Source: Candidatus Thorarchaeota archaeon (GTDB lineage: Archaea > Asgardarchaeota > Thorarchaeia > Thorarchaeales > Thorarchaeaceae). Taken from it: a stretch of 52,946 nucleotides of DNA. Made by a program: the position numbers and the translations under genes. The DNA lies in the NCBI GenBank assembly GCA_003345545.1, contig PRDH01000016.1, forward strand, positions 1 through 52,946. The letters are read 5' to 3'. The notes beneath the pieces were generated by a model. That model saw only the letters and a program-made list of their open reading frames with translations. It made no database searches and was not told where the DNA came from. This document shows, piece after piece, positions 1 through 52,946 of this stretch (position 1 is its first letter; each line of letters opens with the position of its first letter).

Positions 1-35
1 AAGACTCACGAGTTCAAGTCTCGTCCTCAGCGCCA
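1..35 (+). tRNA. 3' part of a tRNA (probably tRNA-Ser), truncated by the window edge
   Basis: T-arm ACGAG-TTCAAGT-CTCGT, acceptor 3' strand CCTCAGC, discriminator G, CCA. The anticodon is outside the window. Confidence 0.8.
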
Positions 36-69
36 TTTATTCTCTATTGATCTTCCTTAGTGGCACCAG

Positions 70-120
70 AGGATGACAGAAGAATACAAAATGAGAAGAC
101 GAGAGGCAGCCTTCTGCCTC
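70..120 (-). terminator. Hairpin plus pyrimidine tract after the peptide pair
   Basis: GAGGCAG-AAGG-CTGCCTC 7-bp stem (103-120) overlapping the TGA, followed on the minus strand by TCGTCTTCTCATTTTGTATTCTTCT. Confidence 0.6.
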
Positions 121-208
121 AGCGCCTGTAGATGTAAGCATGAATAAGAGCATCGGTCGAGATGATTCTGCCAGAGGACTTTCTCTGGGTTGTCTTTGCG
201 AGTGCCAT
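119..208 (-). CDS. 29-aa small peptide MALAKTTQRKSSGRIISTDALIHAYIYRR
   Basis: ATG..TGA; SD GGAGGT about 8 nt upstream; paralogous to 215-319. Confidence 0.8.
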   Translation of the reverse strand: MALAKTTQRKSSGRIISTDALIHAYIYRR

Positions 209-214
209 GATACT

Positions 215-319
215 TTACCTCCGATACTGGTAGGCGTAGGTGATTGCCTCGGTCGAGTAGATTCGACCGATCTTGTTCTTCAGCGCAGATGTGTTCCGGG
301 TGTTAGTTGTTAGAGCCAT
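215..319 (-). CDS. 34-aa small peptide MALTTNTRNTSALKNKIGRIYSTEAITYAYQYRR
   Basis: ATG..TAA; TATATATA box about 33 nt upstream; paralogous to 119-208. Confidence 0.8.
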   Translation of the reverse strand: MALTTNTRNTSALKNKIGRIYSTEAITYAYQYRR

Positions 320-351
320 AATAGTTCACAAGAAATACTGTGTAGAGTTAG

Positions 352-359
352 TATATATA
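352..359 (-). promoter_or_regulatory. TATA box of the peptide operon
   Basis: TATATATA at a spacing typical of a leaderless or short-leader archaeal transcript. Confidence 0.55.
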
Positions 360-446
360 GCGAAGCCACTTGCGAGGGACACAGGATGAAGTCACAAGAC
401 GTGACTAGTCAGAGGGGGTCGTGAGGCAAATCAGAGTCATTCCTAG

Positions 447-866
447 TCACTGTACATGCAAGCGTGTCCTGCAATGTGGACAGAGATAGACCTCTCTTTC
501 GACTGGAACTGCGTTTCCGATGTCGAAGTCCATTCCACAATTGTCGCAGTGCAACATACCACTTAGAGAGTCGCCCTCGACAGGAAGTGCATGTTTCCTC
601 ATTGATGCTAGTATCGTATCGTCCTCTGAGATGTTGGTTGGGGCAATTGAACGACCCTGAGCCCATCTGAATGTGGCATAGAGCAAGAATATGACAATTG
701 GAATGTACATGAAGGTGTAGAGGAAGATCAGGTCAAGTGGTGTACTGACAATGACACCATAGATTCCGAGGACACCAAGTACGAGAACAACTGCGAAGAT
801 GAGCCATCTTCCTGTGTTTTGATGTCCATCTTGGGGATAGGGGTCATACGAGTCGTCATTCATCAT
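447..866 (-). CDS. Membrane protein with two TM helices and a C-terminal Zn ribbon
   Basis: Two hydrophobic segments; CDNC...CPHC. Confidence 0.7.
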   Translation of the reverse strand: MMNDDSYDPYPQDGHQNTGRWLIFAVVLVLGVLGIYGVIVSTPLDLIFLYTFMYIPIVIFLLYATFRWAQGRSIAPTNISEDDTILASMRKHALPVEGDSLSGMLHCDNCGMDFDIGNAVPVEREVYLCPHCRTRLHVQ

Positions 867-951
867 AGTAAAGAGACTCTACTGGTGAGTGACATGTAAA
901 GCCTTCCATATTCTCTTATTTGACTAGTGTAGTACGTTACTCGATACTTCA

Positions 952-2469
952 TCACATACTTCGCTTACGATATGCTGTAGCAAGTGCTAGAACTACAAAT
1001 CCAATCGTTCCACCGACTACTAGACTCAATTGTATAAGGGGTATTGCATCGCCAGAGGAGGTTTGGATACTTATGATGAAGCTACTATGGTAACCGGGAT
1101 CACAAGGGCATCCCTCTACGGAATATCCTGCGAGATATACCTGTCCGCCTTCGCCTACTGCAATGGCAATGGTTGTTTCATGGTACGCACTTCCATAGAG
1201 ATTAGAGAAGACCACACCGCCAGCTGTGTTCATGCGAACAATAAAACAATCATCTACTCCGGAGTATGGGTTGGTTGGATTTTGGATGAAGTCATCAGAA
1301 GCAGTTCTGCCTGCAATATAGATGTAATCATCAGAATCAATTGAGAAGGCTCCAGCGCTATCAAATTCAGAGCCGCCCATCTCCTTTGTATATTCTAAGT
1401 CTTCGAGGTCGTCATCAAGTCTGTATACTGCAAACGAGCTAGCAGTATGGAAGTTATCTAGAAGATAGACATAGTATTGAGAGTCAACAACTATCGACAT
1501 ACTCGGGAAGAAACCACGAGTTTTGAACTCACCAGAATCGAGGAGAGTGCCATTACCTGATATCTTTAGGACAAAACAATGCCCACCATAGTCAATACCT
1601 GGATAGTAGTATTCGTCGGTAGGACAAATATCCGTAGCACCAGCGACATAGATAGTACCACTATCTGTGTAGAAGAGATCTGACCCCGAATCAGTATATT
1701 GAGCACCATAGAACGAGGCATAGACTACCTCTGTACCAGTCGGATTCATCTTCAGAACATAACAATCAGTATCACCACTATATGTATCATCGAATGCGTT
1801 TACAATCGGGACCTCAGAGGTTCTTGTGCTACCAGCCAGATACGCATAGCCTTGTTCGTCAACTGCGAGTGCTTGAAAGTCAGCACCATTTGGTTTGTCT
1901 ATGAATTCAGGCCCGAAGAAGGTCGAATAGACCAGTGTCTGCCCATCAGGAGCAAACTTGGTCAGAAAGTACTGCGATGATTGATTAAAGTAATCACTAT
2001 ATGGATTGACTAATGGAAAATCCTCCGAGTAAGTAGAACCCAGAACATAGATACAGCCCAAGCTATCAACACAGATTGAACTAGCATAATCAGCACTATT
2101 TCCTCCCAAGAATGAAGAATACAGAATAGACCCATCAGTTGTATTCATCTTCATCACGAAGCAGTCCTGAGTGCCGCCAAGAGTGTTGTCAATACCGTCT
2201 ACGACAGGAAATGAGGAGTAACTTGTTGATCCTGTCACATAGAGGAAACCCTGAGAGTCAATACAAATATCCCACAATGATCCGATAGTCGAGCTATTGA
2301 GAATTGGAGTGCAATCAATGAATGATGCAAGTTGAGCAGTATCATCCTCTATTTGTTGGGCGCTCTCTAGAGATATTGTGGGAGTTGTAGAGATTGTTAG
2401 GAATGACGCAAAAAGAAGTAGTAATAAGAGAGAGAATCCGGGTCTAACTGAACTACCACGATTCAACAC
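952..2469 (-). CDS. SBBP (beta-propeller) repeat cell-surface protein
   Basis: Signal peptide; repeated D-x-x-G-x-x-Y-(V/I)-x-G-x-T-x-S-x-x-F-P units; C-terminal TM helix plus basic tail. Confidence 0.85.
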   Translation of the reverse strand: MLNRGSSVRPGFSLLLLLLFASFLTISTTPTISLESAQQIEDDTAQLASFIDCTPILNSSTIGSLWDICIDSQGFLYVTGSTSYSSFPVVDGIDNTLGGTQDCFVMKMNTTDGSILYSSFLGGNSADYASSICVDSLGCIYVLGSTYSEDFPLVNPYSDYFNQSSQYFLTKFAPDGQTLVYSTFFGPEFIDKPNGADFQALAVDEQGYAYLAGSTRTSEVPIVNAFDDTYSGDTDCYVLKMNPTGTEVVYASFYGAQYTDSGSDLFYTDSGTIYVAGATDICPTDEYYYPGIDYGGHCFVLKISGNGTLLDSGEFKTRGFFPSMSIVVDSQYYVYLLDNFHTASSFAVYRLDDDLEDLEYTKEMGGSEFDSAGAFSIDSDDYIYIAGRTASDDFIQNPTNPYSGVDDCFIVRMNTAGGVVFSNLYGSAYHETTIAIAVGEGGQVYLAGYSVEGCPCDPGYHSSFIISIQTSSGDAIPLIQLSLVVGGTIGFVVLALATAYRKRSM

Positions 2470-2527
2470 ATACCATTCCCATAGAATATAGAGTAAAGCA
2501 CGTAATCTGCTTTTCGAAAAAGGTAGT

Positions 2528-2562
2528 CAAAAGAAAGAAAGAACGCGGGCCTTGCAAGCCCG
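2528..2562 (-). terminator. tuf terminator
   Basis: GGGC-TTGCAAG-GCCC hairpin followed by TTCTTTCTTTCTTTT. Confidence 0.6.
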
Positions 2563-2583
2563 GTTCTCAATGATACATACAAT

Positions 2584-3879
2584 CTACCTTGGAGTGACCT
2601 TGGTGACAATACCAACAGCTACAGTCAGACCCATGTCACGGACAGCAAACCTACCGAGCTGCGGGAACTCCTTATAGGACTCGATGACCATCGGCTTCAA
2701 GGGTACCAACTTTGCAACCATGGACTCACCCTTCTTGACAAAGTCTGGTTTCTCCTGGATGACCTGTCCGGAGCGTTGGTCAATCTTCTGTAGAATCTCG
2801 TCAAATCTACAGGCCACCTGAGCAGTATGGGCATGGACAACAGGGGTGTAGCCAACTGTGATAGCGGTTGGATGCTGAATGACCATCACCTGACCCGTGA
2901 AGTCAATAGCGACTGTTGGTGGCTTATCAGCAGGACCTGCAACATCTCCACGACCAAGGTCCTTTCTCTCTACGCCTCTGACATTAAACCCTATATTATC
3001 ACCAGGCACAGCCTGAGAGAGTTCCTCATGGTGCATCTCAATAGTTTTTACCTCACCGGTCTTGTCCGCTGGCATGAAGGTAATCTTCATTCCTGGCTTC
3101 ATGATTCCAGTTTCAACACGACCGACTGGTACAGTGCCAACACCCTTGATTGAGTACACATCGTTGATAGGTACGCGTAGGGGCTTCTCAGTAGGCTTCG
3201 GTGGGAGTACCACTTGGTCAAGAGCCTCAAGTAGACATGGCCCTTTGTACCATGGTGTGAGTTTTGGTGTTAGTACCTTGAGGTTAGCTGCATCAAGTGC
3301 TGAGGTAGGAATGAACGGAATCTGATCGATCTTGTAGCCGATGCTCTTCAGGAATCCTCCTACTTCATCCTTGACCTCTTTATACCGCTCTTCGCTGTAC
3401 TTGACATCATCCATCTTATTGACACATACGATTAGTGATGGAACCCCGAGGGTCATAGCAAGGTATGCATGTTCCTTTGTTTGTCCTCCAGGACCAACTC
3501 CTGCCTCAAACTCGCCTTTCTTGGCGGAGACAACGAGCATTCCTACATCTGCCTGTGATGCACCCGTGATCATGTTCTTGATAAAGTCCTTGTGACCTGG
3601 AGCATCAATAATTGTGTAGTAGTACTTGTCAGTAAGGAACTTGAAGAAGGCAATGTCAATTGTAAGGCCTCGTTCTCGCTCTTCCTTGAGTCTATCAAGT
3701 GCGAAAGCCCAAGCCCAGGATGGACGACCGAGTCGCTCGGCCTCTGCCTTGTTTGCCTGGTAAGTTCGCTCATCTACCGCACCAGTCTCGTAGAGCAGTC
3801 TGCCCGTCATAGTGCTTTTACCGTGGTCTACGTGCCCTATGACGACGAGATTGAGGTGCGCTTTGTCTTTTTTGCTCAA
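2584..3879 (-). CDS. tuf: Translation elongation factor EF-1alpha
   Basis: GHVDHGKST, DAPGH, NKMD, LGRFAVRDMG. Confidence 0.98.
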   Translation of the reverse strand: MSKKDKAHLNLVVIGHVDHGKSTMTGRLLYETGAVDERTYQANKAEAERLGRPSWAWAFALDRLKEERERGLTIDIAFFKFLTDKYYYTIIDAPGHKDFIKNMITGASQADVGMLVVSAKKGEFEAGVGPGGQTKEHAYLAMTLGVPSLIVCVNKMDDVKYSEERYKEVKDEVGGFLKSIGYKIDQIPFIPTSALDAANLKVLTPKLTPWYKGPCLLEALDQVVLPPKPTEKPLRVPINDVYSIKGVGTVPVGRVETGIMKPGMKITFMPADKTGEVKTIEMHHEELSQAVPGDNIGFNVRGVERKDLGRGDVAGPADKPPTVAIDFTGQVMVIQHPTAITVGYTPVVHAHTAQVACRFDEILQKIDQRSGQVIQEKPDFVKKGESMVAKLVPLKPMVIESYKEFPQLGRFAVRDMGLTVAVGIVTKVTPR

Positions 3880-4059
3880 TCTTATTCACCACGTTGTTTA
3901 TCGCCTGTCCACTGATTCGGACAGACTTTTGATGCTCCTTCGCGGGATGCTTTTAACGCTTTCGACAGGTTCCCTTGACCACAGGGAAAAGGCGTCTTCT
4001 TGATGTGATTGAAAACGGTAATTGATATGAGAGTAAGATTAGTACCGCATTTCGTCACT

Positions 4060-4602
4060 CTATTGGAGTAACTGCCGTATCCAATCGCGAATTTTATCCC
4101 AGTCCCGGAAGTCTAACTTCTCAGGGACTTCCTCACCGGGGGGCAGCTGCGCCTTCACAATCTTCTTCACTAGCGCACGAACTCCAAAGTTGTATTTTTT
4201 AAAATCAAACACGCCGCCGATGAGTGCGGTTGAGATAGGGGAGAATCCCGGGTGTTTTTCAACAATCTTATCTAGATAGGCCACCTGAGCTTGCCCGCAT
4301 TTCTCGGGGCTGCCCGCATCTCCACAGACCACAAAGAGTGCCACTCTTGTCTTGGATAGGAGGTCAAGATTGTTTTTGATAAAGTCCAATGGTTCCTTTG
4401 TCCACTGGCCAGCCGCAATCCCGCTTCCTATGATCACTAGGTCATACTCGTGTAGGTTGGTTGGTGGTCTGTCCTTCTTTAGAAACACAGCTTCAGTCTT
4501 GGTTCCCAGTCCTTCAGCTGTCTTGACCATCTCTTGAACTACTTCTGTTGTCGTTCCATATCTTGACCCGTAGCAGATGAGAGCTTTTTCTATCATGAGC
4601 AT
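4060..4602 (-). CDS. Flavodoxin-domain protein (HemG/Flavodoxin_5-like)
   Basis: YGSRYGTT FMN loop, YDLVIIGS, DFRDWDKIRDW; start adjusted to the ATG downstream of the AT-rich box at about 4630. Confidence 0.85.
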   Translation of the reverse strand: MLMIEKALICYGSRYGTTTEVVQEMVKTAEGLGTKTEAVFLKKDRPPTNLHEYDLVIIGSGIAAGQWTKEPLDFIKNNLDLLSKTRVALFVVCGDAGSPEKCGQAQVAYLDKIVEKHPGFSPISTALIGGVFDFKKYNFGVRALVKKIVKAQLPPGEEVPEKLDFRDWDKIRDWIRQLLQ

Positions 4603-4793
4603 CAGAACTGTGCTCGTATCTTCGCCTCTAAATATATTTCTCCCGGGAAACAGATCTCCTGTGTCCCTATGCTTCATGCGTGCTACAACGGAGTCCATGG
4701 CTTGATGGAAGCACGATTCTTGCGCAAACCTTGCACTATGATTACATCAACCACAGTAAGAGAAGACTGCTTCATCCTACCATTCATTGTTAA

Positions 4794-4935
4794 TTGGACA
4801 ATCTTGGACACCGGAGTGCCGTCCGCCCAGAGAACGGCACTGGGCACAACTCCGTGAGGTCAGCGTTCGTGTCGGGTCAACCTCAGAGTCGTGCTCCTCG
4901 ACACAGTATATAAACGCCTGTCCAACCTTGTCCAA
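4794..4935 (-). ncRNA. Candidate structured ncRNA or regulatory cassette bounded by inverted TTGGACA-N3-TTGGACA motifs
   Basis: TTTATATA box (4907-4914, minus), hairpin TGAGGT..ACCTCA, stem GTGCCGTTC/GGACGGCAC with pseudoknot potential. Confidence 0.45.
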
Positions 4936-5050
4936 GATTGAAGCAACTGCTGCATACCCCTCGAGAAGATCACACACTCTGAATCACTCTGATGGGCAGA
5001 AGCAAATGAAGAAGACACAGGAGAATATCGGCACATGCCAGCAAAAGGAA

Positions 5051-5707
5051 TTATCTCGCTGAACGAGCCACACGCTCACGCTCTTCTTTCCTGGCAACTG
5101 CAAAGCTACCAGAATCGTTCTTGTAAGCCAGCAGCAACTCGTCCACTAGGCACTCTTCGAAAGACTTGGCATTCTTATGTGAAGACCGCACAGCACCCAC
5201 CATGAGATATCTCAGGGCAAGATCGACTCTTCGTTGGGGAGCAACATCCACTGAACGTGGGTATGCCATTCCTCCGTACGAGATTCTTGTTGTTTCCTCA
5301 GCCGGCGCAGCATTCTCAATCGCTGTGACAAGCACTTGGATGGGGTTAAGACCGGTCCTGTAGTCAATCATCTCGAAGACTCTCCGGAGTTTGTTTAGCA
5401 CCTTCAATTTCTTACCAGCATTCTTTCCGGTTCGAGTCTTCTTCTCTTGACGCTTACCAGCATTGAGCATCTTGTTGGCAAACCTCTCGACAATGGGCAC
5501 ACTGGACTTGTGGAAACTCTTGTGTGCATGTCGGCCGGATGTATGAGGAATGAGGCCGGGTTTCAAAGAGATGTACCTTACTAGGCCAACATCAGTCACT
5601 TGGACTGCTGTAGCATCCCATTTGCCAAATAGAAGAAGGCTTGGAGGCGTGTGAGAGCGACTCTCAGCAGTAGTTGGTTGTGATGAATCGTCTGACATGA
5701 TAACCAC
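5051..5707 (-). CDS. rps7: 30S ribosomal protein S7 (uS7)
   Basis: PHTSGRHAHK, NPIQVLVTAIENAAP, VDVAPQRRVDLALR. Confidence 0.97.
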   Translation of the reverse strand: MVIMSDDSSQPTTAESRSHTPPSLLLFGKWDATAVQVTDVGLVRYISLKPGLIPHTSGRHAHKSFHKSSVPIVERFANKMLNAGKRQEKKTRTGKNAGKKLKVLNKLRRVFEMIDYRTGLNPIQVLVTAIENAAPAEETTRISYGGMAYPRSVDVAPQRRVDLALRYLMVGAVRSSHKNAKSFEECLVDELLLAYKNDSGSFAVARKEERERVARSAR

Positions 5708-6187
5708 CTAACGTATCGGTTTCTCCTTCCTTCCATAGATCAACGATTCTAGGGCGACACCGTTCACCTTACTCACTCTCCATCTGACACCGGGCAAGTC
5801 ACCAAAAGCGCCACCCATCGCACCACCAATTCCCTCCACCTCAACCGAATCGTGCTCATCGATGTACTTCAGACCACCGTCCCCAGGAATGAATGCTGTG
5901 ATCTGTTTTCCGTTTCTTGATAGCTGTATTCTTACAGCTTTACGAATGGCTGAGTTGGGCTGTTTGGACTCGATTCCGACCTTCTCAAGAACGATACCTC
6001 GAGCTTGAGGCGCACCCTCTAATGGGTCAGTCTTAGTCTTGAGCTTCAAGGCTTTGTTCTTGTAGGTTGACTTCTTCCAGCGAAACTTCTTCCTCTTTCT
6101 AAGAAGAGGTCGCGCTGCAAACTCGCCAACTGGGGACTTCGAACCTGTCAAATTGTCTAACCTCTTAGTAGTAGAAGCACCATTCAT
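5708..6187 (-). CDS. rps12: 30S ribosomal protein S12 (uS12)
   Basis: [21 protein letters not shown]. Confidence 0.97.
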
Positions 6188-6280
6188 GGTGCACTCCGCT
6201 TGGTCGTCACGGCTTCGGGTTTGTGTTTCCTTAAAAGCCTTATCAAATGCATCTGATTAGAATGAGTGTCGAACTGCTCT

Positions 6281-6715
6281 CTAAGCTATCACTACGTTGT
6301 TCAAATCAAAATGGCGCCTGACTAGGATGCGTGCGCGGGCCACATTTCGACCATCGCGCCCGATGGCAATGCCACGATCATCGCTCTTCACGGTAACGGA
6401 GGCCACCTTGGTGCCATCCCTGTGCTCAATGATTTTCACAGACTCAACTCTGGCAGGGGCAAGAGCACTCTTCACAAACTCCTCTGGGGTTTCAGCCATT
6501 TCGACAACATCAATGGCTCTTCCAAAAGCGTCAGAGGCCGCTCTGACATTGATGCCACCCTTTCCTATTGCCTTTCCAAGTTGTTTCGCTCGGACAACAA
6601 CGATAATTCGTTCTCCATCGTCATCTCTAACGACATCTACTGCAGAAACTCCTGTAATCTGCTCGAACCGAGCAATTAGGCCCATGTCGTCCATTGAGAG
6701 CTTTACACGGGTCAA
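6281..6715 (-). CDS. nusA: Archaeal NusA (two KH domains)
   Basis: GKAIGKGG and GIAIGRDGRNV KH motifs; operon position. Confidence 0.95.
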   Translation of the reverse strand: MTRVKLSMDDMGLIARFEQITGVSAVDVVRDDDGERIIVVVRAKQLGKAIGKGGINVRAASDAFGRAIDVVEMAETPEEFVKSALAPARVESVKIIEHRDGTKVASVTVKSDDRGIAIGRDGRNVARARILVRRHFDLNNVVIA

Positions 6716-6724
6716 GAAATCGCC

Positions 6725-7018
6725 TCAGACCATCTTCAGAATCTTGGAGTCACCGGGCTGGATAATCGCAATAGCAGAAACCATGAATGGCTTGCCTACA
6801 ATCTCACCAAGGTCCCATGACGTCCCTTCGAATTCCTGCACTTTGACCTGTGCTAACTGAGCATACCTTGTAATATCCTCGTATTCATCCTTAGGACAGT
6901 TGGCAGCAACAACTACCAGCTTGGCCTCACCCTTCTTGATTGAGGAGATTGATGATTTGACACCTATCTTGCACTTCCCTGTGGCTACTGCACTTGCTAT
7001 TGGTTGATTCAAGCTCAT
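6725..7018 (-). CDS. rpl30e: 50S ribosomal protein L30e
   Basis: AKLVVVAANCP, LGEIVGKPFMVS, PGDSKIL. Confidence 0.95.
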   Translation of the reverse strand: MSLNQPIASAVATGKCKIGVKSSISSIKKGEAKLVVVAANCPKDEYEDITRYAQLAQVKVQEFEGTSWDLGEIVGKPFMVSAIAIIQPGDSKILKMV

Positions 7019-7114
7019 TTTATGCGCCTCATTTGATTGTCGGCAGACCGAGTGGTTTGCGTCTAATGATTTCCTGTTTTAATGTTTCCGCAGTGGTCCC
7101 TCTGATGCGTTTCC

Positions 7115-8482
<1,368 letters not shown>

Positions 8483-11140
8483 CTACTCCATCCTTCCTTT
8501 ACCAAGGACTTTCTCGATTGCTATGTCAATGTTTACTGACCGCCCGTGATCTGACTTGCTTGGATCAACTCCGTCATCGCCAAAACGAAATTGGACGATC
8601 CTTCCAGGTGCTGTTCGCACAGTACCATCCGTTTCTACCTTGAGATCTTGAAGCGCCGTCATTAGACGCCTTTGCATGTAACCTGAAGTTGAGGTTCGTA
8701 CTGCTGTGTCAACAAGCCCCTCGCGCCCTCCTGCTGCATGGAACCAATATTCGATTGGATCCAAGCCGCTCTTGTAGCTAGACTTGACAAACCCGTGTGC
8801 TCGTGCACCAAGGTCTCCTCTCTCAAAATGCGGCAGAGTTCTACCCACATACCCTCTACTAATACGTTCACCTCGTACAGCCTGCTGCCCTACAACAGCT
8901 GCCATCTGTGATAGATTGAGCCTTGACCCTCTTGCACCGGTCTGCGCCATGATGACTGCTGTGTTCTCCAGACCCAGATGCTCCCCAGCCACCTCACCAG
9001 CAGAGTCTCGCGCCTCAGCTAGAGTTGCCTTGATTCTCTGTTCGAGGGTTTCTAAGAGGGTCTGACCAGGATTCGGGTCGAACTCGCCTCTCTTGTAGGT
9101 CTCGATGAGTTGATTCACTTTATTGTCAGCCTCGGAGAGGATTTTCTCAATTCTCTGTGATGCAGCACGGGGCAACGTAACATCATTCAGGCCCATAGAG
9201 AATCCTCTGTCAGTGATGAGACGGACAAGGAGTTTTCCCACCGAGTCCATGAACACCCTGGCTGCAGTCGATCCCTTCTCCTTGATTATTCTGTGAAAGA
9301 GCGAGTCTGGCTCTCCTGCGCCGAATGCCTTCTCATCTATAACACCAAATAATAGATTGCCATCGCGTATGACATCAAAGGAGTCAAACTCACAGTCTTC
9401 ATGCTTACAGACAGTGCACTTTCTACATATGTTCGCTTTGAACGAGATATTGATTCCTTGAGGAATGAATATGCTGAAGATCTGTTTGCCAGTCCATAGC
9501 TCTATGGGAGCCTTGATGGCTGGCTCAGGAAGACTCTGTGCTCGATTCGCAGCTGCCAGCAACTGGTTCACCTGGTCTTTTGTGTAAAGACTTGACTTGC
9601 GAGTTAGGAGAAATGCTGCTGAGATGTAGTCTTGAAGTGCCCCAATGATTGGTCCGCCATATCTTGGTGAGAGTATCTGTTCCTGTACTCGCATGAGTAC
9701 TCTTGCTTCTGCGCGTGCCTCCTCAGACTGGGGGACATGCAGATTCATTTCGTCACCATCAAAGTCAGCATTGTAAGGTGGGCATACATACAGTGACAAC
9801 CTGAAGGTTCGGTACGGCATGACCCGCACCTCATGTGCCATGATGGACATTCTGTGGAGAGATGGCTGCCTGTTGAATAGTACAATATCGCCGTCAGACA
9901 GGTGACGCTCTACTATGAAGCTGGGTTCGATTGTGTCAGCAATAATAGATCGGTCCTTAACAAACCGAAGGTCCACTCTTCTGCCATCTGTTCGAATCAA
10001 GTAGTTACAACCAGGATGTCTGTCAGGGCCCCGAATGACGAGCTCCTTCATCTCATCTATGTTCCATTCGGTCACACGTTCAGGAATAGTCAGAATCTTC
10101 GCAATCTGTTCAGGAACACCCACCTCGTTCATGCTGAGGTTGGGGTCTGGAGAGATGACAGTACGTGCCGAGAAGTCTACACGCTTCCCTGAGAGGTTGG
10201 AACGGAATCTACCCTCCTTCCCCTTTAGCCTCTGGGCAAGTGTTCTCAAAGCCCTTCCTGATCTATGCCGAGCAGGCGGTATACCGCTCACACCGTTATC
10301 AAAGTAGGTTGTACAGTGGTACTGCAGAAGTTCCCAAAGATCTTCGACGATAAGTTGTGGAGCTCCCGCATCTAGATTTTCACGGAGCCTCTGATTTATC
10401 CTGATAATGTCAATAAGCTTGTGACTGAGGTCATCCTCGCTCCTGACTCCAGACTCAAGAGTTATAGACGGTCTGACGGTGACTGGAGGAACTGCAAGTA
10501 CTGTCAGAATTGACCACTCAAGTCGTGCGGCTTCGGGATTGACACCAAGTAGGCGATAGTCATCGTCTGAAACGTTTTCGAGTCGTGCTCTGATATCAAT
10601 AGGTGTGAGTCTAACAGACCCAGCCTCACCGACTTCATAAATCGAGGTGGGCTTCTCGAGCTTGAGTTTGAGTTGCGGCTGCTCGCAATGAGGACAGGTC
10701 TTGACCTTTGCAGCTCTCTTGAGAAGCTCATTAGAGAGATTAGCAGTCTTCTGGCCCATCTCTGGATACCTCCTGAATAGCTTCTGAAAATGATCAGTTT
10801 CCTCGTCTGTCAGGAGGATTCTGTTGCACTCTCTGCATATGGCACGGAGGACTTTATGGATGACCTTTGAATAGCCCTCGTGCATGATTGGTCGTGCAAG
10901 TTCTATGTGACCAAAGTGGCCAGGACAATTACCGACCCTATTCCCGCAGGTCTTGCAGCGCTGACCAGGATCAATCACACCCAACTTGGGGTCCATGATA
11001 CCCGAATCGATAGGATAGCCGTCCTCATCATAAGTATCAGCTACGACTATCTGTGCAACAGACATCTTACGGATGTCATCAGGCGATAAGAGTCCGAACT
11101 CGATTGAATCAATCTTCTTAGTGGTAAGGCCAGTGATCAT
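8483..11140 (-). CDS. rpoA1: DNA-directed RNA polymerase subunit A'
   Basis: YNADFDGDEMN catalytic motif; Zn-binding CKTC/CPGHFGH. Confidence 0.99.
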   Translation of the reverse strand: MITGLTTKKIDSIEFGLLSPDDIRKMSVAQIVVADTYDEDGYPIDSGIMDPKLGVIDPGQRCKTCGNRVGNCPGHFGHIELARPIMHEGYSKVIHKVLRAICRECNRILLTDEETDHFQKLFRRYPEMGQKTANLSNELLKRAAKVKTCPHCEQPQLKLKLEKPTSIYEVGEAGSVRLTPIDIRARLENVSDDDYRLLGVNPEAARLEWSILTVLAVPPVTVRPSITLESGVRSEDDLSHKLIDIIRINQRLRENLDAGAPQLIVEDLWELLQYHCTTYFDNGVSGIPPARHRSGRALRTLAQRLKGKEGRFRSNLSGKRVDFSARTVISPDPNLSMNEVGVPEQIAKILTIPERVTEWNIDEMKELVIRGPDRHPGCNYLIRTDGRRVDLRFVKDRSIIADTIEPSFIVERHLSDGDIVLFNRQPSLHRMSIMAHEVRVMPYRTFRLSLYVCPPYNADFDGDEMNLHVPQSEEARAEARVLMRVQEQILSPRYGGPIIGALQDYISAAFLLTRKSSLYTKDQVNQLLAAANRAQSLPEPAIKAPIELWTGKQIFSIFIPQGINISFKANICRKCTVCKHEDCEFDSFDVIRDGNLLFGVIDEKAFGAGEPDSLFHRIIKEKGSTAARVFMDSVGKLLVRLITDRGFSMGLNDVTLPRAASQRIEKILSEADNKVNQLIETYKRGEFDPNPGQTLLETLEQRIKATLAEARDSAGEVAGEHLGLENTAVIMAQTGARGSRLNLSQMAAVVGQQAVRGERISRGYVGRTLPHFERGDLGARAHGFVKSSYKSGLDPIEYWFHAAGGREGLVDTAVRTSTSGYMQRRLMTALQDLKVETDGTVRTAPGRIVQFRFGDDGVDPSKSDHGRSVNIDIAIEKVLGKGRME

Positions 11141-14100
11141 CTAGATCATCTCCTTGAGTCTGAGCCGGGTAGCAAGACCCAGTGACATCATTTCTTGTAT
11201 CAGTAGTTTGAAGGCATATGAGACCACAACACTACTGATCTTGGCGTTTGAGCCACAGATTGGACAATAATATTGGTCTTTGTTACGGTCATAGACACCG
11301 ATGAGCCCGCACTCCTCACAGACGAGCATGTTACTCTTGTCCGACTCGTCCAAAAGACGACCTTTGAGGAGGATAGCAGCACCATGTCCAATGAGCACAT
11401 CACGTTCCATCTCTCCGAACCGGAGGCCACCCTCGCGAGCACGACCTTCAGTTGGCTGACGTGTCAGAATCTGGACAGGTCCTCGTGCTCTGGCGTGTAT
11501 CTTGTCGGCCACCATGTGATGCAACTTCTGATAGAAGATGACACCCATGAACACGTCGACCTTGAGTTTCTCTCCTGTGATACCAGAGTACATGGTTTCG
11601 CGGCCATTGTGTTTGAGACCATGCTTGCGGAGTATATCGAACAGCTGCTCCTCAGTGACACCGCAGAACGGTGTTGCATCCTGCTGTTCGCCATCCATAC
11701 ATGCAGCCTTACCAGCAACCATCTCCAGAATCTGTCCAATGGTCATTCGGCTTGGAATAGCATGAGGGTTGATGAGCAAATCTGGTACTACACCATCCTC
11801 GGTGAACGGTAAGTCCTGTTGTGGCACAACATAGCCAATGACTCCCTTCTGCCCATGACGCGATGCATACTTGTCACCGAGCTCTGGAATTCGCAGGTCA
11901 CGTACTTTCACTTTGACTAGGCGGTTGCCATCAATGGTTTCCGTAAGAATTACGCTGTCCACAACGCCCGCCTCTCCATGACGCACAGCCACAGAGGTTT
12001 CGCGGCGGTTGGGGGATGAAATCTCGAATTCCGAGTACTCTTCAAGGAATCGTGGAGGAGAGGTCCTGCCAATGAGTACGTCGCCTCCCTGTACTTCTAC
12101 TTCGGTCTCAATGACTCCATCTTCGCCAAGATTCCTGTACGACTCTGAAGCCCTGTACCCTCTAACGCTGCGATCTGGAATCTCGAACCTGTCTTCCTGA
12201 CCACCGGGATACTTGCGTTCTTCGCTCTCATAGACTCGAGCAAAGGTGCTTCTTCCTAGACCTCTCTCAATGGAGGCCTTGTTCATAATGAGGGCATCTT
12301 CAATATTGTATCCCTCGAAAGACAGGATTGCTACAACAAAGTTCTGTCCTGCAGGTCGCTCCTCGTAGCCAATAGAGTCCATGGCACGGGTCTTCACCAG
12401 AGGTACCTGAGGATAGTGGAAGAAATGAGACCGTGTGTCTGCTCGATATCTGAAATTCGCTGCCGGTACTCCGACGGACTGCTTTGCCATGCCAGCCATG
12501 TACACATTACGTGGAGACTGGTTTCTCTCTGGGAATGGGATTAGCGCTGCAGAGATGCCAAGAATTGTAGATGGCACAATCTCAAGATGAGTCGTGTTTG
12601 GACCTATGTCGGGAGGATACATAGCAATGAGGGTGTTTTCTTCCTCTTCAGCATCGATGAACTCTACGATGCCATTCCGTATTAAGTCTAGAAAGCCCCA
12701 CTCTCCGTCTACAATCATACGCAAGTGCTCATCAGTAAGACGACTCTTTCCATTCTCAACAACAATTACGGGTCTTCTCACTCGCCCAGCGTCACCGTTG
12801 ACCTGAACCTCATGGCTGTCCTCGTAGTAGGCAACATTGGTCTGGTTATCAATCTCTCCAGCACGACGTTTCTGCCGGAGTGTCTTGACCAGCACTTGTG
12901 GTGCGGGATGAATTCCAACAAGCCGCCCATTGAGAAAGACATCAGATCCCTTCCGGCCACGTTTGCCGTGGAGCTTCTCGATGGGTTCAACTTCTGCATT
13001 AATCATTGCACGCTCGACTATGTCTTCTTCAGTTCCAACTGAGATGTATGCCATCATTGCGATGTTCTTCACAAGACCACAGTTTGGACCCTCGGGTGTT
13101 TCGTTTGGACATATTTTACCCCAGTGAGTGGAATGCAGGTCTCGAGCCTCGAAATGAGGCTGAGATCGTGATAGAGGCGAAACCACCCTTCGTAGATGTG
13201 AGAGCGATGAGATGTAGTTAGTACGATCAAGAAGCTGGGATACCCCTGCCTTGCCACCAACCCAGTTACCTGTAGCAAGAGCGTGTTTCAGTCTCTGAGT
13301 AATCACGTCTGCTCTGACTGCTGTGCGAATGTTTGGTTTGCGACCTCTGACCGCTGTGCGCTCAAGTTGATACTTGATATCACGGGTCAGAGAATAGAGC
13401 GCTACCCTGAACAGTGACATCAGCAGGTCACCAGAGAGCTTCAATCTCTTGTTAGCATAATGGTCTTTGTCGTCTTGTTCTCGTTTTCCCAAGACTAGCT
13501 CAAGCAGTCGTTCAACCATCTGACCGAGATAGTATGCCTTTTGAAGTCGGCTATCATCTTCAGTTCCGATGTGAGGAAGCAGGTAACGGTCAAGCACCTT
13601 TTCAGCACGTGCAAGTCTGTACTCCTTTGTCTGACCGACTGCAACACGTTTCCCGATGAAGTCAAGAGCGTTGACACGAGTTGACCCCTCCTCTTCATCC
13701 CCAGTAGCGTTGATTGGTGCAGACTGCTCAATAGTGACGATTAGTTCGTTTCGGATCTCATCATCATCAGAGATGACATCCACAATCTCCCTATCAGACT
13801 CAAGACCTAGTGACTTCATCAGAATGGCAAGGGGAATCTTTCCTGGAACAGAGGGGAAAGAGACTCTCAGTTCACCGGTCCGCTTTCTCTCAATAGTGAC
13901 AGGAGCTCTGAAACCACGGGATGTTGAGAAGACTTTGGCAATATGGGTGAAGCTTGAGCTCTTGCTCGCCTCCTCGATGAGAATTCGGTTTGGCGCCAAA
14001 TCTTCCTGCGTTACCAGAACACGTTCAGATCCGTTGATTATGAAATAGCCACCGGGGTCCTTTGGATCCTCACCAAGGGCAATGAGTTCTTCATCGGTCT

Positions 14101-14512
14101 TACCGTGAAGATGACATTGTTCGCATCGAAGCATGATTGGCATGTTGCCAATGTAGATTTTCAGGGTCTCAAGCCGGGTTGATACAGACCCCTCCTTTCG
14201 GACCGGGGTCATGTTCAGGAAGAGTTTGCTGGCGTACGTGAGGTTTCTGATTCTTGCCTCGTTGGGAGTCAGATTGTGTTCGCTCCCATCGGCCTCTCTA
14301 ATCGTAGGTTTTCCTATCTCGATATCGCCCAATTCTACGACATAACCCTCGATCTTAGGAGTCAGCTTTCCAACACTGTCAACTACTTGCTGAAGCTCCT
14401 CCCGTATGAACCGATTAAACGAGTCAAGATGTTGGCCGACTAGTCCATAATGGTCGAAGAACGCCTCAATGACAGGCCAATACTTTTCCCGATCTTTAGT
14501 ACCCGACGCCAT
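11141..14512 (-). CDS. rpoB: DNA-directed RNA polymerase subunit B (unsplit)
   Basis: GGYFIINGSERV, GDKYASRHGQKG, GGLRFGEMERD. Confidence 0.99.
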   Translation of the reverse strand: MASGTKDREKYWPVIEAFFDHYGLVGQHLDSFNRFIREELQQVVDSVGKLTPKIEGYVVELGDIEIGKPTIREADGSEHNLTPNEARIRNLTYASKLFLNMTPVRKEGSVSTRLETLKIYIGNMPIMLRCEQCHLHGKTDEELIALGEDPKDPGGYFIINGSERVLVTQEDLAPNRILIEEASKSSSFTHIAKVFSTSRGFRAPVTIERKRTGELRVSFPSVPGKIPLAILMKSLGLESDREIVDVISDDDEIRNELIVTIEQSAPINATGDEEEGSTRVNALDFIGKRVAVGQTKEYRLARAEKVLDRYLLPHIGTEDDSRLQKAYYLGQMVERLLELVLGKREQDDKDHYANKRLKLSGDLLMSLFRVALYSLTRDIKYQLERTAVRGRKPNIRTAVRADVITQRLKHALATGNWVGGKAGVSQLLDRTNYISSLSHLRRVVSPLSRSQPHFEARDLHSTHWGKICPNETPEGPNCGLVKNIAMMAYISVGTEEDIVERAMINAEVEPIEKLHGKRGRKGSDVFLNGRLVGIHPAPQVLVKTLRQKRRAGEIDNQTNVAYYEDSHEVQVNGDAGRVRRPVIVVENGKSRLTDEHLRMIVDGEWGFLDLIRNGIVEFIDAEEEENTLIAMYPPDIGPNTTHLEIVPSTILGISAALIPFPERNQSPRNVYMAGMAKQSVGVPAANFRYRADTRSHFFHYPQVPLVKTRAMDSIGYEERPAGQNFVVAILSFEGYNIEDALIMNKASIERGLGRSTFARVYESEERKYPGGQEDRFEIPDRSVRGYRASESYRNLGEDGVIETEVEVQGGDVLIGRTSPPRFLEEYSEFEISSPNRRETSVAVRHGEAGVVDSVILTETIDGNRLVKVKVRDLRIPELGDKYASRHGQKGVIGYVVPQQDLPFTEDGVVPDLLINPHAIPSRMTIGQILEMVAGKAACMDGEQQDATPFCGVTEEQLFDILRKHGLKHNGRETMYSGITGEKLKVDVFMGVIFYQKLHHMVADKIHARARGPVQILTRQPTEGRAREGGLRFGEMERDVLIGHGAAILLKGRLLDESDKSNMLVCEECGLIGVYDRNKDQYYCPICGSNAKISSVVVSYAFKLLIQEMMSLGLATRLRLKEMI

Positions 14513-14538
14513 AGAGTAATCACACCGTGAATGTGTAG

Positions 14539-14628
14539 GACGGGGGAACTATCGCTAGCACATACGCTTCCCAACGCATGGAACCCAGAAACCCGAGCTC
14601 GTACATCTGCCGCAATAGCCGCCCCGTT
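14539..14628 (-). ncRNA. Long G-U-rich hairpin between tRNA-Lys and rpoB (leader or sRNA)
   Basis: ACGGGG/CCCCGT, GGCTATTGC/GCGATAGTT, GGCA/TGCT and TGTACG/CGTATG stacked stems. Confidence 0.4.
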
Positions 14629-14681
14629 TGTTGTTTACTCTGACAGACTCTGCTGTTGGTCCCCACCCATATCGAGGCCGA

Positions 14682-14790
14682 TGGCGGGCTCGGCGGGATT
14701 TGAACCCGCGGCCCTTTCCCGAGTCAAGAGAAGAACCTCTTGCTCATCAGGTTAAAGGCCTGCTGCGCTTCCTAGCTGCGCCACGAGCCC
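14682..14790 (-). tRNA. tRNA-Lys(UUU) with a ~32-nt non-canonical intron (about 43/44) and C33
   Basis: GGGCTCG/CGAGCCC acceptor, D stem GCGC, loop CCTTTAA, T-arm GCGGG-TTCAAAT-CCCGC, CCA; intron about 14715-14746. Confidence 0.8.
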
Positions 14791-15161
14791 CTGATGTCTA
14801 GGCGGTTCTCAGCTGTTCACCTTCGGTGCTCTATGCATGACAACGAGTACCATGAAATGTGACTTATGGCCATGCATGAATGGGAAGCAGTTCTGCCTGA
14901 GCAAAGGACAAAAAATTCTGTAGCCATAAAAGGATTCCGATAAAACACATAAATGGCATGACATCTAAGGGCGGTCTGGCGATGTACGCCACTGATATTA
15001 TACGCTATGGACCATAATAAACTTACGCTGTCGCCCAGCTTTAGTGATCAACTCTCAAGGAAAATGCGTGATAATGATTCACTCTTGATTCTTGATGTGA
15101 AAATGGCGTATTCTCGACCGATGACTTTAATAGAATTTCACGTTTGCAGCAGTGGAAACTC

Positions 15162-15268
15162 GCCCCTGTAGTGTAGTACGGTTTAGCATTTAAGACTGTC
15201 AATCCGAGCGGATTGACGCTTGAAGCAGACCTCTTGAGACCCGGGTTCAAATCCCGGCGGGGGCGCCA
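15162..15268 (+). tRNA. tRNA-Asp(GUC) with a 29-nt canonical intron
   Basis: Cloverleaf; BHB CTGT/GCAG; intron 15202-15230; CCA; TTTAATA box upstream. Confidence 0.95.
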
Positions 15269-15350
15269 CTTCTTCTACAAGTCCACTCCGCAGCGTTTTG
15301 ATGACCTACATCGTGACTGACATAAGGAATGATGAACACAGCACAGTACT

Positions 15351-15815
15351 ATGATGTCCTGCATCGAGATGTTAGTCAATCACAATCTCACTGTCAGAAG
15401 ATCAATACTTGAAACACTGGAGGGATTGAACAACGGGGCCTTCGTGCGTGATTCGGGAAGTGGGATTGAATCCATTCGAGACATCCTCGTACATCTGATT
15501 GATACTGAGAGATACTGGATCTCGGTCTTGAGAGAGAGGGAGTGCGTGCGTCTTAATCCTGCAGACTTCGGTACCATAGGGGACATCAAGACAGTCTGGT
15601 GCGAAACAGAAGAACTCACAAGGAGATTTCTAAAGGACTTGAGTCAAGAACAGCTTAGCCATGTCAGGTCTGTGAGAAACGACGAAAAGACCATCTATTT
15701 CACGGTGGCAAAAGTCCTCATCCATTTGGCTGTTCATGAGGTTCATCACCAAGGACTGATTGTTGGGCTTATCAGGCAGCTTGGACTTGACCCACCAAAT
15801 ACAGACATGTTATAG
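15351..15815 (+). CDS. DinB-family protein
   Basis: SIRDILVHLIDTERYW and HEVHHQG metal-binding His motifs. Confidence 0.9.
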   Translation: MMSCIEMLVNHNLTVRRSILETLEGLNNGAFVRDSGSGIESIRDILVHLIDTERYWISVLRERECVRLNPADFGTIGDIKTVWCETEELTRRFLKDLSQEQLSHVRSVRNDEKTIYFTVAKVLIHLAVHEVHHQGLIVGLIRQLGLDPPNTDML

Positions 15816-15827
15816 GAGCAATGCACA

Positions 15828-16826
15828 ATGACTGAGTTCTTGGATTCGTGTTTGGCTGCCATCAAGGTACAAGAGAAATCAATTGCCGATACGCTGAAGA
15901 ATGTAGCTGCCGAAACAGGACCCTGGATTGCTGCTAAGCAACGGGTCATTCTCGTGGGTGCGGGTGACTCCTATGCAGTTGCGGATTTTGGGAGGTGGGC
16001 ATTGCTCAGTGCGGGTGTTAATGCGTACTCGGTTTCGCCAACGGAAATTGCGTACATTCCCTTGGACTCTGAGTGTGTTGTGATTGGAATAACTGCGTCT
16101 GGCAGGAGCCTTTCAACACTAGATGCAATACGAACGGCCAAGGCACATGGAGCAAGTATCATTGTTCTCACAGATGATCCAAATGGAAGAGCCGCAAAGG
16201 AAACCCTAGACGTATGGACCACAAGAGCAGGTGTAGAATCGTATAATGTGAGCCCGGCCTCTCCAACTACGACGGCGATGGCTTATCTTCTCAAGGTTGC
16301 CTCTGGACTCAGTAGTAAGTTCCAGATTGACCTGCAACATGATGTCAATCGTCTATCGAGAGCCGGTAGAGAGATGGTGGCATGGGCCGAAGAAGAAGGC
16401 ATTACAATCTCAAACATGATATCGCCGAAGGCCCCCCTGTATATGATCTCTGATGGCCCAAACTACACAGCAGCTCAGATTGGGATGATGAAGTTCAACG
16501 AGTTTTCAATAATGAAGGGAATTGCCGCTCTTCGAGAAGAGTTCTGTCACCACCACAACCTGTCAATCGGAGAGGGAGAACAAGTCATCCTCATATCGAT
16601 CAGTCCTCCATCAGCCAGCGACAATCTGTATCTAGGGGTTCTATCAGACACTCTGAAAATGAAGACGCACCATCTTCACAATGAACTGGGCTTGAGAACA
16701 GCTCTTGCTCAGGCAATTCCAAATACAATTGCGCTGCAGATGGCCGCGCACTATACTGTGCGTCGCTTCAAACCAGATATGGAAGGTTTCAAGATGCCTC
16801 ATGCAAAGGCATTCCAGATCTATTGA
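15828..16826 (+). CDS. Double SIS-domain sugar isomerase/deglycase (GlmS isomerase-like)
   Basis: GAGDSYA, GITASGRS, MKFNE, EEFCH. Confidence 0.85.
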   Translation: MTEFLDSCLAAIKVQEKSIADTLKNVAAETGPWIAAKQRVILVGAGDSYAVADFGRWALLSAGVNAYSVSPTEIAYIPLDSECVVIGITASGRSLSTLDAIRTAKAHGASIIVLTDDPNGRAAKETLDVWTTRAGVESYNVSPASPTTTAMAYLLKVASGLSSKFQIDLQHDVNRLSRAGREMVAWAEEEGITISNMISPKAPLYMISDGPNYTAAQIGMMKFNEFSIMKGIAALREEFCHHHNLSIGEGEQVILISISPPSASDNLYLGVLSDTLKMKTHHLHNELGLRTALAQAIPNTIALQMAAHYTVRRFKPDMEGFKMPHAKAFQIY

Positions 16827-16878
16827 ATTTCGTCCTTCAAGGGAAGACCTATCAATATCCAAGAAATCGTGAGAAACT

Positions 16879-17838
16879 GTGACAGATTTATCAAGACTCC
16901 TTCAAGAGAGTGGTACTCCAGAGAAACGCAGATTCATTGCCGATTACATCCATGATCATTCTCATGAGTTCGAGTCATTACTTGACAGCACGTTCGAGTA
17001 CGACGAGGGTTTGAAGGGACATATACTTGACATTGTGGACCTCCTGAATAGTACTCTGATGGTCCGTGTCATAGAGAAAGCTGTCATGGACGATGATGTG
17101 CAGACCCGGATAAGAGGGCTACAGGCAGCATACAGAAGCAGAGTCGACTCGGTCAACGTACATGTCGCACAGATTCTGATGGCCGAAGAGGAGGAGTTTG
17201 AGGCACGAAAATGGGCTCTGCATATCTTGGGAAGCACGGATCCCGACTACTACAGCCAGATGATAAGAAAGATGACACGCGATCGCTCTGAAGACCTCAG
17301 ACTACGAAAGGAGGCAGTCTTCGCCCTCACGAAGATTGTGAATGATAAGACAGTGGGGACTCTCTGCACACTCTTGGGTGACTCTAATGTTGAGATACGA
17401 CGGTCCGGGGCATGGGCCCTCAGCAATGTTGGAGCCCCAGAGTCCGTTAGCTGTCTATTGGCTGCCTTAGATGATGAAGACGAAGATGTCCGGGACTGGG
17501 CAATACGCGCACTTCGTGATATGGATGATGCTCATGCATTGCAGGGACTTGCTGATGCAATTCATTCAAGCTCTCCAGAGGAGCAGGTGAGAATGATTCG
17601 ATTAGTAGTAGAGCGGCGGTCAGAGGTCATTCTGAGAGTTATTGCAGAGCTTCTGGGTTCGCAAGAGCTTGATGTCAGACGTACTGCTGCATGGGCATTG
17701 AGCGTGTCGCCATACCCGCCGGCCGTGCCAAGTCTCAAGACGCTTCTTGATGATCAGGATGAGCAGACCAGAGAGTATGCAAGAGTAGCTCTGATTAGGA
17801 GCGGTGGTCTTGACCCCACTGAGCTGACCTTAGAATAG
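16879..17838 (+). CDS. HEAT (PBS lyase-like) repeat protein
   Basis: Repeated L-x-D-x-x-x-x-VR-x-x-A-x-x-AL units. Confidence 0.9.
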   Translation: MTDLSRLLQESGTPEKRRFIADYIHDHSHEFESLLDSTFEYDEGLKGHILDIVDLLNSTLMVRVIEKAVMDDDVQTRIRGLQAAYRSRVDSVNVHVAQILMAEEEEFEARKWALHILGSTDPDYYSQMIRKMTRDRSEDLRLRKEAVFALTKIVNDKTVGTLCTLLGDSNVEIRRSGAWALSNVGAPESVSCLLAALDDEDEDVRDWAIRALRDMDDAHALQGLADAIHSSSPEEQVRMIRLVVERRSEVILRVIAELLGSQELDVRRTAAWALSVSPYPPAVPSLKTLLDDQDEQTREYARVALIRSGGLDPTELTLE

Positions 17839-17839
17839 A

Positions 17840-18607
17840 CTACATCATTCCTTTGAACAAGCCGCCATCAACAAGTAAGAGTGCGCCATGTACATAGCTT
17901 GCAAGAGGACTCAGTAGAAAGGCACAGACTCTGCCAAATTCATCAGGTGTTCCCATTCGTCCAAGAGGAATTCTGGCTACAATCGCTTCTTCTGCAGCAT
18001 CACCCTTGGATTTCGCGGTTGACATCAATTGCCTGACACGTTCAGTGTGTATGTATCCAGGACATATGGCGTTGGTTCGAATGCCATCTGGTCCAAGCTC
18101 CTCAGAGAGTGTACGCATCATCCCTATTACTGCGGGACGGAGTGAGTTGGATAGTAGCAGGTTTGGAATAGGTTGTTTGACAGAGATTGACGTGCTATAG
18201 AGAATGGACGGGGCGTCAGACTTCTTCAGAAGAGGAATTGCCTCCCTGGTCAGGCGAATTGCACTCATCAGAGTGAGGTCGATTGCCTTCGACCAGTCAT
18301 CATCTGAAATCTCAGTGAATGTCCCCGGAGCCGGCCCTCCTGCATTCACAAAGAGACCATCCAGCTTGGATGTCTGCTCCCTTGTGAAGTTCAGTAAGGC
18401 AGTCACATCCGCAGGCGTTGCAACATCTGCAACAAAGTACTGACATCTAGTTCCAAGGGAGGATGCCGCGTCCTTCAAGGGCTTCTTACTTCTCCCGCAG
18501 ATTATTACATTAGCCTTCTCTCCTACAAGAGCCTTGGCTACACCAAAACCTAGTCCTCGAGATGCAGCTGTCACCAGGAATGTTCTGTCCTCTAGTTGCA
18601 GATTCAT
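17840..18607 (-). CDS. SDR family oxidoreductase
   Basis: VTAASRGLG, NAGGP, NAICPGYIHT, VDGG. Confidence 0.92.
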   Translation of the reverse strand: MNLQLEDRTFLVTAASRGLGFGVAKALVGEKANVIICGRSKKPLKDAASSLGTRCQYFVADVATPADVTALLNFTREQTSKLDGLFVNAGGPAPGTFTEISDDDWSKAIDLTLMSAIRLTREAIPLLKKSDAPSILYSTSISVKQPIPNLLLSNSLRPAVIGMMRTLSEELGPDGIRTNAICPGYIHTERVRQLMSTAKSKGDAAEEAIVARIPLGRMGTPDEFGRVCAFLLSPLASYVHGALLLVDGGLFKGMM

Positions 18608-18657
18608 AGTTCTGTATTATGTAACAAGAACCTGATAAAAACCACGAATACGTCAAT

Positions 18658-18960
18658 CTATGCTGCTTCAGGTGTTGCAGAACGCTCAGTTCGTGCCCCG
18701 AACGTGACCTCTAGATGCAGAAAGGTTGAGCTCAGACGCTGGAAATCGTTCGGAACTTTGAATTCACCAATCCCTGTTGTATTGAGTGCCCTATCAATCT
18801 TAGCCGTTGTCAGACGTCCGTTATCTTTTGAGTTGAATGCAAGAAGGATTCTCGTTTCTTCTGGATCTGGTATCTTATACACCGAGGAACACTTGATGCC
18901 ATTGCTGGATAGGACTTGTTTGATTTTTGCCTCTAGTTCGTTCATCACTGTCTGCACCAA
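18658..18960 (-). CDS. Hypothetical protein
   Basis: ORF with globular composition in an otherwise free slot; GTGA SD-like upstream. Confidence 0.6.
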   Translation of the reverse strand: MVQTVMNELEAKIKQVLSSNGIKCSSVYKIPDPEETRILLAFNSKDNGRLTTAKIDRALNTTGIGEFKVPNDFQRLSSTFLHLEVTFGARTERSATPEAA

Positions 18961-19139
18961 ATACTCGTCACGTCCAAGATACTAAAGCACCTGTATTAAT
19001 AGGGTATTACTCACTAAGAGCGCCAATCACATGCCAGCAGTTATGAAGTTCGCTCATTCATTCCGAGTATGATGCCTGGTTATTGCGTTCATGCTTCCTT
19101 TGATAAGGTCCCTGCAGGAGTACTGAGTACAAGCAGAGC

Positions 19140-20135
19140 GTGGAGCAGTTGGACAAGGAAGGATATCGAAGATACCTGACTGATCGAGAGAGTCCCGTTC
19201 TCGAAGGCAAAGTCAGAGAAGGAATCTTCATGGTTGAGAGGTTTGAGAGATTCATCATGAAATTCGGTAAGACTCTCGAAACAGTTGGCTCCTCTGAGCT
19301 CAACAGATTCTCACTGGTTCTCATTGATGAGGCTGCTAACACGTATGAGAACTATGTCGCACTATTGAGGTATGGCTACTTTGTGAAGAACATGCGACTC
19401 TACCTTGCGGTTCTAGAGCTGCTCGATGGCGCAGAAGTCATGGATGTGCTACGTGAGAAACTGAGTGAGATGGTCGGCGACAATGAGCACGATCAGGTCT
19501 TTGATGAGATAGATGGACCCCCATTGGGCATGCCATCATCCGAGAAGCCGCGAGTCACGAAGAAGGTGGTGGACAGGATGGAGGACATACTTGACTTGGA
19601 AACATGTCAGAAGGTCCTTGCTGAGGTCGCACATGGCCTTCCGAGAGATTTCCGTAAAGATGAACGCGAGAAGTACCTCAATGCGGGAAGCCTAGATGAA
19701 TATCTGAAACAGACACAAATGGATGGAATCGCTGAGCTTGAGAAACATAGGAACGATGGCACCCTGTTTTACAACCAAGAGATCACTGATGAAGTGATTG
19801 AATTCGTGAAGAGCCGTCCGGATGTCTTAATTGGTGAGAGAAGGGGAAATGTCATCTATCACACCAAGATTCCATTCATGGCAAAGGAGTATCTTGCTGC
19901 GACAGACAACAAGATGAAGAGATACTATGCGTGCCATTGTGCTTGGGCAAGGGAAAGCATACTGAAGGGCGATGTAGACATCTCACCCACATTCTGCTAC
20001 TGCAGCGGCGGATTCACAAAACAGTCTTGGGAGGCCGCGCTTGGTCAACCTCTCAGAGTTGAGATGATCAACTCTGTGCTTAAGGGAGACCTGGAGTGTA
20101 GCTTCAAAGTGTACTTACCTGAGGACGTGGTATGA
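19140..20135 (+). CDS. Hypothetical protein with C-terminal Cys-rich V4R/DUF6144-like domain
   Basis: CHCAWAR, FCYCSGGF, SVLKGDLECSF. Confidence 0.7.
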   Translation: MEQLDKEGYRRYLTDRESPVLEGKVREGIFMVERFERFIMKFGKTLETVGSSELNRFSLVLIDEAANTYENYVALLRYGYFVKNMRLYLAVLELLDGAEVMDVLREKLSEMVGDNEHDQVFDEIDGPPLGMPSSEKPRVTKKVVDRMEDILDLETCQKVLAEVAHGLPRDFRKDEREKYLNAGSLDEYLKQTQMDGIAELEKHRNDGTLFYNQEITDEVIEFVKSRPDVLIGERRGNVIYHTKIPFMAKEYLAATDNKMKRYYACHCAWARESILKGDVDISPTFCYCSGGFTKQSWEAALGQPLRVEMINSVLKGDLECSFKVYLPEDVV

Positions 20136-20176
20136 GGCAGTGGCCAACCTTCCAAGCGAGTTGATGACGAACTTGG

Positions 20177-21367
20177 TTACTTCACTGCCTTTGCAAATGC
20201 CCGACCAAACTCGTAGGCATTCTTGAGTTCTTCCTCCGTTGGCACCCATTTGACTGTGAATGGTTCCATCACAATCTCCATCTTTCCACGTACCATTGCT
20301 TCCTGGATCTTCTTGACCGCCCCGCCGCCCCATCCATAGGACCCAAACGCTGCAGCCTTCTTTCCCTTTGGTTTGAGAACTTCGAAATCAGAGAGAATCG
20401 GTGCCACAGTGGGCAAGATATCATTATGGAGTGTTGCACTTCCGACAAGTACCCCCTTTGCCTCCAGCAGCTCAGCCATGATATCGCTCCTATCGCTGTG
20501 AGGTATGAGCCGCAGGAGGGGTATCATGCCCTCGCTGTCTATTCCCTCAGCAATAGCACGAGCCAGTTTTGTTGTGCTCTGCCACATCGTATCCCAGGTG
20601 ATCACTATCTTGTCAGATGTTCTCTCGCCTTTTGCCCATGCCAGGTATCGTGTCACAATCTCAAGAGGATTCTTTCTCCAGATCAAACCATGAGAGGGAG
20701 CAATCACCTTGATGGGGAGTCCAAGCTTGACTACCTCCTCAATCTTCCTCTGTACCATGGAGCTCAGTGGCCATAGGATATTCGCATAGTACTTCTCAGC
20801 CTCTTTCCAGAGAATGTTTTGGTCTACTTCGTCAGCGAACCGCCTCTCAGTCGCATAGTGCTGCCCGAATGCATCGTTGGGCATGAGCAGCTGCTCTTCT
20901 ACATAGTATGTGAACATCGACTCAGGCCAATGCAACATGGGGGCCTCATAGAACCGCAAGGTCTTTCCCCCAAGGTCAATCTCATCACCGGTCTTGACAG
21001 TCTGAATATCCCATCCGTCGGGATAGTGCTTCTTCAGCTCGTCAACGGCCTTTGCAGTACAGACAAGCTTGGCATTCTTCATGACCTTCAACACATCAGG
21101 AACAGCACCGGAGTGGTCCATCTCTGTGTGGTTCGAGATCATGTAGTCAATCTTCTCAGGTTCGATAATCTCAGAGATTCTTGAGAACATCTCTTCTGAG
21201 AATGAACCAAGAACACCATCAATGAGAGCTATCTTCTCTCCCATCACTAGGTATGCATTATATGTAGTACCATGATGTGTGGTGTAGCTGTATCCGTGAA
21301 AGTTACGAACATTATAGTCAATTGCACCGACCCAGTAGACATCCTTTACGACTTCGATTGCCTTCAT
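20177..21367 (-). CDS. fprA: A-type flavoprotein / flavodiiron protein
   Basis: GTTYNAY, HTEMDHSG, LHWP, DAFGQH, APSHG, flavodoxin AFGSYGW; start moved to the ATG after a GAGG SD. Confidence 0.95.
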   Translation of the reverse strand: MKAIEVVKDVYWVGAIDYNVRNFHGYSYTTHHGTTYNAYLVMGEKIALIDGVLGSFSEEMFSRISEIIEPEKIDYMISNHTEMDHSGAVPDVLKVMKNAKLVCTAKAVDELKKHYPDGWDIQTVKTGDEIDLGGKTLRFYEAPMLHWPESMFTYYVEEQLLMPNDAFGQHYATERRFADEVDQNILWKEAEKYYANILWPLSSMVQRKIEEVVKLGLPIKVIAPSHGLIWRKNPLEIVTRYLAWAKGERTSDKIVITWDTMWQSTTKLARAIAEGIDSEGMIPLLRLIPHSDRSDIMAELLEAKGVLVGSATLHNDILPTVAPILSDFEVLKPKGKKAAAFGSYGWGGGAVKKIQEAMVRGKMEIVMEPFTVKWVPTEEELKNAYEFGRAFAKAVK

Positions 21368-21589
21368 GGTTTCAATCCTCAATTTGTTAACAATAGTGCA
21401 TTGATATTTAAGTTGAATGGTTTCCAAATGGTAAGTGGCAGAAACGCCCACTCAGATGACTCAAGAGAATCGCTAGGCAGGAATCGGTAGGAGCGACTGC
21501 AATTGGTTTCATTGTGTCGGGGTTACTAGCGTCTTTAGAGCCTACTTCAAGCGTGAGTTCTACAAGTCGTTGAGTGTTAATCGGAATTG

Positions 21590-22465
21590 CTACATGCTCG
21601 TAAATACACCGAAGACAACCAGGCAGTCACCTGCAGCATGAAATAGGACTGCACCCCAGATGCTGCCGGTCTTTTGTGTCAGATAACCCCAGGCGAGCGA
21701 GAGAGGAAAAGCTATCAGGAGAAGAAACAGAATCAGATTCGTTGTATAGGTGACCTGCGCGTGAATGAGAGTGAATACTATTGCAGCCAGAAGATTGGAT
21801 AGATTCGCTCCTAGAAAGGGCTCGAATCGTTTCAGAAGCAGGCCTCTAAAGAGCAATTCCTCCATGAATCCGTTCGAGAGCACGAATAGCAGGATCCATG
21901 GGGATAACGAAAGTAGTCTGTCCACTATGCCTACCTGATTTGCCAGGGGGATGTATGCAATTATCGGAAAGACGATGAAGGCAATGATACCGACGACAAG
22001 TGCAATGCCAATTCTGCCTCTATTGAGGTACATGGACTCTCGATTGGCTCCGATGAGCATCATGAGTACTAGGAGGGGGATGACCCGTAGGACTGCTTCA
22101 GAGAACTTGGCGACGGCTATTCCAGATGGAGTTGCAAGAGAGAACCCGAGAAGCTCTACTAGGAACCCACTGAACAGGCTACTGAGAAGAACTACGGCTC
22201 CAGCCGCAAAAAAGGCATAGAACACCTGAAAGTACTCTCTGCCTCTCTTACTTATTCGTAACAAAACAGCAGCAGCTAGGAGTGCTGCTATGATGCAGGC
22301 ATGTATGACTAGCAGTATCGTGATTGAAACAATCGACGATAGTGGGATTATAGCAAATATTGCTGACTCTAACATGAAGAAGAGTAGAAAGTAACCAGCT
22401 CTCTTGGACCAATGAGCATTGGGTGGTTTCTGACAGCCCTGTTGTTCAGTTTCTATGTCGCTCAA
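21590..22465 (-). CDS. CPBP (CAAX/Abi) intramembrane metalloprotease
   Basis: EELLFRG, FTLIH, AVLFH; multiple TMs. Confidence 0.92.
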   Translation of the reverse strand: MSDIETEQQGCQKPPNAHWSKRAGYFLLFFMLESAIFAIIPLSSIVSITILLVIHACIIAALLAAAVLLRISKRGREYFQVFYAFFAAGAVVLLSSLFSGFLVELLGFSLATPSGIAVAKFSEAVLRVIPLLVLMMLIGANRESMYLNRGRIGIALVVGIIAFIVFPIIAYIPLANQVGIVDRLLSLSPWILLFVLSNGFMEELLFRGLLLKRFEPFLGANLSNLLAAIVFTLIHAQVTYTTNLILFLLLIAFPLSLAWGYLTQKTGSIWGAVLFHAAGDCLVVFGVFTSM

Positions 22466-22574
22466 GTGAAGGCCTCTTTTCTGTTTCTTACTGGATTCTA
22501 ACCAAGTAATAAAGATGGAGCGATCCCGTCTGTCATATGACCCCAGTACTTAATTCAGGCTTTATCGTCATGTT

Positions 22575-23129
22575 TTGGTGATGAAGCGAGTGCTGATTCT
22601 TGGACCTAGTGGCTCGGGAAAGTCGACCCTAGGTGAAAGACTTGGTCGAATTCTTGGTATTCCTATTATTCACTTGGACAAATATTACTGGAAGCCAAAC
22701 TGGGCATATACTCCAGAAGACGAATGGAGAGCCAAGGTCAAGAATCTCATCACTTCAGACTCGTGGGTCATGGACGGAAACTACACGTCAACGCTCAGAC
22801 TTCGTGCGTCCGCCGCAGACACCATCATCTTCATTGATGTTCCTCGAAGATTGTCGTACCTCCGCATATTCAGTAGGTTCCTTAGATTTCGAGGTAGAAC
22901 AAGACCAGATCTTAGCGAAGACTGCCCAGAGAAGATTGACTGGGACTTCATCAGATGGATCTGGGACTATCCTCGCACTCGGAGACCCGCGATTCTCAGG
23001 TTTCTGGAGAAGCAGAAGTCAATGAAGAACGTGTTCGTTCTTCAGGGACAGAGGGAGGTTGAAGCATTCCTTCGTTCTCTTGGAAAAAATGGAGATGATC
23101 AGAGGACCGGCGAACCGTCATTCCTCTAG
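22575..23129 (+). CDS. Topology-modulation protein (FlaR-like P-loop kinase)
   Basis: GPSGSGKST, HLDKYYW, WVMDGNY, RPDLSEDCPEK. Confidence 0.9.
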   Translation: MVMKRVLILGPSGSGKSTLGERLGRILGIPIIHLDKYYWKPNWAYTPEDEWRAKVKNLITSDSWVMDGNYTSTLRLRASAADTIIFIDVPRRLSYLRIFSRFLRFRGRTRPDLSEDCPEKIDWDFIRWIWDYPRTRRPAILRFLEKQKSMKNVFVLQGQREVEAFLRSLGKNGDDQRTGEPSFL

Positions 23130-23141
23130 CAGTTCCAGAGG

Positions 23142-23753
23142 ATGATTATAGTACGCGCCAACTACGGAGTCCTAGATTATAAGGAAATAGAGCATAGTAT
23201 GGATGGGGGATTGATGGTGAAGCGCCCGTCACGATCTCAGGGGCTTCTTGTTGCAGGTCTGCTCCTAGTTCTTATAGGAAGTCTCCTGCCTCTCCGTCTC
23301 CCGAGCTGGACCAGTCAGCGTACTTTTGAGATCGGCTCCTCAGGCGTCGATATTCCAGTGAGCATACTGTATGGTGAGGCATTGGCGATCAGTGTCTCAT
23401 TTGATGACTCGGCCGTTCCTAGTGACTGTTGGGTATGGGCGCAGATTGACTACCAATATCCTACGAAGAGCATTGGTGAAACTGCAATCCGCCTCGAGGG
23501 TCAGCGTGAAGTAGACTTCACGTTTAGCTGGGCGAATGTACACCTTATTCCTTTCTTCGTCACTTGCTTCCTGGTCAGACTATTCTATTGGGGTTCAGAG
23601 ACCGTCATGGTCAATGTCACTATCAGTAGATTGACAAACATAGCCACTCTTGCTGGTCTTGGCCTCTTGGTCGCTTCAGTCTTTGTTGTCATCGCGCCAG
23701 TCATGATTGGCATGTTTGGTAGGTGGAGAAGTAAGGAACAACTGATGATATAA
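23142..23753 (+). CDS. Hypothetical membrane protein (TM - beta-rich domain - TM)
   Basis: N- and C-terminal hydrophobic helices; start uncertain. Confidence 0.6.
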   Translation: MIIVRANYGVLDYKEIEHSMDGGLMVKRPSRSQGLLVAGLLLVLIGSLLPLRLPSWTSQRTFEIGSSGVDIPVSILYGEALAISVSFDDSAVPSDCWVWAQIDYQYPTKSIGETAIRLEGQREVDFTFSWANVHLIPFFVTCFLVRLFYWGSETVMVNVTISRLTNIATLAGLGLLVASVFVVIAPVMIGMFGRWRSKEQLMI

Positions 23754-23893
23754 TGGTCGGAGTGCCCGGATTTGAACCGGGAACCAATGGATAACTATGA
23801 GAAGCTATCACAATAGCAGCTCTCTACAGTCCATAGCTTATGGCCTACTGTACTGCAGATGTGCAGCAGACTGCCAGGTTGAGCTACACTCCG
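23754..23893 (-). tRNA. tRNA-Tyr(GUA) with two introns (22/23 and 37/38)
   Basis: Cloverleaf after removing 23839-23870 (BHB TGGC/GCCA) and 23793-23823 (BHB CTGT/ATAG); CCA. Confidence 0.95.
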
Positions 23894-23969
23894 CTTTGAC
23901 TTCTGCCCTAGTTTATTGTGTTAAAAGGATTACTCCTTATCAACGCAGAATTCGGGACGTAGCTCTTGA

Positions 23970-24400
23970 CCTATCTCCTGCTATTGTTGAGTGAACGTCA
24001 ACTGCAAGAAACTTCTGTGTTTCACCGTTTCTCGACCTGATGTCGCCATCACACTTTGGCACCACCCAAAGGTCAGTCAAGACTTCATCCCCAGTCATTG
24101 AGACACTGTCCCTCCTACGGGTCTGGTTTCTTTCTCCTGTATTTCAGGCGGAGTATCATTTCCGCAGACAGAGAGCTTTTCCACAGTTCTTTCCACGGCG
24201 GGGTCATTCTCACTCTTCTCAGATTCGTCGCCGAAGTTGAGAAGGTCCGATTGGACGAAGTGATCAGCCGCGGACTCCCTGGAGTCTGATACATAACTCC
24301 TCTTTTGGAGTAAGGACATCAGTTGTGGGTTCTTCCCTGTGTTCACAGAGTCCACCCACTTTCCTCGTCCTCTCACAGAATGCAATGAGTCCGTGAGCAT
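23970..24400 (-). ncRNA. Putative omega/reRNA of the TnpB, overlapping its 3' coding region
   Basis: Dense series of hairpins ending in GTTGACGTTCAC followed by a candidate guide TCAACAATAGCAGGAGATAGG. Confidence 0.55.
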
Positions 24401-25802
24401 AATGAGACGTGCAGCAATATTGATGGCACCGTTCCTGTCCGCATTGGTTTCATGGCCACATGATGGGCAGACAAAATGGTTCTGTTTAGGCCGCCTCCCT
24501 CTTGAGCTGCACTTCCAGCATAATGAGGACGTCCAGGCCTCTGAGACTACCTTGTAGCGGGCCTTCTTTCCATCGACAACCCATCCAAGCTGTGAGAGCT
24601 GATGCTTCAGACCATTGGTAATCCTTGCAAAGGACCATGAGTTGATCATTTTTCGATGTGAAAGGCTGGTATGACTTCCTCGACGGGCTTTATTCCGTAT
24701 ATGTTTCAGCCTGCCAAGAGCCACGTAGAGAGTGTGTTTCTCAGAGAGTTGAATGATATATTGTAGGAGTTCTCGAAGAAGCAAGAGATCATATTCTCTT
24801 GAGACATCTTCGCGCTTCGACTTCAATTGCCTCAGTCTCTTGGCGATGTTGTCATAAGACTGATGTCTGCTTCGACGAGATTCCATTTCGCTCTGAAGTT
24901 CTGCAACAAGCTGGTCATACTTTTCAATGGCATTTGCCTTGTCTTGCTGGACAAAGTATCTAGTCTCTCGAACCTTTTCAGGTGTTATCAGGGCAGTACA
25001 CGCAGCTTTCTTTATTCCCAAGTCGATTCCTAATACTGCCGGTGGAAGATTGCCCTCAGCAGATACTGAGTCCTCATTCAACCTGACAGCAAAATGGACC
25101 CACCACCGTCCTCTTCTATCATTGATGAGCTGAAGAGCTTTTATCTTCCCTCTTTCAATTTGACCAATGTGAAACTGACACATCTTTAGAGGAATGCGTA
25201 TACGGTCGTGTATGGACTTCTTCTTTGGAGCAGAGTCAAAGGAGTCCTGCAGGTCCAACCACCAACGCGAAGCTGATGATGTGGTTTCTAGCAGCCTGAA
25301 TTTTAGAGAATATATCCATCTAGGAATTCTTCCAGATTTGATGGTCTCACAAGGTCGTGCTGACCTACTCCTTCTTCTCTTTCTGAGTGCCAAGTAGCTC
25401 TCGTATAGAGCTATTGCTGTCCTTCGGCACTCAATAAGTTCACCAGAAGAACATCGTGGAAACTTCTCTTTCATATCATGAAGGACTTCGAGGCGTTGTG
25501 GATATTTGGACGCCACATGTACTGCTGTGATTGTCAGATGATCGAGAGCTCCATCGTTGATTCGTGTCTTGTAGCGACCTGATAATAAGTTGCTTTCATG
25601 TTGCTCGATTACACCTAGGAAGGAACGGATTATACGGGTGTCCCGGCCGACAATCTGACGAAGCCTCTGTTTTTTCAGCTCCGTCATCGTATCCCAAGCG
25701 ATAGGAACCTTTACGGTGATTGTCACACCTTTGGAACGACCCATTGCATTCGCCTACCAATTTAAACTTCTGACCTGTTTCGGTCAGCAGTTGAGTTCAC
25801 TC
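23989..25802 (-). mobile_element. Putative non-autonomous TnpB-only element bounded by 16/17-nt inverted motifs
   Basis: GAGTGAACGTCAACTGC (23989-24005) versus GCAGTTGAGTTCACTC (25787-25802); no transposase gene and no clear TSD. Confidence 0.55.
24095..25744 (-). CDS. tnpB: TnpB/Cas12f-like RNA-guided endonuclease with rearranged RuvC-II
   Basis: RuvC-I LGIDLG; canonical Glu position reads VALGRL; SEAWTS; Zn finger CWKC..CPSC; RuvC-III NADRNGAINIA. Confidence 0.9.
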   Translation of the reverse strand: MGRSKGVTITVKVPIAWDTMTELKKQRLRQIVGRDTRIIRSFLGVIEQHESNLLSGRYKTRINDGALDHLTITAVHVASKYPQRLEVLHDMKEKFPRCSSGELIECRRTAIALYESYLALRKRRRSRSARPCETIKSGRIPRWIYSLKFRLLETTSSASRWWLDLQDSFDSAPKKKSIHDRIRIPLKMCQFHIGQIERGKIKALQLINDRRGRWWVHFAVRLNEDSVSAEGNLPPAVLGIDLGIKKAACTALITPEKVRETRYFVQQDKANAIEKYDQLVAELQSEMESRRSRHQSYDNIAKRLRQLKSKREDVSREYDLLLLRELLQYIIQLSEKHTLYVALGRLKHIRNKARRGSHTSLSHRKMINSWSFARITNGLKHQLSQLGWVVDGKKARYKVVSEAWTSSLCWKCSSRGRRPKQNHFVCPSCGHETNADRNGAINIAARLIMLTDSLHSVRGRGKWVDSVNTGKNPQLMSLLQKRSYVSDSRESAADHFVQSDLLNFGDESEKSENDPAVERTVEKLSVCGNDTPPEIQEKETRPVGGTVSQ

Positions 25803-25866
25803 CCCCTCTTGTTCGGAGGATGTCTTTTGAACTCGTATTGATGTAGAAACGGGGTAATTTAAACTT
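25759..25866 (-). promoter_or_regulatory. Twin AATTTAAACTT boxes (tandem TATA-like promoters) upstream of tnpB
   Basis: Exact 11-bp direct repeat at 25759-25769 and 25856-25866 enclosing two hairpins. Confidence 0.45.
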
Positions 25867-26004
25867 ATTAAGTAATTTTAACAAACATTCGTTGTACTAT
25901 CTCTCTGATGCCCATCTAGGCTCCATAGAAGCGAAACGAATATTAGAGAATTGATTGAATAGGTCACAACATTCAAAGAATAATGCAGGAAAGGTGAACA
26001 CGGC

Positions 26005-29000
26005 ATGCTGGAGGGCAGAGGACGACCACGCAAGGTGATGCCAGTCCACCCCAATCTGGTCCTGACCCGGGCCCTGAAGACCGCCCTCTCTACAGCAGTG
26101 TACCTGCAGCGTGCACTGAAGAACAAGAACACTGCCCACCTCTATGACAGTTCACGCAGGAGCCTGAGAAGAGCCGAGCGAAGATACCTGAGACTGAAGG
26201 CACACGGCGCCGCACACTACACACACCTTGCCAGGGCAGAGCACACCATCCGAAAGAACTCCCTGCAGATGCTGTTCGAGAACGCGGCAGCCTACGAGAA
26301 CCGGGAGACCCGACGGGTCAAGAGCTCCGATAAGACAGTGGGTCCCCTGAACCAGAGGCTCAACATCGGCGGGGCTGCCCTCAGGGACTTTGGCATGACC
26401 ATGTTCCCCTTTCCGGATCAGGTCCCCCTGCGCGGGTCGCCCGATGTGACCTATGGATATCCGGAGGACTCCCTGTGCCATGAGGTGGTGCCTATCCACA
26501 ACATCCCTGAGCTGGACTTCATCGATGCCTGCAGACAGCACATGCAGGTCCTGACCACCTGGTGCTACGTATTCGATGTCCCGCTGAACGACACCGCAAA
26601 GTACGCCAACCTGTTCCTCCTCAGAGCACGACCCTACCTTGAACGGATATATTCCGAGAACAGGTATGGAGAGCCCGGTTTCAGAGAGGGCACCATCAGG
26701 ATTCTCAGAGAACTCAAGGATGACATCGCCAGACACTACAGGGTCCGCTCCGGTGATACCCCGACCGTGACCTCAGCATCCGAACATCGGGAGCCGGAGT
26801 ACAGCACCGACTTCTTCAGGGACCAGATGAGAGAGGCCCGAGAGCAGGGGATTGTCTCAGGCGCAATGGATGAGGTCGACCGGATTCTGGCAGGCGGGTC
26901 GATCATCAAGACCATGCCGGATGAAGAGACCCTTGAGGAGAGACCCGCCCCCTGCCTGACAGACGAGGATGTCAGGTACATCTGGCAGCGGCTCTTCGAG
27001 CTGAGCGGTCAGAAGGGGAGCCAGGTCCACAGGCAGATCACCAGCCTCTTTCCCAGCCACTGGAACATTGGTCGAGCGATACGCTTCGGAGATGAACTGG
27101 GAGGCGAGGATGGATACCTACTCTGCTCCGAGATCCCTATCGACACGAGACTGGGAAAGGGGAGGATAGACCTTGTCCTGCTCAGACGAGTGGTGACTCC
27201 GGACGGGCTCAATGTGTTCTGGAAGCCGGTCTTCATTCTGGACATCAAGACCAGACAGGGGTACTCTTGGGACCTAGGGCATGAGACCAGGGAGTCGAAG
27301 TCGAGAAGACGGCACGGTCTGCCGCTGAGAGAGATACCAGAGTTCATCATCTCTGAGCGAGCGTTCGATGACATTGAGTGGAGGGCACTTCTAGAGGGAA
27401 ATCCGACAGACACGGCAGTCACGCAGGTCGATGCCTATGCGGCTGCAGCTGCTGAGGCGTATCAGGAGATTTCCCAGACCGAGAAACCGGCTGCTATTCT
27501 GAAGGGTACTCTTTTGGTCGATGCGAGTGATGATATCAGATTGATTCGCTCGGTCGTTCGTTCCTTTGTCATCGCGGTCTTCGAACGTGCTGCTGAGTTG
27601 GACGATAAGATCCCAAGGACTCTCTTCAGCGTGACAGTGAACGAGAGAGTTCCCAGGGCGGCTATCGTCCTCCACGAACAGCAGAATCCTGAACCTTCTC
27701 AGTTGGTATCGTTCCCCGCACCCATAGTCCCGATGCAGGACCCCTTTGAGATGCTGGTTCAGACTGACAGGGACTTTACTCTCTATCTCTCTGCAGAGCC
27801 GCCCACGTCCGGAGGTACTTCTGCAGCCTGGATCTCGAAGTACTACCATGGACTTGAATACGTCAATGAGTGGAAGAATAGGACCGGCAAGTCCAACATA
27901 CTGTGGATTGACCTCGCCGACGAGTTCGTCGAGGCTGGTTTCAGAGAGTGCAGGCTCTACCTGCGTCCTCGCAGTGGGATTCCGCGCGATCAGGCTCGGT
28001 GTCATGCAGTTTCTGAGAGAACTATCTTTGATTCAATCAATGTGATGGGGCTGTTCCAGAGAGTGCAGGACTATCTATTCAAAGATCGGCCCATTCCAAC
28101 CATTCAGACCGAGAAGAGGCCAGACCTGATAGTTGTCAGTGGGTGGGACAGAGTATTCGGTTCGACGCCCTCTCCCTATGATGAGAGACTTGGAGAACTC
28201 AAATCGAGTCTGGTCGGTCAGCTGATAGAAGGTTCCGATGCTTCCTTACTCTGGTTTGATGACCCGATACCCGGTGAGCAAAACTCGGGCGTCTATGCAA
28301 CGCGAACACTGGTTCCATACCATCGCGAGTCACCATTCTTCGGACAGGTGACTCAGATCATATGGAGTCTGCCTGTTGCACCCGAGAGTGAGATTCTACC
28401 AGATGAATGGGTTCTGCCATATGCAGCAACTGCTCCTCTCTATGATGATGTCAGAATCATTGTCACCCAGAAACAGAGAGAATTCGTCGCAGAACTGGCG
28501 AATGTTCCGCCTGTCGTAGGATGGTCACGCAAGTTTAGGAGCGAGTTGCTTGAGCCCGAGTTGGAATCAATCATGGATGAACCGATACCTCAGTCGGATA
28601 TTAGGGGCAGAATCAAGATTCTTGCCTTTGATCTGATTCCATGGCTTCCCGACCTCTGGCCTCTATCGAGTGTCGGAACAGACAATGAGAGGTCAGTACA
28701 TCAACTACTGCGCGAGCTGAGAGGAGAGTACAGGGTTCCACGGAATCAGATTGTTGTTACCAGTGAGTTGCTGACCGAAGCTGTTCAGGAACCGCAATTG
28801 CTTGAGAGGATGAGATTCAGACCAAGAGGCCCAAAGAGTGGGAAGTCGTATGCCTCGCTAGCCTTGGGCACAATCAACTCTCACCGGCTCTATCGCTCAC
28901 CATATTCGATCAAGTCGAAAGAGAGGTCGTCGTACAAGAGCACTGAACCAACAGACAACGAACAGGATGTAAAGTTCCTATTTGGTCGTATGTTTACGAG

Positions 29001-30606
29001 AGTCACCCCTGAAACGCAAGATGAGTTGTTGGTGATTGAAGACCAGACGGACTCAACAAGATTGCTCATCGGGCATTTTTCTGAGTCCTCCAGAAAGGAC
29101 CAATCGGGATTTCTTTGGAGTGAGAAGGATAATGATCGGTTGCTCTCTCTGCTAGAGGAGTTCGATTCGCTGGTAACTGATGACATCTTGGTCAGAATCA
29201 CTGAGAATCAAGAAGAGCTATGGCGATGGGATACGGATGTGAAACAGTGGCGACCCCGCAGCATCATCGAGATTGTTTCAAGTAGAGTGGGACGAGTTGG
29301 TGCAATACACGGGATTCGGGAGGGGTTGCTAGACTCCAGAGAGAGAGTCGTGTCAGAATCCGGTCTGTCACAGTCCTTCAATCATCGTGTCAGACAATCT
29401 CTGTATCAATTGATAGAACAAGAGAAACTGCGAAGACCCGTCAAGATATCCCTTGAGAGAAAGAATGCGTTCTGCAATATCAGATTGCAGCAGCCTACGG
29501 ACGACGGGCTTATCCATCTGGTCGGGGTTCAGAGTGTTCCTGATCTAATTAATACTCTGAGATTGCCGTTCCAAGAACATAGGACTCTAAGATTAGAAGA
29601 CGGGAGTCAACTAAGTTGGAATCCGTTTACTGACATTGAGTACGGCGAGTTTGAGATAATCCGGCCCTATGTTGAAACAAACGCACCAAGAGATGTGGGC
29701 AGGTCTTTGCCAAAGTCAATCGAGGAACTGGTAGAAACCGGAGAAGAGCAGACATTAGAACTGGTGCTGGGTCATGACCAAAGTAGTTGTCCCCTACTGC
29801 TGAATACCGGAATGTTTCATGATAGATGTTGGACTATCACACTCAGGAATAGTAGTCTGGTTATGCCGCAGTTCGAAACCCCAATGAGTGGAAAAGAAGT
29901 CTATGGTCATTTGACTACGGGCAAGATGAGAAACGGGCAGCAGACATACAATACCGAACTATTGCTGAAGTACAGTAAAGACAGCAGGGAATTCTATGTA
30001 TATCATGAAGATGCTTGGATTCGGAGGCTTCTTCGTGAGATGAATATGAGTCTGAAAAAGCTTGTACCTGGAACATACCTCAGAGATGACGAACGGTGGA
30101 TAATCGACTATGTAGTACAAGGGAATGATGTTGAGTGGGCAGGAGTATCAACCATTTCAGGAATTCACTGGAAGAGCCGAGTGTTTCAATTCAGGCTCAA
30201 TCCAGCATCAAATCTCGAACAGGCAAAAAGTGAATTCCTTGACAGCATCGCAGCGGAGATTCCATTTGATAGTATTCTGAATCTGAATGAACTTGACCGA
30301 GAGATTGAAACGATTCTATCTAACCGTGGCTATGGTAAAGAAGGACCACAATGCAGACTCTCTGTGCTTTGTGAGGACAGGAAGATCACTGTCATTCTGA
30401 GTGAAGTGAGTGGATTGCAGCCGCGGATAGTTGACAGAAACTCCTTCATTATCGAGAAGACTGATAGTCGTGAGGCAATCTTGGAAGGATTTTACTACCG
30501 ATTTGAGTCTGGTGATTTGTCTAATTATCACATCATTAATGAAAAGGAGTTCTTCAATACCCTAGAAACACTACTTGATAAGATTGGTTTCAGGGAAGAT
30601 GACTAA
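26005..30606 (+). CDS. 1533-aa multidomain protein: AT-hook, PD-(D/E)XK-like nuclease, degenerate P-loop/RecA-like region
   Basis: RGRPRK; SEIPI..GRIDLVLL..ILDIKT..QVDAY; AEPPTSGGTS..ILWIDL..DLIVVSG. Confidence 0.7.
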   Translation: MLEGRGRPRKVMPVHPNLVLTRALKTALSTAVYLQRALKNKNTAHLYDSSRRSLRRAERRYLRLKAHGAAHYTHLARAEHTIRKNSLQMLFENAAAYENRETRRVKSSDKTVGPLNQRLNIGGAALRDFGMTMFPFPDQVPLRGSPDVTYGYPEDSLCHEVVPIHNIPELDFIDACRQHMQVLTTWCYVFDVPLNDTAKYANLFLLRARPYLERIYSENRYGEPGFREGTIRILRELKDDIARHYRVRSGDTPTVTSASEHREPEYSTDFFRDQMREAREQGIVSGAMDEVDRILAGGSIIKTMPDEETLEERPAPCLTDEDVRYIWQRLFELSGQKGSQVHRQITSLFPSHWNIGRAIRFGDELGGEDGYLLCSEIPIDTRLGKGRIDLVLLRRVVTPDGLNVFWKPVFILDIKTRQGYSWDLGHETRESKSRRRHGLPLREIPEFIISERAFDDIEWRALLEGNPTDTAVTQVDAYAAAAAEAYQEISQTEKPAAILKGTLLVDASDDIRLIRSVVRSFVIAVFERAAELDDKIPRTLFSVTVNERVPRAAIVLHEQQNPEPSQLVSFPAPIVPMQDPFEMLVQTDRDFTLYLSAEPPTSGGTSAAWISKYYHGLEYVNEWKNRTGKSNILWIDLADEFVEAGFRECRLYLRPRSGIPRDQARCHAVSERTIFDSINVMGLFQRVQDYLFKDRPIPTIQTEKRPDLIVVSGWDRVFGSTPSPYDERLGELKSSLVGQLIEGSDASLLWFDDPIPGEQNSGVYATRTLVPYHRESPFFGQVTQIIWSLPVAPESEILPDEWVLPYAATAPLYDDVRIIVTQKQREFVAELANVPPVVGWSRKFRSELLEPELESIMDEPIPQSDIRGRIKILAFDLIPWLPDLWPLSSVGTDNERSVHQLLRELRGEYRVPRNQIVVTSELLTEAVQEPQLLERMRFRPRGPKSGKSYASLALGTINSHRLYRSPYSIKSKERSSYKSTEPTDNEQDVKFLFGRMFTRVTPETQDELLVIEDQTDSTRLLIGHFSESSRKDQSGFLWSEKDNDRLLSLLEEFDSLVTDDILVRITENQEELWRWDTDVKQWRPRSIIEIVSSRVGRVGAIHGIREGLLDSRERVVSESGLSQSFNHRVRQSLYQLIEQEKLRRPVKISLERKNAFCNIRLQQPTDDGLIHLVGVQSVPDLINTLRLPFQEHRTLRLEDGSQLSWNPFTDIEYGEFEIIRPYVETNAPRDVGRSLPKSIEELVETGEEQTLELVLGHDQSSCPLLLNTGMFHDRCWTITLRNSSLVMPQFETPMSGKEVYGHLTTGKMRNGQQTYNTELLLKYSKDSREFYVYHEDAWIRRLLREMNMSLKKLVPGTYLRDDERWIIDYVVQGNDVEWAGVSTISGIHWKSRVFQFRLNPASNLEQAKSEFLDSIAAEIPFDSILNLNELDREIETILSNRGYGKEGPQCRLSVLCEDRKITVILSEVSGLQPRIVDRNSFIIEKTDSREAILEGFYYRFESGDLSNYHIINEKEFFNTLETLLDKIGFREDD

Positions 30607-30768
30607 AGAAGATATAGGGAGTTCAGTAGATTCTACTTGGTTTTGCATGCAGACGATGACATCACTCTTGAAGCATATCAGGAGTTAGGACTAAGGAACC
30701 AAGATACTTCATGGAAAGGTGAATCAAATAGTGATACGGAATCTTGAAAGGGCTGCAAGTCCTTAGAG

Positions 30769-32970
30769 ATGTGGGGGCTCTGCCCGCTGAAGCGTCCGAT
30801 TGAAGTCGCATTTCCTCTAGACAAGGTCAACAAGATAGCAGAGATGGAATCAACAGGGTTTGGCAGACGCCATTATAGGCCAGTCTATGTCATGCACAAG
30901 TGGTGGGCACGACGACTAGGTTCTGTATTTCGAGCTCTTCTTCTGTACGCACTAGCAGACAATGACCTTCAAGACTGGGATGGAAATCCGGAGAACCTTC
31001 AGGACTTTTACTCAAGAGATGTCGATTTTGGAGGAAAGACGGTACTGGATCCTATGATGGGCGGAGGAACAACGGTAGTCGAGGCATTGAGACTTGGTTG
31101 CAAGGTCATAGGAGGAGACCTCAATCCGGTAGCTTGGTTCATCGTGAAGAAGACTGTGGAGGACATTGATCCGATGGAACTCCGTCGGGCTCTGAGTGAG
31201 ATTGAGGTTGAGTTAGGGGATAATCTTCGGAAGTACTATCGTACTACGTGCCCAGAGTGTGGGAACGAAGCAGAGGGTATCTACTATTTCTACTGCAAGG
31301 AGGCACTTTGTCCAGAATGCGCAAATGCAATTCCACTAATGCGCAATTACTTCCTCTCGAAATCGCCATCTATGCAGGGCGACTATGTCGTATGTCCTCG
31401 TTGTTGGAGTGTGTTTTTAACAAAAAACGCAAAAAAAACAGCAAAATGCTCCAAATGTGAGGAAGTTTTCACACCAACGGATAGATCTCTTGTTTCAGGT
31501 CGAACGTTCAGATGCGAGAACACCTCATGCAAGACACATAGCATAGTCAAGACCATCAGAGATTCTGGGACAAGACTCAATGAGCGTCTGTACGCTGTCG
31601 AATTCTACTGCAGGCACTGTGATGAGTCGGGAAATAAGAAACTAGGAAATGGAAGAGGGTACAAGTCTGCTGATAGTGAAGACCTCGCGTTGTTGGAGTC
31701 TGCTCATAGAGAATTCAGAAGAATTCGTGATACATTACCACTGCCAGATGCGGCACTACCCCTTGGGGTGGAAACTAGGCGCGCATTAAACCACGGGTAC
31801 TTGAATTTTCAAGATATGTTCAATGCTAGGCAGCTCTTGAACCTTGGAAAGATCTATCGGTGGATTCTGGGTGTTCAAGATTGGAATCTGAGAGAGTTCT
31901 TGATTCTGGCCTTCTCAAACTGTCTAAAGTACAACAACATGTTTGCAAAGTACAATGCTACAAGAGGATTCATCACAGATATCTTCAGAACACATTCGTT
32001 TTCACCATCCCTGTCTCCTGTGGAGGCTAACTGCTATGATACCTCAAAGGGCAGAGGCGCCTTCACTGCGTTCGTGAAGCTGGTAATTGAGGGGAAGGAG
32101 TATTGCCGAGAACCATTTGAGCGAGTCTTTGATGGAAAATCGATGAAAAAAGTCACTCTTCAGAACAGAATCAATGGAAAACTGGCTCGGAACTATACCG
32201 ACCTTCATGACGGAGCAAATGTACTCCTCCTATGTGGGTCATCAGAGTCTGTTCCCATTCCTGACTCGAGTATTGATGCAGTGGTTACGGATCCGCCATA
32301 CTCTGACAATGTGATGTATTCAGAACTGTCCAACTTCTTCTATGTCTGGTTGAGAATTGGATTGAAGGAGAGGTACCAGGAATTTAGAACAGAATATGTG
32401 CCATGGGTCGATGAAGTAATCGAGAACAAGACGCAGGCGAAGGGTCGAGAGGAGTATGTACGGGGTCTAACAAAGGTGTTCTCAGAATCGAAACGAGTGT
32501 TAATTCGGGATGGCATTCTGGTTTTTACCTTCCATCATACGAAGCTCTCAGTATGGGGTGCGCTCTTAGAGGCCTTACTTCAATCCGGCTTCTATATCAC
32601 AGCAACATATCCTGTGAGAAGTGAGATGAAGGCGTCAACACACCTTCATGAGATGGAGAACATCGCGTACGACATGGTCTTTGCATGCAGAAAAAGGACC
32701 ACTAATCCAGTAACAGTTCAATGGTCTGCTCTTCGGGAGCATGTTGTTCAGTCTGTTGCTGAAACACTCGAGAACCTTCAGAAGAACGGGCTATCCACAA
32801 GTAAGCAAGACCTCTTTGCTATTGCACTTGGAAAGTTGCTGCAATTCTATTCGAAGTACTATCCTAATGTGAAAGACGAAGAACGTGAGGTGCGGCCAGA
32901 TCTAGCTCTTTCACTGATTGAAGCAGATATCACTGATGTTTTTCAGAGTGGTTCTATGTGCGGTTTATAG
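30769..32970 (+). CDS. Zn-ribbon-containing DNA adenine methyltransferase (DUF1156/COG1743 type)
   Basis: HKWWARR, motif I LDPMMGGG..GDLNP, motif IV TDPPY, several CxxC pairs. Confidence 0.92.
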   Translation: MWGLCPLKRPIEVAFPLDKVNKIAEMESTGFGRRHYRPVYVMHKWWARRLGSVFRALLLYALADNDLQDWDGNPENLQDFYSRDVDFGGKTVLDPMMGGGTTVVEALRLGCKVIGGDLNPVAWFIVKKTVEDIDPMELRRALSEIEVELGDNLRKYYRTTCPECGNEAEGIYYFYCKEALCPECANAIPLMRNYFLSKSPSMQGDYVVCPRCWSVFLTKNAKKTAKCSKCEEVFTPTDRSLVSGRTFRCENTSCKTHSIVKTIRDSGTRLNERLYAVEFYCRHCDESGNKKLGNGRGYKSADSEDLALLESAHREFRRIRDTLPLPDAALPLGVETRRALNHGYLNFQDMFNARQLLNLGKIYRWILGVQDWNLREFLILAFSNCLKYNNMFAKYNATRGFITDIFRTHSFSPSLSPVEANCYDTSKGRGAFTAFVKLVIEGKEYCREPFERVFDGKSMKKVTLQNRINGKLARNYTDLHDGANVLLLCGSSESVPIPDSSIDAVVTDPPYSDNVMYSELSNFFYVWLRIGLKERYQEFRTEYVPWVDEVIENKTQAKGREEYVRGLTKVFSESKRVLIRDGILVFTFHHTKLSVWGALLEALLQSGFYITATYPVRSEMKASTHLHEMENIAYDMVFACRKRTTNPVTVQWSALREHVVQSVAETLENLQKNGLSTSKQDLFAIALGKLLQFYSKYYPNVKDEEREVRPDLALSLIEADITDVFQSGSMCGL

Positions 32971-32992
32971 CAGGCGTGTCAGACTAGACTGC

Positions 32993-33244
32993 ATGAGAAC
33001 AACACGGGTACTGCGTACGTGGAATCGAACAAAGGCTGAGTTTGTTGAGATTCCTGTCCAGTATCCACCAGACACATCTCTATCATGTGAGGAGTGTAGG
33101 TATTATGATGACGGTTCTGGAATCTGCCTTGGTGTCGGCTCAGCATACTACATGAAGAAGACCCCACGTCATGAGTTCGTACCGCGTTATGCCGAGTGCC
33201 GAATCAGACTTCCCCCAGATCTTCTCTCTTTTGTCGAGTCTTAG
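32993..33244 (+). CDS. Small Cys-containing hypothetical protein
   Basis: CEEC..C..C; ATG 23 nt after the MTase stop. Confidence 0.6.
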   Translation: MRTTRVLRTWNRTKAEFVEIPVQYPPDTSLSCEECRYYDDGSGICLGVGSAYYMKKTPRHEFVPRYAECRIRLPPDLLSFVES

Positions 33245-34059
33245 AGAACTCCAACCAACTGAGGTATGAAACCAAGAGAGAGAGAAACACATAGTACGAG
33301 ATAAGCAAGAGCGATGAGAAGGACAAGAGTGTCTCGAGTATGCCATTCTGATCTTCGTAGGTAGGTCCTTGTATTGCTATATCCGAACCCACGGCCATCC
33401 ATGGATATTGATAGTGCTTCAACACGAGATAATGAAGATACAAGAAGTGGAAAGAAAGTATATTGGACTGTCCGCAATAACTTGCGAATTCCGCCAATCT
33501 CAGGCTCAATACCCCTCGACTTTTGGGCCAGGCGGACTACCTGATTCTCAGAGTCAAAGAGGGGTAGGAATCGGAGAGCTATGACAAGAGCAAAACTGTA
33601 CCTGAATGGTATTCTCAGACGAGTCAGTGAATGTGCAAGCAATGTAGGGTCAGTGACGGAAACAAAGAGCATGCTCGATAGAACGATGAGGAGGAATCTG
33701 AGCGATATTGAGAGACCTCGTTCGATTCCATAGTCCGTTATTGGAAAGTAGGGACCAAAACCCCCTAACTGTGGGATAATGAAACCGAAGACCGTACCAT
33801 TGGGAGTGAGTACAACCTGGAATAGCAGTAAAATCACTGAGAACAGAATGATGAACTTCGTACGTCGTCGTGAGAGCTTTAGTGATGTCCGTGAAGCTTT
33901 GAATAATACCAAGACGAGCAGAAGGAGAATAAGACTAAGTCGCCAGCCTGGATAGATCAATATGCCAACCAATACGAATATCAACAGGAACAAATTCAGA
34001 AGAGGGTTGAGTCTTCGGATTGAGGAATTATCCAGGTTGTAACTAGGCTGTGCCCCCAT
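33241..34059 (-). CDS. ecfT: ECF transporter transmembrane T component
   Basis: IALRFLP, AQKSRG, SMDGRGF motifs. Confidence 0.93.
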   Translation of the reverse strand: MGAQPSYNLDNSSIRRLNPLLNLFLLIFVLVGILIYPGWRLSLILLLLVLVLFKASRTSLKLSRRRTKFIILFSVILLLFQVVLTPNGTVFGFIIPQLGGFGPYFPITDYGIERGLSISLRFLLIVLSSMLFVSVTDPTLLAHSLTRLRIPFRYSFALVIALRFLPLFDSENQVVRLAQKSRGIEPEIGGIRKLLRTVQYTFFPLLVSSLSRVEALSISMDGRGFGYSNTRTYLRRSEWHTRDTLVLLIALAYLVLCVSLSLGFIPQLVGVL

Positions 34060-34062
34060 GTA

Positions 34063-35508
34063 CTATTCCGCCCCCAAGCTCACGAATTCCTCTCGATTTG
34101 TTTCTATCAGTCGTTGGAATACTATCTCTGGTGGGCCATCGAGCAAAATCGACCCATTTTCCATGAAAACAACACGATTACAGTGATTTTTCGCAAAATC
34201 CGTGTCGTGAGTCACTACTAGAGATGCACCCCCGGCCTGAGCTGCCTCAGCTAGAATCCTCATAATGAATCTACGGCCATCCAGATCTTGGCCGATAAAC
34301 GGCTCATCAAACAAGATGATGTCAGGAGAGTGTACTGATACTGAGCTTACATTCAGTCGTCTCTTCTGTCCATGACTTAAGGTGAAGGGGTTTCTCTCTC
34401 TCATAGTAGCAAGGCCTGCGAGTTCTAGGAGTTCAGTTGCCCTCTGGTGGCTTTCCGCATCCGGAATACCAAGTATATCTGCTGTTAGGTTCTGTTCTCT
34501 CCAGACGGTCCGTTCGAAGATCTGGTGATTGGGGTTCTGGAATACAATGGAGAGTGTCCGAGTGATCTGTTTCCTATCGATACCATGAATGGGTGTTTCT
34601 CCAAGATACACTGTCCCGGTTTGGGGTGTCAGAAGTCCACCAAGGAGTTGGACTAGAGTCGTCTTCCCGGATCCATTCGCTCCCATGAGCGCGATTATTT
34701 CGCCTTCATGAATTGCAAGACTCACATCTTGAAGGACTCGATTCGTTCCGTATGAAAAACTGACATTCTTCGTTGAAAGAACACGGTCGCCCAGCTGAAC
34801 CGGAGGTCTTTGCAGATTTGGTTCCTGTGATATCTCAGGAGGATGCCAAGTCGATATTGTTTCGTTTGATATGACTAGAATTCGATCAGAAATCTGCCGA
34901 AACGCATTCAAATTGTGCTCGATACAGACAACTCCGACATTACGTGCCTTCAGACCTGACAAGATGCTCTGGAGTGAAAGTATCCCTTTTGGGTCTAGGC
35001 TCGATGAGGGCTCATCAAGGATGATATAATCAGGCTGGCACGAGAGTATCGATGCTATGGCCACTCTCTGTTTTTCTCCACCCGAAAGTGCATAAGTGGG
35101 TCTAGGGCGAAGATGGCTGGAGCCTACCTCAGCAAGCGTGGAATCTACCAAGTTTCTAATCGACTCCAACTCAAATCCGTAGTTTTCCGGCCCGAATGCA
35201 ACCTCGTCAGCAACCCTCAACGTACAGATTTGACTGTCTGAATCTTGTTGAACGAGTGATACTCTCTTGGATATCTCTGCAATCGAAAGCCCGCTTATGT
35301 CTGTGCCATCTATCAGAAGGGTACCGGAGAAATGCCCTTTGATACTCCGAGGAATAAAACCGGATATGCACTTAGCAAGAGTGGACTTGCCAGAACCTGT
35401 GGGACCGGTGATTGTGACAATCTCGCCTCGAGCTATCTGGAGATTGACTGATCTCAGAACCTGTGTTATTCCATCGTATGAAAAGGACAGGTTCTGTACT
35501 TCAAACAT
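34063..35508 (-). CDS. ECF transporter duplicated ATPase (fused A-A')
   Basis: Two Walker A (GPTGSGKS, GANGSGKT), LSGGEKQR/LSHGQKRR, DEP. Confidence 0.95.
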   Translation of the reverse strand: MFEVQNLSFSYDGITQVLRSVNLQIARGEIVTITGPTGSGKSTLAKCISGFIPRSIKGHFSGTLLIDGTDISGLSIAEISKRVSLVQQDSDSQICTLRVADEVAFGPENYGFELESIRNLVDSTLAEVGSSHLRPRPTYALSGGEKQRVAIASILSCQPDYIILDEPSSSLDPKGILSLQSILSGLKARNVGVVCIEHNLNAFRQISDRILVISNETISTWHPPEISQEPNLQRPPVQLGDRVLSTKNVSFSYGTNRVLQDVSLAIHEGEIIALMGANGSGKTTLVQLLGGLLTPQTGTVYLGETPIHGIDRKQITRTLSIVFQNPNHQIFERTVWREQNLTADILGIPDAESHQRATELLELAGLATMRERNPFTLSHGQKRRLNVSSVSVHSPDIILFDEPFIGQDLDGRRFIMRILAEAAQAGGASLVVTHDTDFAKNHCNRVVFMENGSILLDGPPEIVFQRLIETNREEFVSLGAE

Positions 35509-35517
35509 TTTCTTCGC

Positions 35518-36591
35518 CTAATAGATCTCTAATGTGATGACTTGATGCACCCAGAGAGAACCATCATAGTTCGCCGCAATGAGCCAAAGACCGTCATCGG
35601 TTTTTGTAAGAAGCATATCTTGGTCGTCCATCACAGCACTCAGGTCCTCAAACCTAACGACATAACCATCTCGAGCTGACACTTGTAGTCCCGTAGCTTC
35701 TGGAAGTAGACTTGCCTGTGCAAGAATAGTACTGATCAAGATACCTGTATAGTTCGTGGGAGGAATATGTGTATAGGCACCAATCAGTTCAGCTTCGATT
35801 GTCACCTCATAAGCTGCAAAGTCCTCCAGACGGAAGGAAAATGGCGATTCGACAAGCCCTTTCACTTCACAGGTGTAGGGATCTGCGAATGCATGAGAAA
35901 CATTTGTTGTATAGTAGAGAGTGCCTATAGTCAAGAAAAGAACGAAGACAATAGCAGGAAGATTTCTGTACACTAATGTCTTAGTTGTCCTAGTTGTTGG
36001 CATAGTTCGCTGGCTCTGAAAACCTGGAATTGCTCCTGCTTCGTTGAGAAACTCCAGTGTTTCCCATGCAAAGTAGCCTGCAAAAATGACTCCTGAACAG
36101 AAAGCAAGAATCGTAATTGCCCCTATGTAAACAAGGGGAGCTCCTGTGAAGTATAGTATTTGTAATACAATGATATTTGCAGCAGCAGACACTCCTGCCC
36201 CCAACCACCAGACCACGCGGGAGCTCTCTCTGGGACTATCTCTAGAACCAGCTGCTGCGGCACTCATATCAATGATAATGCCTTGGACAAGGGAAACAAA
36301 GACAATAGCAATCCCGTGCGTACTCCCCGTGAACATCTCGACCATGCCCTTGAGCAGACCTCCAGCTGTACCGGCTCCGAGCTTCGGTACAATTACTCTG
36401 ATTAGCACTAGCCAAAACACATGAAGCCCAGCCATGAACTGGCCTGCTCCGAACGGAACTCCCAAGGCAAGATTGATGAGGTTCCCAAGGTAGCCAATGA
36501 AGGTGCTCAGGGCACCACCAAGTGAACTCAGCACCGCAATAGTCACGATATCCCTCGTGGTAACAGATAGTCCTAAACTGCTCGAGGTCAT
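35518..36591 (-). CDS. ECF S component fused to a molybdopterin-oxidoreductase-like domain
   Basis: About 6-7 TMs with PKLGAG..GMVEMFTG; C-terminal VKGLVESP..YTGILIS..ARDGY..LWLI..WVHQVITLEI; ATGA overlap with the upstream gene. Confidence 0.75.
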   Translation of the reverse strand: MTSSSLGLSVTTRDIVTIAVLSSLGGALSTFIGYLGNLINLALGVPFGAGQFMAGLHVFWLVLIRVIVPKLGAGTAGGLLKGMVEMFTGSTHGIAIVFVSLVQGIIIDMSAAAAGSRDSPRESSRVVWWLGAGVSAAANIIVLQILYFTGAPLVYIGAITILAFCSGVIFAGYFAWETLEFLNEAGAIPGFQSQRTMPTTRTTKTLVYRNLPAIVFVLFLTIGTLYYTTNVSHAFADPYTCEVKGLVESPFSFRLEDFAAYEVTIEAELIGAYTHIPPTNYTGILISTILAQASLLPEATGLQVSARDGYVVRFEDLSAVMDDQDMLLTKTDDGLWLIAANYDGSLWVHQVITLEIY

Positions 36592-37850
36592 CCAGTTACG
36601 ACCTCCAGAAATGATACGAACCGTACCCAACGTGAACCTGCAGAAATAACTGATGTTGAGGAAGTCAATGTTGCATCCTCGTTACTATAGGCGCCATCAG
36701 GAGGAATCATTACAAGCCGCATACCATCAGTCCATTCCAACACACGTGTTGCATTGTACTCATAGGCAAGAATCATTGGTCCCTGAATCTCAGTCCAAGA
36801 TGCATTCGGGTAGATATTAGAGTAGCTGAATTCTTGGAAATATCCATCGAACGACATCACGAGCAGTGTGTCGTTTGCTGTCATTCCTCCTACTAGTTCG
36901 ATCAGAGTAGAAATAGCAATACCCTCATAGATGCCTTGGCCGCGCCAGTTATTGTATTGGTTCTGAAAGGACGAGAATCCCTCTGTCGGTACCATGTGAA
37001 GAAGATCATTCAGAGATAACGTCGCGTCTTCATTGACACCCCTCACGACAACTGAATCCCGTGGTATTACTGGTAGACCTAGTAATATGGTTTCGATGTA
37101 CAAATCGGATTCGGTCAGTGTGACATTCACAAAATGGTAGATTCCGCCGTCGTTCTCATCCGCATAGAGACTTGCACCGGCACCCCCGGTCACAACATAC
37201 CTTACACCATTAATCACGCTATCATTGAAGACATGGATGTGTCCCGTGAAGACAACATCCACATTCTGCTCTTCGAAGAGCGTCATGAGCCTTGCACTAG
37301 TTGTAGTGTTGATTAAGGAGTGATCCAGCTCTGAGAGAGGGTTAAAGGGTGGGATATGAGTAAAGACAAGCTTGTATTCTGAATCGGCCTGGGACAGGTC
37401 CTGTTCTAACCAAGCTAACTCATGCTCAGCAACATCGCCTGAGGAGGTGTTGAATACAGCAATATGAGCAGGACCGCTATCAAAGGAGTACATGGAACTG
37501 CCGAAGTACTCGGCATACAATACGCCCCCGCCTTCCTTGATATCATGATTGCCTATTGTAGTGTATACAGGTACCTGAGCCAGATCAAAAACTGCCTTGA
37601 TGGCCTGATATTGGTTTTCTTGTCCAAAAGATGTAAGGTCTCCACAATGGAAGATGAATTGAGGCCTATATTGGTTTGCAGCAGCCACAATCTGTTCGAC
37701 CCCGCCTTGGTACCCCTGCGAGTCGCCGAACACGTAGAAGTTCAGGGTGGTACTATCCTCTGATGAAAGGAAGAGTACTACTGCAACAGTTGTACTGACA
37801 AGGAGAATTGCTGTGATTGATAGTACCAGTACAGACTTTCGTTGCTCCAA
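36588..37850 (-). CDS. Membrane-anchored metallophosphoesterase fused to a molybdopterin-oxidoreductase-like domain
   Basis: N-terminal TM; GDSQG, GDLT, GNHD, HIPP, GHIH, TGGAG; C-terminal YEGIAIS..SFDGY..MILAYEYN..MRLV..WVRFV. Confidence 0.85.
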   Translation of the reverse strand: MEQRKSVLVLSITAILLVSTTVAVVLFLSSEDSTTLNFYVFGDSQGYQGGVEQIVAAANQYRPQFIFHCGDLTSFGQENQYQAIKAVFDLAQVPVYTTIGNHDIKEGGGVLYAEYFGSSMYSFDSGPAHIAVFNTSSGDVAEHELAWLEQDLSQADSEYKLVFTHIPPFNPLSELDHSLINTTTSARLMTLFEEQNVDVVFTGHIHVFNDSVINGVRYVVTGGAGASLYADENDGGIYHFVNVTLTESDLYIETILLGLPVIPRDSVVVRGVNEDATLSLNDLLHMVPTEGFSSFQNQYNNWRGQGIYEGIAISTLIELVGGMTANDTLLVMSFDGYFQEFSYSNIYPNASWTEIQGPMILAYEYNATRVLEWTDGMRLVMIPPDGAYSNEDATLTSSTSVISAGSRWVRFVSFLEVVTG

Positions 37851-37962
37851 TGCTCATAGTACTCTCCGAATGGATCTAAGCGATATGCATGACCGTATAC
37901 TTCGGTTATGAAGTGAACCACGTTATGAACGTTGGGGAGCGGCTATAGTGGATTGGCATGCC

Positions 37963-38745
37963 TTAGCTCTTGGGCAGTCCCTCGGTTCGGATTCTCTCGG
38001 AGAGAGCGAGGATTTTGCTATCTCTGCGCCAGACTGATGTCTGTTGTAGCGTATCAGCTACGACGGTAGTGAACTCGTTCTCCACTGTGGCATCTCTCTC
38101 TTGCCCAAGCAGTGAGAGGTATGCATCCAGAAGACGCCAACATAGTGTTCTCTTTCTCGGGTCGAAAATCGGGTGAGTGTCTAATAGACTGGCACTAATC
38201 CCAGCAATATCGAGCGTCCAAGATCCAAGACGTGACTCTTCAAAGTCAATACCATAGAGTGTGTTCTCATAGTAGATGAAGTTCCTCAGACGCGGGTCTC
38301 CCTTGATTAGTCTGTGAACAGAGTGGTAGTCGTAATACCATTGTGCCAGCTTATCGATAAGGAGCGGATCGAATGTACTGTTTATCACATCAACAAGCGG
38401 TCGACCAGGAATGAAAGGCATGAGAATCACGCCATCTCGTGCCTCAAGTACCTCTGGAACTGCCAGATGGTGTTTCCAGCTGGATAACAAGATACGCAAC
38501 TCGGTATCGTACATACCATGAACGAACATCTTTGCAACCAATTCTATGGACTTCAACTTCTTTGAGGACACTGTAAGGTGGAGTACAACATTCTTCCTAC
38601 TTCTCAGACGGTGGACATGTTCGAGTACTGAGTTCTTGCCGAACCTCTTCTGTAAGAGCTTGCTCAATGTATCAATACGACTAGGTGGTAACGGCCTTCC
38701 ATCGATCCCTTGTGGAAGCTCACCAAGCCACTTAATCAGGTCCAT
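37963..38745 (-). CDS. Bud32/RIO/Kdo-like kinase-fold protein
   Basis: VAKMF, VPEVL, GDPRLRNF, IDFE. Confidence 0.75.
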   Translation of the reverse strand: MDLIKWLGELPQGIDGRPLPPSRIDTLSKLLQKRFGKNSVLEHVHRLRSRKNVVLHLTVSSKKLKSIELVAKMFVHGMYDTELRILLSSWKHHLAVPEVLEARDGVILMPFIPGRPLVDVINSTFDPLLIDKLAQWYYDYHSVHRLIKGDPRLRNFIYYENTLYGIDFEESRLGSWTLDIAGISASLLDTHPIFDPRKRTLCWRLLDAYLSLLGQERDATVENEFTTVVADTLQQTSVWRRDSKILALSERIRTEGLPKS

Positions 38746-38838
38746 AGTATTAGAACTTCTGCAACATTGTCTCTATTAGCATTGCGTCAAGACCAATCAG
38801 ATTTTAACAAATCAGGGTAAAGGTATCATGTGTAGACA

Positions 38839-39057
38839 ATGACGGACAGAATGTGTAATGCAGAGAGAAACAAGGAACGGTGCAGTTGTACATATCCCGG
38901 ATGCCCAAGACAGGGCTACTGCTGTGACTGCCTGCAGTTCCATTGGAAACATCATGAGCTGCCGGGGTGCTTATTCCCACCGGAAGCAGAGAAGACCTAT
39001 GATAGATCTCTGGAAAACTTCATTGAGGTCTGGAGCAGGAGACTTGGCAAGAGATGA
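38839..39057 (+). CDS. Small Cys-rich protein (DUF6485-like)
   Basis: CSCTYPGCPRQGYCCDC..LPGCLF..EKTYDRS. Confidence 0.8.
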   Translation: MTDRMCNAERNKERCSCTYPGCPRQGYCCDCLQFHWKHHELPGCLFPPEAEKTYDRSLENFIEVWSRRLGKR

Positions 39058-39114
39058 ATTGTCATGCAATAGGTTTAGTAGAGATTACACCGTATTGACT
39101 TTGCGTGGAAGTGT

Positions 39115-39348
39115 TTGAGGCAAGTACATGTCGGGCTGCTGCTCATGATAGGTAGTGCAATAGTGTGGTCTATCGTAATAGCGGTCTTATTTGATTACAT
39201 TGTAAATGTGCTGCATTCTGACTTGGCATTCGGAGAACCGATTTGGGTTATAGATCCTCTCGGATTCATGGTCATTTCAGTTTCATCAGGGATTGTCTTC
39301 TTTCTTGGACTTCTGGCAGTCTTTGATGATATTATTCCAAGAGAATAG
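39115..39348 (+). CDS. Small two-TM membrane protein
   Basis: Two hydrophobic helices. Confidence 0.55.
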   Translation: MRQVHVGLLLMIGSAIVWSIVIAVLFDYIVNVLHSDLAFGEPIWVIDPLGFMVISVSSGIVFFLGLLAVFDDIIPRE

Positions 39349-39352
39349 CAAG

Positions 39353-39430
39353 TGGCGGGCGCGCCCGGATTCGAACCGGGGACATCCAACTCCGAAGGCT
39401 GGCGCCCTATCCTGGCTAGACTACGCGCCC
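39353..39430 (-). tRNA. tRNA-Arg(UCG), intronless
   Basis: Complete cloverleaf, CT-TCG-GA loop, CCA. Confidence 0.97.
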
Positions 39431-39504
39431 GGACTTAACGATTCTAATATCCTCTTAAGATTTCTGTCCTACAGCCATCTGGTACCTAGAACAACACTTG
39501 TATT

Positions 39505-40551
39505 TCATTTCGAGAGGAGAGCCCGCATCTTCTTTTCAGTTGGATTTCTGACTATTCCTCTATCAGTAATGATAGCATCAATCAACTCAGGAGGTGTCAT
39601 ATCGAAGGCGGGATTGTACACTTTTGCGTTTGGGACTGTTATATATTCACCGTTAATCATGCGGACCTCGTCAGGGTCGCGCTCCTCAATAATCACGTCG
39701 TCCGGGGCGGTTTCCATATCGACCGTCGATGTAGGAGCTGCAGAGTAGAACGGTATCTTGTGATACTTGGCTGTGATTGCCATAGTATACGTCCCAACTT
39801 TATTGATGATGTGACCAGTACGTAATATTCTATCTGCTCCCACAACACAACAGTCAACACGACCTTCCCGAAAGACTGTGCCTATCATCCCGTCTGTTAT
39901 GAGAGTCGTGTCGATATTGTCCTTCATGAACTCAAAGACTGTCAAGCGTGCCCCCTGTTGCCGAGGTCTTGTTTCTGCAGAGTATACTTTGATATTACCA
40001 CCATATCGTTCATGAGCAACTCTAACGACCGCTCCGACTGTACCGAGGTCCACTGTCGCAAGAGACCCTGCATTGCATATTGTCTGGATTGTGAAGCTAG
40101 GTTTGATGAGCTCAAGTGCGTTCTCGCCGATTCTTCTGCACATCCGGACATCTTCCTCGGCAATCTCCTTTGCCTCCTCAATGAGTCTTTGAATGATAGT
40201 GTCAACACTTCCGATAGTGGTTCGAGCAACTTGAAGCATTCGTGTAGTGGCCCAGGTCAGATTCACAGCTGTTGGTCGTGTGTTGAGAGTCACAGCCGCC
40301 TTCTCGAGTGATTCTATCATCTTTCCAATTGTCCTTGCCTTGCTCTCAAGTGCAGCCAATGCCATTCCCATCCCTGCAGCTGCGCCGATTGCTGGTGCGC
40401 CCCGAATCTCCATTGTCCTGATTGCTTCTGCAATTCGTTCATGACTGCCTGTGACAATATACTCTAGGACCAATGGTAATTTCGTCTGATCAATAAGACG
40501 AACTTGGGATGTGTCATCAAGCCATTCAATCGTTCGAAACATCTCTAACAC
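39505..40551 (-). CDS. mtnA: S-methyl-5-thioribose-1-phosphate isomerase (eIF2B-like family)
   Basis: IDQTKLP, IRGAPAIG, RPTAVNL, CNAGSLAT, ETRPRQQGARLT, NPAFDMTP. Confidence 0.93.
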   Translation of the reverse strand: MLEMFRTIEWLDDTSQVRLIDQTKLPLVLEYIVTGSHERIAEAIRTMEIRGAPAIGAAAGMGMALAALESKARTIGKMIESLEKAAVTLNTRPTAVNLTWATTRMLQVARTTIGSVDTIIQRLIEEAKEIAEEDVRMCRRIGENALELIKPSFTIQTICNAGSLATVDLGTVGAVVRVAHERYGGNIKVYSAETRPRQQGARLTVFEFMKDNIDTTLITDGMIGTVFREGRVDCCVVGADRILRTGHIINKVGTYTMAITAKYHKIPFYSAAPTSTVDMETAPDDVIIEERDPDEVRMINGEYITVPNAKVYNPAFDMTPPELIDAIITDRGIVRNPTEKKMRALLSK

Positions 40552-41044
40552 CTCTCACGTGCTCTGTCAGGAGACGCTCCAGACTTGCAGCAATCTCCTC
40601 GGCGACTTCTTGAATCTCAGGACTTAGTCCCTCTCCGAACTGTATGCTTTTCGGCTGGACCCCCAGCAGAATTGTCCTGCCACCCGTTTCCTGTTCTAGA
40701 TACATCATTAGAAAGGACAGAGGCATGCTGTGTGTACTGATATTGATACCACCAATTCTATCTTTTGTGACAAGTTCAACATGACCAGGGGATTTTTGCA
40801 TATCTGCAGCATCAATCATAATGACCCGCTCTGCTCCGAATTCAGCAAGAGGACGTGCAAATCCTTCAGGGACCGACCCTACATTCTCAATCAGGATATC
40901 TGGGTCATCCAGACTGAGAGATTCGATTATGAAGAGACCAAGTCCATCGTCTGTTCTAAGATCGTTGCCAATGCCTAGGACTGCTATTCTTTTTGCGTCT
41001 GAGATGAAGTCCTTGAGTGCATCTTCAAAACCTACGTCGGTCAC
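40526..41044 (-). CDS. hycI: Hydrogenase maturation protease (HycI-type)
   Basis: LGIGNDLRTDDGLG, IDAAD, STHSMPL. Confidence 0.9.
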   Translation of the reverse strand: MTDVGFEDALKDFISDAKRIAVLGIGNDLRTDDGLGLFIIESLSLDDPDILIENVGSVPEGFARPLAEFGAERVIMIDAADMQKSPGHVELVTKDRIGGINISTHSMPLSFLMMYLEQETGGRTILLGVQPKSIQFGEGLSPEIQEVAEEIAASLERLLTEHVRGVRDVSND

Positions 41045-41138
41045 AGTATTGAGTCAGTCCATAATGCTATAGTTCTTGTGGCACGACGAAGGGTTTTTCA
41101 CGCAATCCGTCGGGCTAATCAGAGTAGGCGAGTACTAG

Positions 41139-41777
41139 TTGCCAAATGAGAACAATGAGCCTCCGGACCAAGAAGACTATGAGGAAGACCTAGAGTACGT
41201 GAGTGAAGAGGACGGCATCAGCGAACCTGAGGGCGAACCAGCGGGAGTCGTTTTTGACAACGGAAAGGGCTATGCTTCAAGTGAAGATGCCGACAGACTT
41301 TCACAGCAGGGATTCTATGGTACCCGAATTGAAGGGAATAGACTAGAACTCGAACCTGTTGAACTCCTTCATCTTGTTGAACGAAAGAGGGTCACCGTGA
41401 CTACTCCCTCAGGTGATAGTGTCGGGTCCGATTATATTGTCAGTACATTGTTGGAAAAAGATCCTGACCTTTGGGTGAGCTATCTTGTCTTCAGGGACCT
41501 CAGAAGCAGAGGATATGCAGTTCGTAAGGGATTTGGGCGGGGTATTGGATTTCGAGTCTATGCCCGTGGTGACCGTCCTGGAGCTGCCAATGCAAAAGAG
41601 CTTGTCTACGTTCTCAAAGAGGGAGTTCCAATATCTCTCAGTGATTTGGATCTAGTGACCCAGACTGCAGCCAGTTCTAGAAAGAACCTAGTGTTCGCGC
41701 TGGTTGATCAGAATGGAGAGGTTAATTTCTATAAGGTTGCAAAGTTGACCTTGCGAAACCTCAGTGGTGATAAATGA
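41139..41777 (+). CDS. endA: tRNA-splicing endonuclease subunit, probably the non-catalytic structural (beta) subunit
   Basis: LELEPVELLHL, LVFRDLRSRGY, FRVY, LVFALVD; the catalytic Tyr and His positions read Arg and Asn. Confidence 0.85.
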   Translation: MPNENNEPPDQEDYEEDLEYVSEEDGISEPEGEPAGVVFDNGKGYASSEDADRLSQQGFYGTRIEGNRLELEPVELLHLVERKRVTVTTPSGDSVGSDYIVSTLLEKDPDLWVSYLVFRDLRSRGYAVRKGFGRGIGFRVYARGDRPGAANAKELVYVLKEGVPISLSDLDLVTQTAASSRKNLVFALVDQNGEVNFYKVAKLTLRNLSGDK

Positions 41778-43045
41778 TGAACGATGAGGACGATAGTTTC
41801 GAGAGTGAGGAGATACTCACTCTGAAGGCATTCTTTGATGAACACACAATGAGTGTGCACTTGATTGAGAGGAATCCACCTCGTGCCAAGAGAGGAACCC
41901 CAGGGAATTGGGAACTCATTGAACTCTCTGATCGGATTCTGACCTACGACGAACTCGATATTCTGGCTGAGGCCATCATGGAAACAGCAGAGCATGATAA
42001 GGATTCATTCATTGAGATTGAGGAAGAGGGCGCAGCAGTTGTGCAGCTACGGAACATGAGAATTGCAATCGCTAGACGTCCCTTCGCTGACAAAATGGAG
42101 ATTTCTGCAATCAGACCTATTCTGAAACTCAATCTAGAAGACTATCATCTGAGTTCCAAGCTGATGAAAAGGCTTGAGGAACGAGCGGAGGGCATACTCG
42201 TTTCTGGTTCGCCTGGTTCGGGTAAGAGTACGTTCGCAGCGGCATTAGCTGAATTCTATGCACACAAGGGTAACGTTGTGAAGACACTGGAACAACCGAG
42301 AGACCTGCAGGTAGAGGAGTCTATTGTACAGTATTCGCCTCTTGATGGCAGCATGGAGAAGGCCGCTGATATCCTCCTCTTGGTCAGACCAGATTATGTG
42401 ATCTATGATGAGCTACGAAAGAACTCTGACTTTCAGGCCTATGCCGATCTTCGGTCTGCAGGAGTTGGAATGGTAGGCGTTGTTCATGCAGGGTCCTCTA
42501 TAGATGCCCTTCAACGATTGCTTCTTGGTGGACGAGTTGAACTGGGTCAGGTACCAAGCACAGTTGATACAGTTGTTCATATCGAAGATGGAAGAGTAGC
42601 AAAAGTGAATTCGCTCTCATTGAAAGTGAAACTCCCTACTGGTATGAGTAGTTCACAGAGGGACCTTGCACGACCTGTTGTTGAGGTTCGCGACTTTGAA
42701 CTTGGTCTGCTTGAGTATGAGATGTTTACCTTCGGAGGAGAAAAAGTCGTGGTACCTGTGAGAAGTGTCATGCCTTTTGCTGCTAGGGGTGAAGAGAGGC
42801 GCCGTGGCGTTCCTGGGGAAACCGTTCCGGTTTCTTTGAGCTATAGTAAGAAGAAAGTCACAGTCACTGCTGGCAGGAAATATTCAAAGCAAAGAGTAGA
42901 GCTCTTCGCAGAAGATCAGTATGTGTTGACCACAGTCATTGGTGGAAATGGAGAGAGCTCGATTCGGGTGAAGACAAGACAAGGGGCAGCCCTAGTAGAT
43001 GCCATGGAAGATGGACTGAAGATAACTGCCAAGATAGTCGATTAG
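41774..43045 (+). CDS. PINA-like (PilT/VirB11-type) ATPase lacking the N-terminal PIN domain
   Basis: GSPGSGKSTF, EQPRDLQ, LLVRPDYVIYDELR, GVGMVGVVHA, DLARPVVEV. Confidence 0.85.
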   Translation: MMNDEDDSFESEEILTLKAFFDEHTMSVHLIERNPPRAKRGTPGNWELIELSDRILTYDELDILAEAIMETAEHDKDSFIEIEEEGAAVVQLRNMRIAIARRPFADKMEISAIRPILKLNLEDYHLSSKLMKRLEERAEGILVSGSPGSGKSTFAAALAEFYAHKGNVVKTLEQPRDLQVEESIVQYSPLDGSMEKAADILLLVRPDYVIYDELRKNSDFQAYADLRSAGVGMVGVVHAGSSIDALQRLLLGGRVELGQVPSTVDTVVHIEDGRVAKVNSLSLKVKLPTGMSSSQRDLARPVVEVRDFELGLLEYEMFTFGGEKVVVPVRSVMPFAARGEERRRGVPGETVPVSLSYSKKKVTVTAGRKYSKQRVELFAEDQYVLTTVIGGNGESSIRVKTRQGAALVDAMEDGLKITAKIVD

Positions 43046-43099
43046 AAAGATACATTTGACAAAAGCTTTAACAACAGACAACCATTCGAACATCTCTCA

Positions 43100-43232
43100 G
43101 GGCCCGTGGCCTAGCCTGGTCATACAAAGAAATATTCTTGTATGTGGAAGATAGGGCGCCAGCCTCCTAGAATAACGAAAGATTATTGGAGAGAGTTGGT
43201 ATTCCCCGGTTCAAATCCGGGCGGGCCCGCCA
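43100..43232 (+). tRNA. tRNA-Arg(CCU) with two introns (19/20 and 37/38)
   Basis: Cloverleaf after removing 43120-43150 and 43170-43193 (BHB CTCC/GGAG); CCA. Confidence 0.93.
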
Positions 43233-43245
43233 TTTTCATTCATGA

Positions 43246-43941
43246 CTACCTTTTGAGTACATAGGCACCATCTTCTGTACCTATATGGACCTCATCTGCC
43301 ATCCCAGCAAAAATCCCGGTTTCAATCACCCCAGGAATCAGCTTTAGGTCAGTTGCAACTTGAGAAGGAGTCAGGATTGGTTTCGGAAACTTGAGGTCAA
43401 GGATAAAGTTACCATTATCAGTCACCACAGGACCCATCTTTTTCGTAGCCTGCCGAACTGTGGACTCAACACCCATCTGTTTGATTTTCCTTTGAACCAT
43501 TCCCAGAGAGAAAGGAAATACTTCGACAGGAATCTGAGATTTCGTGCCAAGATGATTTACCAGCTTCGATTCGTCAGCAATAATGATAAGCTTCTTGGAT
43601 GCTGAGGCCACAATCTTCTCCCGAAAGAGTGCACCTCCTCCACCCTTGGTGAGGTTCAGCTTCTTGTCGATCTCATCTGCACCATCAACAGTGAGCAAGA
43701 GCTCAGGATTGATATCGAGGTTAGTGAGTGGAATATTATAGTCAATTGCAAGCTGATACGCTTGATAAGAGCTGGGTACCACAGCCACTTCAACCTCTCC
43801 AGAAGCGATTCTCTGACCTAGTTCTTTCGCAAAAATAGCCACTGTAGAACCACTTCCCAGGCCCATAGCTCCTCGCTTTGGAATCACTTCAATAGCGCTC
43901 TTTGCAGCATTCAGCTTGACATACGACATGGTTTTAGACAC
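43246..43941 (-). CDS. rpiA: Ribose-5-phosphate isomerase A
   Basis: GLGSGST, DGADEID, KGGGGALFREK, VVTDNGN. Confidence 0.97.
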   Translation of the reverse strand: MSKTMSYVKLNAAKSAIEVIPKRGAMGLGSGSTVAIFAKELGQRIASGEVEVAVVPSSYQAYQLAIDYNIPLTNLDINPELLLTVDGADEIDKKLNLTKGGGGALFREKIVASASKKLIIIADESKLVNHLGTKSQIPVEVFPFSLGMVQRKIKQMGVESTVRQATKKMGPVVTDNGNFILDLKFPKPILTPSQVATDLKLIPGVIETGIFAGMADEVHIGTEDGAYVLKR

Positions 43942-44036
43942 CAGCTTCAGTTTGGACTAGTCTGGCAAAAAGTCTTCCTAGAAGAATGATAGCTTAGTTT
44001 TAGGACTGAAAAGTCCACAAGAACTGCGGCTCTTAG

Positions 44037-44993
44037 CTAATCGCCGCCCATGAGTGCCTTAAGACGCTCCATCTCCTGAAGCATTTCAGACTGCAGAGAG
44101 CTCTTGCCATCCGTTGATTTCAGAGGGGTTCCACCAAGAATTGCACTGCCAAGACCTGAGCCACCAGGGGGGCCAGCACTAGGAGCAACACCGCTTGGAG
44201 GACCGCCACTCGGAAGAGCACCACCTGGAGGACCACCTACAGGAGCACCACCACTGGGAACTCCACCTCTTGGCGGACCACCGCTCGGAGGACCGCCAGC
44301 AGGAGGACCACCGCTGGGTGGGCCACCACTTGGAGGGCCACCGCTTGGGGCGCCGCCTCCAAGAGGACCACCGCTCGGTCTGCCTGGGCTTACTGCACCC
44401 GGTACACCTACACTTGAAATGGGTGTTTCACCCAATTCTTCGGCTTCTACGGTGGTACCAGACATTGCGGCGAGCTTTTGAAGATAGTCTGACCGTGCTC
44501 TATCTACTGCAGAGGAGGTATCAACGATGGCCTTGAGTTCTTGGTCCTTGGCGACTGCATCCCGAACTGCAGCAAGTCGATCTTCATAGACCTGAGTGAC
44601 CTTGGACTTCATCGACTCATCCAGATCACCTTGTTGCACATAGTAGTCCACTGCAACGAGTGCTTGTTGAATTGCGTTTTCTTCAACCTTGAGAAACACG
44701 AGAGCTTCTGCTGGAGTCTTCAGGAACTTGAGTTTCTTGACACCAGCCATGCCTGCAGAAACATCACCTGTCGAGGCGATTATCTTCTTGATTCCTTCAT
44801 CTACTCCAGAGCCGCGACGACCACGACGTACCAGTACAAGAATAATTATGAGAAGAGGAGACACTGCGATGATGAAGAACCATGCCTCAGGGCCAAATGG
44901 AATTCCCAAGGGTATAAAGAAGTCAGATATGGGTCGGAATAGCCCGATTACGAATTGTGTGAAGGCTTGGTAAATTTCTTGCAATTGGCTCAC
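44037..44993 (-). CDS. Membrane-anchored protein with a helical region, (PSGGP)n tract and C-terminal amphipathic helix
   Basis: TM WFFIIAVSPLLIIILVLV followed by RRGRR; 15 pentapeptide units; SLQSEMLQEMERLKALM. Confidence 0.8.
   Translation of the reverse strand: MSQLQEIYQAFTQFVIGLFRPISDFFIPLGIPFGPEAWFFIIAVSPLLIIILVLVRRGRRGSGVDEGIKKIIASTGDVSAGMAGVKKLKFLKTPAEALVFLKVEENAIQQALVAVDYYVQQGDLDESMKSKVTQVYEDRLAAVRDAVAKDQELKAIVDTSSAVDRARSDYLQKLAAMSGTTVEAEELGETPISSVGVPGAVSPGRPSGGPLGGGAPSGGPPSGGPPSGGPPAGGPPSGGPPRGGVPSGGAPVGGPPGGALPSGGPPSGVAPSAGPPGGSGLGSAILGGTPLKSTDGKSSLQSEMLQEMERLKALMGGD
44154..44378 (-). repeat. Degenerate 15-bp coding tandem repeat (about 15 units, PSGGP)
   Basis: Plus-strand units such as GGAGGACCGCCACTC, GGAGGACCACCTACA, GGAGGACCGCCAGCA. 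Confidence 0.9.
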
Positions 44994-45212
44994 CTACTGG
45001 TACATCATCTGATGATGCACTTCTGAGTACTATTTTACTTTTCGTGTAAGCATTAGAGTTTGTAAGACACACGTGTGATGCGGTTCAGTCAACCAAGGCG
45101 ACTGTCCGCACGTCTTTCTTGCGCACAGTGACTCATAAACATGTCCTTGATGAACATCACTTACTACGACCCAATTTACCTTAATTGGGTCCATTTGTAA
45201 GGTGATTAGTGA

Positions 45213-45764
45213 GTGACCAATATGAATCTAATAGATCCATCAATTGAAGACTATGTGCTACATGAAAAAGCATGGAAGTTCGGCGGTGGCGATATCTACA
45301 ATCCACAGGGTGAGAAAGTAGGTTCAATGAAGAGGAAGCTCATATCGATGAGAGCTGAAATCGAATTGAGAAACCCTGATGACTCGGTGGTTTGTATAAT
45401 CAATAAGAAGCTAGTAAGTGCCCGTCCAATCTATGATGTGAAGACTCCCGAGGGCGAACTGATAGGAAGAGGCAAGAGACCCATGGTCGCTATCCGGGGA
45501 TCTGTAGACATGTACGATGCTAATGATGTGATGATATACAAGGCACAGGGCGGAGTCATGAAGTGGGACTTCACAATAACAGATCCTAATGATAAGAACA
45601 GAATCTATGCTCAGATTAAGAAGGGTGACAAGTGGAGAGATATCTTCGCTCCAGCCTTCAATTTCAAGGACCGTTATGTGATTCACGTCGCAGATCCGAT
45701 GGCACCAAGAATGATGCTGCTCGCCTATGCAGTTATCATCGATAATGTCTATCATGATAATTAG
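45213..45764 (+). CDS. LURP-one/scramblase (tubby-like) family protein
   Basis: Repeated DIYNPQGEKVG / DVKTPEGELIG beta units; C-terminal hydrophobic helix LLAYAVIID. Confidence 0.8.
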   Translation: MTNMNLIDPSIEDYVLHEKAWKFGGGDIYNPQGEKVGSMKRKLISMRAEIELRNPDDSVVCIINKKLVSARPIYDVKTPEGELIGRGKRPMVAIRGSVDMYDANDVMIYKAQGGVMKWDFTITDPNDKNRIYAQIKKGDKWRDIFAPAFNFKDRYVIHVADPMAPRMMLLAYAVIIDNVYHDN

Positions 45765-45816
45765 AGAAGCTACGACGAAAACTCTATAATACATTCAGAG
45801 GTAACGTGCAGTTCGT

Positions 45817-45923
45817 GCCCCAGTGGCTTAGAGGCTATAGTATCTCTGCTTGCTCACAGGTACGGCAAAAGCGGCTGACTTGTAATCAGCAGGTCGCGCG
45901 TTCAATTCGCGCCTGGGGCTCCA
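45817..45923 (+). tRNA. tRNA-Thr(UGU) with a ~31-nt D-arm intron (about 22/23)
   Basis: GCCCCAG/CTGGGGC acceptor, GCTGA-CTTGTAA-TCAGC; intron about 45839-45869; CCA. Confidence 0.92.
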
Positions 45924-45969
45924 CTCTTTCTTAGGTCGAACCGATTAATACCTGTAATACAGGCGCCAT

Positions 45970-46245
45970 TCAAATGTATTGAGTTCCCACAATCCAATAG
46001 ATAATGAGAGAGATAATCAGACCAACAGTTGCTACAGCCAGAAAGGACATCTTCTTTGTCTTATGGCGAAACTTGTACATACCACCAAGTATCCCAATTG
46101 CACCACCAATGATTCCGAGCATCTGTAGAGTGACTTCAGCAACACGCCACTGATTTCTTTCTGCCTTTCTCTTGTCCCAACGCATCGCTAGAAATGCCAC
46201 AGCGTTAATTATTACTAGATAGAGCAGAGGAAACCAATAGATCAT
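45970..46245 (-). CDS. DUF1294 family membrane protein
   Basis: DKRKA..WRVAE..GGAIG..FRHKTKK. Confidence 0.9.
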   Translation of the reverse strand: MIYWFPLLYLVIINAVAFLAMRWDKRKAERNQWRVAEVTLQMLGIIGGAIGILGGMYKFRHKTKKMSFLAVATVGLIISLIIYWIVGTQYI

Positions 46246-46266
46246 TTCTGCGAGCTGCAGGGGTGT

Positions 46267-47469
46267 TCACATCCTTTTTGCAGACTCCTCAAGTGCTGAT
46301 ATCAACTCCAATTTCTTTCCAGTGAGGAAATTGATTGTGGCTCCGCCGCCTGTACTGATATGGGTGATCTTGTCGTCAAGATGCATCTTCTTCGCCATTG
46401 CTCCCATGTGGCCACCGCCTACTACTGTGATGCCCTTGCAGTCTGCAATCGCCTTCAGGACTTTCATAGTGCCTTTGGCGAAGATCTCTTTCTCGAAATA
46501 CCCCATGGGGCCATTAGCAAAGACAACCGCTGATTTTCTGATAATGGAAGCATACTTTTCTGCACTCTTTGTGCCGATGTCTAGGAAAGGATTCCCTTTC
46601 ATCTCAGCGAAATCGCAATCGACTCTCTTGCCAGCGTCAATTGCAGCATCCTGAGGAAGAATAAGTCTGTCACCATGCTTTGCTAGCAGTTCTCGAGCTG
46701 TTCCTACAGCAGCGTCGAATCCTTTGATTGGTTTGGAGTAAGTCTCCGGAACTTTACTAGCTGCAATCAAGAATAGAGTACCAATGAGGCCTCCAAGAAG
46801 TGCATTATCGACACGGCCTGTTGCCAGGAGCTTGCTGAGCGTAGATACCTTGTCTTCTACCTTGCTACCACCTAGAACTAGAGTCCAAGGGTGTTTGTCG
46901 GTACTTGTTGCAGCGGTCAATGTGCGGATTTCTTTCTCCACTAGTCTTCCTGCAACAGATGGCAATACTGTAGTAAATCCAACTATTGATGCTTGAGACC
47001 TGTGAGAAGCGCCAAATGCATCATTGACAAAGAGATCAAAGAGTGGATACAGCTCCTGTACTATCTGTTCCTTAGCAACTTCACTGGGGGGGGCCTTCTT
47101 TAGTTCACCATCAAAGTATCGCACATTCTGAAGTACAAGTATCTCTCCCACCTTGACGCGATTGATCGCTTTCTTTGCCTTTTGGCCGAATATGTCATCG
47201 ACAAAAGCAGCGTTGAATCCCAGTTTCTTGAGAAACTCAGTGTGCTGCTCCAATGAGATAAAATCGTCACTACCAGGACTTCCTTGGTGAGCCATCAAGA
47301 CGACCTTGCTCTTCGAGAGCTCATCCAATGTTTCACGTACCGCCTCAATTCGTGAAAAATCTGTGATCTTCTTTGTTTCTGGATCCACTGAACAGTTCAA
47401 ATCAACACGAAGCAGAACTCGTTTGCCAATATAGTCAACATCATCCAACGTCTTGAAACTGATAGACAC
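46267..47469 (-). CDS. pgk: Phosphoglycerate kinase
   Basis: LLRVDLN, NDAFGASHR, LGGSKV, NGPMGYFE, ISTGGGA. Confidence 0.97.
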   Translation of the reverse strand: MSISFKTLDDVDYIGKRVLLRVDLNCSVDPETKKITDFSRIEAVRETLDELSKSKVVLMAHQGSPGSDDFISLEQHTEFLKKLGFNAAFVDDIFGQKAKKAINRVKVGEILVLQNVRYFDGELKKAPPSEVAKEQIVQELYPLFDLFVNDAFGASHRSQASIVGFTTVLPSVAGRLVEKEIRTLTAATSTDKHPWTLVLGGSKVEDKVSTLSKLLATGRVDNALLGGLIGTLFLIAASKVPETYSKPIKGFDAAVGTARELLAKHGDRLILPQDAAIDAGKRVDCDFAEMKGNPFLDIGTKSAEKYASIIRKSAVVFANGPMGYFEKEIFAKGTMKVLKAIADCKGITVVGGGHMGAMAKKMHLDDKITHISTGGGATINFLTGKKLELISALEESAKRM

Positions 47470-47542
47470 TTCCCATCACCGATTTTTGGACGAAGTAGAT
47501 TCCGAATAAAGAACTTGTTGGAAAGAACAAGTCGTTGAGCGA

Positions 47543-47854
47543 TTAGAGCTGGCCAGTCAGTATTGCCATGGCAAATGACTCCAACAATGATTCATGTGGA
47601 TAATGAATAGGCATGAAATATCGGGTGCCTTGTTTGAGTGTAATGATCAGATTCTCGTCAGAGCAGACTCTCACCAGTACTATTATTGCATCAAGTGTCC
47701 AATTTGTGATATCAACAGCACCAGACCAAGACATATCACGAACCATTTCTTCAAAGTATGCTTGATTTTGACAATTCACGATTCTGCCCAGTGCCTCAAT
47801 TTTGGTCTGCCTATCATCGATATTGCCTTCGGCGTACAACGGATCTGGGATCAT
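47543..47854 (-). CDS. Hypothetical protein
   Basis: ORF only. Confidence 0.5.
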   Translation of the reverse strand: MIPDPLYAEGNIDDRQTKIEALGRIVNCQNQAYFEEMVRDMSWSGAVDITNWTLDAIIVLVRVCSDENLIITLKQGTRYFMPIHYPHESLLESFAMAILTGQL

Positions 47855-47898
47855 GCAGTGAGGTCCAAATCGATGCTATTAAACACCGACAAGTTTCG

Positions 47899-48108
47899 CT
47901 ATGCACGGTAATACTCCAGTTCGCATGCTACCTCAGAAGTTTTCGACCGCCAATAGACTGCCCATTGCTGGTTCTTTGTCTTGGATAGGAACACATGACT
48001 GTTTTCCTTCATCTCCCGAGCAAGAGTGATTGCATCCAACATGTTGTCACGGACACCTGCCAGTCTGTATACACGCCCACCTACTAGCTTCCACTTCTCG
48101 TCTGTCAT
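47899..48108 (-). CDS. Small hypothetical protein
   Basis: ATG with TTATAAA box about 25 nt upstream. Confidence 0.6.
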   Translation of the reverse strand: MTDEKWKLVGGRVYRLAGVRDNMLDAITLAREMKENSHVFLSKTKNQQWAVYWRSKTSEVACELEYYRA

Positions 48109-48174
48109 ATTGTTCAGTGATATTCGTTCTTTATAATCCCGTAATCCAGTGGGGTTGATAGGATCCAGAAAGAG

Positions 48175-48311
48175 TGCCGCAGGAGGGCTTCGATCCCTCG
48201 ACTTCGAGATTTCTCATCTCGTAGCGCTTCTTCTCATTGACCCCAGTCGTTTCATGGATGACTCCACGAAGATTATGAGTCTCGCGCCCCGCCAGTCTAG
48301 GCTACTGCGGC
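48175..48311 (-). tRNA. tRNA-Met(CAU), elongator type (G1-C72), with a 63-nt canonical intron; CCA not encoded
   Basis: GCCGCAG/CTGCGGC, CGAGA-CTCATA|A-TCTCG, BHB CTCA/TGAG; intron 48211-48273; T-loop ATCGAAG. Ile2(CAU) is not fully excluded. Confidence 0.88.
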
Positions 48312-48406
48312 ATTTCTACGGATGGTTATTGAGAGTGTCGTAGCACCCGTTCAGAGGTCAGCCATTGGTCCATCTATTAAAGTTAACTTTCAGTCGGTGT
48401 GAAACA

Positions 48407-50338
48407 TCAAGTGCCAAGTTGTTTCTTGACCTCATCTACGAGGATTTCCTTGGCGATTTTCCCATCGACCTTCCCACCTAATTCCTTCATGACTATGCCC
48501 ATGAGACCTCCAGTTGAGCGCTCGCCCTGTGCCTTAACGAAATCCTGTCGGTCGTGAACAATCTTCCTTATGGTTTCTCGGATTACAGTATTATTTGCCA
48601 TAGATAGACCGGTGGCAGCCAGCACTTCCTCAATGCTCTGATTTGGATTGTGAGCAAGATGAGCCAGCACAGCGGGTATGGCTTCGGACGATACTTCTTT
48701 CTTATCGACAAGTCTGAATAAGTCAATGAAGTGGCGGTCCAGCAGATTCTCTGTAGGAATCTGATCTCTATGAAGACTGATTACTGTATTCTCTAGAGTT
48801 GCAGCAATGAGCGTGGGCGAAACCTTTGTTTCACGAACCGCCTGTTCAAAGACATCAAGATTCACTGAGCGAGCGATTTGGTATGCAAGATCGGGACTCA
48901 GCCCATATTCCTTGATGAATCGTTTCTCCTTGTTCTCAATCTTTTCGGGCATGTTCATTCTGATTCTCTTAAGGCGAGTTCTTGTGATCTTTACCGGTCT
49001 CACATCAGTTTCTGGATACATGCGTGATGAACCGGGCCTAGGACGTGCATACTTCGAGGCTCCATTTGGAAGTGGAGTTCGAGTTTCAGCGGGAACACCC
49101 AGCACGGCTTCTCTGGCACGATTGATGACAGCCTCCAGCGCATCATTGCATCGTGCCTCTGAAGAAGCGACCATGACAACGGCATCCTGCTCCTCAGCCT
49201 TCAATAGCATTCGAACCTGTGACACGTCACTGTCTGTGATTCCGTACTTGGGAAGCTCGTCAGTGTGGAATATTCCTCCTACACTGCCCCAAAACTTGGC
49301 GTAATCAGAGAACTCTGTGCCAAGACGACGTTCTGGTTGAATTTCAATACCAATCAGCCCGGCGAACTTAGGAAGTCTAGCAGCGTAGACAACGCCACCA
49401 GTTTCGAGAGCATTTCTAATCACTTTTGACTGACTATTCGCAAAAACCTTTGTGACATCAACAAGCAGGTTCTTGATATCATCGGGTTTAACATTCCTAG
49501 CTCTTAGTGCATCACGAATTCCAAGTAGTCTTTCTTGCCTCAGAGTTTCAAGCTCTACGAGTGTGGATATCATGTTGAGTTGCTGAAGGCCCTTGATTTC
49601 TGTGATTGCACCACCGCTGATTGAGATGTTCACATCTTGACGAATCGTTCCCAAGCCCCGCTTTACTCGCCCAGTCGATCTTAAGAGAAGTCCAAGTGCA
49701 AGAGCAACATCTTGTGCCTCAGTGGGTGTCCGAATGTCCGGGGCGGTCGCTATCTCAATCAGGGGAATCCCAAGACGATCGAGCCTGTACACACGTATGT
49801 TGTTCTCATCGTCATCAGCAATTTTTCTTGCGGCATCCTCTTCGAGGCAGATTGTCTGGATTCCTATTGTCTTCCCAGCAACGTCGACCTTGCCGCCATT
49901 AGCGATTATTGCAGTGCGCTGAAATCCCGTAGTATTAGAACCGTCTATGACGATTTTCCTCATTGGATGAATCTCATCAACAGGACTAGAGTGTAAGAAA
50001 TTCGCCATCATCAGACAGATGTCGATAGGTTCTTCGCTTAATTCGTGAGGCGGTTCCTCATCTGCCTCTACTAGGCAGGTTGTGTCGCTGTAGTACTCGT
50101 AACAGAATCGTCTATGTTTTTGATATTCGAAAAGCGCCGCAGGATCTACTGTTCCCATCTCACTTTGTGTAGGACGAAGTCGTCTGATGAACTTCCCATC
50201 GGGTTCATCATCACGAACAATGGTGGCACAGTGACAATAGAGCTTTCTTGTAGTATCTAGTTGTTGATGAAGCTCGAGACCTACCATAAGACCTAATCCT
50301 AGATACTTGTCACTGTCTGTCAGCTCATACTCCCCCAA
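48407..50338 (-). CDS. gatE: Glu-tRNA(Gln) amidotransferase subunit E
   Basis: GLELHQQL, MRKIVIDGSNTTGFQRT, GTIRQDVN, RMYPETD. Confidence 0.98.
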   Translation of the reverse strand: MGEYELTDSDKYLGLGLMVGLELHQQLDTTRKLYCHCATIVRDDEPDGKFIRRLRPTQSEMGTVDPAALFEYQKHRRFCYEYYSDTTCLVEADEEPPHELSEEPIDICLMMANFLHSSPVDEIHPMRKIVIDGSNTTGFQRTAIIANGGKVDVAGKTIGIQTICLEEDAARKIADDDENNIRVYRLDRLGIPLIEIATAPDIRTPTEAQDVALALGLLLRSTGRVKRGLGTIRQDVNISISGGAITEIKGLQQLNMISTLVELETLRQERLLGIRDALRARNVKPDDIKNLLVDVTKVFANSQSKVIRNALETGGVVYAARLPKFAGLIGIEIQPERRLGTEFSDYAKFWGSVGGIFHTDELPKYGITDSDVSQVRMLLKAEEQDAVVMVASSEARCNDALEAVINRAREAVLGVPAETRTPLPNGASKYARPRPGSSRMYPETDVRPVKITRTRLKRIRMNMPEKIENKEKRFIKEYGLSPDLAYQIARSVNLDVFEQAVRETKVSPTLIAATLENTVISLHRDQIPTENLLDRHFIDLFRLVDKKEVSSEAIPAVLAHLAHNPNQSIEEVLAATGLSMANNTVIRETIRKIVHDRQDFVKAQGERSTGGLMGIVMKELGGKVDGKIAKEILVDEVKKQLGT

Positions 50339-51674
50339 AGCGTGTTATGTACTCTGACTCTTCACTGCGCATGTCAATCTCACCAGCAATGGGTGTCAGG
50401 AGAAGACTCTTAGCGGCATCGCCGTCCTTACTATTGGCAAGGGACCACATGAGTTTTACAAGAGCAGTTTCTGGTAGCATGTCCTCGCAGGGAATGACTC
50501 CGGCTGCAAGCAGCTCAACTCCCGAACGATAGACGTTCAGATCGGTGCGTCCAAAGATGCACTGACTTGTCATTGCCACGACAACACCTGCATCTATCGC
50601 CCTCTTGACTGAGGATTGTAAACTATCTGGTGCATGCCCAAGACCAGTCCCTTCAATTATGAAACCTCTATAGCCGGTATCAATCAGGTGATCTAGAAGA
50701 CTGTGCTCAACCCCTGGGTATGTCTTTACCAGCGCCACTTTTTCCTCGAATTTGGGCTTTAGTACAAGCTTGCGCTCCAGTTCGCGCCTTAGTAATGGAG
50801 GATTCAGTTCAACTATTTCTGTTTCAGTGACTCTAAAGAGCGGGCGACTATTTACAGATTGAAAAGCATCGCGTCGACTTGTATGTAACTTGCGAACCCT
50901 CGTTCCTCTGTGGGCATGAAGATAGCTGTCTCCAATTTCCGCATGCATTAGGACCATGACCTCAGCAGCATTGGCCCTTGCGGCGAGAGTGACTGCTCCT
51001 GTAAGATTCATTGCAGAATCTGAGGAGGGTCGATCTGAAGACCGTTGAGACCCCACGAGGACGACAGGAACAGGAAGACTTCGGAGAGCAAACGAGAGAG
51101 CTGCTGCCGTGAATCCAAGTGTGTCAGTTCCGTGAGCTATCACAACTCCATCGGCACCAGACTCTATCTCTAGGGCTATGGCGCGTGCAATTTTCGTCCA
51201 ATCGGTGGGCCGAATATTCTCAGAGAGCACACTCATGAGGACCTTGGCATGAACATTGGCATAGTTTTGGAGTTCGGGAACAGTATCATAGAGATCTTGT
51301 GCGGTCAAAGCTGGATTGACTGCTCCAGTACGATAATCGACCTTACTGGCGATTGTGCCACCAGTACTTAGAATGGAAATGTGAGGTAACCCCTCAGTTT
51401 CGATTCTTGTTTCTGTCGGGGCAGCTTGTCTTCTTCCTCTAGGCTTGATTCGATGTACGACCGTTTCTTGACTCATTCGTATACCGATATTATAACCGCT
51501 CGTCAGTTTGATGACAACGTGTATTGAGTCACTACCGACCTGACTTCGCGGCATGAGTACTCCTGTGTGTTCAACCCCATCTTTCGTGACGCTTATTGTA
51601 TCGCCGATTTGTATTCTGGAGCTGGAGAGTTTCTCCAGAACTAGACCGCTGTAACCCGAATCTTCAAGACTCAA
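50325..51674 (-). CDS. gatD: Glu-tRNA(Gln) amidotransferase subunit D
   Basis: STGGTIASKVDY, HGTDT, GSQRSSDRPSSD; TTG start after a GGTGA SD. Confidence 0.97.
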   Translation of the reverse strand: MSLEDSGYSGLVLEKLSSSRIQIGDTISVTKDGVEHTGVLMPRSQVGSDSIHVVIKLTSGYNIGIRMSQETVVHRIKPRGRRQAAPTETRIETEGLPHISILSTGGTIASKVDYRTGAVNPALTAQDLYDTVPELQNYANVHAKVLMSVLSENIRPTDWTKIARAIALEIESGADGVVIAHGTDTLGFTAAALSFALRSLPVPVVLVGSQRSSDRPSSDSAMNLTGAVTLAARANAAEVMVLMHAEIGDSYLHAHRGTRVRKLHTSRRDAFQSVNSRPLFRVTETEIVELNPPLLRRELERKLVLKPKFEEKVALVKTYPGVEHSLLDHLIDTGYRGFIIEGTGLGHAPDSLQSSVKRAIDAGVVVAMTSQCIFGRTDLNVYRSGVELLAAGVIPCEDMLPETALVKLMWSLANSKDGDAAKSLLLTPIAGEIDMRSEESEYITRFGGV

Positions 51675-51748
51675 TGACTTTCTCACCTTCGAGCTGAAAC
51701 TCAAACAGGATAGCTCGGTCATAAAGGCTTCGTCATAAATGATAGAAC

Positions 51749-52354
51749 CTAGAGGATTCCAAAAATGATGAGCAGTCCGAATAGTATGAAGACTGTTCCG
51801 ACTACTCTCTTCACAATCCTTAGGGGAATACGTTGAGCTACGCGATTTCCAGCAAACGCACCAAGCGAATTGACAATTAGAAATCCAATGACGGCACCAG
51901 CAAAGACAATGATTGGAAACAGCGACTGGGCAGCCAAAGCAAGAATCGTGATCTGGCTCTTATCACCAAGCTCAGACAATAGCACAAGAGAGAACATCCC
52001 AAAGAGCGTGCCTGGATTATCGCAAGTTTCGGGTATTTCGGAATTTGATCTTGCAAGGGTGAAGATACCCAATGATAGGAACATGATACCTGATATGTAC
52101 GTAATAATCTCAATAGAGAGAGTACCAGAAAGAATGAAGCCCAAGATGACTGCCATTGCTGAGGAGATGGCAAGTGCTGCGATAGTTGCAAGAAGCACCA
52201 ACTTAGGTCGACGATACTGTGCACTAAGACACATGGTGGTCAGCATGGTCTTATCGCCAAGCTCCATCAATAGGACTAGTCCCAATGACGAGATGAGCGT
52301 TTGAGTTGGCATTATAGTAGCGGGTTTCCATGGTTTCTTTTTAGGGTTTGGCAT
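51749..52354 (-). CDS. TMEM165/GDT1 family Mn/Ca transporter
   Basis: Two ELGDK(T/S) motifs. Confidence 0.93.
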   Translation of the reverse strand: MPNPKKKPWKPATIMPTQTLISSLGLVLLMELGDKTMLTTMCLSAQYRRPKLVLLATIAALAISSAMAVILGFILSGTLSIEIITYISGIMFLSLGIFTLARSNSEIPETCDNPGTLFGMFSLVLLSELGDKSQITILALAAQSLFPIIVFAGAVIGFLIVNSLGAFAGNRVAQRIPLRIVKRVVGTVFILFGLLIIFGIL

Positions 52355-52377
52355 ATGGTTTCATGGTTAAGATGGAG

Positions 52378-52492
52378 TGCGGGAGGCGAGGTTCGGACTC
52401 GCGGACTCCTACGAGAGCGGATATCATATCGTGACCCCGTTGTTCAAACGATCTTAAGTCCGCCGCCTTTGACCAGGCTTGGCTACTCCCGC
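52378..52492 (-). tRNA. tRNA-Leu(UAA) with a 30-nt canonical intron; T-loop TCCGAAC
   Basis: GCGGGAG/CTCCCGC acceptor, long variable arm, intron 52423-52452. Confidence 0.92.
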
Positions 52493-52565
52493 ACAAGTAT
52501 GTGCCCAGTCTTTTTTGAGAGATTATTGGAAGCGCTCTTGAATTCTTTGATGATGTTTGAGATTG

Positions 52566-52675
52566 TGGTGGGCCGCGCCGGATTTGAACCAGCGACCTTC
52601 GATTCCGATGAGTCGGTGACTCAATCGGATTCTCGGTGTAAACGAGACATCATAGCCGGGCTAGACTAGCGGCCC
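52566..52675 (-). tRNA. tRNA-Val(UAC) with a 32-nt intron at about 44/45
   Basis: GGGCCGC/GCGGCCC acceptor, TCTCG-TTTACAC-CGAGA; intron about 52598-52629; CCA. Confidence 0.92.
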
Positions 52676-52946
52676 CAAGAAGAGGCCTTGGGCGCTCCAG
52701 ATAAAAAGCTGTTTACGTGCGATACGCTGCGATGTGAACGTCTTGGTAAGAACCGTCCAGGTTGGTGCTCCTGAAACCTTCGAATTTCATCTCATGACTA
52801 CGTTCTATTACTTGTAATACACTGGCTGTTCTGTCCTTGACTCTCAATGCTGCAACAAAGACCATTGAGTCTGTACCAATCAGGTATCAAGTCTACGCAT
52901 TCATTTTTGCCCGTATCTCCTCAGGAATGAACAAGTGCATTGGAAC

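Follow-up and report, generated by a model that had tools for sequence, protein, structure and literature searches.

What do two micro-ORFs at the edge of a Thorarchaeota contig encode, and where would their products act? The window, by which we mean the whole stretch of DNA analysed, is the complete contig C16 (52.9 kb) of a 2.69-Mb assembly. An earlier note, made from its letters, had read two ORFs near its start as possible RiPP precursors or, alternatively, as peptide regulators or signals.

The operon and its reading frames

The two tandem minus-strand ORFs that the earlier note described were found as stated, both starting M-A-L, and the TATA box, the embedded GGAGGT and the hairpin followed by a T-rich run are all present (Table 1). 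The last 17 residues of A and B share 11 identities, not the 10 that had been counted. The accompanying claim, that identical residues are written with different synonymous codons, stands for 7 of the 11 (GGT/GGC, CGA/AGA, GCA/GCT, GCC/GCT, TAT/TAC, CGG/AGG and AGG/CGC).

Table 1. Features of the operon and of the orphan radical SAM locus discussed in the text. Positions are those of the window unless a contig is named.
Feature	Position	Strand	Basis or remark
Palindromic operator (putative), AGTCAC-N3-TTGTGACTTCAT	386..406	-	21 bp, half-sites GTCAC/GTGAC
TATA box TATATATA, operon promoter	352..359	-	Sequence; fixed spacing from operator
Micro-ORF A	215..319	-	34 aa, net basic, TAA stop, family profile match E 1e-18
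Shine-Dalgarno GGAGGT for B	217..222	-	Overlaps TAA stop of A; 8 nt before B ATG
Micro-ORF B	119..208	-	29 aa, net basic, TGA stop, family profile match E 1.3e-14
Terminator-like element	80..120	-	7-bp G+C-rich hairpin 103-120, then T-rich tract 80-102
tRNA-Ser(GCU) 3′ end (T arm, acceptor stem, CCA), convergent	1..35	+	Cut by contig start
Orphan PqqD-radical SAM-SPASM gene	G000 C39:16902-18320 (L106:3900-5324)	-	Unrelated neighbours

The start of the operator lies 48 nt 5′ of the TATA box and 87 nt 5′ of the ATG of ORF A, and the block from operator to TATA is kept across the paralogous cassettes on contigs C16, C70 and C81. The ATG of ORF A follows a short leader and has no Shine-Dalgarno (SD) sequence. 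The SD of B is built into the end of A, from its two final Arg codons and its stop, and ORF B is in frame with ORF A, starting two codons past its stop. This layout, which is repeated at the C81 junction and at the junctions of relatives, implies that translation of B would be coupled to that of A.

The hairpin at the end of the operon, GAGGCAG-AAGG-CTGCCTC, begins within the stop codon of B. Its energy of −14.1 kcal/mol (z-score −1.3) is unexceptional by itself; a terminator-like hairpin is seen at the equal position in the G001 orthologue. The convergent tRNA sets the downstream limit of the operon, so that there is neither a third ORF nor a regulated gene 3′ of B. The A+B(+B) layout beside the tRNA was also found in three other genomes (the G001, G007 and G017 orthologues). 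A mobile element integrated at the tRNA was considered and rejected, since four genomes share the synteny of this locus and no integrase is found in it. The full tRNA-Ser(GCU) gene was read at the syntenic loci L062, L068 and L075. It bears one or more introns at non-canonical sites: one in the D-arm region and, in the G001 copy, a second in the anticodon loop. The gene was missed by ARAGORN and by Rfam at its gathering threshold, and Rfam gave no match in positions 1–3000 of the window.

Coding capacity was assessed on the 13-codon core of 90 family genes. Entropy at codon positions 1, 2 and 3 was 0.91, 0.57 and 1.48, and pooled pN/pS was 0.38, with a pS of 0.72 that puts synonymous sites near saturation. 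The remaining five frames contain stops in 73–91% of 91 genes, and the proposed frame alone stays open. The protein-level selection proposed in the earlier note is thus borne out by third-position variation, by pN/pS and by conservation of the frame. Judged from these comparisons, ORFs A and B are genuine genes, far beyond chance.

A lineage-restricted family of cassettes

At least three further cassettes were found in the same genome by a six-frame motif scan and an HMM. The same arrangement occurs on contigs C48 and C81, and more divergent copies are on C70 and C35. This recurrence of the family, together with the repeated layout, confirms the paralogy and the operon anatomy that had been read from a single copy. 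The earlier note had also proposed a homologue search with a record of copy number. With a profile built from six peptides, matches turned up in 35 of the 36 genomes sampled from this taxonomic family (1–12 per genome), every match being an open frame of about 30–45 codons; in 24 genomes of other families in the phylum the same profile gave nothing better than E 0.09. The family is patchy inside its taxonomic family, as two 98%-complete genomes of other genera were without a match.

Wider searches gave the same picture. Scanned with a pattern, 185,579 species genomes yielded only Thorarchaeota- or Asgard-labelled records and one false positive, a “Caldilineaceae” chance hit within a bacterial gene of 478 aa. 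Among 1.84 billion proteins, a profile search found 53 related clusters, all short except a 2,297-aa entry without an aligned stretch; the two clusters that were looked up were both nameless. Neither window peptide is present in a collection of 15 billion proteins, a scan of viral contigs gave no family match, Pfam and NCBIfam had no match at E up to 10, PDB had none, and literature searches returned no description of such a micro-protein family. By these searches the family is unannotated and lineage-restricted, being found here only in one Thorarchaeota family, and the Asgard origin that the earlier note had guessed holds.

The cassettes are self-contained units of about 0.3–0.45 kb with the canonical order operator, TATA, A, B, C, terminator hairpin. 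Class A peptides (33–35 aa) start M-A-L-[TA]-T-N and carry the C-terminal motif S-T-[DE]-A-[IL]-x-[YH]-A-Y-x-Y-R-R. Class B peptides (28–32 aa) start M-A-L-A-K and have the same C-terminal motif, often ending Y-R. Peptide C (34–43 aa), present in most cassettes, has a variable N-terminal part and the invariant end E-V-L-x-x-E-A-T. The window cassette is an A+B variant that lacks C and has a hairpin different from the canonical one. The “variable leader, conserved core” layout proposed earlier is an incomplete description, in that the N-terminal half of A is conserved across genera as well and most cassettes have the additional peptide C. Across 91 family members Cys makes up 0.1% of residues and N, T, S, K and R about 45%. 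The mean net charge is +5, and no signal peptide or hydrophobic segment is seen.

Only the class B peptides that precede a C gene end in [MLIT]-Y-R, which resembles the HbYX motif (hydrophobic residue, Tyr, any residue) of proteasome docking. Among the proteasomal ATPases, PAN (G000 C78:69921-70991) and the Cdc48 proteins (C46 and C24) of this genome end in M-Y-C, M-Y-G and G-Y-M. The window peptides do not have an HbYX end, as both finish Y-R-R with the Tyr third from the end.

Junctions within the cassettes are stereotyped: an SD-like AGGT arises from the stop and the Arg codon or codons before it, and two codons separate it from the next ATG. B and C nearly always share one frame, divided by a single TAG (TAG, two codons, ATG). 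The stop at the B–C junction is TAG in 23 of 24 cases and that of A mostly TAA (32 of 48); long ORFs genome-wide end in TAG (44%), TGA (41%) or TAA (15%). With TAG ending more long ORFs than either other stop, its reading as pyrrolysine was judged unlikely on general grounds. A B–C fusion was also considered as a Rosetta-stone clue and rejected, because, on the contigs that were read, the 69–84-aa database proteins require TAG to be read as Gln and are thus gene-caller artefacts. Examples are the public calls at L088:1142-1354 and L089:235-453 on metagenome contigs, which join B and C as 70–72-aa proteins in this way.

One arm of a 6–9-bp hairpin before a T-run is formed by the E-V-L codons of C, the other by its stop codon with the bases that follow; this was read at L002:8491-8536 (minus strand) and at 39 other loci. 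The inner six base pairs of the hairpin pair in nearly all of the 40 loci, nine G-C to A-U double changes are seen, and the covariation is above that of all 500 shuffles. Within the loop, the codons for Glu, Ala and Thr are free to change at their third positions, which argues that C is constrained as a protein and as a terminator at the same time.

Shared operator and neighbouring genes

The operator motif occurs at 4 sites in this genome and at 38 sites in 18 of 28 genomes of the genus; a reversed control pattern gave 0 sites in the same scan. Of 30 operator loci that were read, 21 lie before a class A micro-ORF, 8 before orthologues of a bactofilin-domain gene and 1 elsewhere. All 21 peptide promoters have the TATA box at +48 from the operator start and the ATG at +87. 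The bactofilin-domain protein has 413 aa (PF04519, E 2e-11; L055:5010-6251), and immediately upstream of its operator lies a gene for a 112-aa winged-helix protein (L055:6367-6705; HTH_45, weakly Sso10a/EarA-like) that is 67–96% identical in 36 of 40 family genomes. The module of winged-helix gene, operator and bactofilin gene is found in 15 of 16 genera. In most genera sampled the winged-helix gene stands before the bactofilin-like gene, and in many of them the core of the operator can be made out. From this arrangement we infer that the winged-helix protein reads the operator. The operator would be an activator-type site, because the candidate site stands 5′ of the TATA box, as the binding sites of known archaeal activators do. 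The putative link between peptides and bactofilin is the shared DNA motif only.

Two or three direct repeats of GTGGTCAC, spaced 11–12 nt, follow the first micro-ORF of a pump-linked operon (G000 C70:28520-28570, L056) and are also found at L058, L070, L071, L073 and L080. The reading frame over the repeats is not conserved, which points to a DNA or RNA element. They contain the GTCAC operator half-site and are possibly additional places at which the factor that reads the operator would bind.

At a single locus in each genome, the operator-A-B unit continues without a break into an MFS_1/MFS_3 gene (DHA3, Mef(A)/EntS-like). Family micro-ORFs lie directly 5′ of this pump gene at 11 of 11 orthologous loci from at least five genera, and the gene starts 5 nt past the micro-ORF stop. 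Two paralogous pumps have no family micro-ORFs upstream, and pump orthologues were not found in six genera that carry the peptides. The pump-linked A copies have the least conserved endings and have lost Y-x-Y-R-R.

Other contexts differ from cassette to cassette. C48-type loci always lie beside a divergent gene for a 255-aa HTH protein (18 loci) and usually beside a convergent methyltransferase gene (15 loci). The 255-aa protein (L001:3970-4737, plus strand), whose HTH is weakly PadR/HTH_20-like and which is divergent to the C48-type operon in 18 genomes, is likely the dedicated regulator of that operon. The C48-type promoter carries a different perfect palindrome, GGTTTGT-CAC-ACAAACC. C81-type loci adjoin a desulfoferrodoxin and a GNAT gene in 12–13 loci; the desulfoferrodoxin gene (L002:9136-9516, minus strand) lies upstream of the operon and is conserved in 12 loci. 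An AhpC/TSA peroxiredoxin gene (L057:3493-3993, minus strand) is beside the solitary C35 copy, and the presence of oxidative-stress genes next to two cassettes could be coincidence. A common theme in the methyltransferases near two loci was discarded, as these are mutually unrelated.

Genome G035 has five very similar copies of a cassette of ∼430 bp in unrelated contexts (L028, L161, L163, L167 and L169). Similarity between them starts exactly at the operator and ends just past the terminator hairpin, and no terminal inverted repeats were seen. Taken together, the cassettes are mobile-looking yet mostly syntenic.

Possible roles of the peptides

The reading that we tentatively prefer, while giving it rather less than even chances, is that A and B are trans-acting, basic, two-helix intracellular micro-proteins that are co-induced with a regulon. 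We thus now favour the peptide-regulator alternative of the earlier note over its RiPP reading. AlphaFold2 on A, with 85 sequences, predicts a helix at residues 8–18 and another at 23–32 (mean pLDDT 68), with the highest confidence over the conserved C-terminus (block means 78–81). The S-T-[DE] stretch in this region resembles what we take to be a helix N-cap. Several operons are isolated units, each with a promoter and terminator of its own and nothing downstream, namely the window copy, its orthologues in G001, G007 and G017 and the five dispersed G035 copies, which argues for a trans-acting product rather than a cis-acting leader. Selection on the protein, conservation of both halves, the helix prediction, the basic charge without signal peptide or hydrophobic segment, the SD-in-stop junctions at fixed spacing, the shared operator with its winged-helix/bactofilin module and the lack of a modifying-enzyme neighbour all support the micro-protein reading, though they leave it somewhat short of an even bet. 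Against it, the i/i+2 spacing of the aromatic residues and the conserved orphan PqqD-rSAM-SPASM enzyme fit a RiPP route, and the pump directly after the peptides in 11 of 11 loci would suit an exported product equally.

The micro-protein model would work as follows. The TATA promoter is preceded by the palindromic site, which would serve as an upstream activator-type site read by the 112-aa winged-helix protein. A single short-leader mRNA would be made, with A translated from its 5′ end and B by way of the SD in the last codons of A. Through this coupling A and B would be produced together, as small basic micro-proteins of about 3.5–4 kDa with two predicted short helices each. The peptides would act in trans inside the cell, unmodified, docking on a larger partner or on nucleic acid by their C-terminal helix, which is invariant, capped and rich in Tyr and Arg. 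As partners, other members of the same regulon would be the most plausible, either the bactofilin-domain beta-helix protein or the DHA3 pump. A more specific version is a long shot in our estimate: the cassettes could encode micro-proteins that modulate a bactofilin-like beta-helix polymer of Asgard archaea, as cappers, nucleators or adaptors to the membrane, in analogy to MciZ on FtsZ, and that are co-switched with it by the winged-helix factor via the operator.

RiPP precursors matured in trans are the strongest competitor and, we think, an unlikely one. Here the conserved N-terminal part would be a leader bound by the PqqD-like RRE domain of the enzyme on contig C39, the [YH]-A-Y-x-Y-R-R segment would be cross-linked in a cyclophane- or triceptide-like manner, and a small processed product would leave by the DHA3 pump. 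The peptides themselves lend this some credit: their aromatics stand at i/i+2 and are followed by Arg, dispersed precursor-like paralogues are many, and the near absence of Cys is compatible with C–C cross-linking chemistry. The genome has two SPASM enzymes, one of which is the 474-aa PqqD-rSAM-SPASM protein of C39. Its gene is the only RRE-rSAM-SPASM gene of the genome, the protein is 70–99% identical within the taxonomic family and at most 45% outside it, and no small precursor-like ORF adjoins it. The MFS_3/DHA3 exporter gene that closes a peptide operon, once per genome and in at least five genera, would complete such a pathway.

The neighbourhoods tell against it. The earlier note had seen no adjacent maturase in the window, and this now extends to about 100 loci in more than 40 genomes, among whose neighbours no cluster of radical SAM, RRE, YcaO, ATP-grasp or peptidase genes appeared, in contrast to the precursors known for triceptides, streptide and PQQ, which adjoin their enzyme. 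Of the RiPP types that the note had named, those made by P450s (biarylitide, cittilin) are not supported, since a search for PF00067 that responded in control genomes gave no match in this 93%-complete genome and no P450 gene was seen beside the peptide loci, and a radical SAM route is possible only in trans. The best named match of the C39 enzyme is heme b synthase, far under the cut-off, and no named maturase scores above its cut-off; against PqqE the radical SAM protein reaches 127 bits, the cut-off being 381. Genus g5 retains the enzyme (75% identity) despite 0–1 peptide matches, the pump-linked peptides are the very ones without the Y-x-Y-R-R ending, six peptide-bearing genera yielded no pump orthologue, and peptide C is left unexplained. 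A PQQ-like Glu-x3-Tyr reading was rejected, as the [DE]-x3-[YH] of the family is mostly Asp and often His. The family thus has neither the invariant Glu-x3-Tyr of PqqA nor a radical SAM protein scoring at the PqqE level, and the core Cys of sacti-, ranthi- and lanthipeptides is almost absent.

Two minor rivals follow. Export of unmodified cationic peptides, as a leaderless bacteriocin-like weapon or signal, with C providing immunity or neutralisation and the MFS pump the way out, appears improbable. Tandem paralogous, cationic, Tyr-rich peptides of 28–35 aa without leaders, a small third gene after them, a transporter at one locus and a copy number that grows and shrinks between genomes would all be expected of it. 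The peptides are nevertheless very polar and not amphipathic membrane binders, most cassettes and several whole genera are without the pump, and a weapon in an arms race would be expected to be less conserved. The substrates of MFS carriers are small molecules, not 4-kDa peptides, and known leaderless bacteriocins use ABC systems; only the MFS pump, at one locus per genome, and no ABC genes were found.

That the micro-ORFs are cis-acting ribosome-arrest leaders, tuning downstream translation as at macrolide-pump and erm genes, we regard as about equally improbable. A length of 28–35 codons with the last 13 residues the most conserved would match the ribosomal tunnel, and the Mef(A)/EntS-like pump does start 5 nt past a micro-ORF stop at one operon. 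Against this, the terminator that closes the window operon and most others has no gene to regulate behind it, the window copy running into a hairpin, a T-run and a convergent tRNA, so that the arrangement of a cis leader is found only at the pump-linked locus. At that locus the C-termini are the least conserved and no alternative hairpins were seen between micro-ORF and pump; the N-terminus is conserved as well.

A non-coding RNA or DNA repeat with frames open by chance, which the missing annotation, the lack of matches in Pfam, NCBIfam, PDB and Rfam and the sharp, repeat-like cassette boundaries might suggest, is hardly credible given the third-position variation, the pN/pS, the stops in other frames, the conserved ATG and stop positions, the kept SD spacing and an unremarkable transcript fold energy (z = −1.9).

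No known prokaryotes are more closely related to eukaryotes than the Asgard archaea, whose small-protein repertoire is essentially unannotated; public gene calls were seen here to fuse two genes of the family through a TAG read as Gln. The family offers handles in a defined operator, a candidate regulator, two candidate partners and an orphan radical SAM protein as candidate maturase. If the micro-protein reading is true with bactofilin as the partner, it would represent a micro-protein layer controlling an archaeal cytoskeleton-like protein; if the RiPP route is true, the first peptide natural product from Thorarchaeota.

Comparison with known systems shows partial likeness in each case. Like triceptides (Xye, 3-CyFE), the family has precursor-sized peptides with repeated aromatic-x-x units near the C-terminus and one PqqD-rSAM-SPASM enzyme in the genome. 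Unlike theirs, this enzyme is never adjacent but encoded on another contig among unrelated neighbours, no peptidase is present, and the enzyme matches no peptide-maturase model above cut-off. Biarylitides and cittilins share the i/i+2 spacing of Tyr/His, but biarylitide precursors are pentapeptide genes beside a P450, and no P450 was found here. With the prochlorosins (ProcA/ProcM) the family has in common many paralogous small genes scattered over the chromosome; theirs combine a conserved leader with a hypervariable core, whereas here both halves are conserved, and Cys is almost absent, which leaves no lanthipeptide chemistry.

Leaderless bacteriocin operons (aureocin A70, garvicin KS, enterocin L50) likewise encode two to four tandem paralogous, cationic, aromatic-rich peptides of ∼30 aa, translated without leaders and followed by small accessory genes. 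Their peptides are hydrophobic or amphipathic, bacterial and ABC-exported, whereas these are polar, archaeal, stably syntenic and mostly without a transporter. The mef(A)/msr(D) leader and ErmCL resemble the one locus per genome at which a micro-ORF lies immediately 5′ of a Mef-like DHA3 pump, but most copies here have no downstream gene, and attenuator structures are lacking.

The comparison closest to the reading that we prefer is with MciZ, which caps FtsZ filaments, and with SgrT and MntS, which act on transporters. There is no sequence relationship to any of them, and the peptides described here are multi-copy and come in coupled pairs or triplets, with partners that are only candidates. 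Like MciZ, SgrT and MntS, they would be cytoplasmic proteins of less than 50 aa with no enzymatic domain, and here, as judged from motif and gene order, they appear to be co-regulated with a polymer-forming protein and a transporter.

Follow-up and report, generated by a model that had tools for sequence, protein, structure and literature searches.

The DNA stretch analyzed here (the window, 52,946 nucleotides of an archaeal contig) encodes a TnpB protein with a rearranged RuvC active site. A reading made from the letters alone had presented the gene as a stand-alone Asgard TnpB and a possible Fanzor relative, which raises the question of what kind of element the gene belongs to and which sites its guides recognize. 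In its sequence the locus fits one copy of a Thorarchaeota aCas1-TnpB mobile element at a tRNA-Tyr locus. The element type is known from Asgard archaea, and two guide-based features of this copy appear to have no match in the searchable literature: a 3' guide that matches tRNA-Tyr and a leader guide that is probably self-repressing. We regard an element equipped with both as the reasonably probable overall explanation. The Asgard host was confirmed by TnpB homologs named Ca. Thorarchaeota, one of them in a genome of the same genus, so that the host belongs to the Thorarchaeota. Markers for a host tree lie at 2584 to 14512 on the minus strand, where the window carries the genes for EF-1 alpha and for RNA polymerase A'', A' and B (single, unsplit).

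The tnpB gene and its site comprise the following features.

24095 to 25744, minus strand: tnpB, 549 aa, folded part approximately residues 1 to 468, with D241/E402/D436 and Gly344 at the canonical site.
25022 to 25024, minus strand: RuvC-I Asp241, DLG rather than DPG, from the homolog alignment and the motif pattern.
24713 to 24715, minus strand: Gly344, replacing the canonical RuvC-II Glu.
24539 to 24541, minus strand: Glu402, candidate catalytic Glu in the alternative position, closing strand 397-401 of the model.
24437 to 24439, minus strand: RuvC-III Asp436, NADxN type.

The protein was placed in the TnpB/Cas12f family by a PF07282 match, by an NF040570 score of 94.9 bits (cut-off, 100) and by Foldseek, whose best matches were Cas12f/TnpB. 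The 549-aa protein shows the WED/REC part and the split RuvC with a C4 Zn finger that define this family. D241 (in GIDLG), G344 (in VALGRL), E402 (in SEAWTS) and D436 (in NADRN) were each found in 120 of 120 homologs and in all 39 intact genomic copies, which bears out the earlier description of intact RuvC-I and RuvC-III Asp residues, a Gly at the canonical Glu position and a Glu 58 residues further on. E402 lies six residues ahead of the first Zn-finger Cys (C409) and is the sole invariant acidic residue between 335 and 410. In the AlphaFold2 model (mean pLDDT, 70.7) it closes strand 397-401. The D-phi-G plus alternative-Glu motif expression of PMC10711439 also matches the protein. TvTnpB, which has the same type of rearrangement, cuts DNA (PMC10530073); together with the invariant site this supports the earlier suggestion that the rearranged RuvC is probably active, and we consider TnpB a likely catalytically competent RNA-guided DNase. 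A TldR-like dead TnpB was ruled out because D241, E402 and D436 stay invariant.

The earlier description of the protein as large holds for the open reading frame of 549 aa and overstates the protein, since residues 469 to 549 are disordered in the model (pLDDT below 50) and constrained as RNA. Conservation at fourfold-degenerate third codon positions was 0.89 in this tail versus 0.55 in the folded part. From the disorder and the conserved third positions, the last approximately 90 codons are best read as a putative omegaRNA running through the reading frame.

The neighborhood of tnpB contains two further features.

26005 to 30606, plus strand: aCas1 fusion, 1533 aa, with a Cas1 catalytic-domain fold at residues ~7 to 250 and PD-(D/E)XK-like motifs near residues 376 to 417.
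30607 to 30740, no strand assigned: approximate left boundary, followed by a DNA methyltransferase gene that neighbors tRNA-Tyr in empty alleles.

The sequence-only reading had seen no cas gene nearby, but the divergent open reading frame at 26005 to 30606 opens with a Cas1-fold domain. The first 270 aa gave a predicted fold with a pLDDT of 87, and the top 12 structure matches of this N terminus were all Cas1 proteins, a casposase among them (Z scores of 13.1 to 8.9 and rmsd of 3.5 to 4.0 over 151 to 199 residues, compared with 6.8 for the next unrelated match). E79, H165 and D174 are invariant. The domain escapes the Pfam, NCBIfam and PF01867 profiles, and atlas searches gave only weak leads. 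The name aCas1 reportedly goes back to Makarova et al. 2020. Residues 570 to 1533 (~960 aa) are without a family match, and copies of the protein range from 1420 to 1880 aa. An aCas1 homolog flanks tnpB at 45 loci and accompanies both TnpB copies of this genome. It starts no more than 900 bp from tnpB in 43 of the 64 related loci with enough sequence, which removes the stand-alone status given to the gene before. The canonical cas1 genes of relatives are located elsewhere. We have good confidence in predicting the Cas1-like protein to be the integrase of the element. At L069 and L020 (G032:C6), a tandem pair of tnpB genes was found behind one aCas1 gene.

The Cas1-fold partner adjoining tnpB and a GTTCACTCA motif at 23988 to 23996, in an Asgard host, are the features of the aCas1-TnpB module, so the locus fits the aCas1-TnpB loci of PMC10691335. 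Mobility is indicated by copies of 82 to 91% identity with unrelated right flanks and by empty alleles in 10 relatives, in which an intact wild-type tRNA-Tyr lies by the same methyltransferase gene. This gene (DUF1156 type, 30769 to 32970, plus strand) is the usual tRNA-Tyr neighbor in relatives. Genomes of the host's family hold this TnpB in multiple copies, with up to ~20 matches per genome. Scanning genome contigs and metagenome contigs with one protein at a time gave one locus each, and viral scans yielded no relative and no TTNAT-flanked target. The earlier statement that neither a CRISPR array nor tnpA lies nearby was upheld: no array was present in 21500 to 33200, and no Y1 TnpA was found beside tnpB or in the 93%-complete genome. 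An IS200/IS605 element was rejected on the latter ground and type V-F CRISPR (Cas12f) because the window region has no regular-repeat array; some relatives carry irregular series of guide units. Rfam gave no match in 23500 to 31000. No terminal repeats or consistent target-site duplication could be defined, none are visible in the window, and short flanking repeats occur at some loci only. Among the loci compared, no PolB-like gene recurred as a neighbor.

Downstream of the folded part of TnpB, the following features were annotated.

23953 to 24385, minus strand (strand inferred): predicted omegaRNA, ~430 nt, covering the last ~95 tnpB codons and the 3' region.
23988 to 23996, minus strand: conserved GTTCACTCA motif, known from aCas1-TnpB loci and complementary to the leader motif at 25793 to 25802.
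23966 to 23972, minus strand: conserved scaffold end RGGTYAN, common to the leader unit.
23953 to 23965, minus strand: 13-nt main guide, exact antisense of nt 1 to 13 of the wild-type tRNA-Tyr(GUA) of relatives.
23920 to 23935, minus strand: promoter-like box belonging to the tRNA-Tyr gene, its motif shared with empty alleles.
23754 to 23894, minus strand: tRNA-Tyr(GUA) with two introns, acceptor stem mismatching the guide.

The fold of the predicted omegaRNA had a z score of -2.6. Metatranscriptome contigs from four studies, 99% identical, cover only ~24023 to 24386, and three of them end at 24383 to 24386; the runs were picked by this sequence and are contigs, so the missing cover of the remaining tnpB and leader is uninformative, and the pattern hints weakly at a separate omegaRNA.

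The antisense match of the main guide to nt 1 to 13 of tRNA-Tyr(GUA) holds for ~20 relatives. Of 37 family genomes, 24 contained the guide 13-mer and 1 the reversed control. It is kept in copies that are 58 to 77% identical, with divergence right past nt 13 to 14. A perfect guide beside a nonmatching tRNA was found at 4 loci and a mismatched guide beside a wild-type tRNA at 3, all of them kin and not independent events. At L034, the host promoter and tRNA nt 1 to 12 remain past the aCas1 end. Across the family, first guides matched tRNA genes at 12 or more of 14 positions in 9 of 42 cases, compared with 3 of 210 shuffles; no tRNA match was found for more than half of the family's guides. The context 5' of the tRNA targets is AGATT for Tyr and others elsewhere, unlike the TTNAT of the promoter target described below, and in the own genome no target of the 3' guide carries TTNAT. 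For tRNA targets, a single T as the TAM fitted ~10 cases and was dropped because L206 and L210 break the rule. These comparisons point to tRNA targeting by the 3' guide as likely, with either cutting or guided integration as a possible outcome. A guide of 13 nt may be too short to cut.

The same nonmatching acceptor stem was found guide-free in other genera, so the stem is an imported or lineage variant and escape is not proven; the idea that the tRNA was recoded to escape is weakened accordingly. The introns lie in the D loop and the anticodon loop. With default settings ARAGORN misses the gene, and with introns enabled it calls Ser; elsewhere in the genome it calls a tRNA-Sec and a doubtful tRNA-Pyl (G000:C12 8226-8316, C38 5729-5837). 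Two introns were seen in 6 of 6 element-linked tRNA-Tyr genes, and in most empty alleles the number was zero or one. Introns adjoining guide targets could act as an escape.

Other copies in the family are organized differently. In two other genera (L206, ~1400-1650; L210, ~1370-1650), a second, independent anti-tRNA-Tyr guide has an intron-bearing tRNA-Tyr adjacent; this guide corresponds to the sense strand of the anticodon arm, and its 14-nt match persists in the adjacent tRNA. The second element of this genome (L149, G000:C22, 3000-10600) has a tRNA-Gly organization, as do L067, L069 and L070: the 3' half of tRNA-Gly lies at the aCas1 stop and a whole tRNA-Gly past the omegaRNA, followed by 2 to 6 irregular units, each with a scaffold end and a different tRNA-Gly anticodon-arm spacer. 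The series has the look of a primitive guide array. In many copies the match is confined to residues ~470 to 549; these are omegaRNA-only remnants without tnpB (L029, L030, L155, L160, L171, L176), possibly guide donors in trans. A subclade near 16S rRNA genes (L077, L081-L084, with L138, L141 and L143) has conserved guides that match DNA 411 to 446 bp past the aCas1 stop. At L053 and L059, a conserved guide has a reverse-orientation match in the 5' region of the following gene, a candidate for ribosomal protein eS1.

Upstream of tnpB, a second guide unit and its putative target were located; neither this guide nor the main one figured in the sequence-only reading.

25757 to 25834, minus strand: leader guide unit with two hairpins, a scaffold end and an 11-nt spacer (25759-25769) that repeats the upstream TATA box exactly.
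25856 to 25871, minus strand: self-target, TTAAT (25867-25871) plus an 11-nt protospacer with the TATA box of the leader/tnpB transcript.

The hairpins of the leader unit had a z score of -3.5. The unit ends in RGGTYAN like the omegaRNA scaffold, and the spacer follows directly, repeating the TATA box ~97 bp upstream; the spacer DNA is itself TATA-like. Comparison of 58 copies revealed a spacer-target identity of 12.0 of 14 for cognate pairs versus 8.1 for noncognate pairs, with the match decaying past nt 12 to 15. An identity of at least 12 was reached by 83% of cognate and 2.9% of noncognate pairs, among 44 distinct spacers. Spacer changes were mirrored in the target in 55 of 60 cases (24 independent pairs), compared with 4 of 56 beyond the match. 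TNAT precedes the target box in 47 of 49 copies, versus 0 of 31 gene promoters of the genome and 9 of 470 boxes genome-wide. This covariation suggests that the leader guide likely serves autorepression of its own promoter. The simplest reading, by analogy with tracr-L (11 bp) and CreR, would be binding without cutting there. An origin of the two leader copies as a target-site duplication was dropped since the DNA just within the first copy is not conserved.

The favored mechanism has two arms of unequal strength. TnpB with the 3' guide would recognize the element-free tRNA-Tyr allele, which would favor retention or spread of the element, itself the supplier of a nonmatching tRNA-Tyr; for this arm we see the chances as slightly better than even. 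The discordant contexts 5' of the tRNA targets, the match retained at L206 and L210 and the guide-free occurrence of the nonmatching stem weigh against it. TnpB with the leader guide would bind its own TATA box through 11 to 15 bp, without cutting, and repress its own transcription, which we consider probable. Between the leader motif and the 3' GTTCACTCA there is complementarity, with one compensatory case (L049). The leader unit may therefore be loaded through pairing with the omegaRNA, the scaffold of which would probably complete its guide.

The rival reading that survives best is RNA-guided integration, in which TnpB would mainly bind by way of short guides and direct the Cas1-like protein, like Cas12k in Tn7-like CASTs. 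CAST homing near tRNA genes by partly matching guides is known (PMC11656645). All measurable guides of the family match over just 11 to 15 nt, the two genes stay paired, insertion is at the targeted tRNA, and a guide-matching sequence lies 0 to 450 bp from the aCas1 end at L034, L037, L038, L067, L081, L084 and L092. Cas12k and TldR-type proteins lose catalytic residues. The three catalytic residues of this TnpB are, by contrast, invariant, and the orientation of the target (direct or inverted) and its distance to the element end vary with no fixed offset, and we consider the reading unlikely. Its fullest form, a two-gene non-Tn7 RNA-guided transposon whose short-guide TnpB would direct an integrase of the Cas1 family to conserved genes, those for tRNAs included, take crRNA-like units in trans and repress itself, is on the sequence comparisons similarly doubtful.

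Less probable still is that neither sequence guides anything, in which case the 3' guide would be what remained of the insertion site, and the leader repeat a promoter duplicate held similar by gene conversion. Ordinary TnpB elements have as their guide nothing more than the DNA that flanks them, elements integrating in tRNA genes typically carry pieces of the tRNA at both ends, the TAM contexts disagree, and both leader copies are TATA-like and at plausible start distances. The window's guide is, however, not plain flank, since it is inverted relative to the adjacent tRNA, and it is conserved over exactly 13 to 14 nt. The leader copy is preceded by an omegaRNA-type scaffold end, TNAT is fixed at the other copy only, and a tract of 11 to 15 bp would be short for repeated gene conversion.

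As for the Fanzor question, the Gly/alternative-Glu site is not special to this locus, being the usual state of a large clade of archaeal TnpBs. Among the nearest clusters at 50% identity (~115 scorable), Gly together with the alternative Glu occurred in 95, the canonical Glu in 16 and DPG in none; more distant TnpBs of the same phylum also carry the rearranged site. Rearranged RuvC-II clades with Gly are already published (PMC10691335, PMC10530073); PMC10691335 describes the rearrangement in two major clades and eight large branches, the largest of which has Gly. Fanzors and pro-Fanzors are defined by DPG plus the alternative Glu (PMC10711439). DLG was found in 120 of 120 homologs, and this TnpB fits only the non-DPG pattern of PMC10711439. 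A quick tree was calculated with 8 viral DPG proteins, one of them closest to a mimivirus Fanzor2 and checked against 9b0l; ~20 rows failed a motif filter and were dropped, and the set contained neither TvTnpB nor Fanzor1. In this tree the query sits deep within a DLG plus alternative-Glu archaeal clade, beneath several well-supported nodes, which goes against a new local convergence; the clade includes small IS605-type TnpBs, and the DPG proteins form a separate long branch. A single origin of all alternative-Glu proteins was neither demonstrated nor rejected by the tree test (support, 90); one ancient origin that includes the Fanzors is the published picture and is unrelated to Asgard ancestry. 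That the protein is closely related or ancestral to eukaryotic Fanzors is very improbable and already largely refuted: the alternative Glu at the Fanzor position (PMC10711439), the unrejected single origin and the Asgard host speak for it, but against it stand DLG instead of DPG, no IS607 TnpA beside tnpB, rejection of a clade of the Thorarchaeota proteins with the DPG (Fanzor2-like) group in the same quick tree (p-AU, 0.007), profile and fold searches that place Cas12f far above Fanzor2 (1e-37 versus 2e-20; Foldseek rank of Fanzor2, 25), published trees deriving Fanzors from mostly cyanobacterial IS607 TnpBs (PMC10711439) and a gene that does not stand alone.

The active-site rearrangement by itself is thus ordinary and silent on Fanzor origins. 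What the element does offer is a set of testable guides and a candidate TAM for the aCas1-TnpB module. If the leader reading is true, RNA-guided self-repression, familiar from CRISPR effectors, would also operate in a transposon nuclease that lacks CRISPR, through a split guide reminiscent of an early crRNA. With a Cas1 integrase beside it, a nuclease that targets an essential tRNA gene would amount either to a selfish element that cuts and replaces or to a compact integrase steered by guides. Should the guided transposon be real, ancestors of CRISPR interference (TnpB) and adaptation (Cas1) would be united in one mobile element. In the searchable literature, outside which most subscription journals lie, no report was found of TnpB self-repression, of the leader self-guide or of the tRNA-matching 3' guide.

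Comparison with known systems places the locus closest to the Asgard aCas1-associated TnpB groups Cas1H-Asgard-1 and -2, a proposed transposon (Altae-Tran et al. 2023, PMC10691335), with which it shares the Asgard host, a TnpB adjoining a diverged Cas1 and GTTCACTCA downstream of tnpB. PMC10691335 put the possible guide ahead of the motif, whereas in the window the scaffold continues to RGGTYAN with the guide after it; the leader self-guide, the tRNA-matching guides and the carried tRNA copies are absent from its main text. With the RIIr TnpBs, TnpB2 and TvTnpB, the protein has in common the Gly at the canonical Glu position, an alternative Glu six residues ahead of the Zn finger, DLG and NADxN; compared with RIIr TnpBs it is larger, has a Cas1-like partner instead of Y1 TnpA and has a second guide in the leader. 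It resembles Fanzor2 and the pro-Fanzors in the position of the alternative Glu and in the Zn finger and differs from them in lacking DPG and an IS607 TnpA and in its separate branch. The leader resembles CreR, tracr-L and crlRNA, which autorepress CRISPR effectors (10.1101/2023.03.10.532045; 10.1101/2023.03.03.530964), in directing a short, partly matching guide (11 bp for tracr-L) to the effector promoter beside a PAM-like motif; the window, in contrast, holds a transposon TnpB free of CRISPR, and neither paper mentions TnpB. Short guides to tRNA-gene sites recall the homing of type V-K CASTs by delocalized crRNA, and a Cas1-family integrase as the likely mobility enzyme recalls casposons. 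Compared with CASTs and casposons, the element shows no TnsB/TnsC/TniQ, no recurring PolB-like neighbor and no terminal repeats or duplication that could be defined, and it keeps its nuclease site intact.
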